NCBI GenBank assembly: GCA_905178155.1
Contig: CAJINV010000021.1
Coordinates: forward strand, 225,760 to 289,759
From: Amoebophrya sp. A120
Taxonomy: Eukaryota; Protista; Dinoflagellata
Length of the DNA stretch: 64,000 bases
Direction of reading: 5' to 3'
Positions 1 through 64,000 of the stretch are shown here, piece after piece. The notes beneath the pieces were generated by a model. The model worked only from the letters and a program-made list of their open reading frames with translations. It was not told where the DNA came from and ran no database searches. Every line of letters starts with the position of its first letter. Within the stretch, counting starts at the first letter, position 1. The translations under genes were made by a program, and so were the position numbers.

Positions 1-555
1 CACGGGGAAAGCGGGAAGCACGGGGAAAGCGGGAAGCACGGGGAAAACGGCAAGCCAGGGGAAAGCGGGAGGCACGGCGGAAGCGGGAAGCACGGCGGAA
101 GCGGGAAGCACGGCAGAAGCGGGAAGCAAGGCGGAAGCGGGAAGCACGGGGAAAGCGGGGGGCACGGGGGAAGCGGGAAGCACGGGGAAAGCGGGAAGCA
201 TAGGGAAGACGGGAAGCACAGGGAAGGTGGGAAGCACAGGGAAAGCGGAAAGCACGGGGAAAGCGGGAAGCATAGGGAAGGCGGGTGGGAAGCATAGGGA
301 AGGCGGGAAGCACGGGGAAAGCGGGGAGCATGGGAAAGGCGGGAAGCACGAGAAAGGCGCGCGGGGGGCACGGGGAAGGCGGGAAGAACGGGGAAAGCGG
401 GAAGAGCGGGGAAGGCGGGAAGCATAGGGAAAGCGGGAAGCACGGGAAAAACGGGAAGCACGAGAAAGGCGGGAGGCACGGGGAAGGCGGGGAGAACGGG
501 GAAAGCGGGAAGCACGGGGAACCGGGAAGCACGGGAAACCGGAAAGCACGGGGAT
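1..555. repeat. Degenerate ~18-bp tandem repeat (gcgggaagcacggggaaa)n
   Basis: Unit visibly reiterated from base 1 to ~555; the ORFs over it are repeat translations. Confidence 0.9.
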
Positions 556-1400
556 AACGGGATGGAAACACGGGCGGGGGGCGCAAAGAAGGCGGGGGGC
601 GCGGGTAACTAACTAACGCCGCCGGCGGCAAAGCCCCAGGCGAGCAGCTGCCCACCACCCTCCCCCGGCGCCCTCCCTCTGTTCGCGAAGGGAATGCCGC
701 GCCCCCCCCGGCACCCGGTTTGCAGGCGGGCAGCTGCCCACCACCCTCCCCCGGCGCCCTCCCTCCACTCACGTCACCTCACGAGGAGACTGGCAGAGGG
801 CGCCACCGTCCGCCGCCTCTGTCAGTCTTGGACGGTGCGCGCGAGGCTAGCAGGTGGGGGCGGAGCAGATTACTGCATGCGAGCTAACGCGGGGGGTGCC
901 GCCTGTGTCCGGGGGTGCTGGGGGAGGGTGGTGGGCCCCTGCGCCTGGGGGGCAATGAATGCCCCGCCCCGGCGCCCGTGCTGCCTTCATCCACGCGCGC
1001 GGCAGGGCCCCCCGCTCTGCGAGGCTGCGCGCGGGGGAAGGGCGCGGGGGGCACCAAGGCGCGCAGGGGCAACCGGGGCACAAAGGCAGGCGGCACGAAC
1101 GGGCCACGCCGCAAACGCGCGGGCATGGCGTCACGCGCCAACGCCTCGCATGGCGCGGACTGTTCCCCTGCTTCCTCCCCCCGTCCACTGGCGCCCGCCC
1201 GCTGCCGCGCTTTGCGTTGTTGCCTGGGCCTAAGGCTTGCCGCCACGCAAATGCACGCCCATGCGGGTGGGGTCCTAGCGCTCGCGCAGAGACTGGAACC
1301 ACGGGCGCCATGGCGCTCCGCCTACGTTCTGGCAGCAAGAAGCGGCGCAGATGCCTGGCCCCGCCCTGCATCAAAAATTTTTTCCCTTGCCCACCCTCTG
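556..1400. other. Very GC-rich non-coding block, possibly the right end of a TIR transposon
   Basis: Composition unlike the flanks; ~35-bp internal duplication (644-678 vs ~730-766); ends ...ccctctg like the element at 31978-32981. The other end is outside the window. Confidence 0.3.
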
Positions 1401-1500
1401 GCGTTTTTGTTTCCCCCCTGTCCACTCGTTCACCCTCCCACTACGCGACATAAGCTGCGGCCTTGTAATAGAGGAAAGCGATGGCGTCGCACTAGAGGAG

Positions 1501-4500
1501 ATGAACAAAAGCAGCGGTACACCACATAACCTGTGGAGGTCTCCGCCACGGGCGGGGCGGGAAGGTAGTGCAGTTGTACCGGCGTCCGCGCCCTCCGGCA
1601 ATGAAGGAGTTGCGAATAGTAAAGCTGCAGGTAGGTCTTCCTCATCTCCAGGCCGGGATGAAGGCGGCAGGCTGGCGTCTCTTGCAAGGATTTTTCGCAG
1701 CACCTACCAAGACATCCGAAGTCATTCTAATTCGACGAAGACGCTGCACCGGAACATCAAGAAGTGCGGCACGTTGAACTTTTTTCAGACCGGTGAAAAA
1801 CAGAAGGGAAATGTGCTACATTTGGCCACTTTGGACCCCCCGGTCGGTGGTGTTTTGCTGACGAAAGCGACGAATGACGATTGGGTGCAGCCGGAGGAGA
1901 GTTCGTGGCTGGGGGAACTCCAGGGGGGCAGGCGGGATGATGGGATGCTGGATATTACGGGGACTACCGGCGCGGATAAAATAAAGGAAAATCCTGAGCT
2001 GCAGCAGCTAGCACACCAACGTCTTCAAGATGACACAACCAGCGCCAGCGCCGTGGCAGATGAAAGCGAAGAGACACCATTCTCATCTTCCCTCACTTTT
2101 ACGGTGTCCGCGTCGCAAAACCACAACTTCACCGGCAAGGTGTTGCAAAACAGCAACGCCAAGACTCAGGAAGACTACAAGCACAACAAAAATCTTCACT
2201 CCCTAAAGCCGGTGGAGCAAACGGGGAAGTTTTGGACGAAAGACCTCGCCGGCTACCGGAAACTACACGAGAAAGGGAAGCTGTTTATGTACCATTCCAA
2301 AAACGGGCACAACTACCTCGACGAAAAGGAGAAGCTGCTGGTGGTGCTACCGTTTCTGGCGAACGATCCAGAATTTCACGCAAAAATGAACACGTTGAGC
2401 GGCCCGGGGGGGAGAGCGGACCCGGAACTGCCGGAAAAAGATCGTCTGTACAAATTCGACCTCACCGACGCGCGCTTGGGTACTAGTAGACTCACGAGGA
2501 CGTTCTTCTCTTCGTCGCGGTTTCTAGTACTTAGCTGCCGCTGCTGTGAAGATCAAGATCTGTGCAGATGTCGCAGAGGCCGCAACTTTATCTGCAACGG
2601 CACATGATAAAAATCAATTTGTCTTCGGGTCTGTACGAAAGAGGAACAGAAACCTTCAAAGACAGTCTAGAAAATGTCGAAGAGTACTAGCACAGCTGCA
2701 GAAAGCTAAAGCTGAGGTAGCTGACCTAGTTGCACGACCTGGAATTGTTCATAGTATATATAAGTAAAAGTTCGAGGATCTTCCATTATACGGGCTGTAG
2801 TTGCAACGCAGTGACAGTTTTTGAAACGCAAGCGCCTCGGAATTTATTTCCCTCACCAGGTCCTTCCAAGTGGAAGCTTGCCATGGACTGCAGCGGGTCT
2901 GAGTCCCGGTTTCTGAAGTGTTTCCGCCCCTTTACGGCGAACGACCCCACGAAGGGCTACGTGGACTTCGCGGAGGGCTGGAACCGGAAGCAGGACTTGA
3001 TCAGGACCATTCCGCCGAAAGCCGGGTCCACCTCGGTGAAACCCCGAGTCGAAATCTCCTTCTCCACCGGGCCGCCCACCCCGAAGGGTCGCCCGGCGAT
3101 CCGGATCACGAGCGAGAAGGCCTTCGGCCCGGGGTCGCTGTTCGTCGTCGACGTGGAACGGATCCCGGTGGGGGACGGGACCTGGCCCGCATACTGGACG
3201 ACGATCCGGGGAGGGGTGGACGGCTGCGGCTGGCCGGCGGGGGGAGAGATCGACATGTTCGAACACGTGCAGGTACATGTAGTAATAGTTAGAAGGAAAG
3301 TTGCAGCTTCACCTGTTGTAAGTATCCTACTTCGACGAGGACGAGAGGTTTGTATCCTTAACACCAGCATATACACCGTAGATTGAACAATTTCAATTTG
3401 ATTAAAACTGTTTTGCAATGTTCATGAGCATGTGCATGACATACTGGGACAAACACAAAGAACAGCACGCGCACGTGGTCAGCGACGGGAAGAAACTACT
3501 TACGACCATGCAAGTATATACAAGTGAGAATAATCAGCACCGTGGTACTGTTTGCAGGGAAGCCATTTTCTGAGCTGCACTTCTAATATAAAAAAACAGG
3601 GATGGGGCATGGAGAACATGGTTTCTACGTTGCACACCACGGCCGGCTGCACCATGCCCGTTCCGGGCATCACCAACGGTGGTAACTGCGAGGGAAATAA
3701 CGGGTGCGGCGTCACTGCGCAGTCGGTTCCCTCATATCAAACAAAAAAGGTTCCTTGTCACGTTCACTCATGCGCATTTTTCCAATACAAAACTGTCTGT
3801 CATGCGTAAAATAAATGCATCACAGCCAAACTCCATAAGGGATTTTCCTAGTGTTTTTGCAGTACAAGAAAAACCTGTGATGCTGGAAAAATTTCTCATA
3901 CAAAACCTGCACGTTAGAGTTAGTGACTGACAAACTTTTTTCTTTCCATACCTCAGGACACAAATTCAATGAGCAGGGCGGGGGCATTCATCTGATGGAA
4001 TGGTCGAGGAACCCCCCGGCGATAAAAATGTACTGGCTAGACCGCGTTGTCGCCGAGACCCTGGACGAAGAGAGCATGAACGACGGCTCGTTCTGGGAAC
4101 ACATTACCAGCACGAATCAGCCTTATGTGGTACTAGTATTTTTTAACGTGTTGAACTAGTACGGTGTAGTAGTTGTAGCATAAGAACCGCTCTTGCTTGT
4201 TTCGATGACAGACAAACACAGAGGCATCTCACATGATAATTTGCATTTGGGCTTCTGCTCACATTCTACATTTCATTTTTTGCTTACACGCATCAGAGCC
4301 TCATTGGCAAACGAAAAATTACGCTTTCGACAGACATTTCCGCTCGAAGGCAACTGCCCGATGGCCAACTAGTATGAGTGGGAAGGCTTGCATAGCTTCG
4401 AGTCAAAACAAAAATCACAATGGTACACTGTCATGCACAAACCGCTACCCCTAGCCCTACCTCACGTCACGTCTTGGTCTTGCAGCATTGCCGCCAACTC

Positions 4501-4813
4501 GAAGTTACTTACAGCGGTGTCTGCTACTGCTTTCGCTTTTGACTCAAAGAGGTGTTTTTCTTCCCTTGTCCATACCCATTTTTCGCCCCAAACCTTTATC
4601 GTCGACACCACGTTCTGCGGCGAGTGGGCGGGCTCCATCTTCGCCCCCCCGGGGGGACCCTACGGCCCGGAGGGGTGCATTCAGACGGTGCAGGATCCGA
4701 GTTACGGGGAGAACTGGGAAACGCCCGCGCACCCGGATCTGTCGCGCCGGTTTATTTTTCGGGGCGTTCGCATTTTCTCCGAGGACGGAGAAGGTATGGA
4801 TTGGGAGGGGTAA
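1501..4813 (+). CDS. Glycoside hydrolase family 16 (endo-1,3(4)-beta-glucanase-like), 6 exons
   Basis: Exons ~1501-2479, 2860-3272, 3600-3734, 3956-4129, 4334-4371, 4579-4813 join in frame. Motifs DPTKGYVDF, GTWPAYW, WPAGGEIDMFE (ExDxxE), FNEQGGG, DTTFCGEWAG. Start codon uncertain. Confidence 0.85.
3735..3950. mobile_element. TAT...ATA introner (non-canonical intron), 5-bp TSD CCTCA
   Basis: cctca at 3730-3734 and 3951-3955; imperfect IRs; removal gives SVPS/GHKFNEQGGG. Confidence 0.85.
4373..4574. mobile_element. Degenerate TAT...ATA introner (predicted intron 4372-4578)
   Basis: IR tatgagtgggaag vs cttcccttgtccata; removal gives CPMANY/FSPQTFIVDTTFCG. Confidence 0.7.
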
Positions 4814-6197
4814 GTCAACGGAACAAGAAGAGAGTGAAGCTTGAGGAAGGACGAGATCTGTTTGTATGAATGTATTGTCATTGTGAATTTTGAATTTTTA
4901 TTTTTTAGGACGTCCCAGAGCCTTGAGATTCTGTTTCTGACTACAGAGAAAATCACCGAATGTATGTAAATAACATTTTGCCTAAGTCCTTTCTTGGGGG
5001 TCCAGCACCATTCGCTACTCGACGGAGCACTCTATCTCGAACGAAAATCTGAATCATCTGTTGAAACGCTTGAGAATACTTACTACGCTTCTTCGCAAAT
5101 GTTAACCTGCGTAGCATGCAATTTTTGTGTCCACGACGGTACTAGTAGTTTACATGATTTACGTTCCGCAAGACGTTATCTCTCGTCTCGACTCGTCAAC
5201 CGAAAATGACACCCAGGGTGATGAAGCGGTATTTAGACAGACTGCGCTTGAGCAGCAGGTGCGGTTGTTTTTATTGGACCTAAAACTAAAGAATAAAGTC
5301 TGACCTCAGCTTGGGTATATGTACCTCAAGTTGTGGAATGCTGAGTACATAACATGATAATTTGCGAAACCACGACGAAAAACTACGGGTAGTTTATTGT
5401 AGACTAGTTGCATTGCACCCCTACACAGTGCGCCCGGGGCTATGTTCCACTAATCGCAAGGATCATAACTAAGTCGATGCTCTTTACTTCAGCAGAATTT
5501 TATTTCTACGACCCTAGACTTCTTGTTCTTACAGGAGTCGATTCAACGTTATTTCGGTTTGTCCTCGCCGTCGTCCCGTTGCATCCGCAGCAGTGTTTCG
5601 TCTTCTTCAGACATGTCGTGTTTCGTCTTCTTCAGACAGTCACTTCTAGGTTTTTAGTTCAGCTTTTCCACTTAGAAGTCAATCTCAGTATATCCCCGTC
5701 CGTTGGAGGTCGTCAAGGAAACCGTTTTCGTCCATCACGACAAAAAAGGTCTAATTGACTATCGTTCCTCTCCGAGGAGGTCGAGGTCCAGGTCCTCCAT
5801 GTGTGTCGTTGTTCTCCGTAATGGGTTCTTCGCCGTCCTCCTATTTTCCGTCCGAGAGGGCTTGGTCCTCTGCGTCCATAGCTTATCGTCTTACTATTGG
5901 TCTTTCGTCATCTGGTCGTGCACCTCACGAATTAAGTACGAGTGCGAATGGCTCGAATTCTAATTGTTGTACTAGCAACGCCAACAGGCTACTTGATTCT
6001 TGTTCGGCTTCCGATGTCCGGATCATCTTCTGTTTTACTCTTTTTCAGCAGTCTTGCCCGACAGACCATTTCCATTTGAGCGCATAAAGCATTCATCACC
6101 AATGGTTTAGTATTGTCGACACTTCTATTTCGAACCCTTCAGCATCTTCTTCTTCTAGGAAGGTCCAAAATCAAAAGACATCGACGCAACCAGGACT

Positions 6198-8644
6198 ATG
6201 TCGCCGCACTGCAACTGCAAGAGCTGCAGCGCAAAAATGTCGCTGGGCGCGAGGAGCCGCGGTGGAAAGATTGCATCTGTGGCAGTTGGTTCTGCTGCGT
6301 TACTCCACCAAGATAATCTCCTTCCGGTACACCCTGGCATGAAAATACTACAAGTAGATGCAGCTTCTGCGCATGAAGATTTTTCTACCACCCCGGCCAA
6401 GAACAGCAAGAAGCAAAAAACGCTTCTCGCCAAGAAAAATAATATCTCCTCCGCGTCCAGCACGACCACGAAGATCACGACAACCTGGAGCAGACTGAAA
6501 GCGAGCTTTTTGGCGAAGAAAGTACAAAAGCACAAGCAGCGTTGCAGCGGCGAGGACGAAGATCATAGCGCGACACGCGGCACCACAGGAGGAGCCTCTA
6601 CTAGCACCACCGTGGCGAAAGTGGCGCCCCCGATTTTCGACGCGCCTCCTTCTTTGTACTACTCCAGCAATCTCGCGTGCACGGCCGCGGACGGCGGGGA
6701 CACGCGGAAGTGCACGCCGAAGGGCAACATCCAGTGCCACCAGGGGACGACCGAGGGGGCGTGGTGCGACGAGAGTGAAAAGGCGTCGTGCAACGAAATG
6801 GGCGCCGCGTCCGACCGGGCAACGGACGCCGACTCGGCCGACACGGGCTTCGGCTTCATGTGCCCGCACATGATGATCGGCAGCTCCGAGTTGATCGCGG
6901 CGGCGCAGGCGGACGGGCTGGACCCGAGCGTGCACGCCTATGGCGTTGCGACCTTCGACAAACTGAAGTGCGGGCAGTGCATCGAAGTGCGGAACCGGTT
7001 GGCCGGCCAGGAGCCGCGCACCATCAACGCCCTGAAGCGCGCGCCCGTTCTCACGGTCCAGATTTTCAACTCGGTGGCGGAGGCGGTGGACATTTACATG
7101 AGTGTTGGGGGCCTTGGCGCCCACAACGGCTGCCACGCGGTGGGGGGCTACACCCAGAAGGCCTCGCAGTACCACGCCTACCCCGTGGGGGCGAACCAGG
7201 AGTGGCTGCAGTATCTGCACGAACACCACGGCTACAAGGAAGCGAACGTCGATCTTCAGCCCACGGTGATGGACGCCGTCATCGCCAATCAGGGGGGCAT
7301 CCGGGGCGGCAGGTCCTACGCCGAGTGCGCGGACGCGGCCCTGCAGAGCGGGAAGGATTGGAACCACGTGCTGAACCAGTGCTGCCCGGACGGCAACGGC
7401 TGCAACGGGGGCGGGGGCATCTGCATCCGCGACAAGGCCGCCTGCGACGTCATGTTTCAGGGGAAAAGCGTATCAAATGTAAAAATGTCTGGGTCTGGAA
7501 GAATCCAAACTTGTGATGCTGCATTTGGATTCCAAAAAAATCTGTATTGCATGACCAGCAAAGGGAATGCAATTTTGGCTACGCGGAGAGGGCGTTTGTC
7601 ATGCGGAATAGGTATCACGAAGCCCTCAAAAAGTCTGTGATGCTAGGGCATGCATCACAGACATCATGGCCCATGCAAAACTAGGGCAGATCACAATACA
7701 GGGCCACCCTCGTTTTCACCTCCAGGGGGGGCGCGGGGACCTCGCTTGCCATCTAGCTTGTTTCCACGCATGAGTTTTTGCATGTTCCAAGTCCTAGGAC
7801 TTTCATGGGCTCACGCACATCCGAGATCGGGGGGGTAGGAGGGGGTCTCCAAGCCAAAAAAAAACCTCCCGAGCGGAAATAGGGAATTATAAGGTGCAAA
7901 ACGTGCATGACAAGTCTCAGAATCTTCCAGACCCAGACATTTTTACATTTGATAAAGCGACCACACGCACCTGAAAGCGTTGGAATCCTGCCGGTGGACC
8001 TTCGACCACGACCTGCATTGGAACCGCCCCATTCAGTACGCTCGCGACATGACTTGCGCTTGCCAAGGAGTTGTTTTGGACGCGTAGAAGTATCACTTTC
8101 TCAAGTATAGTTTGCATTCATTTATTCTTTTTTTTTATTTCGTAGTGTGAGCGTGAGGGTAGCGTTACCGTTAGTGTCACCAGTACTCACAACTTCCAGC
8201 GAACCAGCAGGAGCATAAAACATGCTAATTCTATGTGGGGGGGCAGCTCACACTTGTATGAAGACGCCTATAGCTTTTGCAGCAACGCCAACAACTACCT
8301 AGCGATCGCAGGCTTCTTGTCTAGACTTGCATACCGTGTACCGCATCGTCCCCTGTCCGGCGTCCCTCGTGCGGGTGACCGGCTTGATGCCGTCCCACAG
8401 TCCGCCCATGCCCGCTGGACCAGAAGATGGGTGGCAGGACTCGAGAACGACCACGATGGAGGACTGCTCGCTTCCCACCTGCTCCAGGTCTCCAAACACC
8501 AACAACACGCCCGACCCGCCAGGCTACCAGAAGTGGCACAACGCGATGTACAGCTGCGACGTTTTCGGCGAAGTGCTGACCATGAAAAACCGGAAAACCA
8601 ATCTCGACACCTGCGTGGACACCAGTGACGCGTTTTCCGCATGA
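6198..8644 (+). CDS. Cys-rich GH45-like endoglucanase, 3 exons
   Basis: Exons ~6198-7470, 7960-8035, 8338-8644. Motifs CGQCIEV, LTVQIFN, VDIYMSVGGLG..NGC, SCRWTFD, YRIVPCPASL..VTG resemble the GH45 double-psi barrel. Start uncertain. Confidence 0.7.
7471..7954. mobile_element. Introner family 1, perfect 32-bp TIR, TSD AAGCG
   Basis: tatcaaatgtaaaaatgtctgggtctggaaga at 7471-7502 and its reverse complement at 7923-7954; aagcg at 7466-7470 and 7955-7959; removal gives GKS/DHTHL in frame. Confidence 0.95.
7682..7894. mobile_element. 213-bp insertion nested in the introner, 8-bp direct repeat TGCAAAAC
   Basis: tgcaaaac at 7674-7681 and 7895-7902; segment absent from sister copies at 15425 and 57164. 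Confidence 0.75.
8036..8337 (+). other. Non-canonical intron (GTAC...ATA-CCGT), probable decayed introner
   Basis: Removal gives RPIQ/YRIVPCP; ends 4 nt after ATA, like the other introners. Confidence 0.65.
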
Positions 8645-10183
8645 GGATGTGGAGAGGTAGCTTGTTTTCTATCTGTGAGCAGTTTTGAATTCATTTGTGA
8701 ATGTACCAGTTTCAGTTTCATCACCTGCATCATCACTTTTTCATCTTGTATCGATCTGTGTCTCGCTTCCCATAATACGAGAAAATGAACAATCTTCGAC
8801 GAGGTGAAAATTTCTACACCTCGCAAAAGAATGCGAAAATGAAAAAACTACATCCAGTTTGACAAAGCTAGCACATGTTGAATATCAATACTTCGATTTC
8901 CATTCCATGGCATCAATGGGAACCTGGGTTCGGTTGTTGCCCATGCTTACCATCACACAATCATCTGCAGTCTCAAGCTACTAGTATCGCAATCATTTTT
9001 AACGCAATAATTTTTTCGAATCTGTGTACTACTACTAACCGAAAAGAGCGACCACAAGAGCTATCGGCCCCCAGTAAATTGCAGCGCCGTCGTCCCACGT
9101 TTAACTACATTCGGATTCGGTCGTCAGCATCGCAATAACTTCCATTTCCATCAATGACGGAACTTGTTCTTTCAGCCATTCACTATCGGTGTTTCACAAG
9201 AAATATTGTGACACGCAAGCCCCCCGCAAAGTTTGCTCTTGAATGATTTAGTTCGATTATGATTTCCTGTATCGTCGCGAGCAGACGCAGATGCAGCTCC
9301 GAGACGCCGCTTCCAGAAGTGTTCGCCTCCGCTGCATAAAAAAACCCAGGAAGCGCTCCTTTTTCTACAAAGATATAGATATGCAGAATTATGCAAGTAC
9401 TTCCTCGCACCCGCACGCGCAACTGATGACCAAAAAAACTTGCAGTGCGGTCATGACTCTCGATCCATGAAGATGTTCTTTTTTCTCATTGCTGCTGTTC
9501 CTGCTGTTTCCTTGTATCCGCGATCTATCAGCACCAAGAGCTCCCGTTGCGCTTGCCTCGTCGTGTGGTCATCGTGATTGAAGGAAGATCCTGTGAAGCT
9601 TGATGACATCCCTTCTCTTGTTGATTTTGGTCCGATGGTTCTCGATATGTTTAAGTATCTCGCGGCGAATGCGGAATACACGGGAAGAAGGACTGCAACA
9701 AGCGAAAAAACAGTTCTGATCTAATATTTGTAGTTGGTGTCTTCCTAGGTGGTGGTCAAGGTCCGTCGATTTCTAATTTCTACATAATCCACTTCTAGTT
9801 CACTTCATCCATCGTGTAGTTCTCCTATTTTCAGGGTTCTGAGACACTTAAAAGACGCGCCTACTTCAAAAACTTACCGTCGTTCTTTCATAGTCATCAT
9901 GAATCCAACCGCGGCTAAGGCTCATAGAAGTATGAGTGCGGGACCGTCGCCCGATACTACAGAACAAGTAAAGCAAACCAAAAGTAACAAACTACCTGAT
10001 GGGTGTATCTTCAAAATGAACTTGATGGGCATAGTTCAACTACGTAAGTTACACACAATCACTGTTAATGTTATTTTTCACACATAATAACTTCGCTTCC
10101 TTGTTTCGTCTACTTTTTAGTTTAGAGATTGATGATTTCAAGCAGTCCACATTTAATTTAGAATCGTACTATTTCTACAAAAG

Positions 10184-13100
10184 ATGTTCGACGAATCAGA
10201 AGAAGAGGAGGGACGAGCGCGGGGCTTCGCGCTTGCCTCACACGACGAGAAGACACGACCTGGAGTTCCTGACAAAGAAATTGAAAATTCCCCATTCCAC
10301 CCCGAGTCGGTCCACGAGGTGTACGACCTCGAGGCAAAAGAAAACCCGAACCGCCCCGTTGCCGAATCCGTGGATTGGGTCCTCACCTTTTCCCAGCTCC
10401 GGAACTTCTCCTTGGTGATAGCCGCCGAATTGGTGAAATTGCACGACAAAGCAGAAACCGATGAACTTGTCGCGTCTACTACTTCGCGACAGGCTCAAGA
10501 AGGTGAAGGACGACTACAGCGCCGAACGGGGAAAGTAGAAGGACATCATGATGAACACCAGCAGCCGCTGCAGCTCCGCCAGCCGATCTTCGGCGTTGAT
10601 GTGTCTCGGGATAGCGTCTTTTTTCTCCCCCTGCTCCTCGCAGTCTCGCGGCTGGGCGGCATGGCGGTCTTTTTTCTCCGCGCAGAGAGCGAAAGCTTGT
10701 CCCGGAAGGAACGAGACATGTACCGGAAGAGGAACGAACAGGTAGCCGCGTTGGCAGTATGAGAGTGCACTAGTATAATCCTCTTTTTTCCCCTTCATTC
10801 TTTCGGCATGCAAAATAATGCCTAGCGCTCCTGTCTGTGCGTTTGCCTCTGGTGGGCACTGTTGATCTTGATGCATTACAAAGATTCCTAAATGGACCCG
10901 AGTTTCTTGTTGCTATGAATTTGTTGTAGTTGCTGTGGGCGGCGCTCAGGCTCACGCTCCTCTGCTGCAAATGAGCGGGAGAAGGGGGAGTCGTGCACTT
11001 CCATAAGCAGATTTTCGCGTGGATGAGACCTTGTGGATGAATGAGAACTGCGAAACAGAGATTTTGCGGGAGGATGCGGATGTTGCTGTTGATTCACCTT
11101 CATCAACAACCCATCACGACGTCGAAATAGTAAACGATTACCGCTGTCGTGGTCCTCGAGCTGCCCCGGGCTTCCGCTGTGTGCTGTCAAAAGCACGGGA
11201 AACCGACCTGGAAAAGGTCGCAGTGGACTTTCGGGCAAAGACGATACAGAAAATAGTGGGCCGCAGTAAAAATTATTCAGCAACTAGAAATACGACCACG
11301 GCGAGAAGTGTCCAAGAATTAGCAAATAAGACTGATACCATCAGCAGCAAATCGACCGGCGAAGGTGCTTCTGGTTCTGGGATGCCGCAACTGGAGCTGC
11401 CCGAAGATGAAAGCCGCACCGTGGTGCAGGATCTGAACGTACCTGGGAAGAAGGTCAAAAATTTGGGCGGGAAAATATTAAATGCACATCATGCACTCGT
11501 TGAGAAGAAAAACCTGATCTTCCTGCTAATGTACACGGGTGGAACTGTGAAGGAGAAAGTCGCAACGGTCACGCACGCCATGTTTTTGCACGAGTACTGG
11601 AATTACGCGAAAATTGTGCCGCAGGAGTTGTTACTCGGATCATTAAAAACGGAAACGAAGGAGGACAACAACAGCATCTTCACAAGTTCAAGTGAGATGA
11701 ACTACACGACAAAGAGCCGCGTGAACAAGCACAGAGAAGATGAACAAAGAGAAACAAGAAAGCAAAATAAAGTGTTCTGCAACACGTCGCTCTACTGGGC
11801 CGCGTCCACGATTGGGCAGATCTCGATTGCTATAGCCCTCAATGCGACGATCTTCTTCACGAAGGAATCCGGGATCGATTTCGAAGACCAGCGGGAGATC
11901 TTGCAAAAGTATCGGTGCAACATCCTCGGCGTCGCCCCGACGGTGTTGAAGTCGCTCTGTCCGAGTTTTGACGTGCGGAGGGACTTGGGCATATCAAATG
12001 CAAAAATGTCTGGGTCTAGAACAAAACAAGTTGTCATGCTCAATCTGAGTCATGTAAAAATCTGTGTTGCATGAATTCCAAAAGCTGTCCACTTTTGACC
12101 TAGTCGAGAGACAGTCTGTTCTCATGCAGGATACGCATGGTATTGGTAGAATTCATCTCACAGAATGAGAATCTGTCATGCCATGTCCTACATACCAGAC
12201 CCTATGGGTCATGGAAAACCTGCATGACAAGTCTGGCACTCTGCCAGACCGAGACTCTCTTGCAGTTGATAGGGCAAAGACAACGTGGATTTGATCTTCA
12301 CGTGGGGCGAAAAGCTATGCACTGCAAAAGTATCGTACTCGTAGTAATTGCAATGATGCATTACAAATCTTTCTCTGAAGCAAAACCCGCATTACAAATT
12401 TCATTTTTCATGCTGAAACAGCCTAGGGCCAACACGAAACAGCCTACATCTGTCCGAAACAGCCTAGGGCCAACACGAGCCATACATCTGTCCGAAACAG
12501 CCTAGGGCCAAGACGACGCCGTGAGGACGACCACAGGGGGTCCGTCTCAATGATGATGATGATGATGCTGAGGAAACTTGTAATGCATTTCTACGAATGA
12601 TAATGCGATACTTTTGCAGTGCATAAAAGCTCCCCGACCACTTGGCCGAGAAGTTTCGGGGTGTGTGTGCGATCCGCGAACTGCTGATCGCGACGGAGTA
12701 TTGGCTGTGTCTGTACCGGGACCCGTTTGATGAGATGCCCCTTGCAAGTACTGAAACGGGACAACTACAGTCGCAAGGCAGCACATCAGCCCTTCGCTTC
12801 GTCCCATCGCTGAACCTAGGTGTGAAAGTCGTGCCGCAGACGCCGTTGGATTTCAGCGAAGATGAGGAGCCACAACAAGTTGCTCGTCTGAACGATGAGC
12901 AAGGAAAAGGAAGAACCGCGCGGCCAACATCAGCATCAACTACAGCCATTGCGAAGTCGTCATCCTCTTTGACGCTAGCGGATATCGTGAAACAAGCTTC
13001 ACATCAAGCGGATCTACATGGTACAAAACACAATGACTCGGCAACAGCACTACAGACCCATCGCGGAGTGTTGCATTTCCAGGGTGACTTCGTCACGCCA

Positions 13101-16100
13101 GGGTATTTCGACCCGGTGAAAAAAGAAGTCATTGCGAACATTTCTTCAGAAAGCAGGAAAGGCGAGGAACTGCGGGATTGTACGTCACAATCAGAAGTAG
13201 GAGGAATTTCTGATGGAGAAGATGCAATAAACAGACCGCGAGAAAAGCCTTCCACGACTGCGTGCTGGTGGAACACTTCAGACACAGTGGAGCTCGTTTG
13301 GTCTTCAAATAAATCGGCAAAAGAACCAGATCAAGATCCTTACTCCCAGGTCCGGCTGAAATTCATCGGGCGGTCGGACTTCCGGGTGAAGATTAACGGC
13401 GAAATGACCGACTTGGGGCAGGTGAAAGAAAATATTGCGAAGTATCTGGCAGAGACTGAGCAAGCACAATCAGCAGCAGGAGTTGCGAGCACCACGACGA
13501 CGAGCAATTCCAATCGTTCCTCTGGTCGTCAAGAACGGGCTGCAGAAGAGCCACTTGCTGCGAAGATGATCTCGAATTCCGAGGTGGAGCTACTCCGTTT
13601 CACCGAGGTGTGGCAGCGGTACCCAGTCACTTTTCACCTGTTTGTCGCTTTGGGACGCCCGAGCAACGCGGGCGGGGAGAGAGGTGAAAATCACCACAAC
13701 AAGCCTAGCGCAACTTCTTCCGCAGCTGCGCTACCAACATCCTCGCCGACAAACGTGAAAGAGATCCTCGCTATCAAGAAGCTCGTTCCTTCCGCGCCGC
13801 ACATCAAGCTGCACTTCCTGCCGAGCACAGGCCTTCCACGGCACCCGGTTACTGGGAAGGTAGATCGGAAGGCGCTCAACGCGCAATTTAACGCACCGAT
13901 GTTCGGGTTCCCGTTCCAGGATGCGAGGGTCAGGTGCGGAAGGCAAGAAGCGGCAGTGGGGTCCCTGCGTGAGCCTGAGCTGCCCGTTGTTGACGTCGCG
14001 GCTGTTTCGTCCCTTGCGAAGAACATGGACGCCAGCAGCGAAAAGATGTTCTCCACGACGAGGGCCCATCAGATGGGAGGTTTGCACTACAAACTGCGGG
14101 ACGATGTTGAAGAAATGTGCATCAATGGCTCCGCGACAGGGGAGCGAGTTGAGCAAACATCAGCAGCCACATTAAGTGTTGAATCCGCAACAAAGACGAA
14201 GCAGGAGGAGCCGACATCGCAACACCTTCAAAATGCGACGCCACAAGAGAGAACAACGGAGAGCAGCAACTCTTACACTAGAACGTGCACCTCATCGCTA
14301 CTTCCCTCCGCAAAAACGCGGTGGACAGCCATAAGAAATTGGCTTCGTGAGCTAAGCGACGAGTATTCTGACGTCTACCGGGGTGACCATCCGGTGGAGA
14401 TTCCGGATTTTGTCGATCTTGTATTCGGAAAAGAAGTTGCTCAGCCACGCACTGAACAGACAGCTGTTTTCAGTGACGAGGAGGCCTGCTGTGGCGACCA
14501 CCACGCCCCCCAAGATGAAATGGAAAGCGCTTCTCTCTTTCACTCCGCCAGCGTCACACACCCCGACTACCGATTGCCTTTACCGGTTCCCTGTCTCAAC
14601 GCGAGGGGTTTCCAGGCCCTGGACGATCACGCGCGGCTGAATTGGGCCATCCGGCTGGAAGCCTGCTGGCGTCTCGGGCTCGGGCTTTGCTTAATACTCC
14701 TCGTGTTGACCAACGCGATCCTTGCGGTGGTTTCTGAGGAAGGTGATGTTGAGTTTTATCGACATACGAGTAGTACTAGTCCCAGCGCAACATCAAGCCC
14801 TCTCAACAACATCTTCCCCGCATCACTTCTCGCCCTGATCACAACTTTCCTATTGCGAAGGTTGTTCGGCTTTTTGCTCCTGGCTTACTGGGTCAGTTTC
14901 ATGCACGCGGCGCTGCTGCAACTGCTCCAGTTCCGCACGGCCGTCAGCGTGGTTTCCCAGAGCAAGAACTATTGGCGACAGCGGTTGGACCTGGTCCGCG
15001 CCTGGTTGCGGGAGGACATCTGTCGCGAGTTTCTACTCCGAGAGCTCGGCGTGTGTTTTTTTTTCATCGCGATGGCGCTCTGCGTTCAGATGTGGGACGA
15101 GATGGAAGAACAGGAAGGAAAACTCATTCGTGCTGAAAGACTTCTACAGGGCACTGCATCTACTTCATCACAAAAATCCTCTCGAGACGACATATACGAA
15201 AATTTTTACGACACCCCGCCGGTGAATTTTAATTTTCCTTCGGTACAACTACAACTATGTGCCTCATCTCTCCTCCACCTCCCCTTGTTCACATTTCTGA
15301 AACTCTTCCTGAAACTCCTCCCAGTCCTTCTCGGGGTCCTTGGTATCCTCTCCCACGCGCTACTCATCCGGCACCCGAGCAGGCTTTTTTTTTGGCCGGT
15401 GGTGTATTGGCAGGCCATCCTGCTTATCAAATGTAAAAATGTCTGGGTTTGGAAGATTGCCAGGCTTGTCATGCACATTTTGCATGACTCCTGATGTCTG
15501 TGATGCATGCCCTAGCATCACAGATTTTGTGAGGCCTTCCTGATGCCTATACCGCATGACAAATGCTCTTTCCGTGTAGCAAAACTTGGACTCTCTTTGC
15601 TGCTCATGCAATACAGATTTTTTTAGAATCCAAAATCAGCATGACAAGATGGATTCTTCCAGACCCAGACATTTTTACATTTGATACTGCTGCAACTGGT
15701 TTCGCCGACGGACGGGTGCGCGTGGCAACTGCAGGCATCCGGATTGTTCCAGCTCGGGTGGAAGCATTTGAGGTACCTGGAAATGCTTGGGATGGCGGGT
15801 GATGCGATTCTGCAAATGATTCGGAAGTCATACTCACGCTCAACAGCAGCTACATGGCTAGGATTTATTTCTGAGGACAAGACAGGGGACGTCGGTGCAC
15901 AGTGTAGCTTGTTCGACAAGAGAAGTAGACAAGAGGATGATCATGATACTACGACGCATGATGTCGAGGATGAGCGGCGCGCTGCTGGACGCGCTTCACC
16001 AGAACGAGACACGGCGGACAATTACTCACGTGGCAGAACTAAATTTTACGAGCGAAACCAAACCGAATCCCCACGTAGTTCCTCGTCCCAGCAAAGCCAA

Positions 16101-18271
16101 AGCTCCGCAGATGAACAAAAGTCGAAGGCTTGGTACTGCAAAACCCCGGGCTGCAACCGCCTTCAGTACAAGGACAGGTATTTCAATCCCGAGTTCACTG
16201 ACCCGCTTTACAAGCAGGACGAAGGGTCGGTGCTGCAGGCTGTGGCTGGAAGTAGTAGAACGTCGGGTGATCATCAGAATGGCCACGGTAGTAGTTGTAC
16301 AAAAATGCAAAGTAGCAGCTCGTCCGCGACAGAAGACGAGAAGGAAAAAGACTACCAGAAATCCCGGCGGTGGTTGGGGTACTGTAGTATGTGCTGGAAC
16401 GAGAAGAGGTTGACGTATTTGCAATACAGCGTCAACTGTGTCGGGGAGCTGCAGAGGTTTCTCGCATCTTCAAATAACGCAGCTTGTAGTTCCTCGTCAG
16501 GAAACGATGAAGAAAAAGACGGCGAAAAAATTCGTGCCCAAATCCTACTCAGGGACGACGATGACTCGTCATCTTCAGACCTGTTCACTGCAAAGCTGGC
16601 TACCTGCACAGACGCGATAGAGTTGCCCAGTGCCGTTTTTCAAAAAGCGAAGGAGCAGACGCAAGGTCAAATGCTTGTTGGTCATCATCTCGAGGACGCG
16701 TCGTCGAAGCAGGATAATTGTAATTTTTATTCTGCCGCCACCGCCTGGACGAAGGAAGACGAGGAGTTTTGGAGCCGGAAAAAAGTGGTTGACGGTAGTG
16801 AAAATAATCTCAAAGGGACGTCTATCCTGAGTAAAAACGTACCCACACCAGAGTCAGGATGGGGAATCTGCTAGACAAATCAGCCAGCTTTGGTTGTTTG
16901 GCATGACAAGTTTGTCCGCGTAGTTCTGGTGTGGGTAATCTGCTAGACAAATCAGCCAGCTTTGGTTGTTTGGCATGACAAGTTTGTCCGCGTAGTGTAG
17001 TGCTGTTTGAGCTAGTTTAGCAGCATTACAGATCTAGTATCTCGTGCTGATTGGAGCATGACAAATTTCAAAACCGCATTAGAAAATGCGGGGCTCCGCA
17101 TGAGAAACATTTTAAGCATGCAGAGTTGCATGACAACTATGGTGTGGGTACGTTTTTACTCAGGATAGCCTCGAGATTTTACGACGACGATGAGGATGAC
17201 GAGGCGAGGTGGAAATTGCCGGTCTTGAAGGAAGAGGATCTTGGATTTTTCTCTAAGTTTTGTCTCTCCTTCAGCGGCAAACTCGAGAACCTGTTCCAGG
17301 AGTCGTACTCATTTACGTCAGGCAAGGACGACAATTCACCTGCAGACGAGGATAAAACTGCAAGCGAGAATAAAGCAAAAATCAACCTGTGGAGTTGCTT
17401 TCGAGACGTGTTCTGGAGCTTCTGCGTGGACCTCCCGGTGACTGGAGCGCTTTTTCTCGCAGGATTACAACTTTTGGGCTTCGTTTGGGTAGCTGGTTTT
17501 GTCGCAGAGAGGGCGTTTGCTTGGATAGTTTCTACGGACAACGACGGAGATGAAGACGCAGAGGCTCCTGCTGGTGTTCAGATAAATCCTGGGAAAATAG
17601 TAAAGCACCGACAAGAATTTCATGAGAAGTACTGGAATTGCGAGTCCTGGATTAAAACGTGCGACTCACTGCTCGCGTCAATTCAAGTCGAGTTTGCGCA
17701 AGCTTGTGCGGCGCTCAACGCTGCTCCTGCTGAAAGCGGTACATCAACTAGGGTTACCAGTGCACCAACGTCCGAAATTTTGAACCAGTTCGTGCACTCT
17801 AACCGAGGGTTCGGAAGCGTCGCGGCTTCTTCATCGTCATTCTGGCGCACGACCAAACACCTACCTGCTCAAGGCAACGCGGAGCGCGCCTCCCGCGATG
17901 GTATATTACTAGCGACCTCGTCCTCCACGTCGAAGAAGCAGACAAGCCAGGAACTTATCGATCCGACAGAAGAACGCACGACGATTACTCCGACAACCTC
18001 AACGGAGAGCAGCAATAAGCGCCCGGTTTTGTTGCAGGAGGACCTGATCCTGGCCCACAGGACCACAGAACAAAAGCAGAAACGCGAGGATCAAGATGGG
18101 TCTAGCAACCTACAGCAAGAGCGTGCAGCTGATCGCCACGGCAGCTCAAGCAGCTCACATGAACAAGATCCGGCGGCATCAATAAACAACTGGTCCAGTT
18201 GTAACTATGTCGATGTAGATCTTGTCAAGAATGGCGATAATTATGCAAAACTCCAGAATTGTGGACAGTGA
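10184..18271 (+). CDS. ANL-superfamily (NRPS-like) adenylation-domain protein with C-terminal TM segments, 6 exons
   Basis: Exons ~10184-10757, 11011-11991, 12277-12315, 12631-15424, 15692-16822, 17173-18271 join in frame. Motifs LMYTGGT, FTWGEKL, GRSDFRVKING, LPRHPVTGKVDRKAL. The 5' end may extend upstream. Confidence 0.8.
10758..11005. mobile_element. TAT...ATA introner, TSD GGCAG/AGCAG
   Basis: IR tatgagagtgcac / gtgcacttccata; removal gives ALA/DFRVDE. Confidence 0.85.
11992..12271. mobile_element. Introner, family-1-related, TSD GGGCA
   Basis: tatcaaatgcaaaaatgtctgggtct... ; gggca on both sides; removal gives DLG/KDNVDLIFTWGEK. Confidence 0.92.
12316..12625. mobile_element. Introner family 2, perfect 20-bp TIR, TSD AAAGC, internal tandem repeats
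   Basis: tatgcactgcaaaagtatcg / cgatacttttgcagtgcata; gaaacagcctagggccaa x3 (12415, 12456, 12494); removal gives GEK/LPDHLAEK. Confidence 0.95.
15425..15686. mobile_element. Introner family 1, inverted orientation, TSD CTGCT
   Basis: Same TIR as 7471; interior matches the reverse complement of the 7471 and 57164 copies; removal gives QAIL/LQLVSP. Confidence 0.95.
16823..17167. mobile_element. Introner family 3, perfect 28-bp TIR, decayed TSD ACGTC/GCCTC
   Basis: tatcctgagtaaaaacgtacccacacca and its reverse complement; removal gives KGT/SRFYDDD. Confidence 0.9.
16865..16996. repeat. 60-bp direct duplication separated by a 12-bp TIR fragment
   Basis: 16865-16924 matches 16937-16996; spacer tctggtgtgggt is the reverse complement of 16841-16852. 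Confidence 0.9.
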
Positions 18272-18970
18272 AGAAGGACAAACACACAGATCCGGTGTGG
18301 TTACAGTAAGGGCTTGGCTATTCCTCTTCTAGTGCAGTAAAGTTCCTGTTGAAAGTTCCTTTCTGTTTTGGATATTGTGTTGTTGGTGAGATATGATCTC
18401 ATGTTCCTGCCACTAGAAGAGACTTGTATGTGTAGAGACAGCATGCATTAGCTGCCTCGAGTCTGGCTACTCCATCTGCAAGATGATTGAAAACTACGCC
18501 AGGTAGAACCAAGGATGACAAACGCTAAAGCGGCCCTCGTACGGTTGGAAACTCCCACGCAGTTTGTTGCGTGCTGATGAAACTCAGTGAAGACCTTGCA
18601 GGCCATGCTTGACAAAGGTACCTTTCCTCTCAGTTGTTGCAGGCAGGTAGTGCTGCTACCTGTGCTCTCTTCGGAGCCCACAGTTAGTAGTGCCCCCTGT
18701 CAGTTGTTGTTTCATTCCATGCTCCACATAAGCGATACGAAGTAGAGGCTGTAAATGATGGAGATCCGCATGTGTGCGAAAAAACAGATCTGCATGAGAA
18801 AAATGATTAGCGTATTTGGTGCACAATCTGGAACTATATCCCCGACACTCGCCTCACAACATACAGTGCCCAGTTTCCAAAAATGCCTTTCGCATGCAGC
18901 TGTAGTTAAAAAGCTATCACCTCCTCGTGTCGTTAGACTCCACCTGCGCTGTAAGTATCGCCCTGGAAAA

Positions 18971-19576
18971 ATGCCCCCAGCCCCGATCCGCACATGCGCG
19001 AAGTGCGCAGAGAAGGAAGCTGATAATCAAGCTCTCCTTCGTGAGCGCTCTGAAAAGAATGAAGAAATCGCGGGATGGGAAAAGCGCTGGAAAAATGACT
19101 CTGTATCCATGGAGAACCAGCAGGAGCTCGCCTCTGTTCGCTTACGCCTGCGTGATGCGATCAAAGGCAAAAACAAAGCCATTATTGAGAAGAATGCCTT
19201 GAAAGAGGAGAAAAAAGAACTAGAAGAAAAGTATGAGGAATTGGAGAAAGAGTGCCAATTAGCTAATGCGCATGCGTTCCTTGGCGCGGAATGTGTGAAA
19301 AAAGCGCTGTGGCTGCGCGGTCAATGTAAGAGACACGAATTTAAGGACCTCTTAATTTGTGATCTCCCGCATAAGAAGACCCCATTCACAAACGAGCACC
19401 TAATCGCACAGATGCTCCCGAGTGATGAAGTTGCTGGCCCCCTGCCAGATCGTGAATCCTTAGAGAAGATGACTGATGCGGTGCTCGACCAGATGTCCGA
19501 TTTTCTCGGTCGCTGGTCGACCGATGAGCACTCGTTAAAAAAGAAGGAAGCCTCTAGCTCTAGTAAGAAGAAATAA
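18971..19576 (+). CDS. Hypothetical coiled-coil protein with N-terminal CxxC (~201 aa)
   Basis: MPPAPIRTCAKCAEKE... followed by E/K-rich heptads; downstream ATG chosen within ORF 18755-19576. Confidence 0.6.
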   Translation: MPPAPIRTCAKCAEKEADNQALLRERSEKNEEIAGWEKRWKNDSVSMENQQELASVRLRLRDAIKGKNKAIIEKNALKEEKKELEEKYEELEKECQLANAHAFLGAECVKKALWLRGQCKRHEFKDLLICDLPHKKTPFTNEHLIAQMLPSDEVAGPLPDRESLEKMTDAVLDQMSDFLGRWSTDEHSLKKKEASSSSKKK

Positions 19577-19850
19577 GAAAACGTTAAGAAGATTCCTGAT
19601 TACATTCGAGAAACATCTATGTCGTCACTAGAGCGAATTGAACTAGCTGCCTTGCACTAGAGCGAGTTGTACTACGTATCTATTTTCTCTTCTATTCATC
19701 ATCACTTATCGAGGGACACGGAGGAGTATCTACGTACCAGTTTTTAAGATGTACACAACTTCACATTTACAAATGCATTTGATAAAAATATAGAGCCAAG
19801 CTATCGTCATCATTCAGAAAACTAGCACCGCCACCCGTCACCTCCACAAG

Positions 19851-20472
19851 ATGCTGACAGTGCTAGTCACAGCAGTGGCGACATTGTTCGTCACTCCTGC
19901 AAGCTACATCATGCCGGTGGTAGCCGCAACGTGGTCGTCGTGCACTACTCGTGGCGGTCACTTCAGAATGCTCATGTTCTTTTACGGGACATCTGAAGTA
20001 TTTACTTGATATGTGATGCCCTCTTAGCACCTTCCATGAATGCACAAGTCTGTCATGACAAATTGCATATGTGAACTAATCCAACAATCAAATATTCCCA
20101 GGTCCGGATCTTGCTCGCCATGGCCGCATTTTCTTGGATGTTGGGAAACGAGGGCAGGATTCTCACCTACGAAGGATGCATTGTCGGATGCCTCCAATAT
20201 CTACTGTGGCAGATGGCAGAAATTGCGCGTAGTTACTACTTTATATTTGATATGATGACGATGACCATTTACAAATGCATGGCATGGAGCATGACAAATT
20301 GATGCGATGGTACGAAAATGCTAATCGAAATGTATCCAAACTTGACAAAACAGGTTGCTGCCGAGGAATAATGAGCAACACCCGCAGGATCCGTTTCATG
20401 CTCCAACAAAATAATCACGGTGAAGCTGTGGTAGTGCAAAATGACTTGCAAGTCATTAACAACGATGACTAG
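19851..20472 (+). CDS. Small hydrophobic (membrane) protein, 130 aa, 3 exons
   Basis: Exons 19851-19997, 20102-20228, 20354-20472 joined by phase-matched GT-AG introns. Confidence 0.6.
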
Positions 20473-21071
20473 AGTGAGTGGTGTATCTCCACCTGCTCTC
20501 GAAGACCTTTTTTTTGTCCTCAAGATGAATGAATCATTCCTCAGCTGAAAAGTGCTTCTTTTCATCAGCAGGAATCAAACAATCGAGCACTCCCAGCCCT
20601 GCACTTGTGCAGTATTACCTGTAAACAGCATAGCAGCCAAAGCCATGCTGTTAGCCATCATTGTGTTTGTTCGTTCCTATGACGCAAATTAGCATTGCAA
20701 GCCAGTACAGGATGAAAAACAACATCACGAAAATGTGACAGAGACTGGCATCACAGACTAGCACCAGAGAGCCGTACCATCTACATCACAAAGTAGAATA
20801 TAAATACCTATCTGCAGCATTACAGGTCTACCCGCAACTGCCGAGTGATTACAGAGTGAAGCAGAGAAAAACCACAAGAGAGATAGAGTGTAGAAATCGA
20901 GAATCAGCTGCACGAGGGGAGATGGAAGAAATAGAGAGATACAAACAGATGCGTCTTCCATTTCTTCTTTCCAAAAAACACTGTAGGGCTGAAACTTTTT
21001 CGTGATCATAGACAGAAACCTTGAAAATGAAGTTTTGGTCCTCCGAATAGCTGGATTTCTCCCCAGTGAAG

Positions 21072-24000
21072 ATGACAGGACGTAAAAGCAGTACCGCTGA
21101 GAAGCGGAAATCTGCCGTAAAGGTATGCCCTTTCTCTAATGATTACTTTGGTTTATTGTTTTGATTTTTGCTTCCGACAGTATACAGAAGTTGATGTCTT
21201 ATCACCATGACAAAACCAAATTAGCATAACAAATTCCATATTTGATCATGAGTCCTTGAATTATTATCAGGACGAAGCCCAGCATAAGCCGAGCCCCACG
21301 CCGAAAGCCAAAGCCGCTGTTGCGAAAGCTAGATCGAGGTCAGCATCGAGAGAGAAGGATGAAGGACGTGACACAGACCACGCTATCGACAAGAACGTGA
21401 CGCAGCCCGCGACATCGCCAGAGGACAAGCCCCTGACACAGTCCACGACAGCATCGCAGGTGAAGACCGTGTCGCAGTCCTCGTCCACGACAGAGGTGAA
21501 GAGCGTGTCGCAGTCCTCTACGACACAGGAGATGAAGGGCATGTCGCAGTCCGTGACGCACGACGAGCAACCCGCAGCAAGCAGTGTAGCGACACCCGCC
21601 CGAGCAGCTGGGAGTAGCACAGCTGCAACCATCCCGGCGTCAGCAGCAAAGCCGTCACGTACAGCAGGCGATGAACTGCAACAGGCGGCAAAAGCACCAC
21701 CTCCCGCCCCCTTGCCAGCAAACGGCTCACTTGCACCGCTACAAGTGATGCTTACGCAAGACTCGACCCTCGGCTTCTCCCTGAAGCCGGTGCCGACCAC
21801 CGTGGCGGCGCCACAGCCACAAACGGTGCCATCGATCGATGACAGGCTAGTCATCGACACTGCAGAATTTGGCGAGATGAACACGCTGGTGCAGCAGTTT
21901 GAAGAGGAGGGAGCGCTCGCTCCGCTCCCCCCGGGCGTCTGCGATGACGATGAAGCAGAACCTAGCGTCGTCAACCCCACCACCCCCAAGGTAAGTGATA
22001 TGGTGTTGAGCAGCACCAATAGTAAAGGGGTAAAACTCTTTGACCTGGGACAGGTCAAAAAGGCAAGTTTAGCCTCGGGTGAGCCAGTGGAGAAGAAGCA
22101 AAGGAGAGCTTCCTTTGCAGGAAGCGACCAAGATGTGCAGTCACAGCAGCAGACGAAGGAACCCTCCCCCCTGGACCCGAAGCCGTCAACTAGTTGCATC
22201 GCCTCACACGTCAAGTCGGTAGACGTTGCAGGGCTACGCAGCATCGGTGCTTCTGACGGGGAGATCCAGATGTTCCTCTGTGACACCCACGCTCAAACGC
22301 TGCTCGCCGAGTTCCAGGAAATTGCTGATAAGACAGGATCAGTGCTGTCTGACCAGGCATACCTGGACCTGTTGCCTCCGCCCGGATACATCAGTTCCGG
22401 TAGGCAGGTAAAAGTAGCTTTCGAGTCGGGCCCCACGCGGATAGGAGGTGCAGGTGTGTACGCAAGATTGAGCGACCCCCGCGGGTCACTAGCACCGCTG
22501 TGGGCCGCAGAGCTGGACAACTGTGACTTCTCCTTCAGGCAGACAGCAGCATATTTGTGGAGAATCGCTAACGCAATTGCACACGACCTGGACCAGAAAA
22601 TAGTGCTTGAAAGAAGTACGCAATTCTTGCGCCTCATGGTGTACGACTTGAACATCGCGCCGTGTCCGCAAAAGCCCGTGTCCGCAAAGAAATTGTGGCG
22701 AGAGGAGATCCTCTGCCAATTTGCTGCGAAGGATCCGGTGACGTTCGCGATCTACGTCTTGACCGGCCGGCTATTCGACGTGAACACCTTCACAGCGAAG
22801 TACGGGAAAGAGAAAGCGAAGAGCCAGAAGATAAAGCTGGAGACGCAGCGAGACTTCCGGCTAGGAGTCACAGTCACAAAAGTGGCGACCACGGGCTGCC
22901 AAGACACCGAGAAACTCTCGATCTCCGATGTCGACCGCCTGTGGAGAAAAGACCTCGACGTCAACGGTCAGCTCCTGCCGATTGGAGATGTGGTGAAACA
23001 GTACGTCCTTTCAGGAGCTTTTCTCCGCCGCGCGTGGCCAGTGCTCGTAGCCAGCGACTGGTACAACGTTGCTGCGCTAGCCGAGCTCCTGGGCGAGAAA
23101 CTACACACCATCCTGTATGCGCACCAACTGTCGTTCGAGACGCTAAAATTGTACAACATCCTTCCTGTTTCCGTGGTATCGGAAATATTCGAGCTATCGA
23201 GTATTACGTGGGTCAAGTTGCTGTACCCGCACATGTCCGACCTCGGAATGGTGCCCTTTAATGTGGTGATGGACAAGTTCCCGGTCGTGCATCCGACCGC
23301 GACCAACGTAGCGATGCACATGATCATGTACACCTCGCAGTTTTGGAAGAAAGATGGTGTGCGCATCACGACAGCCAACGCGGTAGAGAAGAGATTCCCG
23401 CACGTCGGTGGCAGCACAGATCCAGCCCGTGTCTGGAATGATCATATTGAGGATATGTTGGTGATGTGCATGAGCAATCACTTCATGGAGGGTCTCAGCC
23501 CGCTCTTGCACTACCAAGACATTCTCCCGCGCGGCCGGCACATGTACCACAAAAATCTGACGTACCAGAATTCCGCTGCAGTGAGCACATATCTGGACCC
23601 TGTCACCCTCCTGCCCACGACCGCACTCGACGACCGCACCACGCGGCCGAACAATAAAGTGTTCAAGAGCATCTGCCAGGAGAATGCGTACTTTGAGTCC
23701 AACCCGCGCTCGCGCACCGAGCACATGTACATGGGCCGGTTCGCCCGGTCGCAGGCCCTGTGTCTCACCATCACCAAGCACATCATCGATGACATCGGAA
23801 ACTGCCACAGCAATGACACCTTCGCGCCGACCACAGCGTCCAGGATGTCAGTGCAGCAGCCTCTTTTGCCTGAGGTGCGAACAAGATCTGCTGTACAAGC
23901 CCCGATGCTTGACGAACAGATAGCGGATGACACGCCGGACGACGCAGCAGAAGCGACGAGAATTCAAGAGCAGTTAGCCGCTGGTGCAATCGATGCTGAT

Positions 24001-26939
24001 ATGCACCTCGAAGAATCGGAAGAGGAGTTTCTCTTTCATGACTCCATCCAGGAGCAAGAGATGTTGCTGTCAGATGCGATGCAAAACAGTCGCAAAGGGG
24101 TGAAACGGAGCAGGCCCGCGAGCTCCGCCCCTGCAGCCGCACCTGCGGCATTCGCGTCGTCCTCGGCATCGTCTTCCTCGTCCGCCCAGCCGAAAATGGA
24201 CCCCTTGGAATTGTTCAAGTCGAAGTGCAATTCGGCATTTGGGAAAGGGAAAGGAATGAAAGGTAAATCCGCAGGCAAGAGCAAAGGGAACTTCCATCAC
24301 ACTCCGACCGGTACAGGCCTGTTCCAGAATGAGATCACCCCCGCTACAGCAGGAGTAGATGACGATGAGGAGTACGAGCCAGAAGCGGAGCCTCCCGCGC
24401 CAACATGGGACTGGCAGAATGCCACGGAAGAGGATCTCTTCCCGGCGGCACAGCGCAAAGGCAAAGGCGGGAAGGCACCGATGGGATCCATGTCGGGCAA
24501 GAAAGGAGCACGGTCGCACCCGTACTCCTCCCCGTCGGCGCCAGCAGCACCGAAACTGCACCCCAGTGTCTGGCACTATGGAATTCCATCCCAGGGTGCG
24601 TGCAACATGCACCCGTCAGCAGCCATGTACCAGCCATACGCGTTTCAAGATCCCTTTGCTCCCCACCACGCCGACAACTTTCACCTGCTGCCACCACCAG
24701 TAGAACCATCCACCGCGAATGCGTATGGTCGGTGCACTCGTCGCGCAGGACGAGTTGCGATCGACGAGTGGGGGTATCCACTTATTGAAGATGCAGAATC
24801 CCCAGCAAACTGGGATTATACATCTTCTATGCATTACAAATTTCCTCCCACTGCTCTTTTCTCCCGAATTATAGTGTTTAGCATAGGATATTCTGGCTAG
24901 GGTGTATTCTTGTTGTCTAGTATTACAACAAGCCTGGTGATGACCATCTTATGATGTAGCCAAGTGCAGACTAGCGCTCGGTGTAGGGCACGCCTAAATT
25001 GTGCCGGCGCGCCTAAATAGTGCCAGTCGGTAGCATGGTGACAGACAGCAGAATTCCCAGGAACTTGATCTGACGCAGGCTATTTTGTATTTTCCATTTG
25101 TGAAGAAATACAAATATTTGCCCGAATCAAGTATTTAGCATACCGTATTCTGGCTAGGGTGGTCTCCACTTCCTCACGTCACCAGAACAGCTGCGTGATG
25201 AGAGCAACCGAAAGGATTTGATCCGTCCTGTGACAGACTAGCGCTCGGTGTAAGGCACGCCTAAATAGTGCCGGCACGCCTAATTAGTGCCAGTTGGTAG
25301 CATGGTAACTGATAGATGGGAACCAAACTCTGACCAAAGCTGGTTTTTGGTCCCCCCTCGTCCGTTGCACAAGCTGCGCTGTAGCGCGCGCACAAGAGAA
25401 TCGCTGCGAGCTCAGAGCCTAAATTTCATGTCGCCATCAGCCTGCAGGCTCGTCTGCAGTGTGGTGTAGCACTAGTTCTCATCATCTCAGCAATTTGTCG
25501 TGCCCACTTCGGGCATCACCTCTATAGGTAGCCAGAATATGTCATGCTAAACACAGAATTAGCAAAAGAAAAGAGCCTCTCCTCCGCCTGCATACCAGTT
25601 GAAGATCAGGAAGCCTTCATCGCCGCCGCCTCGTTCGAGATGTACTGGAGATGCACCGGCACCGCGACAGACGCGCAGACAGTAGTCTTGAACTGTCTCC
25701 TGTTCCGCATTCTGATGCGGATTGTGATGACGAAAATAGGACTAGAGGCCTACGAGATGTACTACTCCGACGAAGAACTAGCAGCATCCACGAAGTCCAT
25801 GTTCTGCACCAACAAAGCCACGCTAGCATATGTAGCCTCTCAGCGAGTCCTAGCCGTCAAGAAGACCATGGCGCAGGCCGCGGTGGTGTTATCGCTGAAC
25901 GGATTTAATCCGAAGAGTTATTCATCCGAAGCCGAGGTAACAGGTGCTGTTAAGGTAATGGCAAAGCCACCCTTTTCCGACACGTCCTTGGTGACCGCCA
26001 TGCTCACCCTGGGAAAGACGATGTTGACAGCAGTCGCGTGGCAATATGCATTGCAAAAGTGTACTGCCTCAGGATTCTTGTCTGCATGCTTGTGATGCTA
26101 ATTTGAATTGTGATTGCACATTTATAATGCTGGGTCAGTACATCTTCACCCAGCATAACGTAGGAGCAGAAACCAAAGTGAACTGCACCTTCCTAGGTCT
26201 TAAAACTGAGACCTGGGCAAAAGTGCAAAAAAGCTGCGAAAAGGTTTTCGACACCCTTGCCCTCAATGAGGGCAAAGAACATGAACTGGAACTGAAAGAA
26301 GCCACCACTATTTCCGATAACCTCTCGTCTACGAAGTTGATTTCCGCCCTCGTCGCGGCCTCCGACGTTTTCCCACAGGACAGCCTCCTTGATCGCCTTG
26401 TGGAGCTCGAAGACAGGTTGAAGAACACGTTCGGAATAGTTACTGCAGTAGAGAAAATGCAGAAGCGGGAATTGATAAAGCACATGTCCATCTACCTCTC
26501 TGGGCTCAAAAAAGCCCTGGTGACGCCTTCGATCGACGACATCGTGGTGTGGCTGAACAGCAGGAGATCGTTGATTCCGTTCGCACAGAAGGCCACGATC
26601 ACCACGAAAGGCAAGAACAAAGGGAAAGGTAAGCAAAAGAAATCGTGGACCGTCACCAAGGACAATGAAAAAGGGAAGACCAAAGGTAAGGGTAAAAACA
26701 AAAAAGGAAAAGGAAAAGGTAAAGGAGGTGCAAATTCCTCTGACTTTGCCTCTATGGTGGATGATTATTCTACGAGAAATGGTTGTACTCGAGTCAGCTT
26801 GCGATTACCTACGCATGACAAATGCTTGTCCTCAGGGAAAGCAGTATGATACTTTCCCTCTCTCCTCGTCAAAATTGCAATGCAACTGGTACTAGCACAG
26901 CATTTCTGCACTTGCATATCAGCGGCGCCGCGACCATAG
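21072..26939 (+). CDS. Large Gag-like/unknown protein (~1564 aa), 5 predicted exons
   Basis: Exons 21072-21122, 21271-24826, 25599-26044, ~26127-26751, 26923-26939 give one open frame with KGKGK-rich patches. Intron 1 is GT-AG; the others are TAT...ATA type. Gag call is positional only. Confidence 0.6.
24859..24899 (+). promoter_or_regulatory. Conserved upstream motif, copy 1
   Basis: ttctcccgaattatagtgtttagcataggatattctggcta. Confidence 0.65.
24899..25086 (+). ncRNA. Box C/D-like RNA 1 with twin GCCTAAATW-loop hairpins
   Basis: 5' hairpin cttgttgt/acaacaag; terminal stem agcctg/caggct; C gtgatga 24937-24943, D' caga 24967, C' tggtga 25036, D ctga 25070; T-rich end. Confidence 0.7.
25118..25156 (+). 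promoter_or_regulatory. Conserved upstream motif, copy 2
   Basis: ttgcccgaatcaagtatttagcataccgtattctggcta. Confidence 0.65.
25156..25348 (+). ncRNA. Box C/D-like RNA 2, paralog of RNA 1
   Basis: Stem cagct/agctg; C 25195-25201, D' 25234, D 25330; core 25234-25309 nearly identical to 24967-25042 but the guide segments differ; T5 end. Confidence 0.7.
25395..25529 (-). ncRNA. Box C/D-like RNA 6, antisense to the host gene
   Basis: On minus: 5' hairpins, stem ttgctg/cagcga, C atgatga (25485-25479), D' caga, C' ctgatgg, D ctga (25415-25412). Confidence 0.65.
25529..25567 (-). promoter_or_regulatory. Conserved upstream motif, minus-strand copy
   Basis: Reverse complement reads ttttgctaattctgtgtttagcatgacatattctggcta(c). 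Confidence 0.6.
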
Positions 26940-26953
26940 CAAAAGTGTTCAAG

Positions 26954-27399
26954 ATGGACAAACAACGGGTGCTCCGCGAATGCGGATGCGTCATGTATGT
27001 CCTCGACAAAAGACGCATCACGGTACCTATTTACTACAGCTTATTTTGTTTTGTAATATTTAACTGTTGCCCGAACTGATGTATTTAGCACACGTCATTC
27101 TGGCTACCTAGACCTGAGCTCTTCGTAAGATATTGCGAAGTTGTGTGGGCGACTGGCCAACGCCGCTAACACAACGGTGGCCAAGTCGTGGTTCAGGAGC
27201 CGGATATGGCCACGACTAACCACCCGCCTTTTCTCCCCATCATTGTACTAAAACAAACTCCCAGGTTGGTGGAAAGCAGTGGTACTGCAAGCACAAGTCC
27301 GGCCACGAAACCGAACACGCAACTGCTGACGCATGGTGCGAGGAGGTGGAAAAGGTTAAGAAAATGCGTAGCTGGGACGAAGAAGAGGAGGATGAGTAA
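26954..27399 (+). CDS. 67-aa Cys/His-containing protein with acidic tail, 2 exons
   Basis: Exons 26954-27022 and 27265-27399; phase-0 GT-AG intron with tactaa branch-like site. MDKQRVLRECGC...WYCKHKSGH...DEEEEDE. Confidence 0.65.
27067..27106 (+). promoter_or_regulatory. Conserved upstream motif, copy 3
   Basis: ttgcccgaactgatgtatttagcacacgtcattctggcta. Confidence 0.65.
27106..27232 (+). ncRNA. Structured RNA 3, class unknown, intronic
   Basis: Hairpins cttcgtaa/ttgcgaag, gttgtg/cacaac, ggtgg/ccacc enclosing agtcgtggt/gccacgact; T4 end. Confidence 0.55.
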
Positions 27400-28100
27400 T
27401 TGACTCATCCTCCTGTGATCAAGTTTTTTCTTGAATCAAAATGAATGAAGAGCCAAGGATGCTCCGAACGTGTGGCTATGACTACACAGAAAATGTACAG
27501 CGTAGTTTTGCTGGAATTGAGACTTCGTATTTTCTCAGTAAATGAACGGAAGAATTGATGTGTTTTTGTTAAAATCAAAACCAATTTGAGAACAAGAACA
27601 CGCTTGCTAGCGTACTCCCGCCAAACCACGCTGCAATCAGCCCTTGTCTCATGGTGTGCAGCATGTGAGCGTGCAAGTAGTCTGCATCACTCGGTCTAGA
27701 GCGAAAAACAGCAACATAGCAATCTGTTGAGAGCATGTGAAGCTAGAACATAGTGCTACCTCACGGAGTAGACACATGCTGAGCGAACAGAGCGTGAGTG
27801 ACAGAGTAAAAAATGTACAGAGCACGCCTTTAAAAAAACTAGTCCTCAAACGCTGTAGGGTCAGAGAGGTTGTTCTTTGTGAGCACAGCAGCACATCACA
27901 AAAATGAAGTAAAGAAGAAGTTGCGTCTAGCACGCCGCCGGAAAAGAGTACCCGCTTTTACTAAAGTCAAGTGTCTTTCTTTGCATCGAAACTTGTGTCA
28001 TGATTGCATTCTTCTGTTGCCGTCGATGCTTGAACGCAATTCCCATCTGAAATTTGAGAATTGCAACACAACCACAGGTACACGCCCGCTTGTCTTGACC

Positions 28101-31100
28101 ATGGCCGCACACCTTGCACGCCACCGAAGGCACGCCCAGCATGACTACTCGCAAGACCTTGTGCAAGTAGTCCGCAATGTACGAAAAGCCTCGTGCAGAG
28201 AAGAAAAGAAAAGGGTAAGCCCCTTTTTCTTTTCATGACTTCTCTGCTGCAATAGAAACTTTCATTCGGCCCGCGATGCGCTAAGGCAGGCAGCCCAGCA
28301 ATAATAGACCAAAAAAGTGTTATTCGGCTTTTTTGCCCGAAGTTGAGTAATTAGCAAAGGTAATCTGGCTACCCTCCTTTTAGCTTCCCCATAGGAGTAA
28401 CAAGCCGCGGTAAGTGGTACAGGGGGACGCCCCTGATCGCTAGTCCTAGCCACTCGATTAGGACAGTGCAGCATGCCGTTACTGAACCAGTGATGATCCG
28501 GGAGGGAACGTACAACCCTTCTGGTGAGCTGACAACATCAGGTCCCTGCCAGTCGCTAACGCCGCAAGGCAACCTCTGCGAACGGCTAGCCCACCCCGCG
28601 CAGCGCGCTCCCCTTTTTTCCGCGCAGCGCTCCCCCCCAAATGAGCTATAAATATCGAAAATGCCACCTTTTTTGCCCGAATCGAGTATTTAACAGACGA
28701 ATTCTGGCTACCCGGTTTTCCGTTTGCTCTACTGGTCAGAAGCCGCGTTGGTGGTATGGGGGGACGCCTCCTTTCGCCTAGCATCGTAGCCTACTCACAC
28801 CAGCAAGATCAGGGTCGCTCCCTGTCCGCCTGGCAGTCCTCGGACACCTTCACGTTGGGCTAGGTCCACCGCGCGCACGGCCCCCGGGTTATTTTGTCTT
28901 CCCCAATCCTCCTCTCTTCCGTGTCAAGTCTGTGCTGGGCTGCCGACCACCTAGCCGTAGCGCTAACTACTAGGACATGCATAACAAAATGCATCACAGA
29001 TACTTACGGAGGTCGCGGAAAGGATGTCCATGGGTGTAGAGGACGTCATCTCCAAGAAAAATCTAGATAGTGTGAGACTGGGCCACGCACAAGACCTAGA
29101 GGTCCAGCCCGCGCATGTGAAGGACTTAAATATTTATTACACAAAGTGTGGTAGCACGGCGCTCACGACAGATGTCAAAGCGCCCGCCCTGCTAGCAAAT
29201 ATTGCAAGAGACTGCGATTTCGCAACGCAGGAGGTACGCGACAGGCTGTTTGGCTTCTATGACAGCGATCAGCTCTGGCACCCGACAGGCCACTTCAGCA
29301 TGGGGATTCCAGTTAGAGGGATAATAGATAAGTACGGCCTCTGGGAAGGCGCAAAAAACCTGTCAGACGACGAAATTCTTAGACTAAATAACTGCCCAGT
29401 CACCCCCGAAGCTAGAGACCTGGCACGAAAAGAATTCTCGACGGTAAGGCGGAAGCCATACCCTTTCGAGACGCCAGAATTGCTGGAAAAAGGGATAGAA
29501 GAGATCAATAGGAATATTTTTGATCCGTCGAAGCCAATAGCGCCAGACAACAGTCCAGTGCTGTGGCCGACGAAGTCGCCAGAAGAAGTAGAAAAAGACC
29601 CGAAGGCCGTGATAATACCGGTCTTCACCCTAGGCCAAAAATTCTGCCCGATAGGGCAATTTTACAAAAAATATCGCATCATAGCAAACGAAAAGCACAT
29701 CAATAACAAAATGTCCGCGATACAGGAACACCTTAGCCTTAGCGACTTCCCGACAATCGTCGATGCAGTGCAGTCTGTGATTGCCCCGGGGTGTGACATC
29801 CCAGTGGTGTTTCTCAAGAACCACCTGTACACGCAAATCCTAGAAAATGCTGACACAGGAGCTTCTTGGGAAGACATAGATAGGATCAAAGGAGGGTGGA
29901 AGCCACCGGATAACTCCGATGGCTTTGTCCCATGCTTGTCGAAACTAGATTTGTACCAAGCGTACTTTCAGCTAGCGAACAATGAAAGTGAAAACTACTA
30001 CATCAGTGTAATACGCCCAGATGGGTCCGTAGAAGTAGTGCGGAATACAGCGCTTACATTTGGCAATTTGCATTCGGTATTCCACTTTGTAGGCAGCTCG
30101 TCCGAGTTGTTACAAAAAGTCTTACGTTTTTACTTAAGAGCCCCCTTCTACGTGTACATCGATGATATTATCAGCATGATGATAGCCGTGCTTGCTGCGC
30201 ACGCACTGTCGTGTGCCAAGCGGATAGTGGCCGCACTAGGCTACGCGCAGAGCGACAGAAAAGATGAGGTAGGTCGCATAGGACAGACTGTAGAAGTGTT
30301 AGGCATTAACTACCGCCCCGAGCAGGAGAGCGCACACTTTGACATGCCCCCAGACAAAGTGGTGTCTGCGCTGGAATTGATAGATGACTTCCTCATCCTT
30401 GTAGCGTGTTGCGCTGTGACGTTAGTCAAAACACAGCGGCTACTAGGCACCCTGATCCACCATCTGTATTTTCGCAAATATGCGGATTGTGGCGCAGCGA
30501 TCTCCTTGATGAACAGGCTCACGTGCCCGCGCGAGCAAGGGCGTATGAACGCGCCCCAGCAAGGAGGCACACGAAAAGCAGCATCGGTGCTGCTTCTGCA
30601 AACCAGAGATGCTATCGAGAAAAACGCCCCCTTTACACTATCAGCAGCTATGGTACATGAGCAGTGCGCTGAACTGTATACAGACGCCGCACAAGACGAC
30701 GATGGGATATGGCTCGGAGGCGTCATACACAGAGACGACTCCGTGCCGTATTACTTTCGACTGTCACACTCGAAGCTAGTAAAAAACTTCGAGCTGCCCA
30801 CACGGCTAAAAAACCGGAAAATATACTTCTATGAGCTTCTTGCAATTTTCGTAGGCCAAGTTCTGTTCGAGCAGATGCTCAAGAACACAGTAGGAATATC
30901 GCATGTAGATAATATAGGGGCAGCCTTCGCAGTCGTGAAAGGAATCGCCCACGACGTACCGGGGGCAGTGATGGCATCCCTGATAACGCGCCGCAGGCGC
31001 GATGATAATAACAAAGCTATCACGCACTACGTGCGCAGCAAGCTAAATCATTCAGACGCAGTCACACGAGATAGACAGCGCGACTTTGAGCTGTTCCTGT

Positions 31101-31222
31101 CGAAGACAGGAGCAGTGCATGTTGATGAAATTCTCCCGGACTGGGCACAAAAACTAGGTGAAGCCCTGCAGTTTGTGTCGTCAGAAATCGAGAAATTTGA
31201 AAAAATTGTGAGCAGTTTGTGA
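28101..31222 (+). CDS. DIRS-type reverse transcriptase-RNase H, 2 exons
   Basis: Exons 28101-28214 and 29000-31222 (phase-0 GT-AG). RT motifs KLDLYQAYFQL, LTFG, YVYIDD, EVLGI; RNase H motifs LYTDAA, ELLAI, VDN, YVRSKLNHSDAVTR. Confidence 0.9.
28333..28371 (+). promoter_or_regulatory. Conserved upstream motif, copy 4
   Basis: ttgcccgaagttgagtaattagcaaaggtaatctggcta. Confidence 0.65.
28371..28619 (+). ncRNA. Structured RNA 4, class unknown, in the RT intron
   Basis: Shares 5' block aagccgcg..gtggta..gggggacgcc..ctag and 3' block ggctag..ccacc..cgcgca with RNA 5; T6 end. Confidence 0.55.
28673..28710 (+). promoter_or_regulatory. Conserved upstream motif, copy 5
   Basis: ttgcccgaatcgagtatttaacagacgaattctggcta. 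Confidence 0.65.
28710..28895 (+). ncRNA. Structured RNA 5, paralog of RNA 4
   Basis: Terminal stem acccgg/ccgggt begins exactly at the end of the motif; conserved blocks as in RNA 4; T4 end. Confidence 0.55.
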
Positions 31223-31881
31223 AAAGATATTCCCTCACCTCAGGTGCAGCGAAGGCCAAAAGCACAAGCAAAAGAGCCCAGGCGCCCGAACTCTCGTGCA
31301 GCGAACCTGTTCAGAGACCCAAAAGTAAAGCTACGAATCGATGAAGAACTTCGTGTGTGGCCAGCTGAGCTTTCGTACGGCTATGACTACGCAAGAAATA
31401 GATCGTGCAGATGGGCAGCGTTCGTAAGCTGGTTTAACGTGAACTACACGAAGAAAATTAGAATACCAAAATATAATGAGCCGCTGGCTACGCTCCAGTG
31501 CCCGGAAATGACGTTCATGTCAGAACTATACGCGTATGGTAAGCACCTGATAGACGTAGAGCAAGGGAATTCGTACCATCTACACATCAGCACAATCGCA
31601 CAAAGGCTAAAGCAGATCAATAAGCTAGAATCCAGGTCCCCGCTCGCCCACGAAAATCAGTGGACATGCTACGCCAGCCTGAATAGACTCAAAGCCCAAG
31701 CAGACCCACAAAAAGCCACCCCCGTCTCTAGGACGCAGATGCAGGGCCTTCGAGCATCAGATCTGATACTAGTAAAATTTTGGATCGCGACAGCATTTCG
31801 CATTAGTAGTTTTGCACCAGTATCAAGCGAGTGCATCTATGACATAGGAGATCAGGATGGAGTTAAGTGGGCAGAGATATN

Positions 31882-31977
31882 TCGCGACAGCATTTCGCAT
31901 TAGTAGTTTTGCACCAGTATCAAGCGAGTGCATCTATGACATAGGAGATCAGGATGGAGTTAAGTGGGCAGAGATAT
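31882..31977. repeat. 96-bp duplication at an N (probable assembly overlap artifact)
   Basis: Matches 31785-31880, separated by a single n at 31881. Confidence 0.85.
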
Positions 31978-32981
31978 CAGGCGGACGGACCGCCGCCGGA
32001 TTTTTCCGCTAAAACGCGGCTGAAAAGATGCTAAAAGAAAAAAAAGCGGCCCCGGGGCCGCGCGCGAGGCGGCGAAGCTTTTCCGGGCTGGTGCCGGCTC
32101 GAAGGGGGCTGCGGCCCCGCCGGTCCGGAGGCGCGCCCCTACCCCGGCCTTTGCTTCCCGGCGGGCCCCCTCGTCGCGCGAGGCCCCTCGGCTTCCCTTT
32201 GGCGGCGTTTTGGCGGCCCCTTCTCTTCCCCGCGTTGCATTTGGCCGGCGCGGCGGCCCGGCTCCCTTGGCGCCCCACATTCTTTCACCGGGGGGTTTGT
32301 TTTGGCAGACCGGCCGGGGGGCCCCCGGAGGTCCGCGGGCCGGACCCGGAAGCCGGGAAAAACCCGGGGAAGCCGACCCGGTAAAACCCCAGAAATGGCC
32401 AAAAAAGGAACGCGCTAAAATTTTTAGCAGACCCCAAAAACCGACGAAAATTGGCAGGGGGGGTACGAAAACCCTCAGGAATGATTAGGAAAAATTTTAG
32501 CACGAAATTAGCAGAGAATTAGCAGACATATTAGCAGACTTTTTAGCATGTTTTCAGCACCAAAACCGGACCCCAAACTTTACAAATTAGCAGAGGTTTA
32601 GCAGACTTTTAGCATATTATTAGCATACTATTAGCATATAATTAGCATGATCCTCGCGGACCGGCAGCCCGGTGAGAATCCAAAGAATGCGCCAGCAGGG
32701 GATCCCGGAAAGCGGGGGGGCGTTTTTGGGGGGTTCGTCCGGTTCTCCTCGGAAAGTTTTTTTGTCCGGCTCCGGGCAAAGGACACTGGCGGCGATTCCA
32801 GCTGCGAGCAGAAGCCTGCCATCAATGCATTCGCCGCGCCCCTTCCTTCGCCGGGGCCCCGGGCCTTCGTATTGTGCCGCCCCCGCAATCGCGGCCCTCC
32901 GGATTTCGCATGGTGCGGATTTTTTTTAGCACTATAACAGCACCAAATTACGAAAAAAGGCCGGCGGCGATCGTCGCCCTG
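31978..32981. mobile_element. 1004-bp non-autonomous hAT-like TIR element, 8-bp TSD AGAGATAT
   Basis: Imperfect TIR caggcggacggaccgccgccgg / ccggcggcgatcgtcgccctg; TSD at 31970-31977 and 32982-32989; central cluster of ttagca repeats. Confidence 0.85.
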
Positions 32982-34423
32982 AGAGATATTTACAGATCAT
33001 GTAAAATTCAACCCACTACCAGGCGAACTGTTTTCTGTCTTAGTCCCGCACCGATGCGTAACAGTCCCAAGTAGCTGCTCCACAGATGCACGGCAAGCGT
33101 ACTACAATGAGTTAGTACAGGGCAAGTTGAAAAGCACGCCGCACTGCTGTCGCAGGACAGCAGCACTAGCACTCAGGCTGCAACTAGCATCCTTGAACCT
33201 AGGTGGTGTGTATGCAATACCCGAGTTCAATATGAACAGGATAGCGGACCACTTTGGGTGGACCCGCAAGACAGCAAGAAGAAACTTCCTGCGCTACACT
33301 AAAGATTACAAGATGCATGTTAAAAGTGAATTTTTCTTCCCGAAAGAGACCACAAACTGGATTCTTGAGGGCCTGTTTGTAGTAGACTCAGACTGGCTCG
33401 GCTTTGATGCGGCAACCGCCATGCACTACCAAGCCGCAGCAGGAAAAGACATTGCACTTGTGTACAATGCAGAACAACAGATGCTACAGGTGCAGCGTCA
33501 GCTAGTGTTTCTCAATCAATTTCAGTAAAGTAAAAATCCCATGCCTGGCCAGAAGGCCCACTGTGCGCACCATCGTGCGCTCTCTCAAGGGTGTTCATCC
33601 CAGACCTGTGAAGCACTATTGGCAAGCTAGATCTTGGATGCCCACTGGGTCGTACTGTAGACATGATCACTACCAGTTAGTTTCATGTAGTAGTGCTCAT
33701 TTCGTACTGTGAAGATCTATCGTGATCGTGCTACGCAGTTCTGGCCCAATGCTGTTGGGATGTTGGTCGCGTTGTGCGTGCCCGCAACGCTCCAGTTGCA
33801 TCCTCGAATGAGATTTGGTCTGTGTGAATATCGGATCCTCTCACTGTTTGTCCACGCTGAGATGTATAATAATTCTGCTTTACCCACCACCACGGCCACA
33901 AGCTCCTAGTGTGATTCAGAACAAATCTTGCGAAAAAAATTATTGATACATCGTATGAAGTTACCCAGAAAAAAACAAGATCTGTTTCTGTGTACTGAAT
34001 CACACCGCGGCGCTGGTGTTATAATCGTATCGTAAAAATAAAGAAGAATTATCCTGCTGAACTCACCCCGAAAATCTTGAACTTGAAATTTTTTTGCCCA
34101 GTCTTGGTCCATAACGCATTCCTGTTATTGACTCCACAATTTTCATCTTCACGTCCAGCTTTTTGGAACGAAGAACAAACGGTTCCTGATCAACGTCGAA
34201 CAAAAAGCCTTGCACGACACCATATCCACCATTGCAGCGAAGAACCTTCACAAATCTAAAGAACTGAAAAAACCCTTTAGATTTCGTGTGTCAGCAACCA
34301 CAGCAAGCTTTGTCAAAACTACACTTTTTGATAAAGCCATTTTCGACGTCCAAGAAGCATAATTCAACTTGCAAGAATATTTTATCGATAATTTCAGATC
34401 TGTGAAACATCTGAAATTTCAAA

Positions 34424-36249
34424 ATGGCGGACGCAACGGCTGATCAGGAGAAGTACACAGAGGTTCTGAACGAGCTGATTCCCTACATTTCCGAGTTTGT
34501 GGACGGAAATGGGGGGTTGGCTTCGCTTTCCCTTTTGTCCCAGGACCCGCACGTCAAGTCCCTGCAGGCGATGATCCCGGCGCGGTACGACAAGAAGCTG
34601 ACGAAGATTTTGGAGCAGTACAAGGACTTTTTCCAGTGCCTGGAGGGCGGGCGCGTGGCCACCTACAAGGCCTACGAATCGGGGTTGATCGACGAGGAGG
34701 GCCGGGTGAAAAACGTGTCTGCGAAAGCGAAGACCAAGATGAAGCAGGTGGTCACCATTCTGCCGGTGGGCGAGGAGGCCCCCCCGGCGGAGGCCGCGGC
34801 CCCGGCCTTTTCGCCGCCGGAACCCGCGGCCGCTCCGGAAGCGTCGCTCAGTGGCAACGAGGGCGGCGCACCCACGGGCGGCCCCGTGGAACACGCGTTT
34901 GACCCCACGGACGACAACTTGACGGATGAGATGGTATTATTGAACCATGCACGAATATCCTAGCAAGCGGGTTTCGCAATTTCAATATGGGCATTGTGTG
35001 AGAAGTCTACGTGAGCTGCGTGCCCAACGCTGTATGCAAAACATGATTTTTTTAATTGTCTTCCTCGTTGTCCTTGGTGAGAAGAAAGGGGTTGTTAAAA
35101 CAGAAATGGATGTCCTGTTCTACTTCCAAAAAAAAACCAAAACAGGGCCATGAAGTGACACTAATGGATTTGATGGACCAGCTGGGCGCGGCTGTTTTTT
35201 TGGAGGACGGGTCCCAGTTTGTTCAGCTCATTCAGAAGATGCGCCGAATCCGCAAGGAGACATTTGGTATTTCTATTTTTTTGAAACTGATGATAAAACA
35301 TAAAATTCTTCGGGTTTTTGCTTCGTTCTCCTGATGCATTTGCATATGCATGACGGGAAGTCGATATTCATGAAGCAGTATGAGAAATGAAAAGGTTGAT
35401 TTGGATCTCCACCAGGTTTCGACGATGACTCCGTGTTCGCCCGCGTGTTTGGTCCCACCCGGCCCAACGCGAACCGCATGGTGGTCACGGGTGGCAGCGC
35501 CGTCCCCGGTCAGGTGAACTCCCTGAAACGCCAGGCGCAGGCCTACGACCCAAATGGCCCGCGCATGACCGTGCCTTCCAGCGTGGAGCTCGCGGCCCCG
35601 CGCAACCCGGCCGAACGGAACGAGCGACTGACTTTGGTGACGCGAGAGATGGTGAACCGCTTGCGCGAGGCACCGGGAAAGATGCTCACGGTGATTGAGC
35701 TCACACAAATCCCGAAGATCCAGTTGTTGAAGAAAGGTATTAGTTGTATGCCAGAGTTAGAGCTGCAGAAGTACGTTCATTCTCCACATTTTCAGTGTTT
35801 ATTCCGTCGCGCTTTGATGATGATGCAATTAGGTACGTCACATCTGCTTTGCATGATAAGGTATTAAAATTCGTTTACAACTAGTGTAGTACGTCTAGTG
35901 CACTTTCTTGATGAAGCGCAGCCGGGAGGACCACTTCATCTCCACGACTCTGTCAGGTATCATTTCGAAATTCACGCTGTTCCTGAACCAGAACCAGGAT
36001 AAGTTCCAACTCGCGAGAAACCCGGAGGGCGAGAACAAATCGGATGTGGTCACGTTGATTATGGACGAGGTTGCGGTGGACGAACTGCTGACGGGCACGT
36101 TTGACCTGGACAACCAGTACACGGATATGTTCCCGGAACTCTCACTCGCCGGGCCGAACGCGCCGGGCACCGGGCTGGCGAAGAAGTTCCAGAAGAAGGG
36201 TACTGGAAAAAAGGGCGGAAAGGGCTACGGCTACGGTGGGTATTACTAG
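34424..36249 (+). CDS. Hypothetical protein, possibly two LOTUS/winged-helix-like repeats, 4 exons
   Basis: Exons 34424-34933, 35146-35266, 35416-35736, 35957-36249 with phase-matched GT-AG introns and strong GC3 bias. Domain call is tentative. Confidence 0.75.
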
Positions 36250-38230
36250 ATACGGAGAAGTAGAACAAGTAGTGCCACTACCGCGACGACGACCTCCTCC
36301 GCAGAATCGCTCTCAGCAAAAGAACGGAGTATTATGACACTGTCATTATATCACTTGATTGACTAATCTTATCACGAGAAGAAAACAAGAATGAAAACTA
36401 TAACACGACGAAAATTTTTATCCTGTATTGCATACAAAGAGTCTCCTGTAGTTGCGGGGAATATCTGACAACGAAAAAAAACGTGGTCACTTTGGACGAC
36501 CACGTGAGGCCTGGAGGTCGCGTAGACCAAACTTTATTGACACCAGTATGCACCAACGGAGATGATACGATTCTGAACATCAAATGGCGACTCAGATGGC
36601 GGAACAATAATCTTAGCTTGACATCATGATCAAGTGTAGTTTTCACCAGCGACACCGAGAGCTTTTCCATTTTCCCATTTTCCGGAATTTTTTCACAACA
36701 CCTTTTTTTTTCGCTTTTCCCCGGGAGCGCGAGCTTGCTCCCGACCTTGCTCTAGGTCAATGTAGTTTTTCGAGTCATCTTAAAGTACACTGAGAATGAA
36801 CCAACTTCAACACAACAACTGATTTGATTGCAATAGAAAATGTACGTGCTCAGAAGTTTTTTAGAAATGGCTTTGTTTTTTGTCCACCTTAAACCGATCC
36901 CAATAGATACCCCGTAGGAGCACCCGAATCTGCACTAGCGCGCGAGGTACAAAAAGAGGCTTCAGGCTTATGTCGCTGTAGATGCAACAAGAGAACAAGT
37001 ACGGGGATGCTAGATGAGACGCATTAGCAGTACATAGCTTGAAGTATCGGAGGTGGTTGGTACGAATCTCCTTGCTGATGCTTAGAAACCACAAATTTCG
37101 AGCTGTAGGGAGCTTTTTTCAGCTACAGCCTTTTATGAGGTCAAGCTCCGACTTCTTATGCGAAGTAGGAAAATATTAAAAGGACCGATCTGGGCTGGTC
37201 AGCCTTGTTGTTTCTCATCCTGCGAAAGCTCCAGGCAGACACTGTTCTACTTACTTTCTTTGTAGCTAAGGTTTTTTCGCCGCAGCTCCCACGACGACCT
37301 TTGTCGCGCTGATCGGGCGAAGTACTACATCTGGAATAAACGGCTTCCGGTAGTTCTTGCTTTTTCGCTTCCTATTGCTTCTTTTTGTGAAGATTCAGAA
37401 CGAACTTTGATGTGTAACTTCACCGTTGTGAGTTGGTAGGTTTGATTGTGGTCTTGGGAGGTCTTCTTTGAATTATTGGTCACCCTCTTCTTCCTTCCGT
37501 TTGCCGTTCGGAGAACCGCTGTTGAGCAAATAAAAAGCGATGAAGCGGTCTTACAGAGGATACTTACAATACGAGCTGGTTGCGTTTGAAGTTGTTGCTT
37601 TTGGAAGAACGACCGGGTCGTCGCCAGCGCCACGAATGCCCACAAAAACGAGAATAATGAATAAAAGCTCGAGCAAAAACCTGTACGCAGAAGAGTTTAT
37701 TGTCAGGAGCCGTTGGGCTTGGGCTGAACCGCGGCAACGGGAGGCCAATGTAGCGTAATAAACAGAATGTTTCATTGTGCGCTTTCTCGTAGGAGCAGAA
37801 GGAGCTCACACGTCACCCATGCTGCTTCTCGTGAGCACCTTTTGTGCTCCTCCAGATATATCGGTCCTCGACTGCTAGCACACCCTGAGAGTGGTCGCCA
37901 TTTGCAGAGTTGCGAGTAGCTGTAGCGGGAAATAGTTTTTCTTTTTCAGGAAAGAGGCACGCGTGCGCTTCTTCTTCTAAGGTTGAATGAAAGTGATATG
38001 CGCAGAGGACGACTCTGCTGTGCCAGTGCCCGTGAGTGTGAGTGTAGAAGTTAAAAAGGAGCTGACAAGGCATTATCTTAATCTTACTTGCGAGAGATTT
38101 GGATATGGAAGTGACATGTCGTGCGTGGTCCTTCGCACCGCCCTGCTTACTATTGGAGGTATTTTCTATTTCTGTAAGCAGCAGCTTCTGGTTCTGCTAC
38201 AGGCAGCCGCAGCATTGCAAATAAAAAACG

Positions 38231-38887
38231 ATGTCCTCCACGACCTCCAACCGCAACCTCGACGCCATCTGTTCCAACTTCATGCCCCTGCTTGCGGTCT
38301 ACCGCAGGAACAGACAGCCTCTGCCGACGGATTTATTGAAGTACATCCTGCTAGTTCTGCTCGAAGCCGACCGGCTGAACTTGGCACGGAAAGTGTTCAA
38401 CGAGTGGGAGGCAAGAAGTGTGGCGAGGCTGCGGGCGGGAAGTCGAAGAGCTAATGGTTGTGAAGGTGAAGAGCAGCCCGAAGGTCGTGCCACCCTGCCC
38501 ACGACACCGACCTCATCTCCGAAAGTGGACGACGAGTTGCGGTGGTTGATCCTAGCCCTTTTTCCGGGTTGCCTGGACAAATGTGAAAAGTACGACCTTT
38601 GCGGACAGAATAAAACGAAGGAAACTTGTTCTCCAGCAGGATCATCATCAGCGTCTTCACACCATGACGACATGAACGGCGACGGAAAAGCGTCTGCGAT
38701 GAAGATGCGATCTGTTTGGCGCGCCATGAAAGCCGCGACTGTGCCCGGGGACGACGACGAGCCCCCACGGCACGACGGGGACGAGGAGCAAGGGGTGTCA
38801 GAGGAAGAGTTAGCGGAGAAAAGGAGAAACGAGGATGAAGACTTTGCTGCAGCGCTAGCGGCGTTGGTTGATGAGGACAAAGAGTGA
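38231..38887 (+). CDS. Hypothetical protein, probable last exon
   Basis: 218-codon coding-like ORF; upstream exons (~37.3-38.1 kb) not resolved. Confidence 0.5.
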   Translation: MSSTTSNRNLDAICSNFMPLLAVYRRNRQPLPTDLLKYILLVLLEADRLNLARKVFNEWEARSVARLRAGSRRANGCEGEEQPEGRATLPTTPTSSPKVDDELRWLILALFPGCLDKCEKYDLCGQNKTKETCSPAGSSSASSHHDDMNGDGKASAMKMRSVWRAMKAATVPGDDDEPPRHDGDEEQGVSEEELAEKRRNEDEDFAAALAALVDEDKE

Positions 38888-39842
38888 AAAATGTATGATA
38901 TTAATGCGGTTGCCGGTGCAGCTGCAGTTGCACATCAGTAAGTGGGAGCTTCCTCAATGCATTTACTTGTTTCATCAGGGAGAAAAAACCACATGCATGA
39001 GATTCACGAAGCACTGGCTGTTGATTTAGGTTCTTCTCCGTTTGTTTGTGAAATTCAAAATTTTCTTTTGTCTGCGAAACGCATCGAAGTGATCTCTTTT
39101 TGTTGTCTGCGAAACACACACGTCCTGGTCCTGAATCGACGCTCATTTGTTGCACTTCTCCATGGTCAGCATGATGCTGTTGATCGAACGGCAGAGCACC
39201 ATGGAGCTCTACGACTAGGTTGTTCTTTTCATGCCATGGCGCGGTCAAACTCAAACTCTCAAACTTCACGCTCACAACTTCGATTCTCTCATCGATCTTG
39301 ACTGAAAGTCGATGCAGGTGGCGCTAGCTTGTGGTTGAGTAGTTCTCATTTTTTGTCTTCGCTGTCTTTTCCTTCTTGTTTTAATCTCACGTACATGTTT
39401 TTTTCTTTGTTCCAGGAAGCGGAATGCCAATGCGGGACTGACACGATGCCACGACCAGGTCCTTTTTGCTGTTTATCATTCTGTGCGATCATCCAATTCC
39501 ATTTCCACGCCATCACTATCACTCAACTGCAGCACGAGCAAGACCCGTTGCCCTCGATCTATTTTTGAAGAGCCGATCAAAACCAGCTTGGAAATTGAAA
39601 TCCTTGACATACTTCTGTTGCATCGCCGTTACAAGCATCATGGAGAGTTAGAATAGTACTAGCCACCGCTTTATCGACTGTCCGTCACCGTCTAATTCTT
39701 AGTATTCGAATGAAGATACGGTGGAGTGTTGAGCTTTGCTAACAAGTAGGTTTACGTCCATATTACCCATCTTTTTCTTTACCTATTCAGTTCACCTGAG
39801 TATCACAATCCTCGCAATAATTAAAACGCCGGAAAAATAAAT

Positions 39843-40495
39843 ATGGAAGAAGTTGACGATCTCGGAGACGGGTTTTTCGTCCGTCTGCTCCAGGTCGTTT
39901 CTTGGTTTTTAGTCGTTCTTTTTTCCGTCCCCGCCGCCTGCCTCGCGGTATACCAGGTCCTGACGCTCTACTTGCCCTACACGCTCGCGAGAATAACGGG
40001 GAATGCGGATTACAGGTATCATACGTCCGTGTGGAAACTGTAGCTCCAACTTTCCAGGCCACTTGCGATACGAAATAGTACCCCATTTTTGTTGCACCGG
40101 CTCAAACGACAAGGAACTATTTTGACCGATGCAAAAGCAAAACTAAACTAACATCGTCCAGGTTTCCAGATTACATGTACACAGTATGGGGCGACGACTT
40201 GACAGACCTGACGATCGAGCATTGGGGGTAAGCTTTGGTACTGGTGCAGGTTCGAAGAGATTCTATTCGTGAACAGTACACAGAGCTTTTTTCGCACGCA
40301 TTTGAGCATCCCAAGAAAGAAAGCAAATCAAAGCTGCAACCGTCCTCATTTAGTACACCTACACACCATTTGCACAGGTACCTCGCATGTTGCGTCGGAG
40401 TGACACTATTTTCAGCAGTTTACGTCATCCCGGATACGCCATGGTCGGACAGGAGAGGGGTGGTAGAGGAAGATGCGGATAAGAAGGATCAGTAG
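39843..40495 (+). CDS. Small membrane protein, 118 aa, 3 exons
   Basis: Exons 39843-40015, 40162-40227, 40378-40495; phase-2 GT-AG introns; two hydrophobic segments. Confidence 0.7.
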
Positions 40496-41342
40496 GTGCT
40501 TGTTCCTCGTCGGGAGAGGTTTTTATACACGGAGATGGACGCTGAGCTTGTTTTTCAGAGAATTCAGAAAAGCCACCAGTGGCAGCTGTGACTCTTTGTA
40601 CCTGGTAATGCTACCGGGGCGACAGGTTAGTTGTACGGCTATTGTCGAAGCTGCAGCACAGGAATACTCATGAACGATGTAAAACTTCATAAGGACGTGA
40701 ATGATGAAAGCGCCCCTAGTCTTTGCAAAGCAATGCCTTCCCACACGATTTTTTTTCGTGTTCGAGAAATGATGGTGATGATATTTCGGTTGAAGTTCCA
40801 ATTGCTCGCATTGATCTCGGCATACGGATGCGCTTTGGTCTTTCTCAATTTGTCTGTAGTCAAAGTGAAGGGATAAGTCGATGTCGCGTCGTGTTTCCGG
40901 TTTTGGTTTTCCTGGAGCAGGAAGCTGGAAATGAAACCTCTCTAGTATACAGCTCCACATTTTTCGTGTGGCAAGCGCAAGATGCATTGCACTACAAAAG
41001 CGGTACCTGAACCTGATCATGAATGTGAACATAGTAAGCAGGCTGTTTGTCTTGGAAGATCAACGATCAAAATGAATATTTTGATTTTTGTTGTGACACT
41101 TACGTAAAGAAGATGACAGAAAGAAGATAAAAAAAAGCAGTCCACAAAAGCTGTTCATCCATCTCATACGCTCCGCTACAGTAGTTTTGATTACTTACGG
41201 CTTTTTCGCGAAAGAAAATTGATCGTTTGCGTCTTGTCTGTATTTTTGTATACGTTTGTTTGTGGTCGTCCACCTCCACATATTGCATTCTCAAGTTTTC
41301 TGAATATTGGTTCGTAGGACTCGGACAATTTCGAATGTGATC

Positions 41343-41894
41343 ATGTCATCTGCAGCTTCGTCTTCATCATCAACATCGTCCGGCGCATCGGCAATGAATG
41401 GTAAACCGATTGTTCACGATCCCGCGGATGGCAAAGGCAAAGCCACGGAGTGGGTGCCAGCGTCAGTGGAGGTCGTGTGGTGGGCATTCATCTGGTGGTT
41501 GGACATTTGCTATGGTTGTGAAAACTTTTTTTGTAGATGTGCATTCCGTCCATTAACGTGGATTCTGGACAAATATAAGGATGTTTGTATTGACCAACTT
41601 GAAGTTGAAATAGAAAATAGTCCCTCTGCCTTACATTTCTTGCTTTATGTATGACTTCATCATGATACGCCTGCAAGGCGCAAGGGCAAGGCATCGCCGA
41701 ATAGCATGAATGAAAGGGACGTTTATTCCTTCCATAGAAAGTGCGAACATTTTCGTGAGTTGCTGGGCGACGAAACGAGGCACGATGATGAAAAGACGCA
41801 ATCAGAAGCCAGCCCCGACGAGAATATTTTGACCATTCCAGTGTTTCACCGAGAGAACCCTTTTTCACCGGGAGTGGAGGGGTACGACGTGTGA
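41343..41894 (+). CDS. Hypothetical; possibly the 5' exons of the downstream dioxygenase gene
   Basis: MSSAASSS... ORF plus a same-frame ORF at 41706; junctions unresolved. Confidence 0.4.
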
Positions 41895-42147
41895 AACTGT
41901 CAGTGACCACGGGCGCTCCTGTTCGTTCAGGCTTACCCCTACTATTGCTTCTTAATTTGGGCTAGGTGTCATCTAGTTGCATCTAGACCTGTTGCGCTTT
42001 TACCTCCGCGTCATCCCGACTAGGGTTATCAAAAGGTAGCATCAAGGCTGAGTGTATGCAGTCTGGTATGCATATTTATGCAAAAACGGGAAAAGGATAT
42101 AGGAATTCAGAAATGAGAGGTTCATTACTTCTTGGTTCATCGAATAG

Positions 42148-45100
42148 GGGGAGAAGTACGGGTTTGACAGTTTTGCACCGCATATAATCCCCGGAAGGAC
42201 CACGTACGCGATCGTTACCGCCTCAAAGGCCGCAGTCCGGTCCTGGGCACGGAAGCACGGCAAGCAGGAGGGTGCCGGGCAGGCATGGACGAATTTGATG
42301 CGGTTGGTGAACCAAGTTGCGTCCGGGTCTGGTACGAGGCTGGTACGGGGCTCTGAGGAAGCGTGGAAAGACCGCTGCCGAGTTTGCTTGGTTCTTGCCC
42401 AGTGTGCAAGCCCGGTCTTCTATGCCGAGTTGGTCGATACGTTTGCCGGTACCTCTGCTGTGACGGCTTCAGAATTCGTTGAGAAGGCGAAGGCGCTGCT
42501 CCTTCGGGACGGGGCCGCGGAGGCCTACAAGCGAGCTGAGCGGCTTGCGACGCGACGCCCTGAGACACTCTCCGAAGGTTTTGCAGACGACTGGGCAATG
42601 TGTTTTGAAAAGCTTGAAGAGCATGCGGAGCTTCTTCGCAAGGAATTCATCATCATCAACGAGATTGGCGAGGAAAGCAGACATCAAATCGACCGTGCCG
42701 CTTTTTATCGTGCGTGTCTGCAGTGTCGCGGGGATATCGTATACAAAAATCATGCCCTGAGTTTCATATGCAAATTTTTACTTTTGGTTTTGGCTTTTCA
42801 CAGTTTTCCCCCACCACATAGGTTTCTATCATGAACTACTTAGTCGAGGTCGAAATAATGTTGTTCTGCTTCCTCATTCGTCGCTTAATCAGTTGGACAA
42901 CGAGCTGCAATTTTGCGTAGGGCTAAATTTTTGTCGTGATAAAAGACTTTGGAGCAAGTAAACTTTTCCTCCTTGTGCTCGAATCATACAAGCACGCCGG
43001 TGTTTCGAAGATTATACCCGCCGCTATATGTCAACGCAATTACGCACCTTTGACGTGTGGCAGTGCTCCAAAGAGGTTCGCGCAGTGGACGGCCGATAAT
43101 CTAGAGTTCTCGGACTTCGCATGTGATCCAGATTCGCGATTGCTGGCGCACCGAGCGTACTACGATAAGAGACTGCGCTCCGTAATCACGTCGGTGTACC
43201 TGCGTGTGGTGAGTTCGGCGAAGGACGGAAAGCGTCTGCATGCGAGGAAAATTTTCGGAGATAGACTGTGGACGTCGGTTCATGACATTACTTTGTATGT
43301 TCATTGGTCTATCGTGACACAAGCAGAACCCGCTTCATTCTCGACCGCGTTGTGCATGAGGTGGCCACTACATTCATCAGCATGGCGCTCTTATTTGCTA
43401 CAAGAAACAGTCTTGGAAGCCAATTGCACTTCGGTTGAGTCCTTCCTAGTGAGAATCTATTGAGTGCAGCAGCATCGGCCGAGCTGCCTCGGCTACTTAC
43501 ATGCTGTCGGATTCTTCATTGCTGTGATGTATTACTAGTAGAACACTTCTACTAGTGCTGCGAAAGAAAATGAATCTGCGTATGCGTTCGCAATTCTGAT
43601 TTGCAGCATGCATTTATTTAGCAAACAGACAATGCAGGGGGATGAGCTTATCCACGATATTCCTGGGAGAATTTGTGCATTGGTGGTTCTACGCCATGGA
43701 CGGAAATGTCGTGCAAGTGGAGAAGGAACAGTTTTCCGAGCTGGTGATACAGGCGCCCCCGTGCTCCACAGCCCGCCGGACAAAAGCAAAGCTCATCAAG
43801 AGGAAGGAGAAGATGTACGGTGAGAAATCGAACGGGGTGCCGGACTCCATCGTGTCGAACTGCAAAGGACGGGGCCAAAAACCTACAAGCGCGACAAACG
43901 GAAACAAGACAACTGACCGGCAAGGAACGATCGCCGAAAAAAGGGTGAAGAAAAGGGCGGCAACAGGAACCGAAGAAAGCGTTGATCCCTTGTCCGCAGC
44001 CTTTGCATCGCTAAGTGACCCTACGGCAAGCAAACGAGCTAGAAAAGCCACTGCAAATCGGAGCTTGGTTAAGGACGATGGATCCTCTTGTTCATCTACA
44101 TCTTCCTTGCTGACGACACCGAAGGAAAGAACTCCATTGGAGTCGTCGTCCGCGGACGCAACCAGCACAGCAGTGGCTGACAATCCAGCGAGAGAACCTC
44201 CAAGTGACAACACTCTGCATTCGATTTTGGACGACGTTTTTTCAGATGCGGATGCCGCAAGTGCGGAAGACGGAGTTCAGGATAGGGGACGCGTGGCGCA
44301 AAAGAAGCTTCGGCAGACACAGGTGGCCGGTACGGATGCTACGCTGTCACGCAGCGCTGCCTTCGGCGCTACCTGCCACTACTCGATCGGGTGCTCGATG
44401 ACGCGCGACACCACGAAGCTCATTACATCTGCTGGGCGCCGTGCCTGCTTGGAACTGACGGATTTTATGAACGCGCGCCGGAGAGAAATTCAGCAACTTA
44501 GCCTGTCGACGGCGCCCGGCGGTCCCTGTGCTAACGACTCAGAAGAAAAATCCTTGTTCACCTACAGCAGCATCAACGTGCATTTGAATGCGAAAACGCT
44601 TCCGCATATTGACGGCGGTAACCTCGGCGAGTCGGTGTTGGCGTCAGAAGGAAACTTCAGCGGTGGTGGACTATTCATTCATGACGCAGCCTTGGGGTTG
44701 GGTGATATAGACGCAAACCTGCCATTGGTCCACGAGCCAGTTGACTACAGATCGGTAGCTGTAGAAGTTTCTACGGAAATTGTGACCAGTAATGCCGAGA
44801 AGCGCAGGCTGTTCGGGAAAGATATCGAGAAGTGGCCCGAAATCCACGATATCAAGGAAATCAAGAGCAAAAAAAAGGGCAAGAAAAAAAATACCCAGCC
44901 GAACGCAGCCGTTGTTCCAACGCTTCGCCGCGGGGCCCGGTTTTTCATCATTGGTCGGGAGTTTAGCACCAAGGGCAAGCTCGTGCAGTTCAACGCCGCT
45001 CGGAATGTCCACGCTACGATGCCATGGACTGGCGACAGATACGCGGTCATTTTTTTCACGCACAGCAGCTTGCCGGGACTGCGAAATCGCCGGGGGCAAG

Positions 45101-45246
45101 GCGTCAACACTTTCCGAGCCTTCTTACTAGCGCTGCAAGAAATGGGCTTTCCGTTACCGGAAGCGCATTCGCCGAGCTGGCAGCAGATCTCGGATGCGGC
45201 AGCTGAGGTTATTGACCTCGTCAGTAGTTGTGACGAAGATCAGTAG
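42148..45246 (+). CDS. 2OG-Fe(II) dioxygenase (TET/JBP-like), paralog 1
   Basis: Exons ~42148-42734, 42947-43309, 43665-45246. Motifs YSSINVH...PHIDGGN...GNFSGGGL...HATMPWTGDRY (HxD...H...R). 5' end unresolved. Confidence 0.75.
42735..42941. mobile_element. Decayed TAT...ATA introner
   Basis: IR tatcgtatacaaaaat / atttttgtcgtgata; removal plus 5 nt gives CRG/DFGASK. Confidence 0.75.
43310..43659. mobile_element. Decayed TAT...ATA introner
   Basis: IR tatcgtgacacaagc / gcttatccacgata; removal plus 5 nt gives VHW/xGEFVHWW. Confidence 0.7.
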
Positions 45247-45858
45247 AAGGGAAGAAGATGAAGATTGTCGATCGTGTGACACGAATACACCTAGAACTGC
45301 TTGCTTAATGCGTATAGAGTTCAGGAACAACGGCACACCTCTAACTGTTGGCTACTAGCCTGGGGAAAAGCCTCTATTCTTGCAGAATCGTATTCGCGAA
45401 GGCGAGCACAAAGATGACTCATCATCAGTACGAAAACAAGGCACATGATCATCGTGTTTCACAATTATAGACCTCCCCACGACGAGCCATCAGTGAACTC
45501 AGCAACGGAGAAAGAGAAACAAGCCTGTTCACGCACAAAGCCAGTGGCAATCCAACTGCAACTCTATCTGATCATGATGACTTCAGCCTCTGGTTCTGCA
45601 TAAAGAAAACCAAGACTCGGTCGTTTTTCTCGTCCACCTCGTTGCCAATAATTTCAGTCGCGTTGATTCATATGTAATTTACTTCATTTGGCAGTACTTG
45701 CGTATGTTCATGTTGATCACCGACGTGTTCATCTTTCAGGAGGGTCGGACGCATTTAGTGCGGGAATAAGGCCTTCGCCTTGGTGTCCTTCCTCACAGAC
45801 TTGAGTGTTGATTTGTTCGTCTGTGTTTGGTTTGTTCTCCGAAGCAGGAACATAAAAA

Positions 45859-48800
45859 ATGGCGGAAGCGCAGCCGGCAAGTAGCAGTTCAAGTTCTTCA
45901 TTCACCGTGACACGGCTGACAACTCCTGGCTATGATCCAGCCCTCCTCAAGCGCGCGCGCGGTCATCCAATAGCCAGCGGTTTTTCCGGGAAAGCCAAGG
46001 TGCCAAAGGTTGATGAACAAATAAAAGAAGCTCGCAACGACCTTAACGACAAGAACCCTGTCTTGGAATCAGCGTCTACTTCCTCTTCGAACTCCGTTGA
46101 GAAGTCGACTGCACCGGCGTCCACCACGGGAAATTCCCTCCTCCACTCTCTTACGGACAAACCAGAGGTCTTCGCTGCACCTTCGCCAGAAACTACAGGA
46201 CACGGACGGCCAAGGAAGTTGAAATCTTCCAAATCAGCATTGCAGAAGACGCACGCGTTGCGCATGATCAAGAAGATTCAACAAGCTGTGTTCAAACACC
46301 AGAAGCGGGGCCGGAAGATCGGGTGGAGGAAGGATAAAGAAAAAGGATCGGGATCCACTCTTTCACCTACTGGTGGAAAAGTAAAAGACAAGCGTTTCGC
46401 GAGCAGCCTGAATGTGAATGGAACAAAAAGAAATTCTTCACCCTCCCCGGAATCCGAATCTACTGGAGAAGATTATCTACAACATGGCTTGATGTCCTTC
46501 TGGGACGGTCCAGCCTTGGCATCCGTTGGCGAAATAGACAAATGGCAACCCGGTCAGGCGCGGGCGATTTCGCTAAATAATCAGCTCCCCTTCATCGGGG
46601 AGATTTTAGACGAGCTGAAAAAAGATGACACGTTTTTCACTACCGTCGAGCGCGATGGCTGCGCGGTGCGAGTGCCTCGTGTCCCCGATGGGAAGATGTT
46701 GACTCCGAGGGCCCTTGCGATCGCCATGATCAAAGCAGCGCCCCCGGAAACGTTCCAGATGATGCGCTGCCATCCGTTCTGGTCTGGGAACGGTTGGGAA
46801 GGCTCGGATAAGTCTCTTGCGGCGTCAAAAATTCCCGACACAAGCAAGGATGGATGGGAAAACAGCCCGGAGATCGCAAGTTTGACGCCCTATGTCAGTA
46901 TGTACTGGACCGAGTACAGCCAGCCGGCCGGAAGCTATCTTCTGTTGAAGGTAAGCCTAGGCGATTGTAGTATGCGATCACTTGTTACCTATACCTGTGG
47001 CCTTGAGCAGTGAAGCTGATCTTGTGTTGCCCTCGTTTTGTCATCGTCTTTCCACGTAGTTCAGGCACTTGTGCTTGCACACGTATTTTTACAACTCACG
47101 CTCAGGTTCCGCAGATGTGCAAAGCGAGTTCCAGTCGAGACGTGGCGTGGCTGTGCCGCGTTGAGCCAACTTCCTACGAGATTTTCCGTCGCTTCGCCAA
47201 CCGGCCGCCCGGGCTGAGCAACATGACTCAGACTCCCCAGCACCCCATGTTCCAGCTGTACCCACAGAAGAACGCCGGCCCTCGGCAACCCTCACCCGAG
47301 CAGCAGGAGCAGCTGAAGAAGCTCCCCCCAGTGTTGCTTGAGCAGTACCGCCTGGTGACCGTCGTGGCCCGCGTCGATTCGGAGTTTGCTAAAGGGCTCA
47401 ACAGGAGGCATCGTCGAACGACAGTTCGCATGAACGATGAGCAGGTGCGTAAATTGTTGAAGCACTGCGGGGTGTTGAGTCATGGGGACGGCTTTGAGAA
47501 AAACGCGCTTTTGCAATCGCACTCGCAGTCGGCCACATCTTCTTCCGGTAATAAAACGAAAATGGATCAAGCGGACCATCACGAAGACAAGCGGACCACC
47601 ATGGTGTCGTCGCAGGACAATGACAGAGAGAACAGTCTTCATCTCGGAAACAGGGATGTTGGAGGTGGTGCCGGTATTTCGTCTTCGCAGCTGCAATTAC
47701 TTGCAGGCGGGGGAGAGCGGGAAACACGAAAAGTCACAGGCGTAGAGGGAAAGACACCTCTTGGCGTCGACGATCAGAGGATGTTTCAACTTCTCGACGA
47801 CTTTTTCGAGAAAAAGAAGGGCGTGAAGACGAAAGCACTGACGCAGACTCGTATCGGGTCACAGAAGAATTGGGTAAAAAGCTTGAGTCTGGGCGTCGCC
47901 AAGCATTACCACAGAGGCTGCGTCCCAACGAAGCACATGAAGAAATTGTCCAACGACGAAGATAAACGCAGGGTCTGCGAAGAGATAGCGCAGAGCCTGA
48001 ATAGTGACCAGAGTCGAATTCGCCATTTGCGTGCAACGAAAAAGACGGCTGAATCCGAGGCAAGTAAAACAACAAGTAGTAGGCCCACCTCCACCACTGC
48101 CCGGCAGCGCCAAGCTGCGACGTCAAATTCAGGTTTCACCGTCGGCGAAAATGTAACGCCGTTCTACTACAGCTCTGTGAACATCCACCAGAAAGCAACA
48201 ACGAAGCCCCATTTCGACAAGGGAAATTTTGGCGACTCTGTGGTGCACACCGTAGGGCGATTTCGCGGAGGCGGGCTCTTCGTTCACGATCCAAGCGTGA
48301 AACTTTCCGACCTCGACCCGAGCCTACCCCATATTCACGATCCGGTCGATGGCCGGGCGGTCCGTCTGGAAGTTTCAGCAGAATTAGCGGAAAACAAGAA
48401 GGAGCGGAACGGGTTGCGTGGCGCCAAGCTCCACGAACAGATGGAAGACGAGGCTCAAGAAGAACATCTTGACTCTACGAGCGGGTCGTCGTCGTCCTCA
48501 TCGAGCAAAAGAAAAAAGATAAAGAAGTACTACATTTTCGGACGGGAGTACCGCGCGAAGTTCTTACGGTTGAATGCGAGCCAGATCCTGCACGCTACGA
48601 TGCCGTTTGAGGGCGAGCGGTATTGTCTCGTGTACTTTCTCCACACCAGCCTGCCGGACCTTCGCACGCGGCAAGGGAGGGGACCCGACGACTTTGTGGC
48701 GTTGCTGGACTACTTGATTGGTTTGGGCTTTCCGGTGCCAAGATCCGCGGAAAGCGAGTTTTGGCCGGCGGTGGATCTTGCGCCGTCGATGAATAGCAAC

Positions 48801-48923
48801 CCTGCGAATAAAGGGGCCAGCGGCTCTGCCGGCTCGGAACAGGAAGTGATCGATCTAACCCGGGAGCCGAGCGAGGTGATCGAGCTGAGCAGCTCGTCAG
48901 AAGACGAGGACGAGGCGGAGTGA
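45859..48923 (+). CDS. 2OG-Fe(II) dioxygenase (TET/JBP-like), paralog 2
   Basis: Exons 45859-46950 and 47106-48923 (GT-AG). Motifs PHFDKGN, GRFRGGGL, HATMPFEGERY. Confidence 0.8.
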
Positions 48924-49737
48924 AGGCCTTTTGTCGACGACAGTGCCGGCCGTTTTTCTTCGGGCTTTAGCTTGAAGGTTTCCACCTACACAAGCTGCCA
49001 GAGGCATCGCAGCCATAAGGTGCAATACATTTTTGCGACACTGAATCCTCCTCACACATGCTAGTGTGTCTATCGATTCGGATTCTATTTGTTGATCATC
49101 TCCGTCGCCTTCATCTAGATTCATATTCCTATTTCAACAATCAAGACCAGCCTTGAGCATAGCTAGCTTTAACTTTCTTACAATGACGAACCGCAAGAGT
49201 TTTTCTTTTTCAAATCGCGAACGCAGCGTGTTAAACAGAACGTGACATTATGAGGAGGTGGCGCTGTATTGACATCGAGCGAAGTGTTGTTCCTGTTGCT
49301 GTAGTCGGTCCTCCTTTCATGGACAGATCGATGCCAGCAAGGCAAGTGCTCTTGCCGCTCTTCTAGTCCTCGTGAAAACAAGAACTACAGGCAGCTACTT
49401 CACAAGCTGCAGCTACTTCGCGTCTGAATACAGATCCTGATTTTCAGCTGGAGTTCCTCCTTTCGTTTTCTTGATCAGCTGTACCTTAGACAGGGTTATT
49501 CTTGGTAGACTTCATAATTGTCTCATCGATGAAATTGGAGTTTCGGAAGAAAAGTAATAATCGTTGTTCGACACCCATTTCCATGTAGTTTTCTGCCAGC
49601 CCGCTTTCAGCCAGATGTAGCTCCACTTCGAGATTAGTATGCGGCACAAATTATATTTGCTACTCAAATAATGTACATGCAGTGCGATATTAAAATTGAA
49701 GCGAGCACGAACACGAAGGTGGATTGAAATTTCAAAA

Positions 49738-51841
49738 ATGCCGCCGGCGTCAGCTGCTTCTGCAGGCGCGAAAGAAGATACCAAGAATCAATGTCGGAAG
49801 CTGGAAGTCCGGAAGAAAAACGGGAAAGTGGCAGCTGCTTCAGTTGTGCCATTGAAAAGCAACAGTAAGGGAAAGGGCGTGTCGAACGATGTGGGAAAAA
49901 AGAAAAAAGTTGTGCATTACGTTTATGGTACAACCGGCGGACACGTTGCCTACATCGGCCGTATGTACCTGATGAAAAATGGCAGCGAATTGCAGTAGGA
50001 CTTTGGGAAAAAATACCTTCACACAGAGCAAGTGGATGCATGTGTTGATCTTTTTCTTTGATGTAGTTTTTGTGCGCCAGCAGCCAGACCACCCATGTAC
50101 GCGAAGATCGCGGTCCTTGCGTAAGTAACAGGGCCCTCGGTCCTTTGATATCATTTTTGTCAAGACAAAAGAAGTGAGGATGGAACCACGACGAGCAGTG
50201 GCATAATTGCAAGTGGTGGCGGAATGATCGTAGTTGAATTGCCTGTACTTCTATGGAGGTATATTTTCCCTGCATAAGCATGCAGGCAATCTGTGCTCTC
50301 AGCCGTACCACGCACTAGTAGCATTTCAGAACAGCGGGCAAACAGCTGCTGAATTTGCACGGCAGCGAGCGGTCGAGATGCGGAACTGCAGAGCGCAACC
50401 GGTCAACATGAAGGAGATGCGACAGCTTCGTGTAACGCCGCACGTGCGCCGTCTGTGGAACGCTGCGATGGCGGAACAAAGTCAAGTTCGCCCCCAATGC
50501 TTCCAACTAGTGCCGCTTCCACTCCGAGCAGACACGCGGCCTAAGCGAGCTCACTCAGACACCGCCCCAATGACGGACTGTGTCACTGGAGAGTTATTAC
50601 CACTGGGGTTTGCAACTGCTGTGCTGCGCCACACTGCCGCGCTGCTGTGGCGGTACCTTCGAGGCCGTGGGGCAGCAGTAGAGCACGTGGAGGAGATCTG
50701 CAAGGCAGTGCTCGGCATCCAAGGAATGCAGTGGGTTTCCGCGTGCACGCCACTGTGGGTCGATGCGTGCGGGAAGTGCAATCACATTCACACCGAGGTC
50801 GGTACCGGCCAGTCTTTTTTGGAAAAGGCCGGGCGACTAGTTAAGACCAAGCACAATGGACACGGCCGGGAGCTTGTCGCCAAGGGGAAGTTCGAGCGAG
50901 ATCACCTAGACGGCCGCACCCTGCGGTCTGCGCTCCTGTTCCTCGCGTCAGACTCCCATCGGTGGACGGCCCGCAGCGAGGAGGAGTTTGGTATGGCCGC
51001 TGACCTTTTGACGACTCCCCGCCTGACCGGACTTCGGCGGAAACGACTCGCTGTGGTGTTGCGTCGTCTTTGCAACTACTCTCCTCGCCCTGTTCGCCTC
51101 GCAATCTGGCGCAGCATCCTGCGGCGTGGGAAGACTTTCTGGAACAGGAAGTGGACCACCATCAGGTTTTGTTCTTTGGCTCGCAAATTTTGCGGACGCA
51201 TCCGTGGACATCGAGCTGTGCTTCGATTCGAGGCCTTGGCGATGCAGAAGCGTCAGTTTTTCTCGAAGCCGACGAAGGAGTCGCGGCTTTGGCATGCTTC
51301 AGCGACTTCGGACTTTGACCGCTGGCTACACCTCGCATCTTCGGCTGGCGTTAGAGGCTGGCGCGCTGGTATGTACACGTCGACCATTGTTAAGGCTCTC
51401 CCGGCCGGATTGCGGAATTTGGTCCCAACTCGGGGGAAGATCTCGAGCACTAAGAATGGCGGTGAGGCGACCATTGCTATTCCCGTCGGTGGCGGGATGC
51501 AGGTGAGTCAAGAAGAGAACAACGACCGTAGTACGCGCAAGGATGTTTTCGTCCTCGGCGATGAGAAACAGAAACCGGTGGAATTGCAGAAACAAAACCT
51601 CGAAACGCTGTTCTGGTGTCCCGCATCTTCGACGGAACGACCCGCAGTAGCAACACAAGCGGCAAGCTTCTCCACATCGTCATCGACGTCTTCTTCTTTG
51701 GACAATAAGCCATTGCTGAGCACCAGCACCAGCAGCACTTCTATGGGCGCGAGTGCCGGCGCGCCTCCCTGTCCATTGAGGAAGCGGATGAAGTTAAGCG
51801 GCTTCGTGGAGGGCGTTCGGATCGTGTATCCATCGCAATGA
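49738..51841 (+). CDS. Hypothetical basic protein with a possible N-terminal GIY-YIG-like motif
   Basis: First exon ends HYVYGTTGGHVAYIG; long ORF 50234-51841 follows; splice junctions unresolved. Confidence 0.45.
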
Positions 51842-52386
51842 TCACGGGTTGGGATTTACTAGAGGAATGCAGCAGTTTAATGCACCCGAAATGAGATGAC
51901 GATGAGGCAGTCCTACTCGACCATTTCGTATCTTCTACGAAGTACTTAATACGGAAGGCACTGCAACATTGTCTTGTGTAGTCGAGGTTTTTTGTTCGTC
52001 TACTTCTTATCGGTATGTTTTTTGTCGATTTTTTTCCAATAGAGGTGCATGCGGTGGGTTGCAATTACATTTACATTTAGTATTGATGTCCCGCTCCCGG
52101 CGCGTTTGCGATCGATACGGCGAAGCAGATAATCATACACGACGACACACCCAGGGAGGAAATTAAGAAAGCGTGGACGGAATTCGTTGCGAGCGGGCCG
52201 TCCCTGGAGGAGGCGAAAAAGTGGCGGTATTGGCCAAGTAAAAATCTTAATCTTACTGACGAGGGCAGGAGCCGGGGAGGGAAAAACGCGCAGGAGACGA
52301 TCCGTGCCGTTTTTGGCCGAGAGTTTCATGTCCTCGGCCATGAGGCAAGGGCACGGAAGCGCCAGTTGCAGGATAAATCGCACAAC

Positions 52387-53580
52387 ATGTCGTTTGGCCA
52401 GAAGGTACATGATGAAAAAAGAGGAACATCAGTATTAGATAACCCCGCCGCGGAAGGTTTCGTTGGTGGTCGTGGAGCGCAGGTGCCGCTGGTCTCGTCG
52501 GGGGGGTCCGCGGGTTCCGTCGCTGCCCCAGCCGCTGCCAAAAAGACATCGGAACAACACTTGTTGAGCACGATGGACGGCTCCCCTAGTCGTGCTAGTG
52601 CGCGGCGCTTTCCGTCCCTCCTAGAGATTCTCGACGATGTGTTCGACAATCCAAACCCGGAGAAGCGCAAGGACGAAGGTTGCGTGCAGAACAAGGAACT
52701 TCGGCAGACTCGCGTTGGGGCAAGCAGCAAGCAAGAGCGCCCGTTGAGCGCCACCCTCGGCGCGACTATCCACCCCATCAAAGGGTGCACAATCGCCGTC
52801 GATACCAAGAAGCTCAAGACCAGCCACGACAACTACCTCTGTGTGGAGCTGGCCGACTTTCTCAATTGCCGTCGGGACGAAATTTGCCACCTGTCTACAC
52901 TACCCGGGAATCTGTCGGCGAACAGCGAGGGCGCCACGGCAACCTCGCACTTTCGGTTTACGTATAGCAGTATGGTGGTCCACCTGAACGCGCAGACGCA
53001 GCCGCACCTAGACCGCGGAAACGTCGGTGACTCAGTTCTAACCTCGGTCGGAGATTTTGTCGGTGGCGGCGTGTTCGTGCATGATCCAACGTTAGTTTTG
53101 GCAGATGTGGATCTGGATCTACCCGCCGTGCATGCAACGGTTGACGGCCGGCCGGTGGCGCTAGACGTTTGCGAGAAGATTGCCAGCGATCCGAAGGAGC
53201 AGGCGCGTTTGTTTGGGAGTGCCGCAAATGGGAACAAGCCACCGGAAAATATCCTCCACGCCTACCCCGCGTCCCACAAGAAGGCGGGTGGCCACTTTAT
53301 TCTAGGTCGCGAGTTTGACACGAAGGACAAGTTCCTGCAGTTTAACGCCGGAGAAAACATCCACGCTACGATGCCGTGGACGGGGAAAAGATACGCGGTG
53401 GTTTTGTTTACGCATTCGATCCTGGCGAAGTCGCGGAAGAGGAAGGGACAGGGGATGGAGAATTTCGTTGCCTTGATGACCCAGCTACGCGAAGAGCTCG
53501 GGTTTCCGTTACCAAGTGTGAATGAGGAAGCGTATTGGTCGGGCATTTTACAAGCTCTGGTGGATAAACAAAAGAAATAG
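52387..53580 (+). CDS. 2OG-Fe(II) dioxygenase (TET/JBP-like), paralog 3
   Basis: Motifs PHLDRGN, GDFVGGGV, HATMPWTGKRY; shares ILDDVF and LRQT blocks with paralog 1. Confidence 0.8.
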   Translation: MSFGQKVHDEKRGTSVLDNPAAEGFVGGRGAQVPLVSSGGSAGSVAAPAAAKKTSEQHLLSTMDGSPSRASARRFPSLLEILDDVFDNPNPEKRKDEGCVQNKELRQTRVGASSKQERPLSATLGATIHPIKGCTIAVDTKKLKTSHDNYLCVELADFLNCRRDEICHLSTLPGNLSANSEGATATSHFRFTYSSMVVHLNAQTQPHLDRGNVGDSVLTSVGDFVGGGVFVHDPTLVLADVDLDLPAVHATVDGRPVALDVCEKIASDPKEQARLFGSAANGNKPPENILHAYPASHKKAGGHFILGREFDTKDKFLQFNAGENIHATMPWTGKRYAVVLFTHSILAKSRKRKGQGMENFVALMTQLREELGFPLPSVNEEAYWSGILQALVDKQKK

Positions 53581-54348
53581 AAGACGCTTGTGGAAGATAG
53601 ATGAAAGTGAGGCTCTTTTTTGATGTGGTACCACTTCGACTTCCAGGTGGGTCTGGATAAAACATTCGACCTTCTCGATATTTTTGCTCTTTCGGGTGCT
53701 CGTAGCAAACGTGTTCTTGGTGCTGCTATGTTCAATCGACGTTTCTGGAGGTTGATCTAGTTCAGTTCTGTGGCAATAATGATCATGTCGTGAATTCGAA
53801 TTCGTCTCGGTTGTTGTGGTCTTCTGCACAAACAAAAGCAATGAACAACTTTGAAATAATGTGTAGCTCAAGTTCATCGCGTTGGTGTTGCTACGGATCC
53901 CCAGCTTTCGTTCTGCTGCAAGTTCTCTACATTTGGATCCACGACATCTACATTCTGCATTGATTTCTTATAGTCATCCATCGTGTCGTGGTGTCCTGGC
54001 GTATCCGGTTGCGCACCTCTAGCTCCGATGCGTAAGTAGTGACGCTCTTGACTCACTAGGAAGATTTCGTGGTTCGCACGTTGTTTGATTTCGTTGAAGC
54101 AAAAGATTGATCAATTTCAATCTTTGAAAGATGTTGAAGATCTTGGACTGACCTCGGTGTTGCAGGTCGCTAAACAAGCTAGCACAAGATTTTTTCAACG
54201 ACGAAACCAGGAGCCTTGCAACGGCGCTCTTACAACTTTCGAAAATGATGTAGATACGACGTGAAGATTTGATATTTGACCAGACACAAATGGAGATGAT
54301 GAACAAAAGTCCGAGCCAAAGGTAAAGCAAACTACAGTATGAAATAAA

Positions 54349-57300
54349 ATGTTGATGATGTCAGCTGTTGCGAACTCAAGGTCAAACGCACAGGTGCGCG
54401 AGGGGTCGGGTGTGCGTGCGACGTCCAAGCCCACAACATCGTCCTCTTCCAGCAGCAGCTCCTCCTCTCGTAGGCACCAGCACAGCGACAACTACGTCGA
54501 CGCGGAGGCAAAAGCAAAGCTGGCCTGGCTCGACGAAGTCAACGCACGGTGGCTGGTGCCGCCTGTGATTGAGGAAGCGAAACCGCTGAAGGTATCGGGC
54601 GGAACGGCGCACTTTTTTCGGGTGGTGAGATGCTCAGCAGCTTCTGCGGCGCCGTCCTCCTCCTCGTCGTGTAGAAGGATAAAAGTTTCTGAAAACTCCG
54701 GTAATTTGGATTTGCGCTGGGTACTCAAAGACCTCGACCACGCGCGCGAGGAAAGTGTTTTCTACGCGGCTCTGCGGGATGAAATCACAAAGGCGTACCC
54801 AGCAGCTGAGCAGCTACAACCAGAAAGTTGTACAACGGTAAGACCCGCGGCACAAGAAAAGGGAACAGATGATTTGCCCAACTCCAGGACTACGTCGAAG
54901 AAAAATACTCTGTCGAAAGCCTCACGCAGTGCGGCGCGCCGGCAGCGCCGATTGGTCCGGTTTGTCGACAGCTTTTTCTGCGTCTGCCCGGGCGAAGTCA
55001 CCTTGCCTGAGAGCGCACTAGTATCATCTTCTGCTCCTGACAGTAAAGACAAGCATGAACAAGGAAGAGCTCCTGAGCGCGTGCCCGCGTCAGTCGATCA
55101 GAGTCAGACAGAGCTTGAGCACCACATGCGGTTCGTATCCGCGGGCGATACTCCTGCTCGAGGATCGTCTGACCCGCGAGGGAATATTTTTCAAGAAAAA
55201 ACCAAACCGAGTCCTGTGACAGGGGAAACGACGCCTAAGCTGCTCGCCTCTTCCACCAGCTCGGAGGATGTACGTTCTCTGCACGGGAGTTGTTCCTCTG
55301 CGGAAAGAAAGCAGCTGCGCTCCTCACCCACGTTCGACGGCGCGCTGCCGACACTGGGCTGCAGCGCCGTGCTTCTCGGGAGCACGTCTTCGTCGCCGCT
55401 GCTTCCCTCGCCGGGATCAGTGTCGCCGGGCATGACGAAGAACGGTGGCCAGCTGATATCTGCAACGTCTGAAGGAGGACAAATGCTGGGAGGACATCAA
55501 CATCTTGAACCAGGTGAAAGTGAAGCCGCATGTTCAGCTTGTTCTGCAACCAACGCGCACCAACGACCCCAACCGCCAGGGGATAGTGCAACTACTCTTG
55601 AACTACAAACCGATAGTACCAAGACCCGTTCTTTTCTCATCCTGTCCGACATGTTCGCGAACTTCGACCGCCTCCGCTTTGCCGACGTCAAGATCGGGAA
55701 AGCCACCGCCGTGGCCAACTGGATGGGCAAGTCCGCCTTCCGTGCGTGGAAAAACCACCAGATCGACCGGTTGACCAACAGCGTGCACGAAGGGTACCGT
55801 GTGGAGGGCCTGGAAAACCCGCCGCCCGTCCTCTCCGACTACTCCGCCGTGGCGAACAGCAAAACGCTGTCCTTCCTCGCCAGCAGCCGGAAAATCGAGC
55901 GGATGACATTGCAGAGGTTGAGCGCTACGAAGTTCTGGCGGGTGTTTTTGGACTTGGCGGAGGAGGAGGTAGGCGTAGGGAGTTCGTCTGGAAAACACGA
56001 CAACCCAAGCGCAACAAGCTGCTTGGTTGAAGAGAAACTTGGTACTTCTAGGGGTCCTCCAATAACCGGTTCGTGCAGCCCTAGGGCGGGGGCCCAAAAT
56101 GTAATCACCACAATGTCCTCGTCTGTCTCAGAGCCGCTGTCTACTGCCCAAGTTTATCCTTCCCCCGCTTGTGGAGCGGGAGCTGCAGGCTGCACCAGTA
56201 ACCAAAAGTTTATCGTGACTGCAAGTAGACATCGGGCTCAAGAACATGATGTTTACCAACAGCAACAAGTGCAGCCCTGGAGTTCAAGTTCTCTTAGCTT
56301 GTGGAGCCGCAAAAAGGAGTTGTATGCGAGGTATGTTCTCCTCAGTGTGCTCGTCAAACTCACGAAGCTCGTGAACGGTCTGTGTCAGCTGGAGTGGCCG
56401 CAGATGTGGGTGGGGTCGAGTCTTGGGATTGGTTTCGACTTGAAACACGTTGACCACAGCAGGTTCGACAAGGACCAACGCGCCACCACTTCTACTATTA
56501 GCAGAGGTACGACCTCCGGGTCGCGGTCAGAAGACGGTTTAGGGACGACTGCTCCGTTTAGAAGTTGTAACTTTTCCAGCGCTACAACTCGCCCTGCTGC
56601 AATGTTTAGGAACCACCGGGAAGATGAAGACCAACAGTTACTCACGCCTGCTACAGATGACACGATAATCGACGTAGAGGACGAACCGGTGCTGGTGAAG
56701 TTGTTCGATTGGGGCCGCTCGGAGTACAACACGCAAGCGAACCACGAAGCGCTGACCCCCGAGGACCGCAAGCTCCGCGTGGATTACTGGCGGGGCTACT
56801 TGCAGAGTCTGCTGCTATGGATTGCAAATATGTCTGGGTCTAGGAAGAGGAAGTTGCGAAATTTGTCATGCTAGTCTGGCATGACTCTGAACTCTGTGTT
56901 GCGTCACCGCCAAGAGCTCCTCTTGCTTGTCATGCAAAAACGCAGTTTCTCATGCGGAGTACGCAACTCCGAACCACGGAAAAACTTGTCATGCTTGGCA
57001 GCGCATTACAGTGTGCTCACTATTCCCTTTCTTGCATCACAAGTTTCCAGACCCAGACATATTTGCATTTCATAGCTGCGATTGCTGTACCAATCCGCAC
57101 GGGTTTTCCTCCACCGGTTCGCCACCCCGGTGTGGCGCAGCGTGGTGGTCCAGTTGCAGGAGTTATCAAGTGCAAAAATGTAGTCTGGGTCTGGAAGATT
57201 GCAACTTGTCATGCTGTTTTTGGACTGTAAAAAAGTTTGTATTGCATGACAAGCAAGAGGGGCGCAATTGTGCTACACGGACAGGGCATTTCTCATGCGG

Positions 57301-59294
57301 AAGGTGCATCAGGAAGCCCTCTGAAAGTCCGCGATGCTAGGTCACGCATTACAGGCATCACGGGTCATGAGAAATATGCATGACAAATCTTGCATTCTTC
57401 CAGACCCAGACACTTTTACACTTTATAGGAGTTTCGCTCCATGCACGACCACGTAATCCTGGGCGCGGTGGAGATCCCGCTGTTTCCCTCGCAGCACGTC
57501 GACGCCGCCTACTTCGGACTGCATAATACTCTCAACGGCATGAATGAGAATGACGACGTTGAAGATCATGATGAACATGATGTAGTAGACCGCTCTTGGC
57601 ACCACGACGACCATGGAGGTCGGGCGCCTCTGTCTGCTTGTGCTTTGTCAGCTGTCGGGAAGATGAACCACCACCACGACAGAACAAGTCCGGTCTCTAT
57701 TTGTTCCCGCCGCCATGATCGTGCCGTACCGACGCCGCAGAATCAACAGCGACGAACCACACCGGTCGGGCGGCGGTCTGACGTGTCGATCTGGTCAACG
57801 GATACTTCGCCAAGCATCGAGAGCGTTCGCGGAGGTGAGATGAGCAATACGCCTCTGAAAAATGTTAAGGGGGAAACATCAAACAACGAGTTATTTCGAA
57901 GAAAAACGTGGGTAGACCACGACGAGGAGGACGGCAGGCTTTCTTGTGATCCTTTCAGCAAGTACTTTGTCGACGGGGCCTGTTTTCTGGAGGAAAAGCG
58001 CGTTTATACCGTGCCTCTAAAGCGCGTGCCGAACGTGTTTATTCAACTGGAAAAAGAACCGATGAAGAGCCAAAAATCACTATCACAATCATGTAGAACT
58101 AGAGACAACCAATTTATACAAGCCGATTTATTTTCTACTTCAGCCGGCGCCGAGACGGAGACCGACGAGGACACGATTGGGTTTGTCACGGTGCAATTCC
58201 ACGTCCTTTCCAAAACGCGGATCTCCCTGGAAATCCTTAGCTTCTTCACGAAGACAAGCCACGGTGGCGGCAGTAGTAGTTCGTCTGAACATCTGGCGAA
58301 GAACATCCACCTGGGGATCCTGGCGTTTGAAGACTCAAGGGACGGGTTCGCACACTTACACAACGCCTTCGCAGCCCGGTCGTCAGAGCTTGCTTCCTTT
58401 CGCGGGCGCGTCGCAGACCACCAGTCGGCTTTGCTGGTTGAAAAAGAGAAAACCAGCCCGACTACGTCGGACGCTGCTGCTGCAGTCTCCGGCACGAAGA
58501 ATGAGGTCAGAAGTTGTGGAGCTGCAGCAGCGGCGGTCGTGACTACACCAGGGTCCTCGAAGCTGCTGCGTAGAAACCAACATCAAGACGAGCTTTTTTT
58601 GTCTAGCCAAAGTTCCAGTCACAGTCTGCGGAGTGGTCACGACGGTCACCAGCTGCTGCAAGGGGAAATAAACAAACTGAAACCTCCGCAAATCTCAGCT
58701 CCAACTACAGAAGGCCGCAAAGATCATTTCTCTGCTTCGTCACTTTTCGATTCGCACGAGTCGCGGTCGCCAACCCACCTGCGGTTAAACTCCTCGTCTA
58801 GGTTCGTGAGTTGCGAAACCTCGGGCAGCTCTGACGCCAGTCCAACCTCATTCGCCCGCACGGAAACGCTACAGCCATTGCCGGAAACCCCGGAACATGC
58901 TGATGAAGCTGCAGCGGATACCAGATTCTTCAGTGACCACAGAACTATCTCAAGGGAAAAGATTGTAGAATACACCTTCAGCAGGAAGAAGACGAGTCGC
59001 TTTGAGTTTCTCGCGTTTCCGGACGGGGAGGCGCAACTCGTGACTGCATTGAATTTGCCGCCGGAAATTCTCTTGACGAACGGGGGCAAGAACGGAGCTG
59101 CAGCCGGAAGCTCTTCGACATCAAATTCATCATCCGCAAGGAGGACCAGTCCCTTGCTAAAAGTCTTCCCCTCACCGGTCTTGCCGGATCAGGATGAAGG
59201 AAGCATTTTCTGGTTCGGAAAGCAGATCACCGCAAAGTACTTCCATCCGGACTTTCTGTACGACGGAAACTATGTGCCGGAAAACTGGTTGTAG
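54349..59294 (+). CDS. Inositol polyphosphate kinase (IPK)-like protein, 3 exons
   Basis: Exons ~54349-56815, 57080-57163, 57433-59294. Motifs ADVKIG, GYRVEG, GSSL, VKLFDWG match IPK DxKxG/GFR/SSLL/IDF positions. Confidence 0.75.
56816..57074. mobile_element. Introner, family-1-related, TSD GCTGC
   Basis: IR tgcaaatatgtctgggtct / agacccagacatatttgca; removal gives QSLL/RLLYQ. Confidence 0.92.
57164..57427. mobile_element. Introner family 1, TSD GGAGT
   Basis: Colinear with the 7471 copy; removal gives QLQE/FRSMHDH. Confidence 0.92.
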
Positions 59295-60653
59295 ATATTC
59301 TTTTCGTACTGAGAGAGTGTCGTTCCTTCTTGCTGAAGGTTGTACTGTTGGGCGTTTAGGATTTTGCTGCACCCGCATTTTCACTTGTTGTAGAAAACAG
59401 AAATAGAAGATTCTGTCGAGGCACAGGCACTAAGTACCTACTTAAGTACCTCCCGAAAGAAACGGATGAGCATGAGGATCATCAACGGCGAGAGCTTGCA
59501 GTTTTTGCTCTTGGCTGCGAAACAAGTACTTAGATTTTGATCTAAATGTATCTGCGGAGCAGGTTCTAGCACTGCGCTAATCGGTGCAAGCTCAAACTAC
59601 TGGCCAATTTTTGGCGATCGGTGCAAGCAAAACTGAGTTGTTACAGAGAAAGTTCACATGAAATGAAATTAAATGCCCGACAGACCACACAGATCTCGCA
59701 AAAATTGAAAATCGGATTCTGAAATAACGCTGCAATTGCGATTCACCAAAAAATGGAAGTCTTGTCTCATGGTAACGAAAAACTGCATACGATCTAGAGA
59801 AACGAGTTTTAGTTCAGAGCTTGCCGATCAAAATTTTGGGCATGGTTCTGGAAATTTAAGTTGACCATCGATTTTGGCGGGTACTATTTCGGCGCTGCTG
59901 TTTTTTTATTTTCGATCAGTCTTGACCCTTTCACGTATTCTGTTTCAAATTTTTTACAGGCACAGGGTGAGGTGGCAGAAGTACTCTGTAGCTTACGGCG
60001 GAATCATAAACCATTTTAGGTTATAGAATCAGCGCGACTGAAAACTTCCAGATTTTTCTCGCGTTGAGTATATATCATTTGAAAAGAAGGAGCTTATCAG
60101 ATTGATTTTGGTTTATTTTTTTGCTAGAGAGTTGAATTACCCCCTTCTATTTGGAAGATTTGTCACAAAGACATGTCTGCTACAGCCCCTACTTCAAAAA
60201 TCTTCGCTAGTGCATCAGCTGTAAGTACTACCTCCACCGCTCCACGTCTGTATAACAATAAATACGTTTCTTTTAACAATGTCGTTGAAAGGGACGCTGA
60301 AGATTGTGATGACTTCAAAAAAAGTCGCTACTTTTGAACAAAAACAAAACAACTAGGGCCCAGTACGTTTAGCAGCAAGGACTCCGAATTTGCGTCAGCA
60401 GAAACGCAATAAGAGCTTGCTCGCGACTGGTTGGTGCCGAGGTAGTAACAGAAACCTCAACAAACAGGGAAAGTTATCTTTTCATTTGATACTTCATTTG
60501 AAAGCATTTTTATCTTGCAAGGCCTAGTAGTACCCACGACGAGCGGTCCTCTCGTCTCGTATCCGATCCTCTGACTGGCCACCACGACGATCCTTTCAGA
60601 GGCACCCAGATCCACGCAACAGCAACAGGAAGGAACACGTAGCTGAAATAGAA

Positions 60654-63600
60654 ATGAGCGATTCCTTCCAAGACCGTCCGGCGTACACCGCCGGCTACGC
60701 CCTCGCCTCCCCGGGTCTGATCGCGTTCTATGCTACCGTTGCCGCGCTCGTGCTCTGCACGGTCATCTTCCGCCTCGCCGCCGGGTCCAGGTACCGGTCG
60801 TCCGTTTCCGTTTTTGAGAAGAACAACTACGAGGGGAAAAAGCTTTCGTACCACGTGCAGATTGGGTACAGAAGGAACTTTTTTGGCAGTTTCCTCTACG
60901 CCTGCTGGCTCGCGGTTCCGGTCCTCGTGCAGGGGATTTTGTTTATCCTCTGTCTCGCCATGCTGGAGGAGAAGGACGTGGACAAGTGGCTGTGGCTGAC
61001 GAATGGGACTTTCGATTTGAAAATCTGCACGCGGAACATGATAACACTTGGGAGTGACGTATTATATTGCAACCAGGACTACGGACCGTCATCCGGGGCG
61101 TTTTCCTTCCGCAACATCGGGTTTGTGTTTTTCGTTTTCTGGAATTTCTTCCTGTTGAACATGTATCTCATCGTCTCGGAGAAACTCCGTTTCCGGGCCA
61201 ACTTCTACATCCCGTGCGCGCTCTGGGAATGCGAATTCGTCATGCTGGAGGAGTGGTTTATCATGGACGAGAAAGTCGCGAAAGTGGAACCAGGAGCGGT
61301 TCTTTTAGCCGGCGCGGGAACTACAACAAACAGTAACACTAACATCAAAGCTGGTCCTCGTGCTGACAAAGATGATGGCAGAAATGCGGCGCCGATGGCT
61401 GCCACCACGCCAACAAGCTCCACGAGCAGCAGCAGCGGAAAGAACAAAGCGAACAAAAGAAAAAACAAGATAAAGCAACAACTTGGACTTCAGGAAGAAA
61501 CTGCAGAAAAAGATCGCGATAAAGCGGTCGCGATGAACAACAATCGGACCGAACAAGAGGACTCCCTCCTTTTGATCATTTCTGACCTGAAGGTGTGCAC
61601 CCCGGAACTGACAGACATCATATACGACTCCCGGTACCTGTTCGCGATGAAGTACGTGGGGTACCGAGAGATCGGCGTAGTCAGCTACAGCCAGCTGGGG
61701 GAGAACCTGTCGGAGGCGGAAATTGAGGAATTCGAAGCCTACCTGCGCAGCATCAACTTCGGGCCGGAAGACCAGGACAACATGAGCTGCGAAGATAACA
61801 CGTTCTTGGCAGAAGACTCGAGCACGGAACATAAGATGGACGAGAAGCACTACCCCACGCACTGGTTCTGGTTCCGGTGCACCCACTACTTTTACTGCCA
61901 TCGGCGGAATTGTTTTCTGGAACCGCGCAACGAATTCACTGACAACGACGTGAATACAAAACAGTTTCTGGACACCTACCGAGGATTCTTGACCAAAACT
62001 GGTATTAACGCGGCCGCGATGAACAAACAAGCTCAAACGGGTCAAAACAATTCCAGTCGTGTGTCCGATGAAGGACGGGAAGTAGAAGAGTTGAGGCGTA
62101 GTTCATCTTCAACCTCCGCCGAGCAAGAACTTCTTGCTGAGGACTTCCGGCAGCCCAGTTCCGCTTTCCTTTCCCAACGGAAATACGAGATTCTGGGGGA
62201 GAACAAGATTTCCGTGGAGTGTAAGCCCTACGGGTGGTATCTATCGCAGGAATTTTGCGACTTTACCACTTTGTTCCAATTGCACTGCTTGTGGGCTCCG
62301 AGTATATTCACGAACTGGATGCTCGCGATTGTCTCCGGCGTGATGTGCCTGCTGTTTGGCATGCGGAACGCCTGGAACACGTTCGACGCACAGAGGGAGA
62401 TCCAGCGGCTCGCGAGCCGGACCAGCGAGGATTTCGTACACGTCTTTCGTTACGTTGGGAGGAAGAAAACCGGGAGGAAAAACAACTACAACGACGGAGT
62501 CGTCGGGCCCTTCTCCACCACCACCTCGCGAGGTGGATTCGAACAACAAAATAAATTCCTGCAACCCGCGACCAGCAGCGTGCAGAACCGGTCTCGACCC
62601 ATGTTCGAAATGGAGTCCGTCCACGTCTCCGAACTCGTTCCTGGGGATCTAGTGGAGATCCCCGCGACAGGCGTGGTCCCCTGCGACTGCGTCGTGGTTG
62701 AAGGTGCTGTGGTGGTAAACGAGAGCAATCTGACCGGGGAAGCCATGCCGATCCAGAAGTTTGCGCTCGAAGGAAACGCCTCGGAGAGACTCTGCTGGAA
62801 ACGGCACGCGAAGAAGAACATTTTATGCGCGGGGACGGCCATCATGCAGAGCCGGGGGAAGACCGGGAACGACCCGGCCGTCGCGGTGGTGCTGGCAACG
62901 GCCGCGGGAACAACTAAGGGGTTGATGATTCGAAGTATCATCTACGCGGAAGAGGTAATTTTTACTAGTATCTATGGGTTTGATTGTGATTCATTTTTTC
63001 AACACCACAGTTGCGTTTGGTTTTGATTTGTTTACTTCGTACAGACAAAAACATTGACTGGGAATCTTCATCATGTTCTTTCACACCTAATCTTGTTCTC
63101 AGGTTCATTTCGAACTTTACGACAAGCTGCCAATCGCAGTGCTGATGAATGCCACTTTTGCCGGAGTTGTCGCGATGCTCACGATCTTCAGCCAAGCCGA
63201 ATGGCAGGCATTGTTGATCGCGGGCTATTTCGAAGCGGTTTGTATCATAGTTCAAAAACGCAACGGCCACTTTAATATACCCAGAATTTTTGGTGTTGGT
63301 CTTGCATGGTAATATTAAAACTAAGCGGGCCCGCCAGCGCGGAGGACGCTGCATGAGCGTGTGATGTTGTTGTCTGGCCGCTAGTTTTAACACAGTTGAC
63401 AGCACAACAATAGATACAGCTTCTCCTGGATTTGATATTCTCGTGTTTGATGCGGTTTTGATTTTGATAGATGGTGCAATATCCCGCCTGGTTTCCCCCC
63501 TGATTCTGGTTGGCTTCAAGATCACGCAGGGCCAGGCCGCGGCCCGGTTAAAGAGTGGTCCCTACGAAATCCAGTGTTTGAGCTATCGGCGGATTCCCAT

Positions 63601-64000
63601 GGCGGGAAAGATGGAGGTCCAGTGCTTCGACAAAACGGGGACATTGACAGAAGAGTCGCTGCATCTGCACGCGGTACAGGCGGCGCTTCTTTCTGCGAAA
63701 CATTTAGGACTGGAGGAGAATTTTTACGCAACCGGTGGTGCGACGTCGAATGGTGCTTCTAGTTGTGCAACGGGTGGTCTCATGACCAGAAAACAAGTAG
63801 AACAAGATACGACAGCCACGACGACTTCTCAGCCACCACTCACCGTGCACATGGGCGCTTTACATCAGACCACGAGTGGCGGGCGCGATATGCTGCGTGC
63901 CAACTCGCACGTGTTCAGCCTGGCGGACCTCGCCGCCAGTACCTGTGACACCGTGACGGTGCTCGACGACGGGGTGACATTGGCGGGGAATAAGGTAGAG
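60654..64000 (+). CDS. P5-type (ATP13A-like) P-type ATPase, 3'-truncated by the window
   Basis: Exons ~60654-62954, 63103-63242, 63475 onward. Motifs LVPGD, VPCD, VNESNLTGEAMP, TTKGLMIRSI, CFDKTGTLTEE. Confidence 0.9.
63243..63469. mobile_element. Decayed TAT...ATA introner
   Basis: IR tatcatagttcaaaaacgca / tgcggttttgattttgata; removal plus 5 nt keeps the frame into DKTGT. Confidence 0.85.

Follow-up and report, generated by a model that had tools for sequence, protein, structure and literature searches.

Six predicted small-RNA units behind a promoter-like motif in the predicted introns of a tyrosine-recombinase retrotransposon of Amoebophrya

Results

The stretch of Amoebophrya sp. A120 DNA analysed here (the window, 64,000 nucleotides) carries a gene for a reverse transcriptase (RT) with RNase H and a gene for a tyrosine recombinase (YR), together with two ends formed by repeats A and B, whose joints are present in contigs. 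Within these ends lie six copies of a motif, each at a fixed distance from the predicted start of a small-RNA unit, and three of the units have C, D′, C′ and D boxes (Table 1). An initial annotation had placed a retroelement at 21072..33528; the element proved real, but contig joints set wider limits for it, 18247-33878 (15.6 kb).

Table 1. Features of the element and its insertion site (positions in the window)
Feature	Position	Strand	Remarks
Interrupted host ORF	17051..18246	+	break near 3′ end
Terminal repeat A (A1)	18247..18373	+	left element end; contig joints, depth
ORF0	18755..19576	+	273 aa, CxxC and coiled-coil stretch; within element
ORF1 (Gag position)	21072..27399	+	six predicted exons: 21072-21122, 21271-24727, 25599-25954, about 26154-26718, 26901-27022, 27265-27399
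Promoter-like motif 1	24862..24899	+	
Unit u1	24932..25088	+	box C/D-like: C-guide-D′-long hairpin-C′-guide-D, 5-bp terminal stem, T run
Promoter-like motif 2	25120..25156	+	
Unit u2	25188..25346	+	box C/D-like
Unit u6	25393..25497	-	compact box C/D-like, no T4 run
Promoter-like motif 6	25529..25565	-	without upstream GCCCGAA block
Promoter-like motif 3	27069..27106	+	
Unit u3	27140..27234	+	two adjacent hairpins, T4 run
pol gene	28101..31222	+	predicted: exon 28101-28214, intron 28215-28999, exon 29000-31222
Promoter-like motif 4	28335..28371	+	
Unit u4	28404..28619	+	multi-hairpin, closed by 5′-3′ stems
Promoter-like motif 5	28675..28710	+	also in estuary run X3
Unit u5	28742..28897	+	shorter u4 relative, interior different
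Tyrosine recombinase gene	31244..33528	+	after predicted acceptor 31243; halves to 31880/31977 and from 32982
Assembly gap	31881..31977		one N, with 96-bp artefact duplication of 31785-31880
Insertion	31978..32981		1004 nt, non-coding, hAT-like by its marks
Terminal repeat B	33647..33878	+	contig joints, depth

The end of repeat A was located by a contig that runs from 33878 straight into 18247-18266, and the A-to-B joint (18373 to 33647) is likewise present in contigs. Joints in both directions and, in run X1, a higher depth over A and B (123 at position 18318 in repeat A versus 39.5 in the element interior) give split direct repeats, A1...B1A2B2, an arrangement pieced together from contig joints and not from one continuous sequence. 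Most likely, B1-A2-spacer-B2 was collapsed to a single B in the assembled window. At the B-A junction a 7-bp inverted repeat flanks an 8-nt spacer in a lox-like manner, and a 10-nt core, with one difference, is common to the element junction and the site in the host ORF. When this ORF was joined to position 33879 onward, it continued for ten further codons and then met a stop. Self-BLAST of 18000-35000 revealed neither inverted terminal repeats nor an internal complementary region. A collinear paralogue of the element is present in the same DNA run (X1), and estuary run X3, from another study, contains pieces of the element, including 28646-28836 with the u5 promoter and the 5′ half of u5.

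ORF0 had no Pfam or PHROG family above cut-off. For ORF1, all nine of the donor/acceptor combinations tried left one frame open over 1561-1609 aa, the introns being GT-AG, and what had been taken for a separate 67-aa gene is instead likely its tail, as it joins in frame as the last two exons. The tail is Cys/His-rich, and the K/G-rich part is similar to that of relatives. Calling ORF1 Gag-like agrees with its position, but a profile of three relatives scored it no better than 20 shuffles; comparison with the atlas gave scores of only 0.81.

The assignment of an RT-RNase H gene was borne out by a complete set of catalytic motifs, YIDD in the RT and YTDAA, YELLA, HVDN and NHSDA, in this order, in RNase H. 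The RT had 121 relatives at E ≤ 0.001, with RVT_1 (E ≤ 0.01) in 16 of the 20 scanned; the pol ORF of the window itself gave no direct Pfam match. RT_RNaseH was matched weakly in two of six relatives, and there were atlas clusters with RT_RNaseH. No Dam methyltransferase match was found in pol or in six relatives, and pol stops about 55 aa past the last RNase H motif. No match to solved structures was obtained for the RT by sequence, viral contigs held no RT relative, and word-based protein searches returned nothing for the RT, nor for the YR alignment among longer proteins. The closest relatives are Amoebophrya elements, at least nine of them in another Amoebophrya strain. As a lead only, the atlas neighbours of the RT include Euglenozoa clusters.

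The YR gene also held up. It has the R, HxxR, H/W and Y motifs. Its two halves match the relatives' profile (E 1e-17 and 3e-12), and they can be aligned to the L004 family at R, HxxR, W and Y. A model of the L004 recombinase (pLDDT 80) matches Cre (E 5e-6); the YR half from the window, modelled by itself, came out poorly and had Cre as weak top matches, and YR had no Pfam match. The reading frame of the window copy is broken by the 1004-nt insertion beside the assembly gap. This insertion ends in imperfect inverted repeats and is flanked by an 8-bp target duplication, and DNA contigs contain a form of the element free of it (joint 31969 to 32982, depth 44.3); in view of the inverted ends, the duplication and the block-free form, an intron was rejected as a reading of the 1-kb block.

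The label DIRS-type is thus true at the level of the order but not in the strict sense, given the direct repeats and the missing methyltransferase: by this architecture the element is of the Ngaro/PAT/VIPER type. Those elements (order DIRS) likewise have ORF1, RT-RNase H and YR in this order and make no target duplication. Split direct repeats, A1-[ORFs]-B1A2B2, are described for Ngaro-, PAT- and VIPER-like elements (PMC8547959, PMC6681497), and Ngaro and VIPER are reported to be free of a methyltransferase (PMC3266345). Compared with them, the present element adds at least seven predicted spliceosomal introns, ORF0 and six promoter-led small-RNA units, and is about 15 kb long, whereas Ngaro of Cafeteria is about 6 kb. 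The word 'intron' was absent from the YR retrotransposon surveys searched. Retrotransposons that keep spliceosomal introns are reported among Penelope-like elements (PMC4209133); these, however, differ in RT class and in nuclease, and their RNA cargo consists of hammerhead ribozymes, not of separate small-RNA genes.

Two of the three introns drawn in the initial annotation, 27023-27264 and 28215-28999, have GT-AG borders and leave the frames open, but the donor of the third, 24827, is wrong: the sequence there starts CTATGC, without a GT or GC donor, and the in-phase GT donors nearby are at 24728 and 24740. Relative L001 has introns at matching places, namely before the RT, between RNase H and YR, and inside YR. 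In RNA-guess contigs from runs X8 and X9 (one sample) a host intron is spliced at depth 66-197. Inside the element, three contigs among those listed have depth 2-3, and an RNA-guess contig of depth 2 continues unspliced through the acceptor at 25598. Spliced RNA was seen in X8/X9 for none of the element introns; no contig, a form of data from which level or absence is not readable, lay over a unit or joined a predicted exon pair. For 21000-30999, no RNA data set was listed as containing the sequence. Raw RNA runs X5-X7 were uninformative, with 0 reads over 19000-36500 and likewise 0 on the host genes there.

We confirmed six clear copies of a motif of about 40 bp (TCTGGCTA; copies 37-40 bp), all in predicted introns and none elsewhere in the window. 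They are at 24892, 25149, 27099, 28364 and 28703 on the plus strand and at 25536 on the minus strand; the pairing of motif and unit stood, with the correction that one copy and its unit are on the strand opposite to the other five. A two-block matrix, built from the six copies that it scores, gave them 32.6-36.7, versus 12.2 for the next site and a maximum of 18.4 in ten shuffles, and the core pattern had five matches versus 0 in each of 100 shuffles. The spacer is variable and the six bodies behind the motif are different. The distance from the motif to the RNA start, as predicted from sequence, is 31-33 nt in 6/6, and a run of at least four T is present in five units, so that the T-rich ends first described hold for all except u6. 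An upstream element at a fixed distance and a T-run terminator are the marks of a type 3 promoter, and the motif is most likely such an snRNA-type promoter rather than a part of the RNAs. Under this reading the units are likely independent genes set in introns. That they are RNAs processed from introns was rejected, as one unit is antisense and all have an upstream motif.

The motif recurs on further contigs, at least three, from the same DNA run. Scanning for it turned up 0 matches in metagenome and viral contigs, and none in six related loci, RT relatives on metagenome contigs that each include at most 1115 nt before the RT match. The collinear paralogue (run X1) showed no motif piece at 90% likeness, and the motif is absent from the L001 pre-RT intron, which is about 100 nt long.

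The units, announced as structured and 125-250 nt long, measure 95-216 nt as delimited, and folding above shuffles was seen in only two of the six (z was -2.2 for u3, with -2.0 in a second run, -1.9 for u4 and +1.3, worse than shuffles, for u5). An 82-nt D′-hairpin-C′ core is common to u1 and u2 at 90%, with both guides different (repeat family D12); u4 and u5 have the same 5′ end, first hairpin and closing stems around a changed interior. RTGATGA occurs in three of the six units at offsets 37, 38 and 43, for which chance is about 2e-6 in a 15-nt slot picked post hoc. With C and D near the ends, internal D′ and C′ and a terminal stem, u1, u2 and u6 show the full two-guide box C/D layout, and we judge them from it to be probably real C/D RNAs. 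The remaining three are hairpin RNAs without a class. Rfam gave 0 families at cut-off in the whole window and three weak matches in 24700-29100; u6 weakly matched a C/D family (18.9 bits versus a cut-off of 44, E 2.1). The window has no tRNA, and no pairing among units was found beyond the u1/u2 paralogues. A telomerase RNA was tried and rejected: only 6 nt of telomere-like template were found, by eye, against what we took to be the telomere repeat.

Three guides pair with the sense strand of repeat A over 9-10 bp that include G-U pairs, at predicted sites near 18297, 18315 and 18341. Two of the three duplexes start away from the box, and for each taken singly 128 kb contain 7-8 equally good sites; three of the six guides have no good site in repeat A, and a first self-target scan, scored by best match length only, gave no excess over shuffles. 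What stands out is the convergence of three matches on one short repeat. In a pairing test devised post hoc, once the matches were known, the stretch over repeat A took first place, alone or shared, among 996 non-overlapping windows in all four scoring schemes, and the score of A itself was reached by 0-3 other windows. The best-three-guides score was equalled by 0/6298 other windows and 5/3000 shuffled guide sets with the window letter at 18318, and by 5/6298 and 12/3000 with the run X1 letter. We consider it possible, somewhat short of probable, that repeat A is the target of the C/D guides.

Discussion

The results make a mobile element carrying independently promoted small-RNA genes a highly probable reading of the locus. 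Opinion is evenly poised on the fuller one: a YR retrotransposon with six intron-placed small-RNA genes, their own snRNA-type promoters and three guides on the element's own repeat A. Of the two possibilities raised in the initial annotation, a mobile YR element with unspliced copying and partly guide-like small-RNA cargo fits, whereas domestication found no support.

In the life cycle that we propose, polymerase II would produce a full-length RNA, part of which would be spliced into ORF1, pol and YR messages while part would be left unspliced as the template of reverse transcription, as in retroviruses. With an unspliced template, introns and cargo would both be retained. The cDNA would become a circle, whose B-A junction the Cre-like recombinase would join to a host site where the core matches, leaving no target duplication. 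The promoter motif would act by recruiting SNAPc of the host and, in view of the T-run ends, most likely polymerase III. Host fibrillarin may be loaded by u1, u2 and u6, which would place 2′-O-methyl marks on repeat A at G51 (u6 D′), U69 (u1 D′) and A95 (u1 D). Repeat A is expected at the ends of the genomic RNA, where such marks might protect the RNA from silencing or steer how the ends are handled during reverse transcription; like viral polymerase III RNAs, u3, u4 and u5 could bind proteins or serve as decoys. That the retrotransposon's own box C/D guides steer host fibrillarin to methylate its terminal-repeat RNA, as a self-mark against silencing or to control reverse transcription, with three further structured RNAs alongside, is a tentative and rather doubtful proposal.

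It is unlikely that the units are host snRNA-type genes (snoRNA, scaRNA, others) captured with their promoters by this single lineage of the element, passengers whose action, if any, would be on host RNAs, for instance U2. Capture would agree with the motif copies on other contigs of the genome, with relatives that so far have no units, and with U2 snRNA (a fetched locus), on which both u1 guides fit neighbouring sites (16-23 and 26-32), the second aiming at A30, a conserved methylated site; jointly, 8/3000 shuffles do as well. The duplexes are, however, only 7-8 bp, singly equalled by 21/200 and 34/200 shuffles, and the first aims at U18, not the known Gm19. SCARNA9 (mgU2-19/30), a box C/D scaRNA, likewise has two guides, and u1 pairs weakly with U2 near 18 and 30. 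The long hairpin between D′ and C′ in the u1 layout is also reminiscent of scaRNAs; u1 differs from SCARNA9 in its short duplexes, in having no Rfam match and in being transposon-borne. We also rejected rRNA guides: none of the guides rose above chance on conserved rRNA of 30 foreign eukaryotic rDNA loci. The best case came from u2 D′ with large-subunit RNA (10 loci); it was equalled by 4/100 shuffles, with six guides tried; a 14-nt rRNA match of u1 occurs in only 1/27 loci, and no guide duplex of at least 10 nt beside D or D′ was found on the 30 foreign rDNA loci or five foreign snRNAs. Moreover, three introns holding six distinct RNA genes, one scaffold among them duplicated and given new guides, would ask much of chance capture.

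Improbable, to a greater degree, is that the element encodes these RNAs against its host or competing elements (rRNA, mRNA, RNAi proteins), the pairing with A being a relic or chance. EBV v-snoRNA1, adenovirus VA RNA and retroviral polymerase III cassettes are viral precedents, u3-u5 are hairpin-rich with no match longer than 8 nt to the element ends, and RNAi, described as repressing DIRS-1, would favour such cargo. Against this, no host target emerged, and no rRNA or snRNA site family passed chance on the foreign rDNA loci and snRNAs. We find it very improbable that small repeated insertions left the motif and units behind as untranscribed relics, or that they are internal signals, with accidental boxes and pairings: the genome is rich in such insertions, the expression data do not cover the units, and 4/6 units fold no better than shuffles, but six different bodies stand at a fixed distance behind one motif, three have complete C/D′/C′/D sets with terminal stems, and u4 and u5 kept their closing stems while the interior changed. 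A domesticated, immobile host RT/YR cluster working with small RNAs, for which the many predicted introns, the occurrence in a wild sample of another study and the failure to see an empty insertion site in DNA might speak, is barely credible beside split direct repeats at sharp ends, insertion into a host ORF tail, a junction of recombinase type, a collinear paralogue in the same run, the many relatives and a tolerated YR-disrupting insertion; the locus is probably not domesticated but a mobile YR retrotransposon.

Viruses are already known for small-RNA gene cassettes. Bovine leukemia virus (BLV) and foamy virus are reported to carry polymerase III pre-miRNA cassettes, separately transcribed from the integrated copy (PMC4378190). 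They too are reverse-transcribing carriers with separate small-RNA genes, and make miRNAs, BLV via internal type II promoters; here, in contrast, a protist retrotransposon is the carrier, the promoter would lie upstream, and box C/D-like RNAs make up three of the units. EBV v-snoRNA1 and the HSURs of herpesvirus saimiri are described as a parasite-encoded box C/D guide and a set of snRNA-like genes, working through host RNP machinery (PMC13597479, PMC4378190). Their carriers are DNA viruses, and v-snoRNA1 is excised from an intron and acts in methylation of host rRNA, whereas the best-supported target here is the element's own repeat. A literature search, with most subscription papers outside it, returned no retrotransposon with box C/D guides or an snRNA-type gene set.

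Should the units be real, the element shows that a retrotransposon is able to keep numerous introns as room for cargo. Should the guides act on repeat A, they would name positions for testing end protection and copying in YR elements with split repeats; for DIRS-1, even the primer is reported as unknown (PMC7192593). The motif, finally, is a candidate snRNA promoter of this parasite lineage, and a genome-wide scan with it could recover RNAs reported missing there, such as U1 (PMC7789003).

Coding capacity, introns and mobility

The initial annotation described a DIRS-type element. A YR retrotransposon is present, but its direct repeats are split, and the assignment to DIRS in the strict sense failed. 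The RT ORF had no direct match in Pfam; its relatives at E≤0.001 number 121. Of ten whose source was checked, nine come from Amoebophrya sp. AT5.2, and RVT_1 was found in 16 of the 20 scanned. The host is thus most probably an Amoebophrya-like dinoflagellate parasite. After RT, pol has RNase H motifs and ends without a methyltransferase. The two halves of the YR gene match C-terminal parts of RT relatives in profile comparison. Between them lies a 1004-nt block that has imperfect terminal inverted repeats and an 8-bp target duplication; the form without the block is present in the DNA run X1, from which the window may derive and which does not count as independent. A structural model of the intronless relative in locus L004, made from an alignment that included the two window halves, matches Cre.

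Two of the three introns originally proposed are GT-AG with open frames, whereas the third has no donor at its proposed start, for which 24728 is a better position, as tabulated. The separate 67-aa gene dissolves with one more intron into the tail of a six-exon ORF1, predicted at 1561–1609 aa in all nine splice combinations tried; ORF1 stands in place of the supposed Gag-like gene, but its likeness to Gag could not be shown. These models are predictions: no RNA contig joins any pair of the element's exons, and the one RNA-guess contig that crosses the acceptor at 25598 unspliced may be DNA. ORF0 has no family match, and further small exons are possible in 19576–21072.

Introns have been reported in a few fungal YR elements, but our literature search found no such report. 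Nothing further on introns in YR elements appears in the available parts of PMC5718144, PMC9940879 and PMC3266345. In the related locus L001, GT-AG introns interrupt YR and also lie ahead of RT and in the stretch from RNase H to YR, so introns are a family trait. Because introns are lost from spliced templates in DIRS-1 assays (PMC7192593, in part), replication of the element would require an unspliced RNA template; intron retention is known in Penelope elements (excerpt of PMC4209133).

One X1 contig continues from 33878 into letters found at 18247–18266, and another connects 18373 with 33647 across a stretch whose letters are unseen. These joints give the order A1 ... B1 A2 B2, known in Ngaro, PAT and VIPER elements (passages in PMC8547959, PMC6681497 and PMC3783388). 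X1 depth, which does not equal copy number, is 123 and 118 at the two repeat stretches versus 39.5–44 inside and 26–28 in the flanks; the right end was likely collapsed by assembly. At the B–A junction a 7-bp inverted repeat flanks 8 nt, a layout as in recombinase sites, and a 10-nt core is common to the junction and the host site. When the element is removed in silico, the host ORF extends ten codons to a stop; an empty site was absent among the X1 joints listed. X1 also has a collinear paralogue on a separate contig, and in the estuary run X3, from a different study, there are six near-identical pieces of the element plus one host piece at depth 2–3, one element piece spanning the promoter and 5′ half of u5 (u1–u6 being the predicted small-RNA units). 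The alternative originally offered, a domesticated RT/YR locus, is disfavoured: ends and joints, host-ORF interruption, paralogue, family introns and estuary pieces together favour a mobile element.

Over 18344–31880, the window and the X1 contig differ by 28–29 single letters. Other runs agree with X1 where they cover a site (20994 in X3, 25692 in the RNA-guess run X9), which makes base errors in the window likely. A 29-nt stretch just past the YR stop is 83% alike (E 0.17) to 4485–4513 of L004, a distant relative, and is possibly a conserved 3′ signal; in L004 and in L005, another related locus, a 551-nt tandem direct repeat lies beyond it.

Features of the element and its surroundings (window positions)
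Feature	Position	Remark
Tandem array	1–600	18-nt units
Inverted-repeat family	7470–7955, 11990–12270, 15425–15690, 56811–57430	200–500 nt, terminal inverted repeats; several within long ORFs; MITE- or introner-like
Host gene, AMP-binding domain	11007–12071	Pfam
Inverted-repeat element	16822–17168	very high copy number; first bin summed depth near 40,000 in X1
Element	18247–33878	YR retrotransposon
Repeat A	18247–18373	
ORF0	18755–19576 (+)	273 aa
Intron, first placement	24827–25598	non-donor start
Intron, better placement	24728–25598	
Intron	27023–27264	GT-AG
Intron	28215–28999	GT-AG
29-nt stretch	33534–33562	after YR stop
Repeat B	33647–33878	
Host gene, P-type ATPase domain	60531–63023	Pfam

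Most other long ORFs of the window had no Pfam match.

Motif and small-RNA units

All six motif copies originally reported are present, all inside the element; one of them is on the minus strand and the other five are on the plus strand. With a matrix derived from them, the copies score 32.6–36.7, against 12.2 for the next site in 64 kb and a maximum of 18.4 on ten shuffles; the core pattern has five matches in the window versus none in 100 shuffles. An unconserved spacer follows each copy, with the predicted unit start 31–33 nt downstream. Three or four kinds of body are represented, five of six end in T runs, and one is antisense to the pre-mRNA. These features match the anatomy of type 3 promoter genes (as outlined in part of PMC8287931).

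Boxes C, D′, C′ and D with a terminal stem occur in u1, u2 and u6, D′ being CAGA in all three; the C box lies at offsets 37–43 in three of the six units (chance ~2e-6). An 82-nt D′-hairpin-C′ core is common to u1 and u2, and both their guides differ. The proposed kept scaffold with varied guides thus holds between these two, a comparison within one element only. u4 and u5 agree at the 5′ end, in the first hairpin and in the closing stems and differ in their interiors, and u3 consists of two hairpins; only u3 and u4, among the six, fold better than shuffles. No unit reached an Rfam family, and no transcripts of u1–u6 were seen.

Three or more further X1 contigs (depths 20, 25.3 and 32.7) carry motif-like pieces, one contig having two copies; a scan of metagenome and viral contigs gave no match. 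Look-alikes of 24829–24846 and 26045–26062 lie 25 letters apart on another X1 contig and resemble a word of a high-copy repeat family. The collinear paralogue has no motif piece at 90% likeness. Six related loci lack the motif, with no more than 1115 nt ahead of the RT match in any of them, and in L001 the intron preceding RT is short and carries no cargo; the small-RNA cargo may therefore be special to this subfamily of element.

The element can be likened, through its predicted units, to the small-RNA cassettes that bovine leukemia virus and foamy viruses carry (PMC4378190, in part) and, as a guide-RNA carrier, to EBV v-snoRNA1 (extract of PMC13597479). A literature search at listing level found no retrotransposon whose cargo is snoRNA-like or driven by snRNA promoters, and the main text of PMC7789003 mentions neither DIRS nor snoRNA.

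Candidate guide targets

The rRNA comparison used 30 eukaryotic rDNA loci that contaminate prokaryote assemblies; 10 include most of 18S, and 7 extend at least 3 kb past it. With six guides counted, none fitted rRNA better than chance. Eukaryotic 18S ends occur in at least 53 prokaryote contigs, and one bacterial genome entry, L060 (G004:C10), includes eukaryotic contigs with a U5, U1, U4, U2, U6 tandem cluster in several repeats. Among five snRNAs from one locus, U2 pairs with both u1 guides over 7–8 bp; one guide points at A30, a conserved methylated site (section of PMC7960923), and the joint fit was equalled by 8 of 3000 shuffles.

Pairing with repeat A is a stronger target signal than the U2 or rRNA fits. 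The u6 D′, u1 D′ and u1 D guides pair with its sense strand over 9–10 bp within 56 nt, and the search window over repeat A ranks first or tied first of 996 under four scoring schemes. None of 6298 other windows and 5 of 3000 sets of shuffled guides reached its three-guide score; if 18318 takes the X1 letter, probably the true one, the numbers are 5 of 6298 and 12 of 3000. Since six repeat stretches were candidates and the test was designed post hoc, p is roughly 0.01–0.02, and we treat the targeting as a lead. Each match is ordinary alone, two do not start at the box, and repeat A offers no site for three of the guides. Judged from these pairings, it is conceivable, if rather doubtful, that the element's guides target its own repeat A. 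In repeat B, the region of 33673 has an off-register fit of the u6 D guide, and 8 nt in the u1 D guide are the complement of the final 8 nt of B, where the crossover lies.

Proposed mechanism

The genes, ends, motif and boxes are observed in the sequence; the splicing, transcription, methylation and purpose in the cycle proposed here we infer. Full-length RNA would either be spliced into protein-coding messages or stay intact to serve as template, and cDNA circles would integrate via the B–A junction. From the integrated copy, the six units would be transcribed separately; three of them would act as structured RNAs, and the other three would direct methylation by host fibrillarin, with repeat A as the most likely target.

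Follow-up and report, generated by a model that had tools for sequence, protein, structure and literature searches.

Two paralogous box C/D RNA genes with a common 64-nt insert, probably inside a tyrosine-recombinase retroelement of Amoebophrya sp. A120

Box C/D guide RNAs usually form duplexes of at least 10 bp with their targets. The C/D scaRNAs of human (scaRNA9 or mgU2-19/30, U90, mgU2-47) and Drosophila follow the order C-D'-insert-C'-D, and their internal module can be separated from the guide arms; according to the available portion of PMC4041459, their localisation signal sits in an apical hairpin and is interchangeable between guides. Methylation of human U2 at A30 and G19 is under a single guide, scaRNA9, in the excerpted text of PMC7960923. 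TIGR-Tas systems, also mobile in context, likewise have two arms between C and D boxes (PMC12045711, as far as its accessible part describes them). Here we describe two RNAs of Amoebophrya sp. A120 that have the scaRNA layout. Their features in the window, by which is meant the whole 64,000-nucleotide stretch of DNA analysed, are as follows.

24931..25081, + strand: RNA1, a box C/D RNA recognised by its boxes, with a 5' end inferred from motif spacing
24937-24943, + strand: C box of RNA1, GTGATGA (box scan)
24944-66, + strand: D' arm of RNA1
24967-24970, + strand: D' box of RNA1, CAGA
24971-25034, + strand: insert of RNA1
24987..25024, + strand: tandem 19-nt units of RNA1, with loops at 24992-25000 and 25011-25019
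25035-25041, + strand: C' box of RNA1, ATGGTGA
25042-69, + strand: D arm of RNA1
25070-25073, + strand: D box of RNA1, CTGA
25083-86, + strand: T4 run of RNA1, whose terminal stem is AGCCTG/CAGGCT
25188..25342, + strand: RNA2, a box C/D RNA recognised by boxes and sequence
25195-25201, + strand: C box of RNA2
25202-33, + strand: D' arm of RNA2
25234-25237, + strand: D' box of RNA2
25238-301, + strand: insert of RNA2, with 19-nt units at 25254-72 and 25273-91
25302-25308, + strand: C' box of RNA2, ATGGTAA
25309-29, + strand: D arm of RNA2
25330-25333, + strand: D box of RNA2
25344-48, + strand: T5 run of RNA2, whose terminal stem is CAGCT/AGCTG

A box scan found a RUGAUGA C box near the 5' end, a CUGA D box near the 3' end and a terminal stem in RNA1, in RNA2 and in a third RNA, RNA3. 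The D' and C' boxes of RNA1 and RNA2 are degenerate (CAGA, ATGGTRA) and kept in both. With all four boxes and the stems in place, the two box C/D-like RNAs of the initial annotation stand. By their sequence, the box C/D RNA genes RNA1 and RNA2 are paralogues, and an upstream motif and a T-run belong to each; they have in common a block of 82 nt at 90% identity (blastn, E 4e-25). The four arm strings quoted in the initial annotation are correct, and its view that the guide segments are unrelated agrees with the alignments, which 1346 and 404 of 2000 shuffles equal. That these guides had been swapped does not follow: the spacer that separates promoter from RNA has diverged likewise (its score is reached by 48 of 2000 shuffles), so that the unrelated arms can be put down to old divergence as readily as to swapping. 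The layout of constant scaffold and variable guides is indeed present, but it is common to ordinary C/D guides and C/D scaRNAs and is therefore no proof of a new reprogrammable system.

The extra D'-C' module that marks a C/D scaRNA takes the form here of an insert of 64 nt, 59 of them identical between RNA1 and RNA2; the shared segment had been put at about 76 nt, a length that counts boxes in. Unlike the known C/D scaRNAs, both RNAs have as insert a tandem repeat, two copies of the 19-nt unit GGCRC-GCCTAAWTW-GTGCC, and their genes are not housed in a host intron but have a putative promoter and a T-run of their own and lie among retroelement frames. The two tandem hairpins proposed earlier are real as a sequence repeat but are not the favoured fold of either RNA. 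Indeed, the twin-hairpin fold lies 1.5-2.5 kcal/mol above the minimum; the pair probability is 0.08 in RNA1 and 0.98 in RNA2 for hairpin 1, and 0.03 and 0.15 for hairpin 2, with fold z-scores of 0.11 and -0.02. By eye, against the available portion of PMC4041459, the insert holds neither a GU repeat nor an H/ACA domain, and it matches the Drosophila C/D CAB consensus at 5-7 of 9 positions, never at its G. The 19-nt units are too short for an H/ACA domain. A hairpin pattern search found no homologue of the insert elsewhere (0 in viral contigs), hence the lack of covariation for it. The likeness of the loop to U5 loop 1, remarked upon in the initial annotation, comes to four of nine bases against reference U5 loops, and a U5 identity was rejected, there being no Sm site and no Rfam U5 match. 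Telomerase RNA was also rejected: the loops share CCUAAA with the TTTAGGG repeat that has been reported in Amoebophrya, but contain no 8-nt template permutation.

Six small-RNA units in 24.9-28.7 kb are each preceded by one copy of a 36-45 nt motif, CCCGAA..GTRTTTAGCA..TCTGGCTA, also written CCCGAA..TTAGCA..TCTGGCTA. What sets the locus apart, namely the putative promoters, the third C/D RNA, three more RNA gene candidates and the surrounding retroelement, had escaped the initial annotation.

24863..24899, + strand: motif 1, overlapping the stop codon of a long upstream ORF
25120..25156, + strand: motif 2
25529..25554, - strand: motif 3, without the CCCGAA part
25399..25495, - strand: RNA3, a compact box C/D RNA without insert (box scan)
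25485-79, 25456-53, 25437-31 and 25415-12, - strand: C, D', C'-like and D boxes of RNA3
25430-16, - strand: D arm of RNA3, which has a short hairpin between D' and the C'-like box
27070..27232, + strand: motif 4 and unit 4, a two-hairpin RNA candidate of ~90 nt at 27141-27228, T4, z -1.89
28336..28619, + strand: motif 5 and unit 5, an RNA candidate of ~210 nt at 28404-28613, T6, paralogue of unit 6
28676..28895, + strand: motif 6 and unit 6, an RNA candidate of ~150 nt at 28742-28890, T4

Five copies lie on the + strand, where 100 shuffles predict none, and a partial one on the - strand. An RTGATGA box follows the motif at 38-44 nt in three of the six copies, compared with 0.006 per random site, and a T4-T6 run ends five of the six units, as would suit Pol III transcription; there is none behind RNA3. 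Animal tRNA-Sec genes have SNAPc-type promoters. In a eukaryote-like metagenome contig, L003, the motif lies ahead of a tRNA-Sec gene (67 bits), at a distance of 41 nt, and the match reaches beyond the pattern itself (48 nt, 81%, E 5e-5). This case, one of six metagenome matches, is the only outside example; the other five are without an RNA family and were taken as chance, and viral contigs gave no match to the promoter pattern. A copy of the motif was matched in six of seven other contigs of the DNA run X1, among those listed, which suggests that the host uses it elsewhere. Type-3 (USE/SNAPc) genes, for example those for U6, U3, SRP, MRP and telomerase RNA, likewise have a shared upstream element before unrelated small RNAs, with T-run terminators (available portion of PMC8287931). 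Here too the shared element keeps a fixed distance and precedes a known gene of this class, tRNA-Sec, but the motif is absent from the USE consensus rows of that portion and its six copies cluster in a mobile-type locus. Judged from an upstream motif and a terminal T-run, RNA1 and RNA2 are each likely a stand-alone type-3-promoter gene. We take the motif for a probable SNAPc/type-3 promoter, from which transcription would start at the terminal stem, some 30-35 nt farther on.

Rfam gave no match at gathering score, one chance miRNA match at E up to 5 and three matches, all sub-threshold, on 24.8-29.05 kb; a tRNA gene search found no tRNA. The RNA runs X5 and X6 have 0 and 1 read on 24700-29200, the strain's presence in either run not being established, and run X3 (share 0.06), made up of short pieces only, was left out as support.

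The units lie among frames that recall a retroelement.

21072..24900, + strand: long ORF that precedes RNA1 and contains a candidate GT-AG intron (21123-21270)
25544-26095 and 26046-26849, + strand: gag-like frames, matching the pre-RT domain of related tyrosine-recombinase polyproteins
29024..31222, + strand: RT-RNase H ORF of 732 aa, open, with a splice-acceptor candidate at 28999 that keeps the frame
31244-31880 and ~33016-33528, + strand: tyrosine-recombinase-like frame in two pieces, within 31244..33528

The RT-RNase H ORF has 121 relatives, and 22 of the 34 aligned members match RVT_1; the best PDB matches of the profile are Ty3 RT/RNase H, and the window protein itself has no Pfam match. 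Relatives of the RT were found neither in viral contigs nor by a word-index search. An assembly N and ~1.1 kb of GC-rich sequence separate the two recombinase pieces. Both are matched by the C-terminal domain found in RT-bearing relatives, with best E values of 1.4e-13 and 3.5e-10, and contain, by eye, the R, HxxR, HxxW and Y motifs; no Pfam recombinase matched either piece or any of 28 relatives. The gag-like frame at 26046-26849 reaches E 5.5e-8 against the relatives' gag-like domain, in part through a K/G-rich stretch, and the one at 25544-26095 reaches E 0.19, second among 514 frames and collinear. The long upstream ORF is laid out roughly like the N-terminal region of the related polyproteins; it scores E 3-7 on the profile of the relatives, and a word-index search found no homologue of it. 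Units 4-6 lie between the gag-like and RT frames, which form one polyprotein in the relatives.

RNA1 and RNA2 adjoin a gag-like frame, likely inside a DIRS-order retroelement. In DIRS-order elements (DIRS, Ngaro, VIPER) gag-like, RT-RNase H and recombinase regions follow in the same order (PMC8547959, in the part available), but here stretches of small-RNA genes interrupt the coding region, no terminal repeats were found in 17.8-35.5 kb, where the assembly break lies in the recombinase gene, and the element measures ~15 kb against ~6 kb for the Cafeteria Ngaro. Literature titles and abstract openings gave no precedent for a retroelement with promoter-bearing C/D RNA genes.

Targets of the arms were sought among non-host proxies: four LSU, two SSU and two 5.8S sequences, and five snRNAs, with four U2 sequences. 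Both arms of RNA1 anchor on U2, at U18 (D') and A30 (D), with seven contiguous Watson-Crick pairs each through position -5, 12 nt apart, in all four U2 sequences. The two arms have TGAT in common, from which an overlap of four bases between their sites would be expected. Such a dual match on the five snRNAs occurs in 17 of 3000 shuffled arm pairs, a rate to be read with a threshold (7 bp, 20 nt) picked after the U2 match was seen and with three RNAs tested; with rRNA added to the targets it rises to 173 of 3000. Since the U2 loci collected were picked by a motif that contains the D-arm site of RNA1, its presence in them follows from the selection itself; the Rfam consensus line has the site as well. 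Among 11 distinct 5' ends of U2 loci, three are not U2-like upstream and two are without the D' anchor. A 15-nt U2 motif had 120 loci in viral contigs, none with U2 context, and an ITS primer scan gave no match. RNA2 matched no snRNA of the non-host set, and has a dual match on one of four LSU sequences at 174 of 3000 shuffles. Taken singly, no arm has a significant best score, either on snRNA (p 0.23-0.98) or on rRNA (p 0.06-0.95), and none of the duplex energies on the snRNA set reaches significance (65-291 of 300 shuffles). RNA2 also has a dual match at 55204-55215 on the minus strand, in antisense orientation to a host ORF; it does not exceed chance and was rejected.

Our preferred reading, held tentatively and with somewhat less than even confidence, is that the retroelement bears scaRNA-like guides which, with host C/D proteins, direct 2'-O-methylation of spliceosomal RNA, RNA1 most likely acting on U2. 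The boxes, stems, common insert and unrelated arms are present in RNA1 and RNA2; as in other members of the family, Snu13, Nop56/58 and fibrillarin would assemble on the C/D and C'/D' motifs, and the insert would, by analogy with C/D scaRNAs, be a docking or localisation module needed by both RNAs whatever their target. The arms of RNA1 are weakly predicted to put U18 and A30 of U2 at the fifth base counted from the D' and D boxes, so that one RNA would serve two nearby U2 sites including A30, as scaRNA9 does (PMC7960923, excerpted text). RNA2 may target a diverged host snRNA, and the first U of the insert loop (24995) is a possible methylation site of RNA3. The RNA genes would be housed in introns of the polyprotein gene and move along with the element. 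Several points were counted against this reading: the D' arm of RNA1 points at U18 whereas the known site is G19; its pairing with canonical U2 extends over 7 bp only, while its D arm pairs better with dinoflagellate-like 18S; RNA2 is without an snRNA match; a GU-repeat stem is missing and the CAB consensus is poorly matched; no homology ties the frame upstream of RNA1 to the element, and terminal repeats were not found.

If the arms hit U2, a mobile element would supply spliceosome-modifying guides; the C/D RNAs would probably enable the element to direct chemical marks to host RNAs, U2 for instance. Quite improbable is the fuller version, an active tyrosine-recombinase retrotransposon of a parasitic syndinian with six intronic small-RNA genes under a host snRNA-type promoter, in which two C/D RNAs with a new docking module aim fibrillarin at U2 or U2-like RNA and a third methylates the module loop. 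Were it true, a transposon would retune the spliceosome of a genome with mostly non-canonical introns and in which U1 was not found. In the accessible part of PMC7789003, U1 was undetected in Amoebophrya A25 and A120 and U5 is missing in A25, with many non-canonical introns and the splicing mode left open. The arms predict short target sites, quickly checkable in the host genome, and the motif, with no chance match in the window, is a specific probe for small-RNA genes in this lineage, among them snRNAs that are missing or divergent, much as USE motifs led to telomerase RNAs (available portion of PMC8287931).

The insert might itself be the working part, its GCCUAAWUW binding a protein or nucleic acid as decoy or scaffold, while the C/D boxes merely cap and stabilise, the arms are free linkers and RNA3 is the real guide, methylating the loop. 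We consider this rather unlikely. It agrees with an insert kept at 59 of 64 positions while arms and spacers decayed alike, with the lack of a significant target for the arms of RNA1 and RNA2, and with the D arm of RNA3, which is the exact complement of the entire 9-nt first loop of RNA1 (24992-25000), complements 8 nt in two more insert loops, starts pairing at position -2 and puts -5 on a U; the complementary loop 8-mer occurs nowhere else in the window. The pairing is equalled by 99 of 3000 shuffles on the other five units; this 0.033, however, becomes ~0.18 because six arms were tested. The RNA1 loops are predicted to be mostly paired, the arms (21-32 nt) have ordinary guide lengths and the insert has no known partner. 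The D' arm of RNA3 forms 7 bp with the insert, outside the -5 register.

It is unlikely that RNA1 and RNA2 guide ordinary rRNA methylation, with the insert as an accessory, and were captured by the element or simply lie next to it. They share with box C/D snoRNAs the canonical C and D boxes, the degenerate D' and C' boxes and the terminal stem, together with one 11-bp SSU duplex: the D arm of RNA1 pairs with the dinoflagellate-like SSU of L236 through 10 Watson-Crick pairs and one GU (p 0.06), the best anchored duplex among the six arms. The D' arm of RNA2 forms 8 Watson-Crick pairs and one GU with the LSU of L236, with a D arm match 17 nt away, and RNA3 bears a weak resemblance to a family of plant rRNA guides (snoZ221/R21b, 18.9 bits, E 2.1, against a 44-bit cut-off). 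But five of the six arms have no 10-bp match in the proxy rRNAs, no match survives correction for six tests, there is no Rfam family, and the conserved 64-nt insert is unnecessary for such a function. The initial annotation had proposed that matches of both guides to standard rRNA sites would make them ordinary snoRNAs; on non-host rRNAs, one arm of four gave 10 Watson-Crick pairs and one GU.

Very improbable is the view that these are host RNA gene copies, silent or in decay, which landed in the element by chance, for which the paralogue of unit 4 elsewhere in the genome could be adduced: both paralogues have kept motifs, boxes, stems, T-runs and insert whole although their spacers and arms have reached saturation, which needs selection, and no further copy of the insert occurs among the X1 contigs listed, at 80% likeness. 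That the RNAs guide the element's own life cycle, by targeting DNA in a TIGR- or bridge-like way, by priming, or by integration close to host RNA genes, is likewise very improbable, even though they sit in a recombinase-bearing retroelement and TIGR stem-loop units have the same dual arms between C and D boxes (PMC12045711, accessible part): the units are eukaryotic, singly promoted and 150 nt long instead of 36, with no processed array, arm matches in the window are at chance (69-146 of 150 shuffles), and no Pfam Nop domain was found in 34 window ORFs or six element frames (E up to 5), two single-sequence models (pLDDT 35 and 55) being too poor to exclude a remote fold.

The paralogue of unit 4 lies on another X1 contig, and 11 of the 13 listed changes between the two fall within the first 31 nt from the end of the motif.

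RNA1 (24931-25081, plus strand) and RNA2 (25188-25342, plus strand) each carry canonical C and D boxes and a terminal stem (box scan), with internal D' (CAGA) and C' (ATGGTRA) boxes, and at the sequence level they satisfy the definition of box C/D RNAs. Direct reading of the sequence confirmed both units as the initial annotation had described them. They have in common an 82-nt block at 90% identity, and their D'-to-C' inserts, of 64 nt, are identical at 59 positions. The candidate guide arms 5' of D' and D, claimed to be unrelated between the two RNAs, are indeed so, since 1346/2000 and 404/2000 shuffles aligned equally well. Of the proposed twin hairpin, the repeat stands (a tandem 19-nt unit, twice per insert) but not the fold, which lies 1.5-2.5 kcal/mol above the best one, with a predicted pair probability of 0.03-0.15 for hairpin 2 in RNA1 and RNA2. 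The competing fold is a long irregular stem; the five differences between the inserts are compatible with either. An Rfam search of the region returned no match at gathering score, and a U5 identity was not adopted. Neither RNA is classed as a scaRNA, as they contain no known Cajal-body signal. The novelty lies in the insert, in the promoter motif and in the location among retroelement frames; among the titles and abstract openings searched, no comparable case was found.

A motif of 36-45 nt precedes RNA1 and RNA2, and four more copies occur up to 28.7 kb, the sixth on the minus strand and without the motif's first part. Besides RNA1 and RNA2, the units are:

25495-25399, minus strand: RNA3, a third C/D RNA, facing RNA2
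27141-27228, plus strand: unit 4, a candidate two-hairpin RNA of ~90 nt (z -1.89)
28404-28613, plus strand: unit 5, RNA candidate, paralogous to unit 6
28742-28890, plus strand: unit 6, RNA candidate, paralogous to unit 5

The motif pattern matched 5 times in the window and never in 100 shuffles. A C box lies 38-44 nt downstream of 3 of the 6 copies (0.006 per random site), and five of the six units end in T4-T6. RNA1 and RNA2 are thus likely to be separate genes, judging from sequence. We infer that the motif is a SNAPc/type-3 promoter (a class described in part of PMC8287931) and that transcription begins 30-35 nt beyond it, so that the 5' ends of the RNAs would fall at their terminal stems. 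Scanning metagenome contigs gave six matches, five with no RNA family downstream; the other, on the eukaryote-like contig L003 (2993-3166), stands 41 nt ahead of a tRNA-Sec gene with T5 behind it. The motif could be used to look for further small-RNA genes in this lineage. In the DNA sequencing run X1, 6 of 7 other contigs among those listed match a motif copy, and one of those listed appears to carry two.

RNA3 has neither insert nor T-run; its Rfam match, to a C/D family, is weak. Unit 4, possibly an unrecognised host small RNA, has a paralogue on a separate 7.9-kb X1 contig (record 2), with 11 of 13 listed changes within 31 nt of the motif's end. Units 5 and 6, without Rfam match, begin GCCGCG at +32/+33, and their 5' and 3' ends are predicted to pair. 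In unit 5 there are two inserts, one of them containing CTGA-N4-GTGATGA and a CTGA-closed hairpin; a putative long-range pairing that leaves a U bulged may resemble the P4 helix of RNase P/MRP.

The surrounding frames probably belong to a DIRS-order retroelement. For the ORF at 29024-31222, 121 relatives were found, with RVT_1 matched in 22 of 34 aligned members, and the family profile finds Ty3 RT/RNase H as best solved structures. The next two frames downstream match the C-terminal domain of these relatives, and recombinase-type motifs can be picked out in them by eye. Several relatives encode the complete element as a single polyprotein of 1400-2100 aa. The profile of their pre-RT domain, run against 514 frames, matched 26046-26849 (E 5.5e-8) and, collinearly, 25544-26095 (E 0.19); with the RT ORF downstream, this places units 4-6 within the element's coding region. 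RNA1-3 are located immediately 5' of the gag-like frame; before them comes a long ORF whose layout resembles that of the relatives (profile match E 3-7). The stretches holding the RNA genes may be introns, as suggested by a candidate GT-AG intron within the upstream ORF and by an acceptor at 28999 that keeps the frame. No terminal repeats were found around the element. In X1, 24700-29200 lies within one 13.5-kb contig (~18346-31880 if collinear), at depth 39.5 versus 20-33 for other listed contigs; it differs from the window at 11 positions, every one of them falling on A. Together these hint at two near-identical copies, depth here giving no copy number. Proteins P0002-P0005, P0011, P0018 and P0041 form a family of large single-frame gag-like/RT/RNase H/recombinase polyproteins (1300-2100 aa). 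The recombinase-like frame (31244-33528) is broken at 31785-33000, where a lone N with a 96-nt duplication around it is followed by ~1 kb of GC-rich sequence containing TTAGCA repeats; this is either an assembly artefact or an insertion.

Our tentative reading is that RNA1 and RNA2 are scaRNA-like guides, with U2 the best-named candidate target. Host C/D proteins would bind the boxes, the arms would be directed at snRNA, and the insert would be a shared docking or localisation module, by analogy with the apical hairpin that has this role in vertebrate and fly C/D scaRNAs (excerpt of PMC4041459). The target panel comprised 28 Rfam-checked non-host RNAs from L003 and eukaryotic contigs in bacterial MAGs; no single arm was significant against it. 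Both RNA1 arms form 7 bp through position -5 (the fifth base from D' or D) on U2, at U18 and A30, in all four U2 tested, a result equalled by 17/3000 shuffled arm pairs on the snRNA set (threshold set post hoc) and 173/3000 on snRNA plus rRNA. In human U2, one guide, scaRNA9, serves both A30 and G19 (PMC7960923, in part).

The strongest rival, which we consider doubtful, takes the insert as the working part and RNA3 as its guide. The RNA3 D arm complements all 9 nt of the first RNA1 loop exactly, and 8 nt of two further loops, a match equalled in 99/3000 shuffles (~0.18 after six tests), and the predicted -5 base is the first U of the loop. In human U5, loop methylation falls on G37, U41 and C45 (PMC7960923, in part), so the U5 sites are not equivalent to this one. 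Next, and rather improbable, come ordinary rRNA guides: the RNA1 D arm pairs with the SSU of contig L236, which we take to be dinoflagellate-like (10 WC + 1 GU, p 0.06), and the RNA2 arms find sites on its LSU separated by 17 nt, which is chance level (174/3000). A TIGR-like role (comparison system in part of PMC12045711) is unlikely because no array, and no Nop domain among window ORFs and element frames, was found; TIGR membership was not adopted. Silent copies are unlikely too, since all functional motifs were retained while spacers decayed.

Three eukaryotic contigs inside bacterial MAGs (L218, L239, L240) hold compact U2, U4, U5, U6, SRP and 5S clusters, with U1 and tandem repetition in L239 and L240; one L239 U2 has a changed branch-site-pairing base. 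U1 went undetected in both Amoebophrya A25 and A120, and A25 also lacked U5 (excerpts of PMC7789003). A further Amoebophrya is described with a full set of five snRNAs and introns that are mostly GT-AG (PMC12005148, in part). Among named relatives, the one nearest to the P-type ATPase encoded in the window comes from Amoebophrya sp. A25 (49% identity). Four inserts of ~260-490 nt, one introner-like family, interrupt host ORFs:

7470-7955: introner-like insert
11990-12273: introner-like insert
15424-15686: introner-like insert
57163-57428: introner-like insert

Their terminal inverted repeats and 4-5-nt direct repeats resemble those of the introners in the portion of PMC7789003 concerned. A recurring 13-nt TATGCATTRCAAA-like motif (24828, 26045, 10870, 12316, 12355, 12625, 56816, 57375), also on other X1 contigs, lies near probable exon-intron borders, and two copies flank the RNA1-3 region. 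Three paralogous plus-strand ORFs (43642-45246, 47010-48923, 52366-53580), with no Pfam match at E 0.01, bear HxD...H...R-type motifs that presumably recall 2OG-Fe(II) dioxygenases. Positions 1-608 are a degenerate, purine-rich tandem repeat of ~18 nt.
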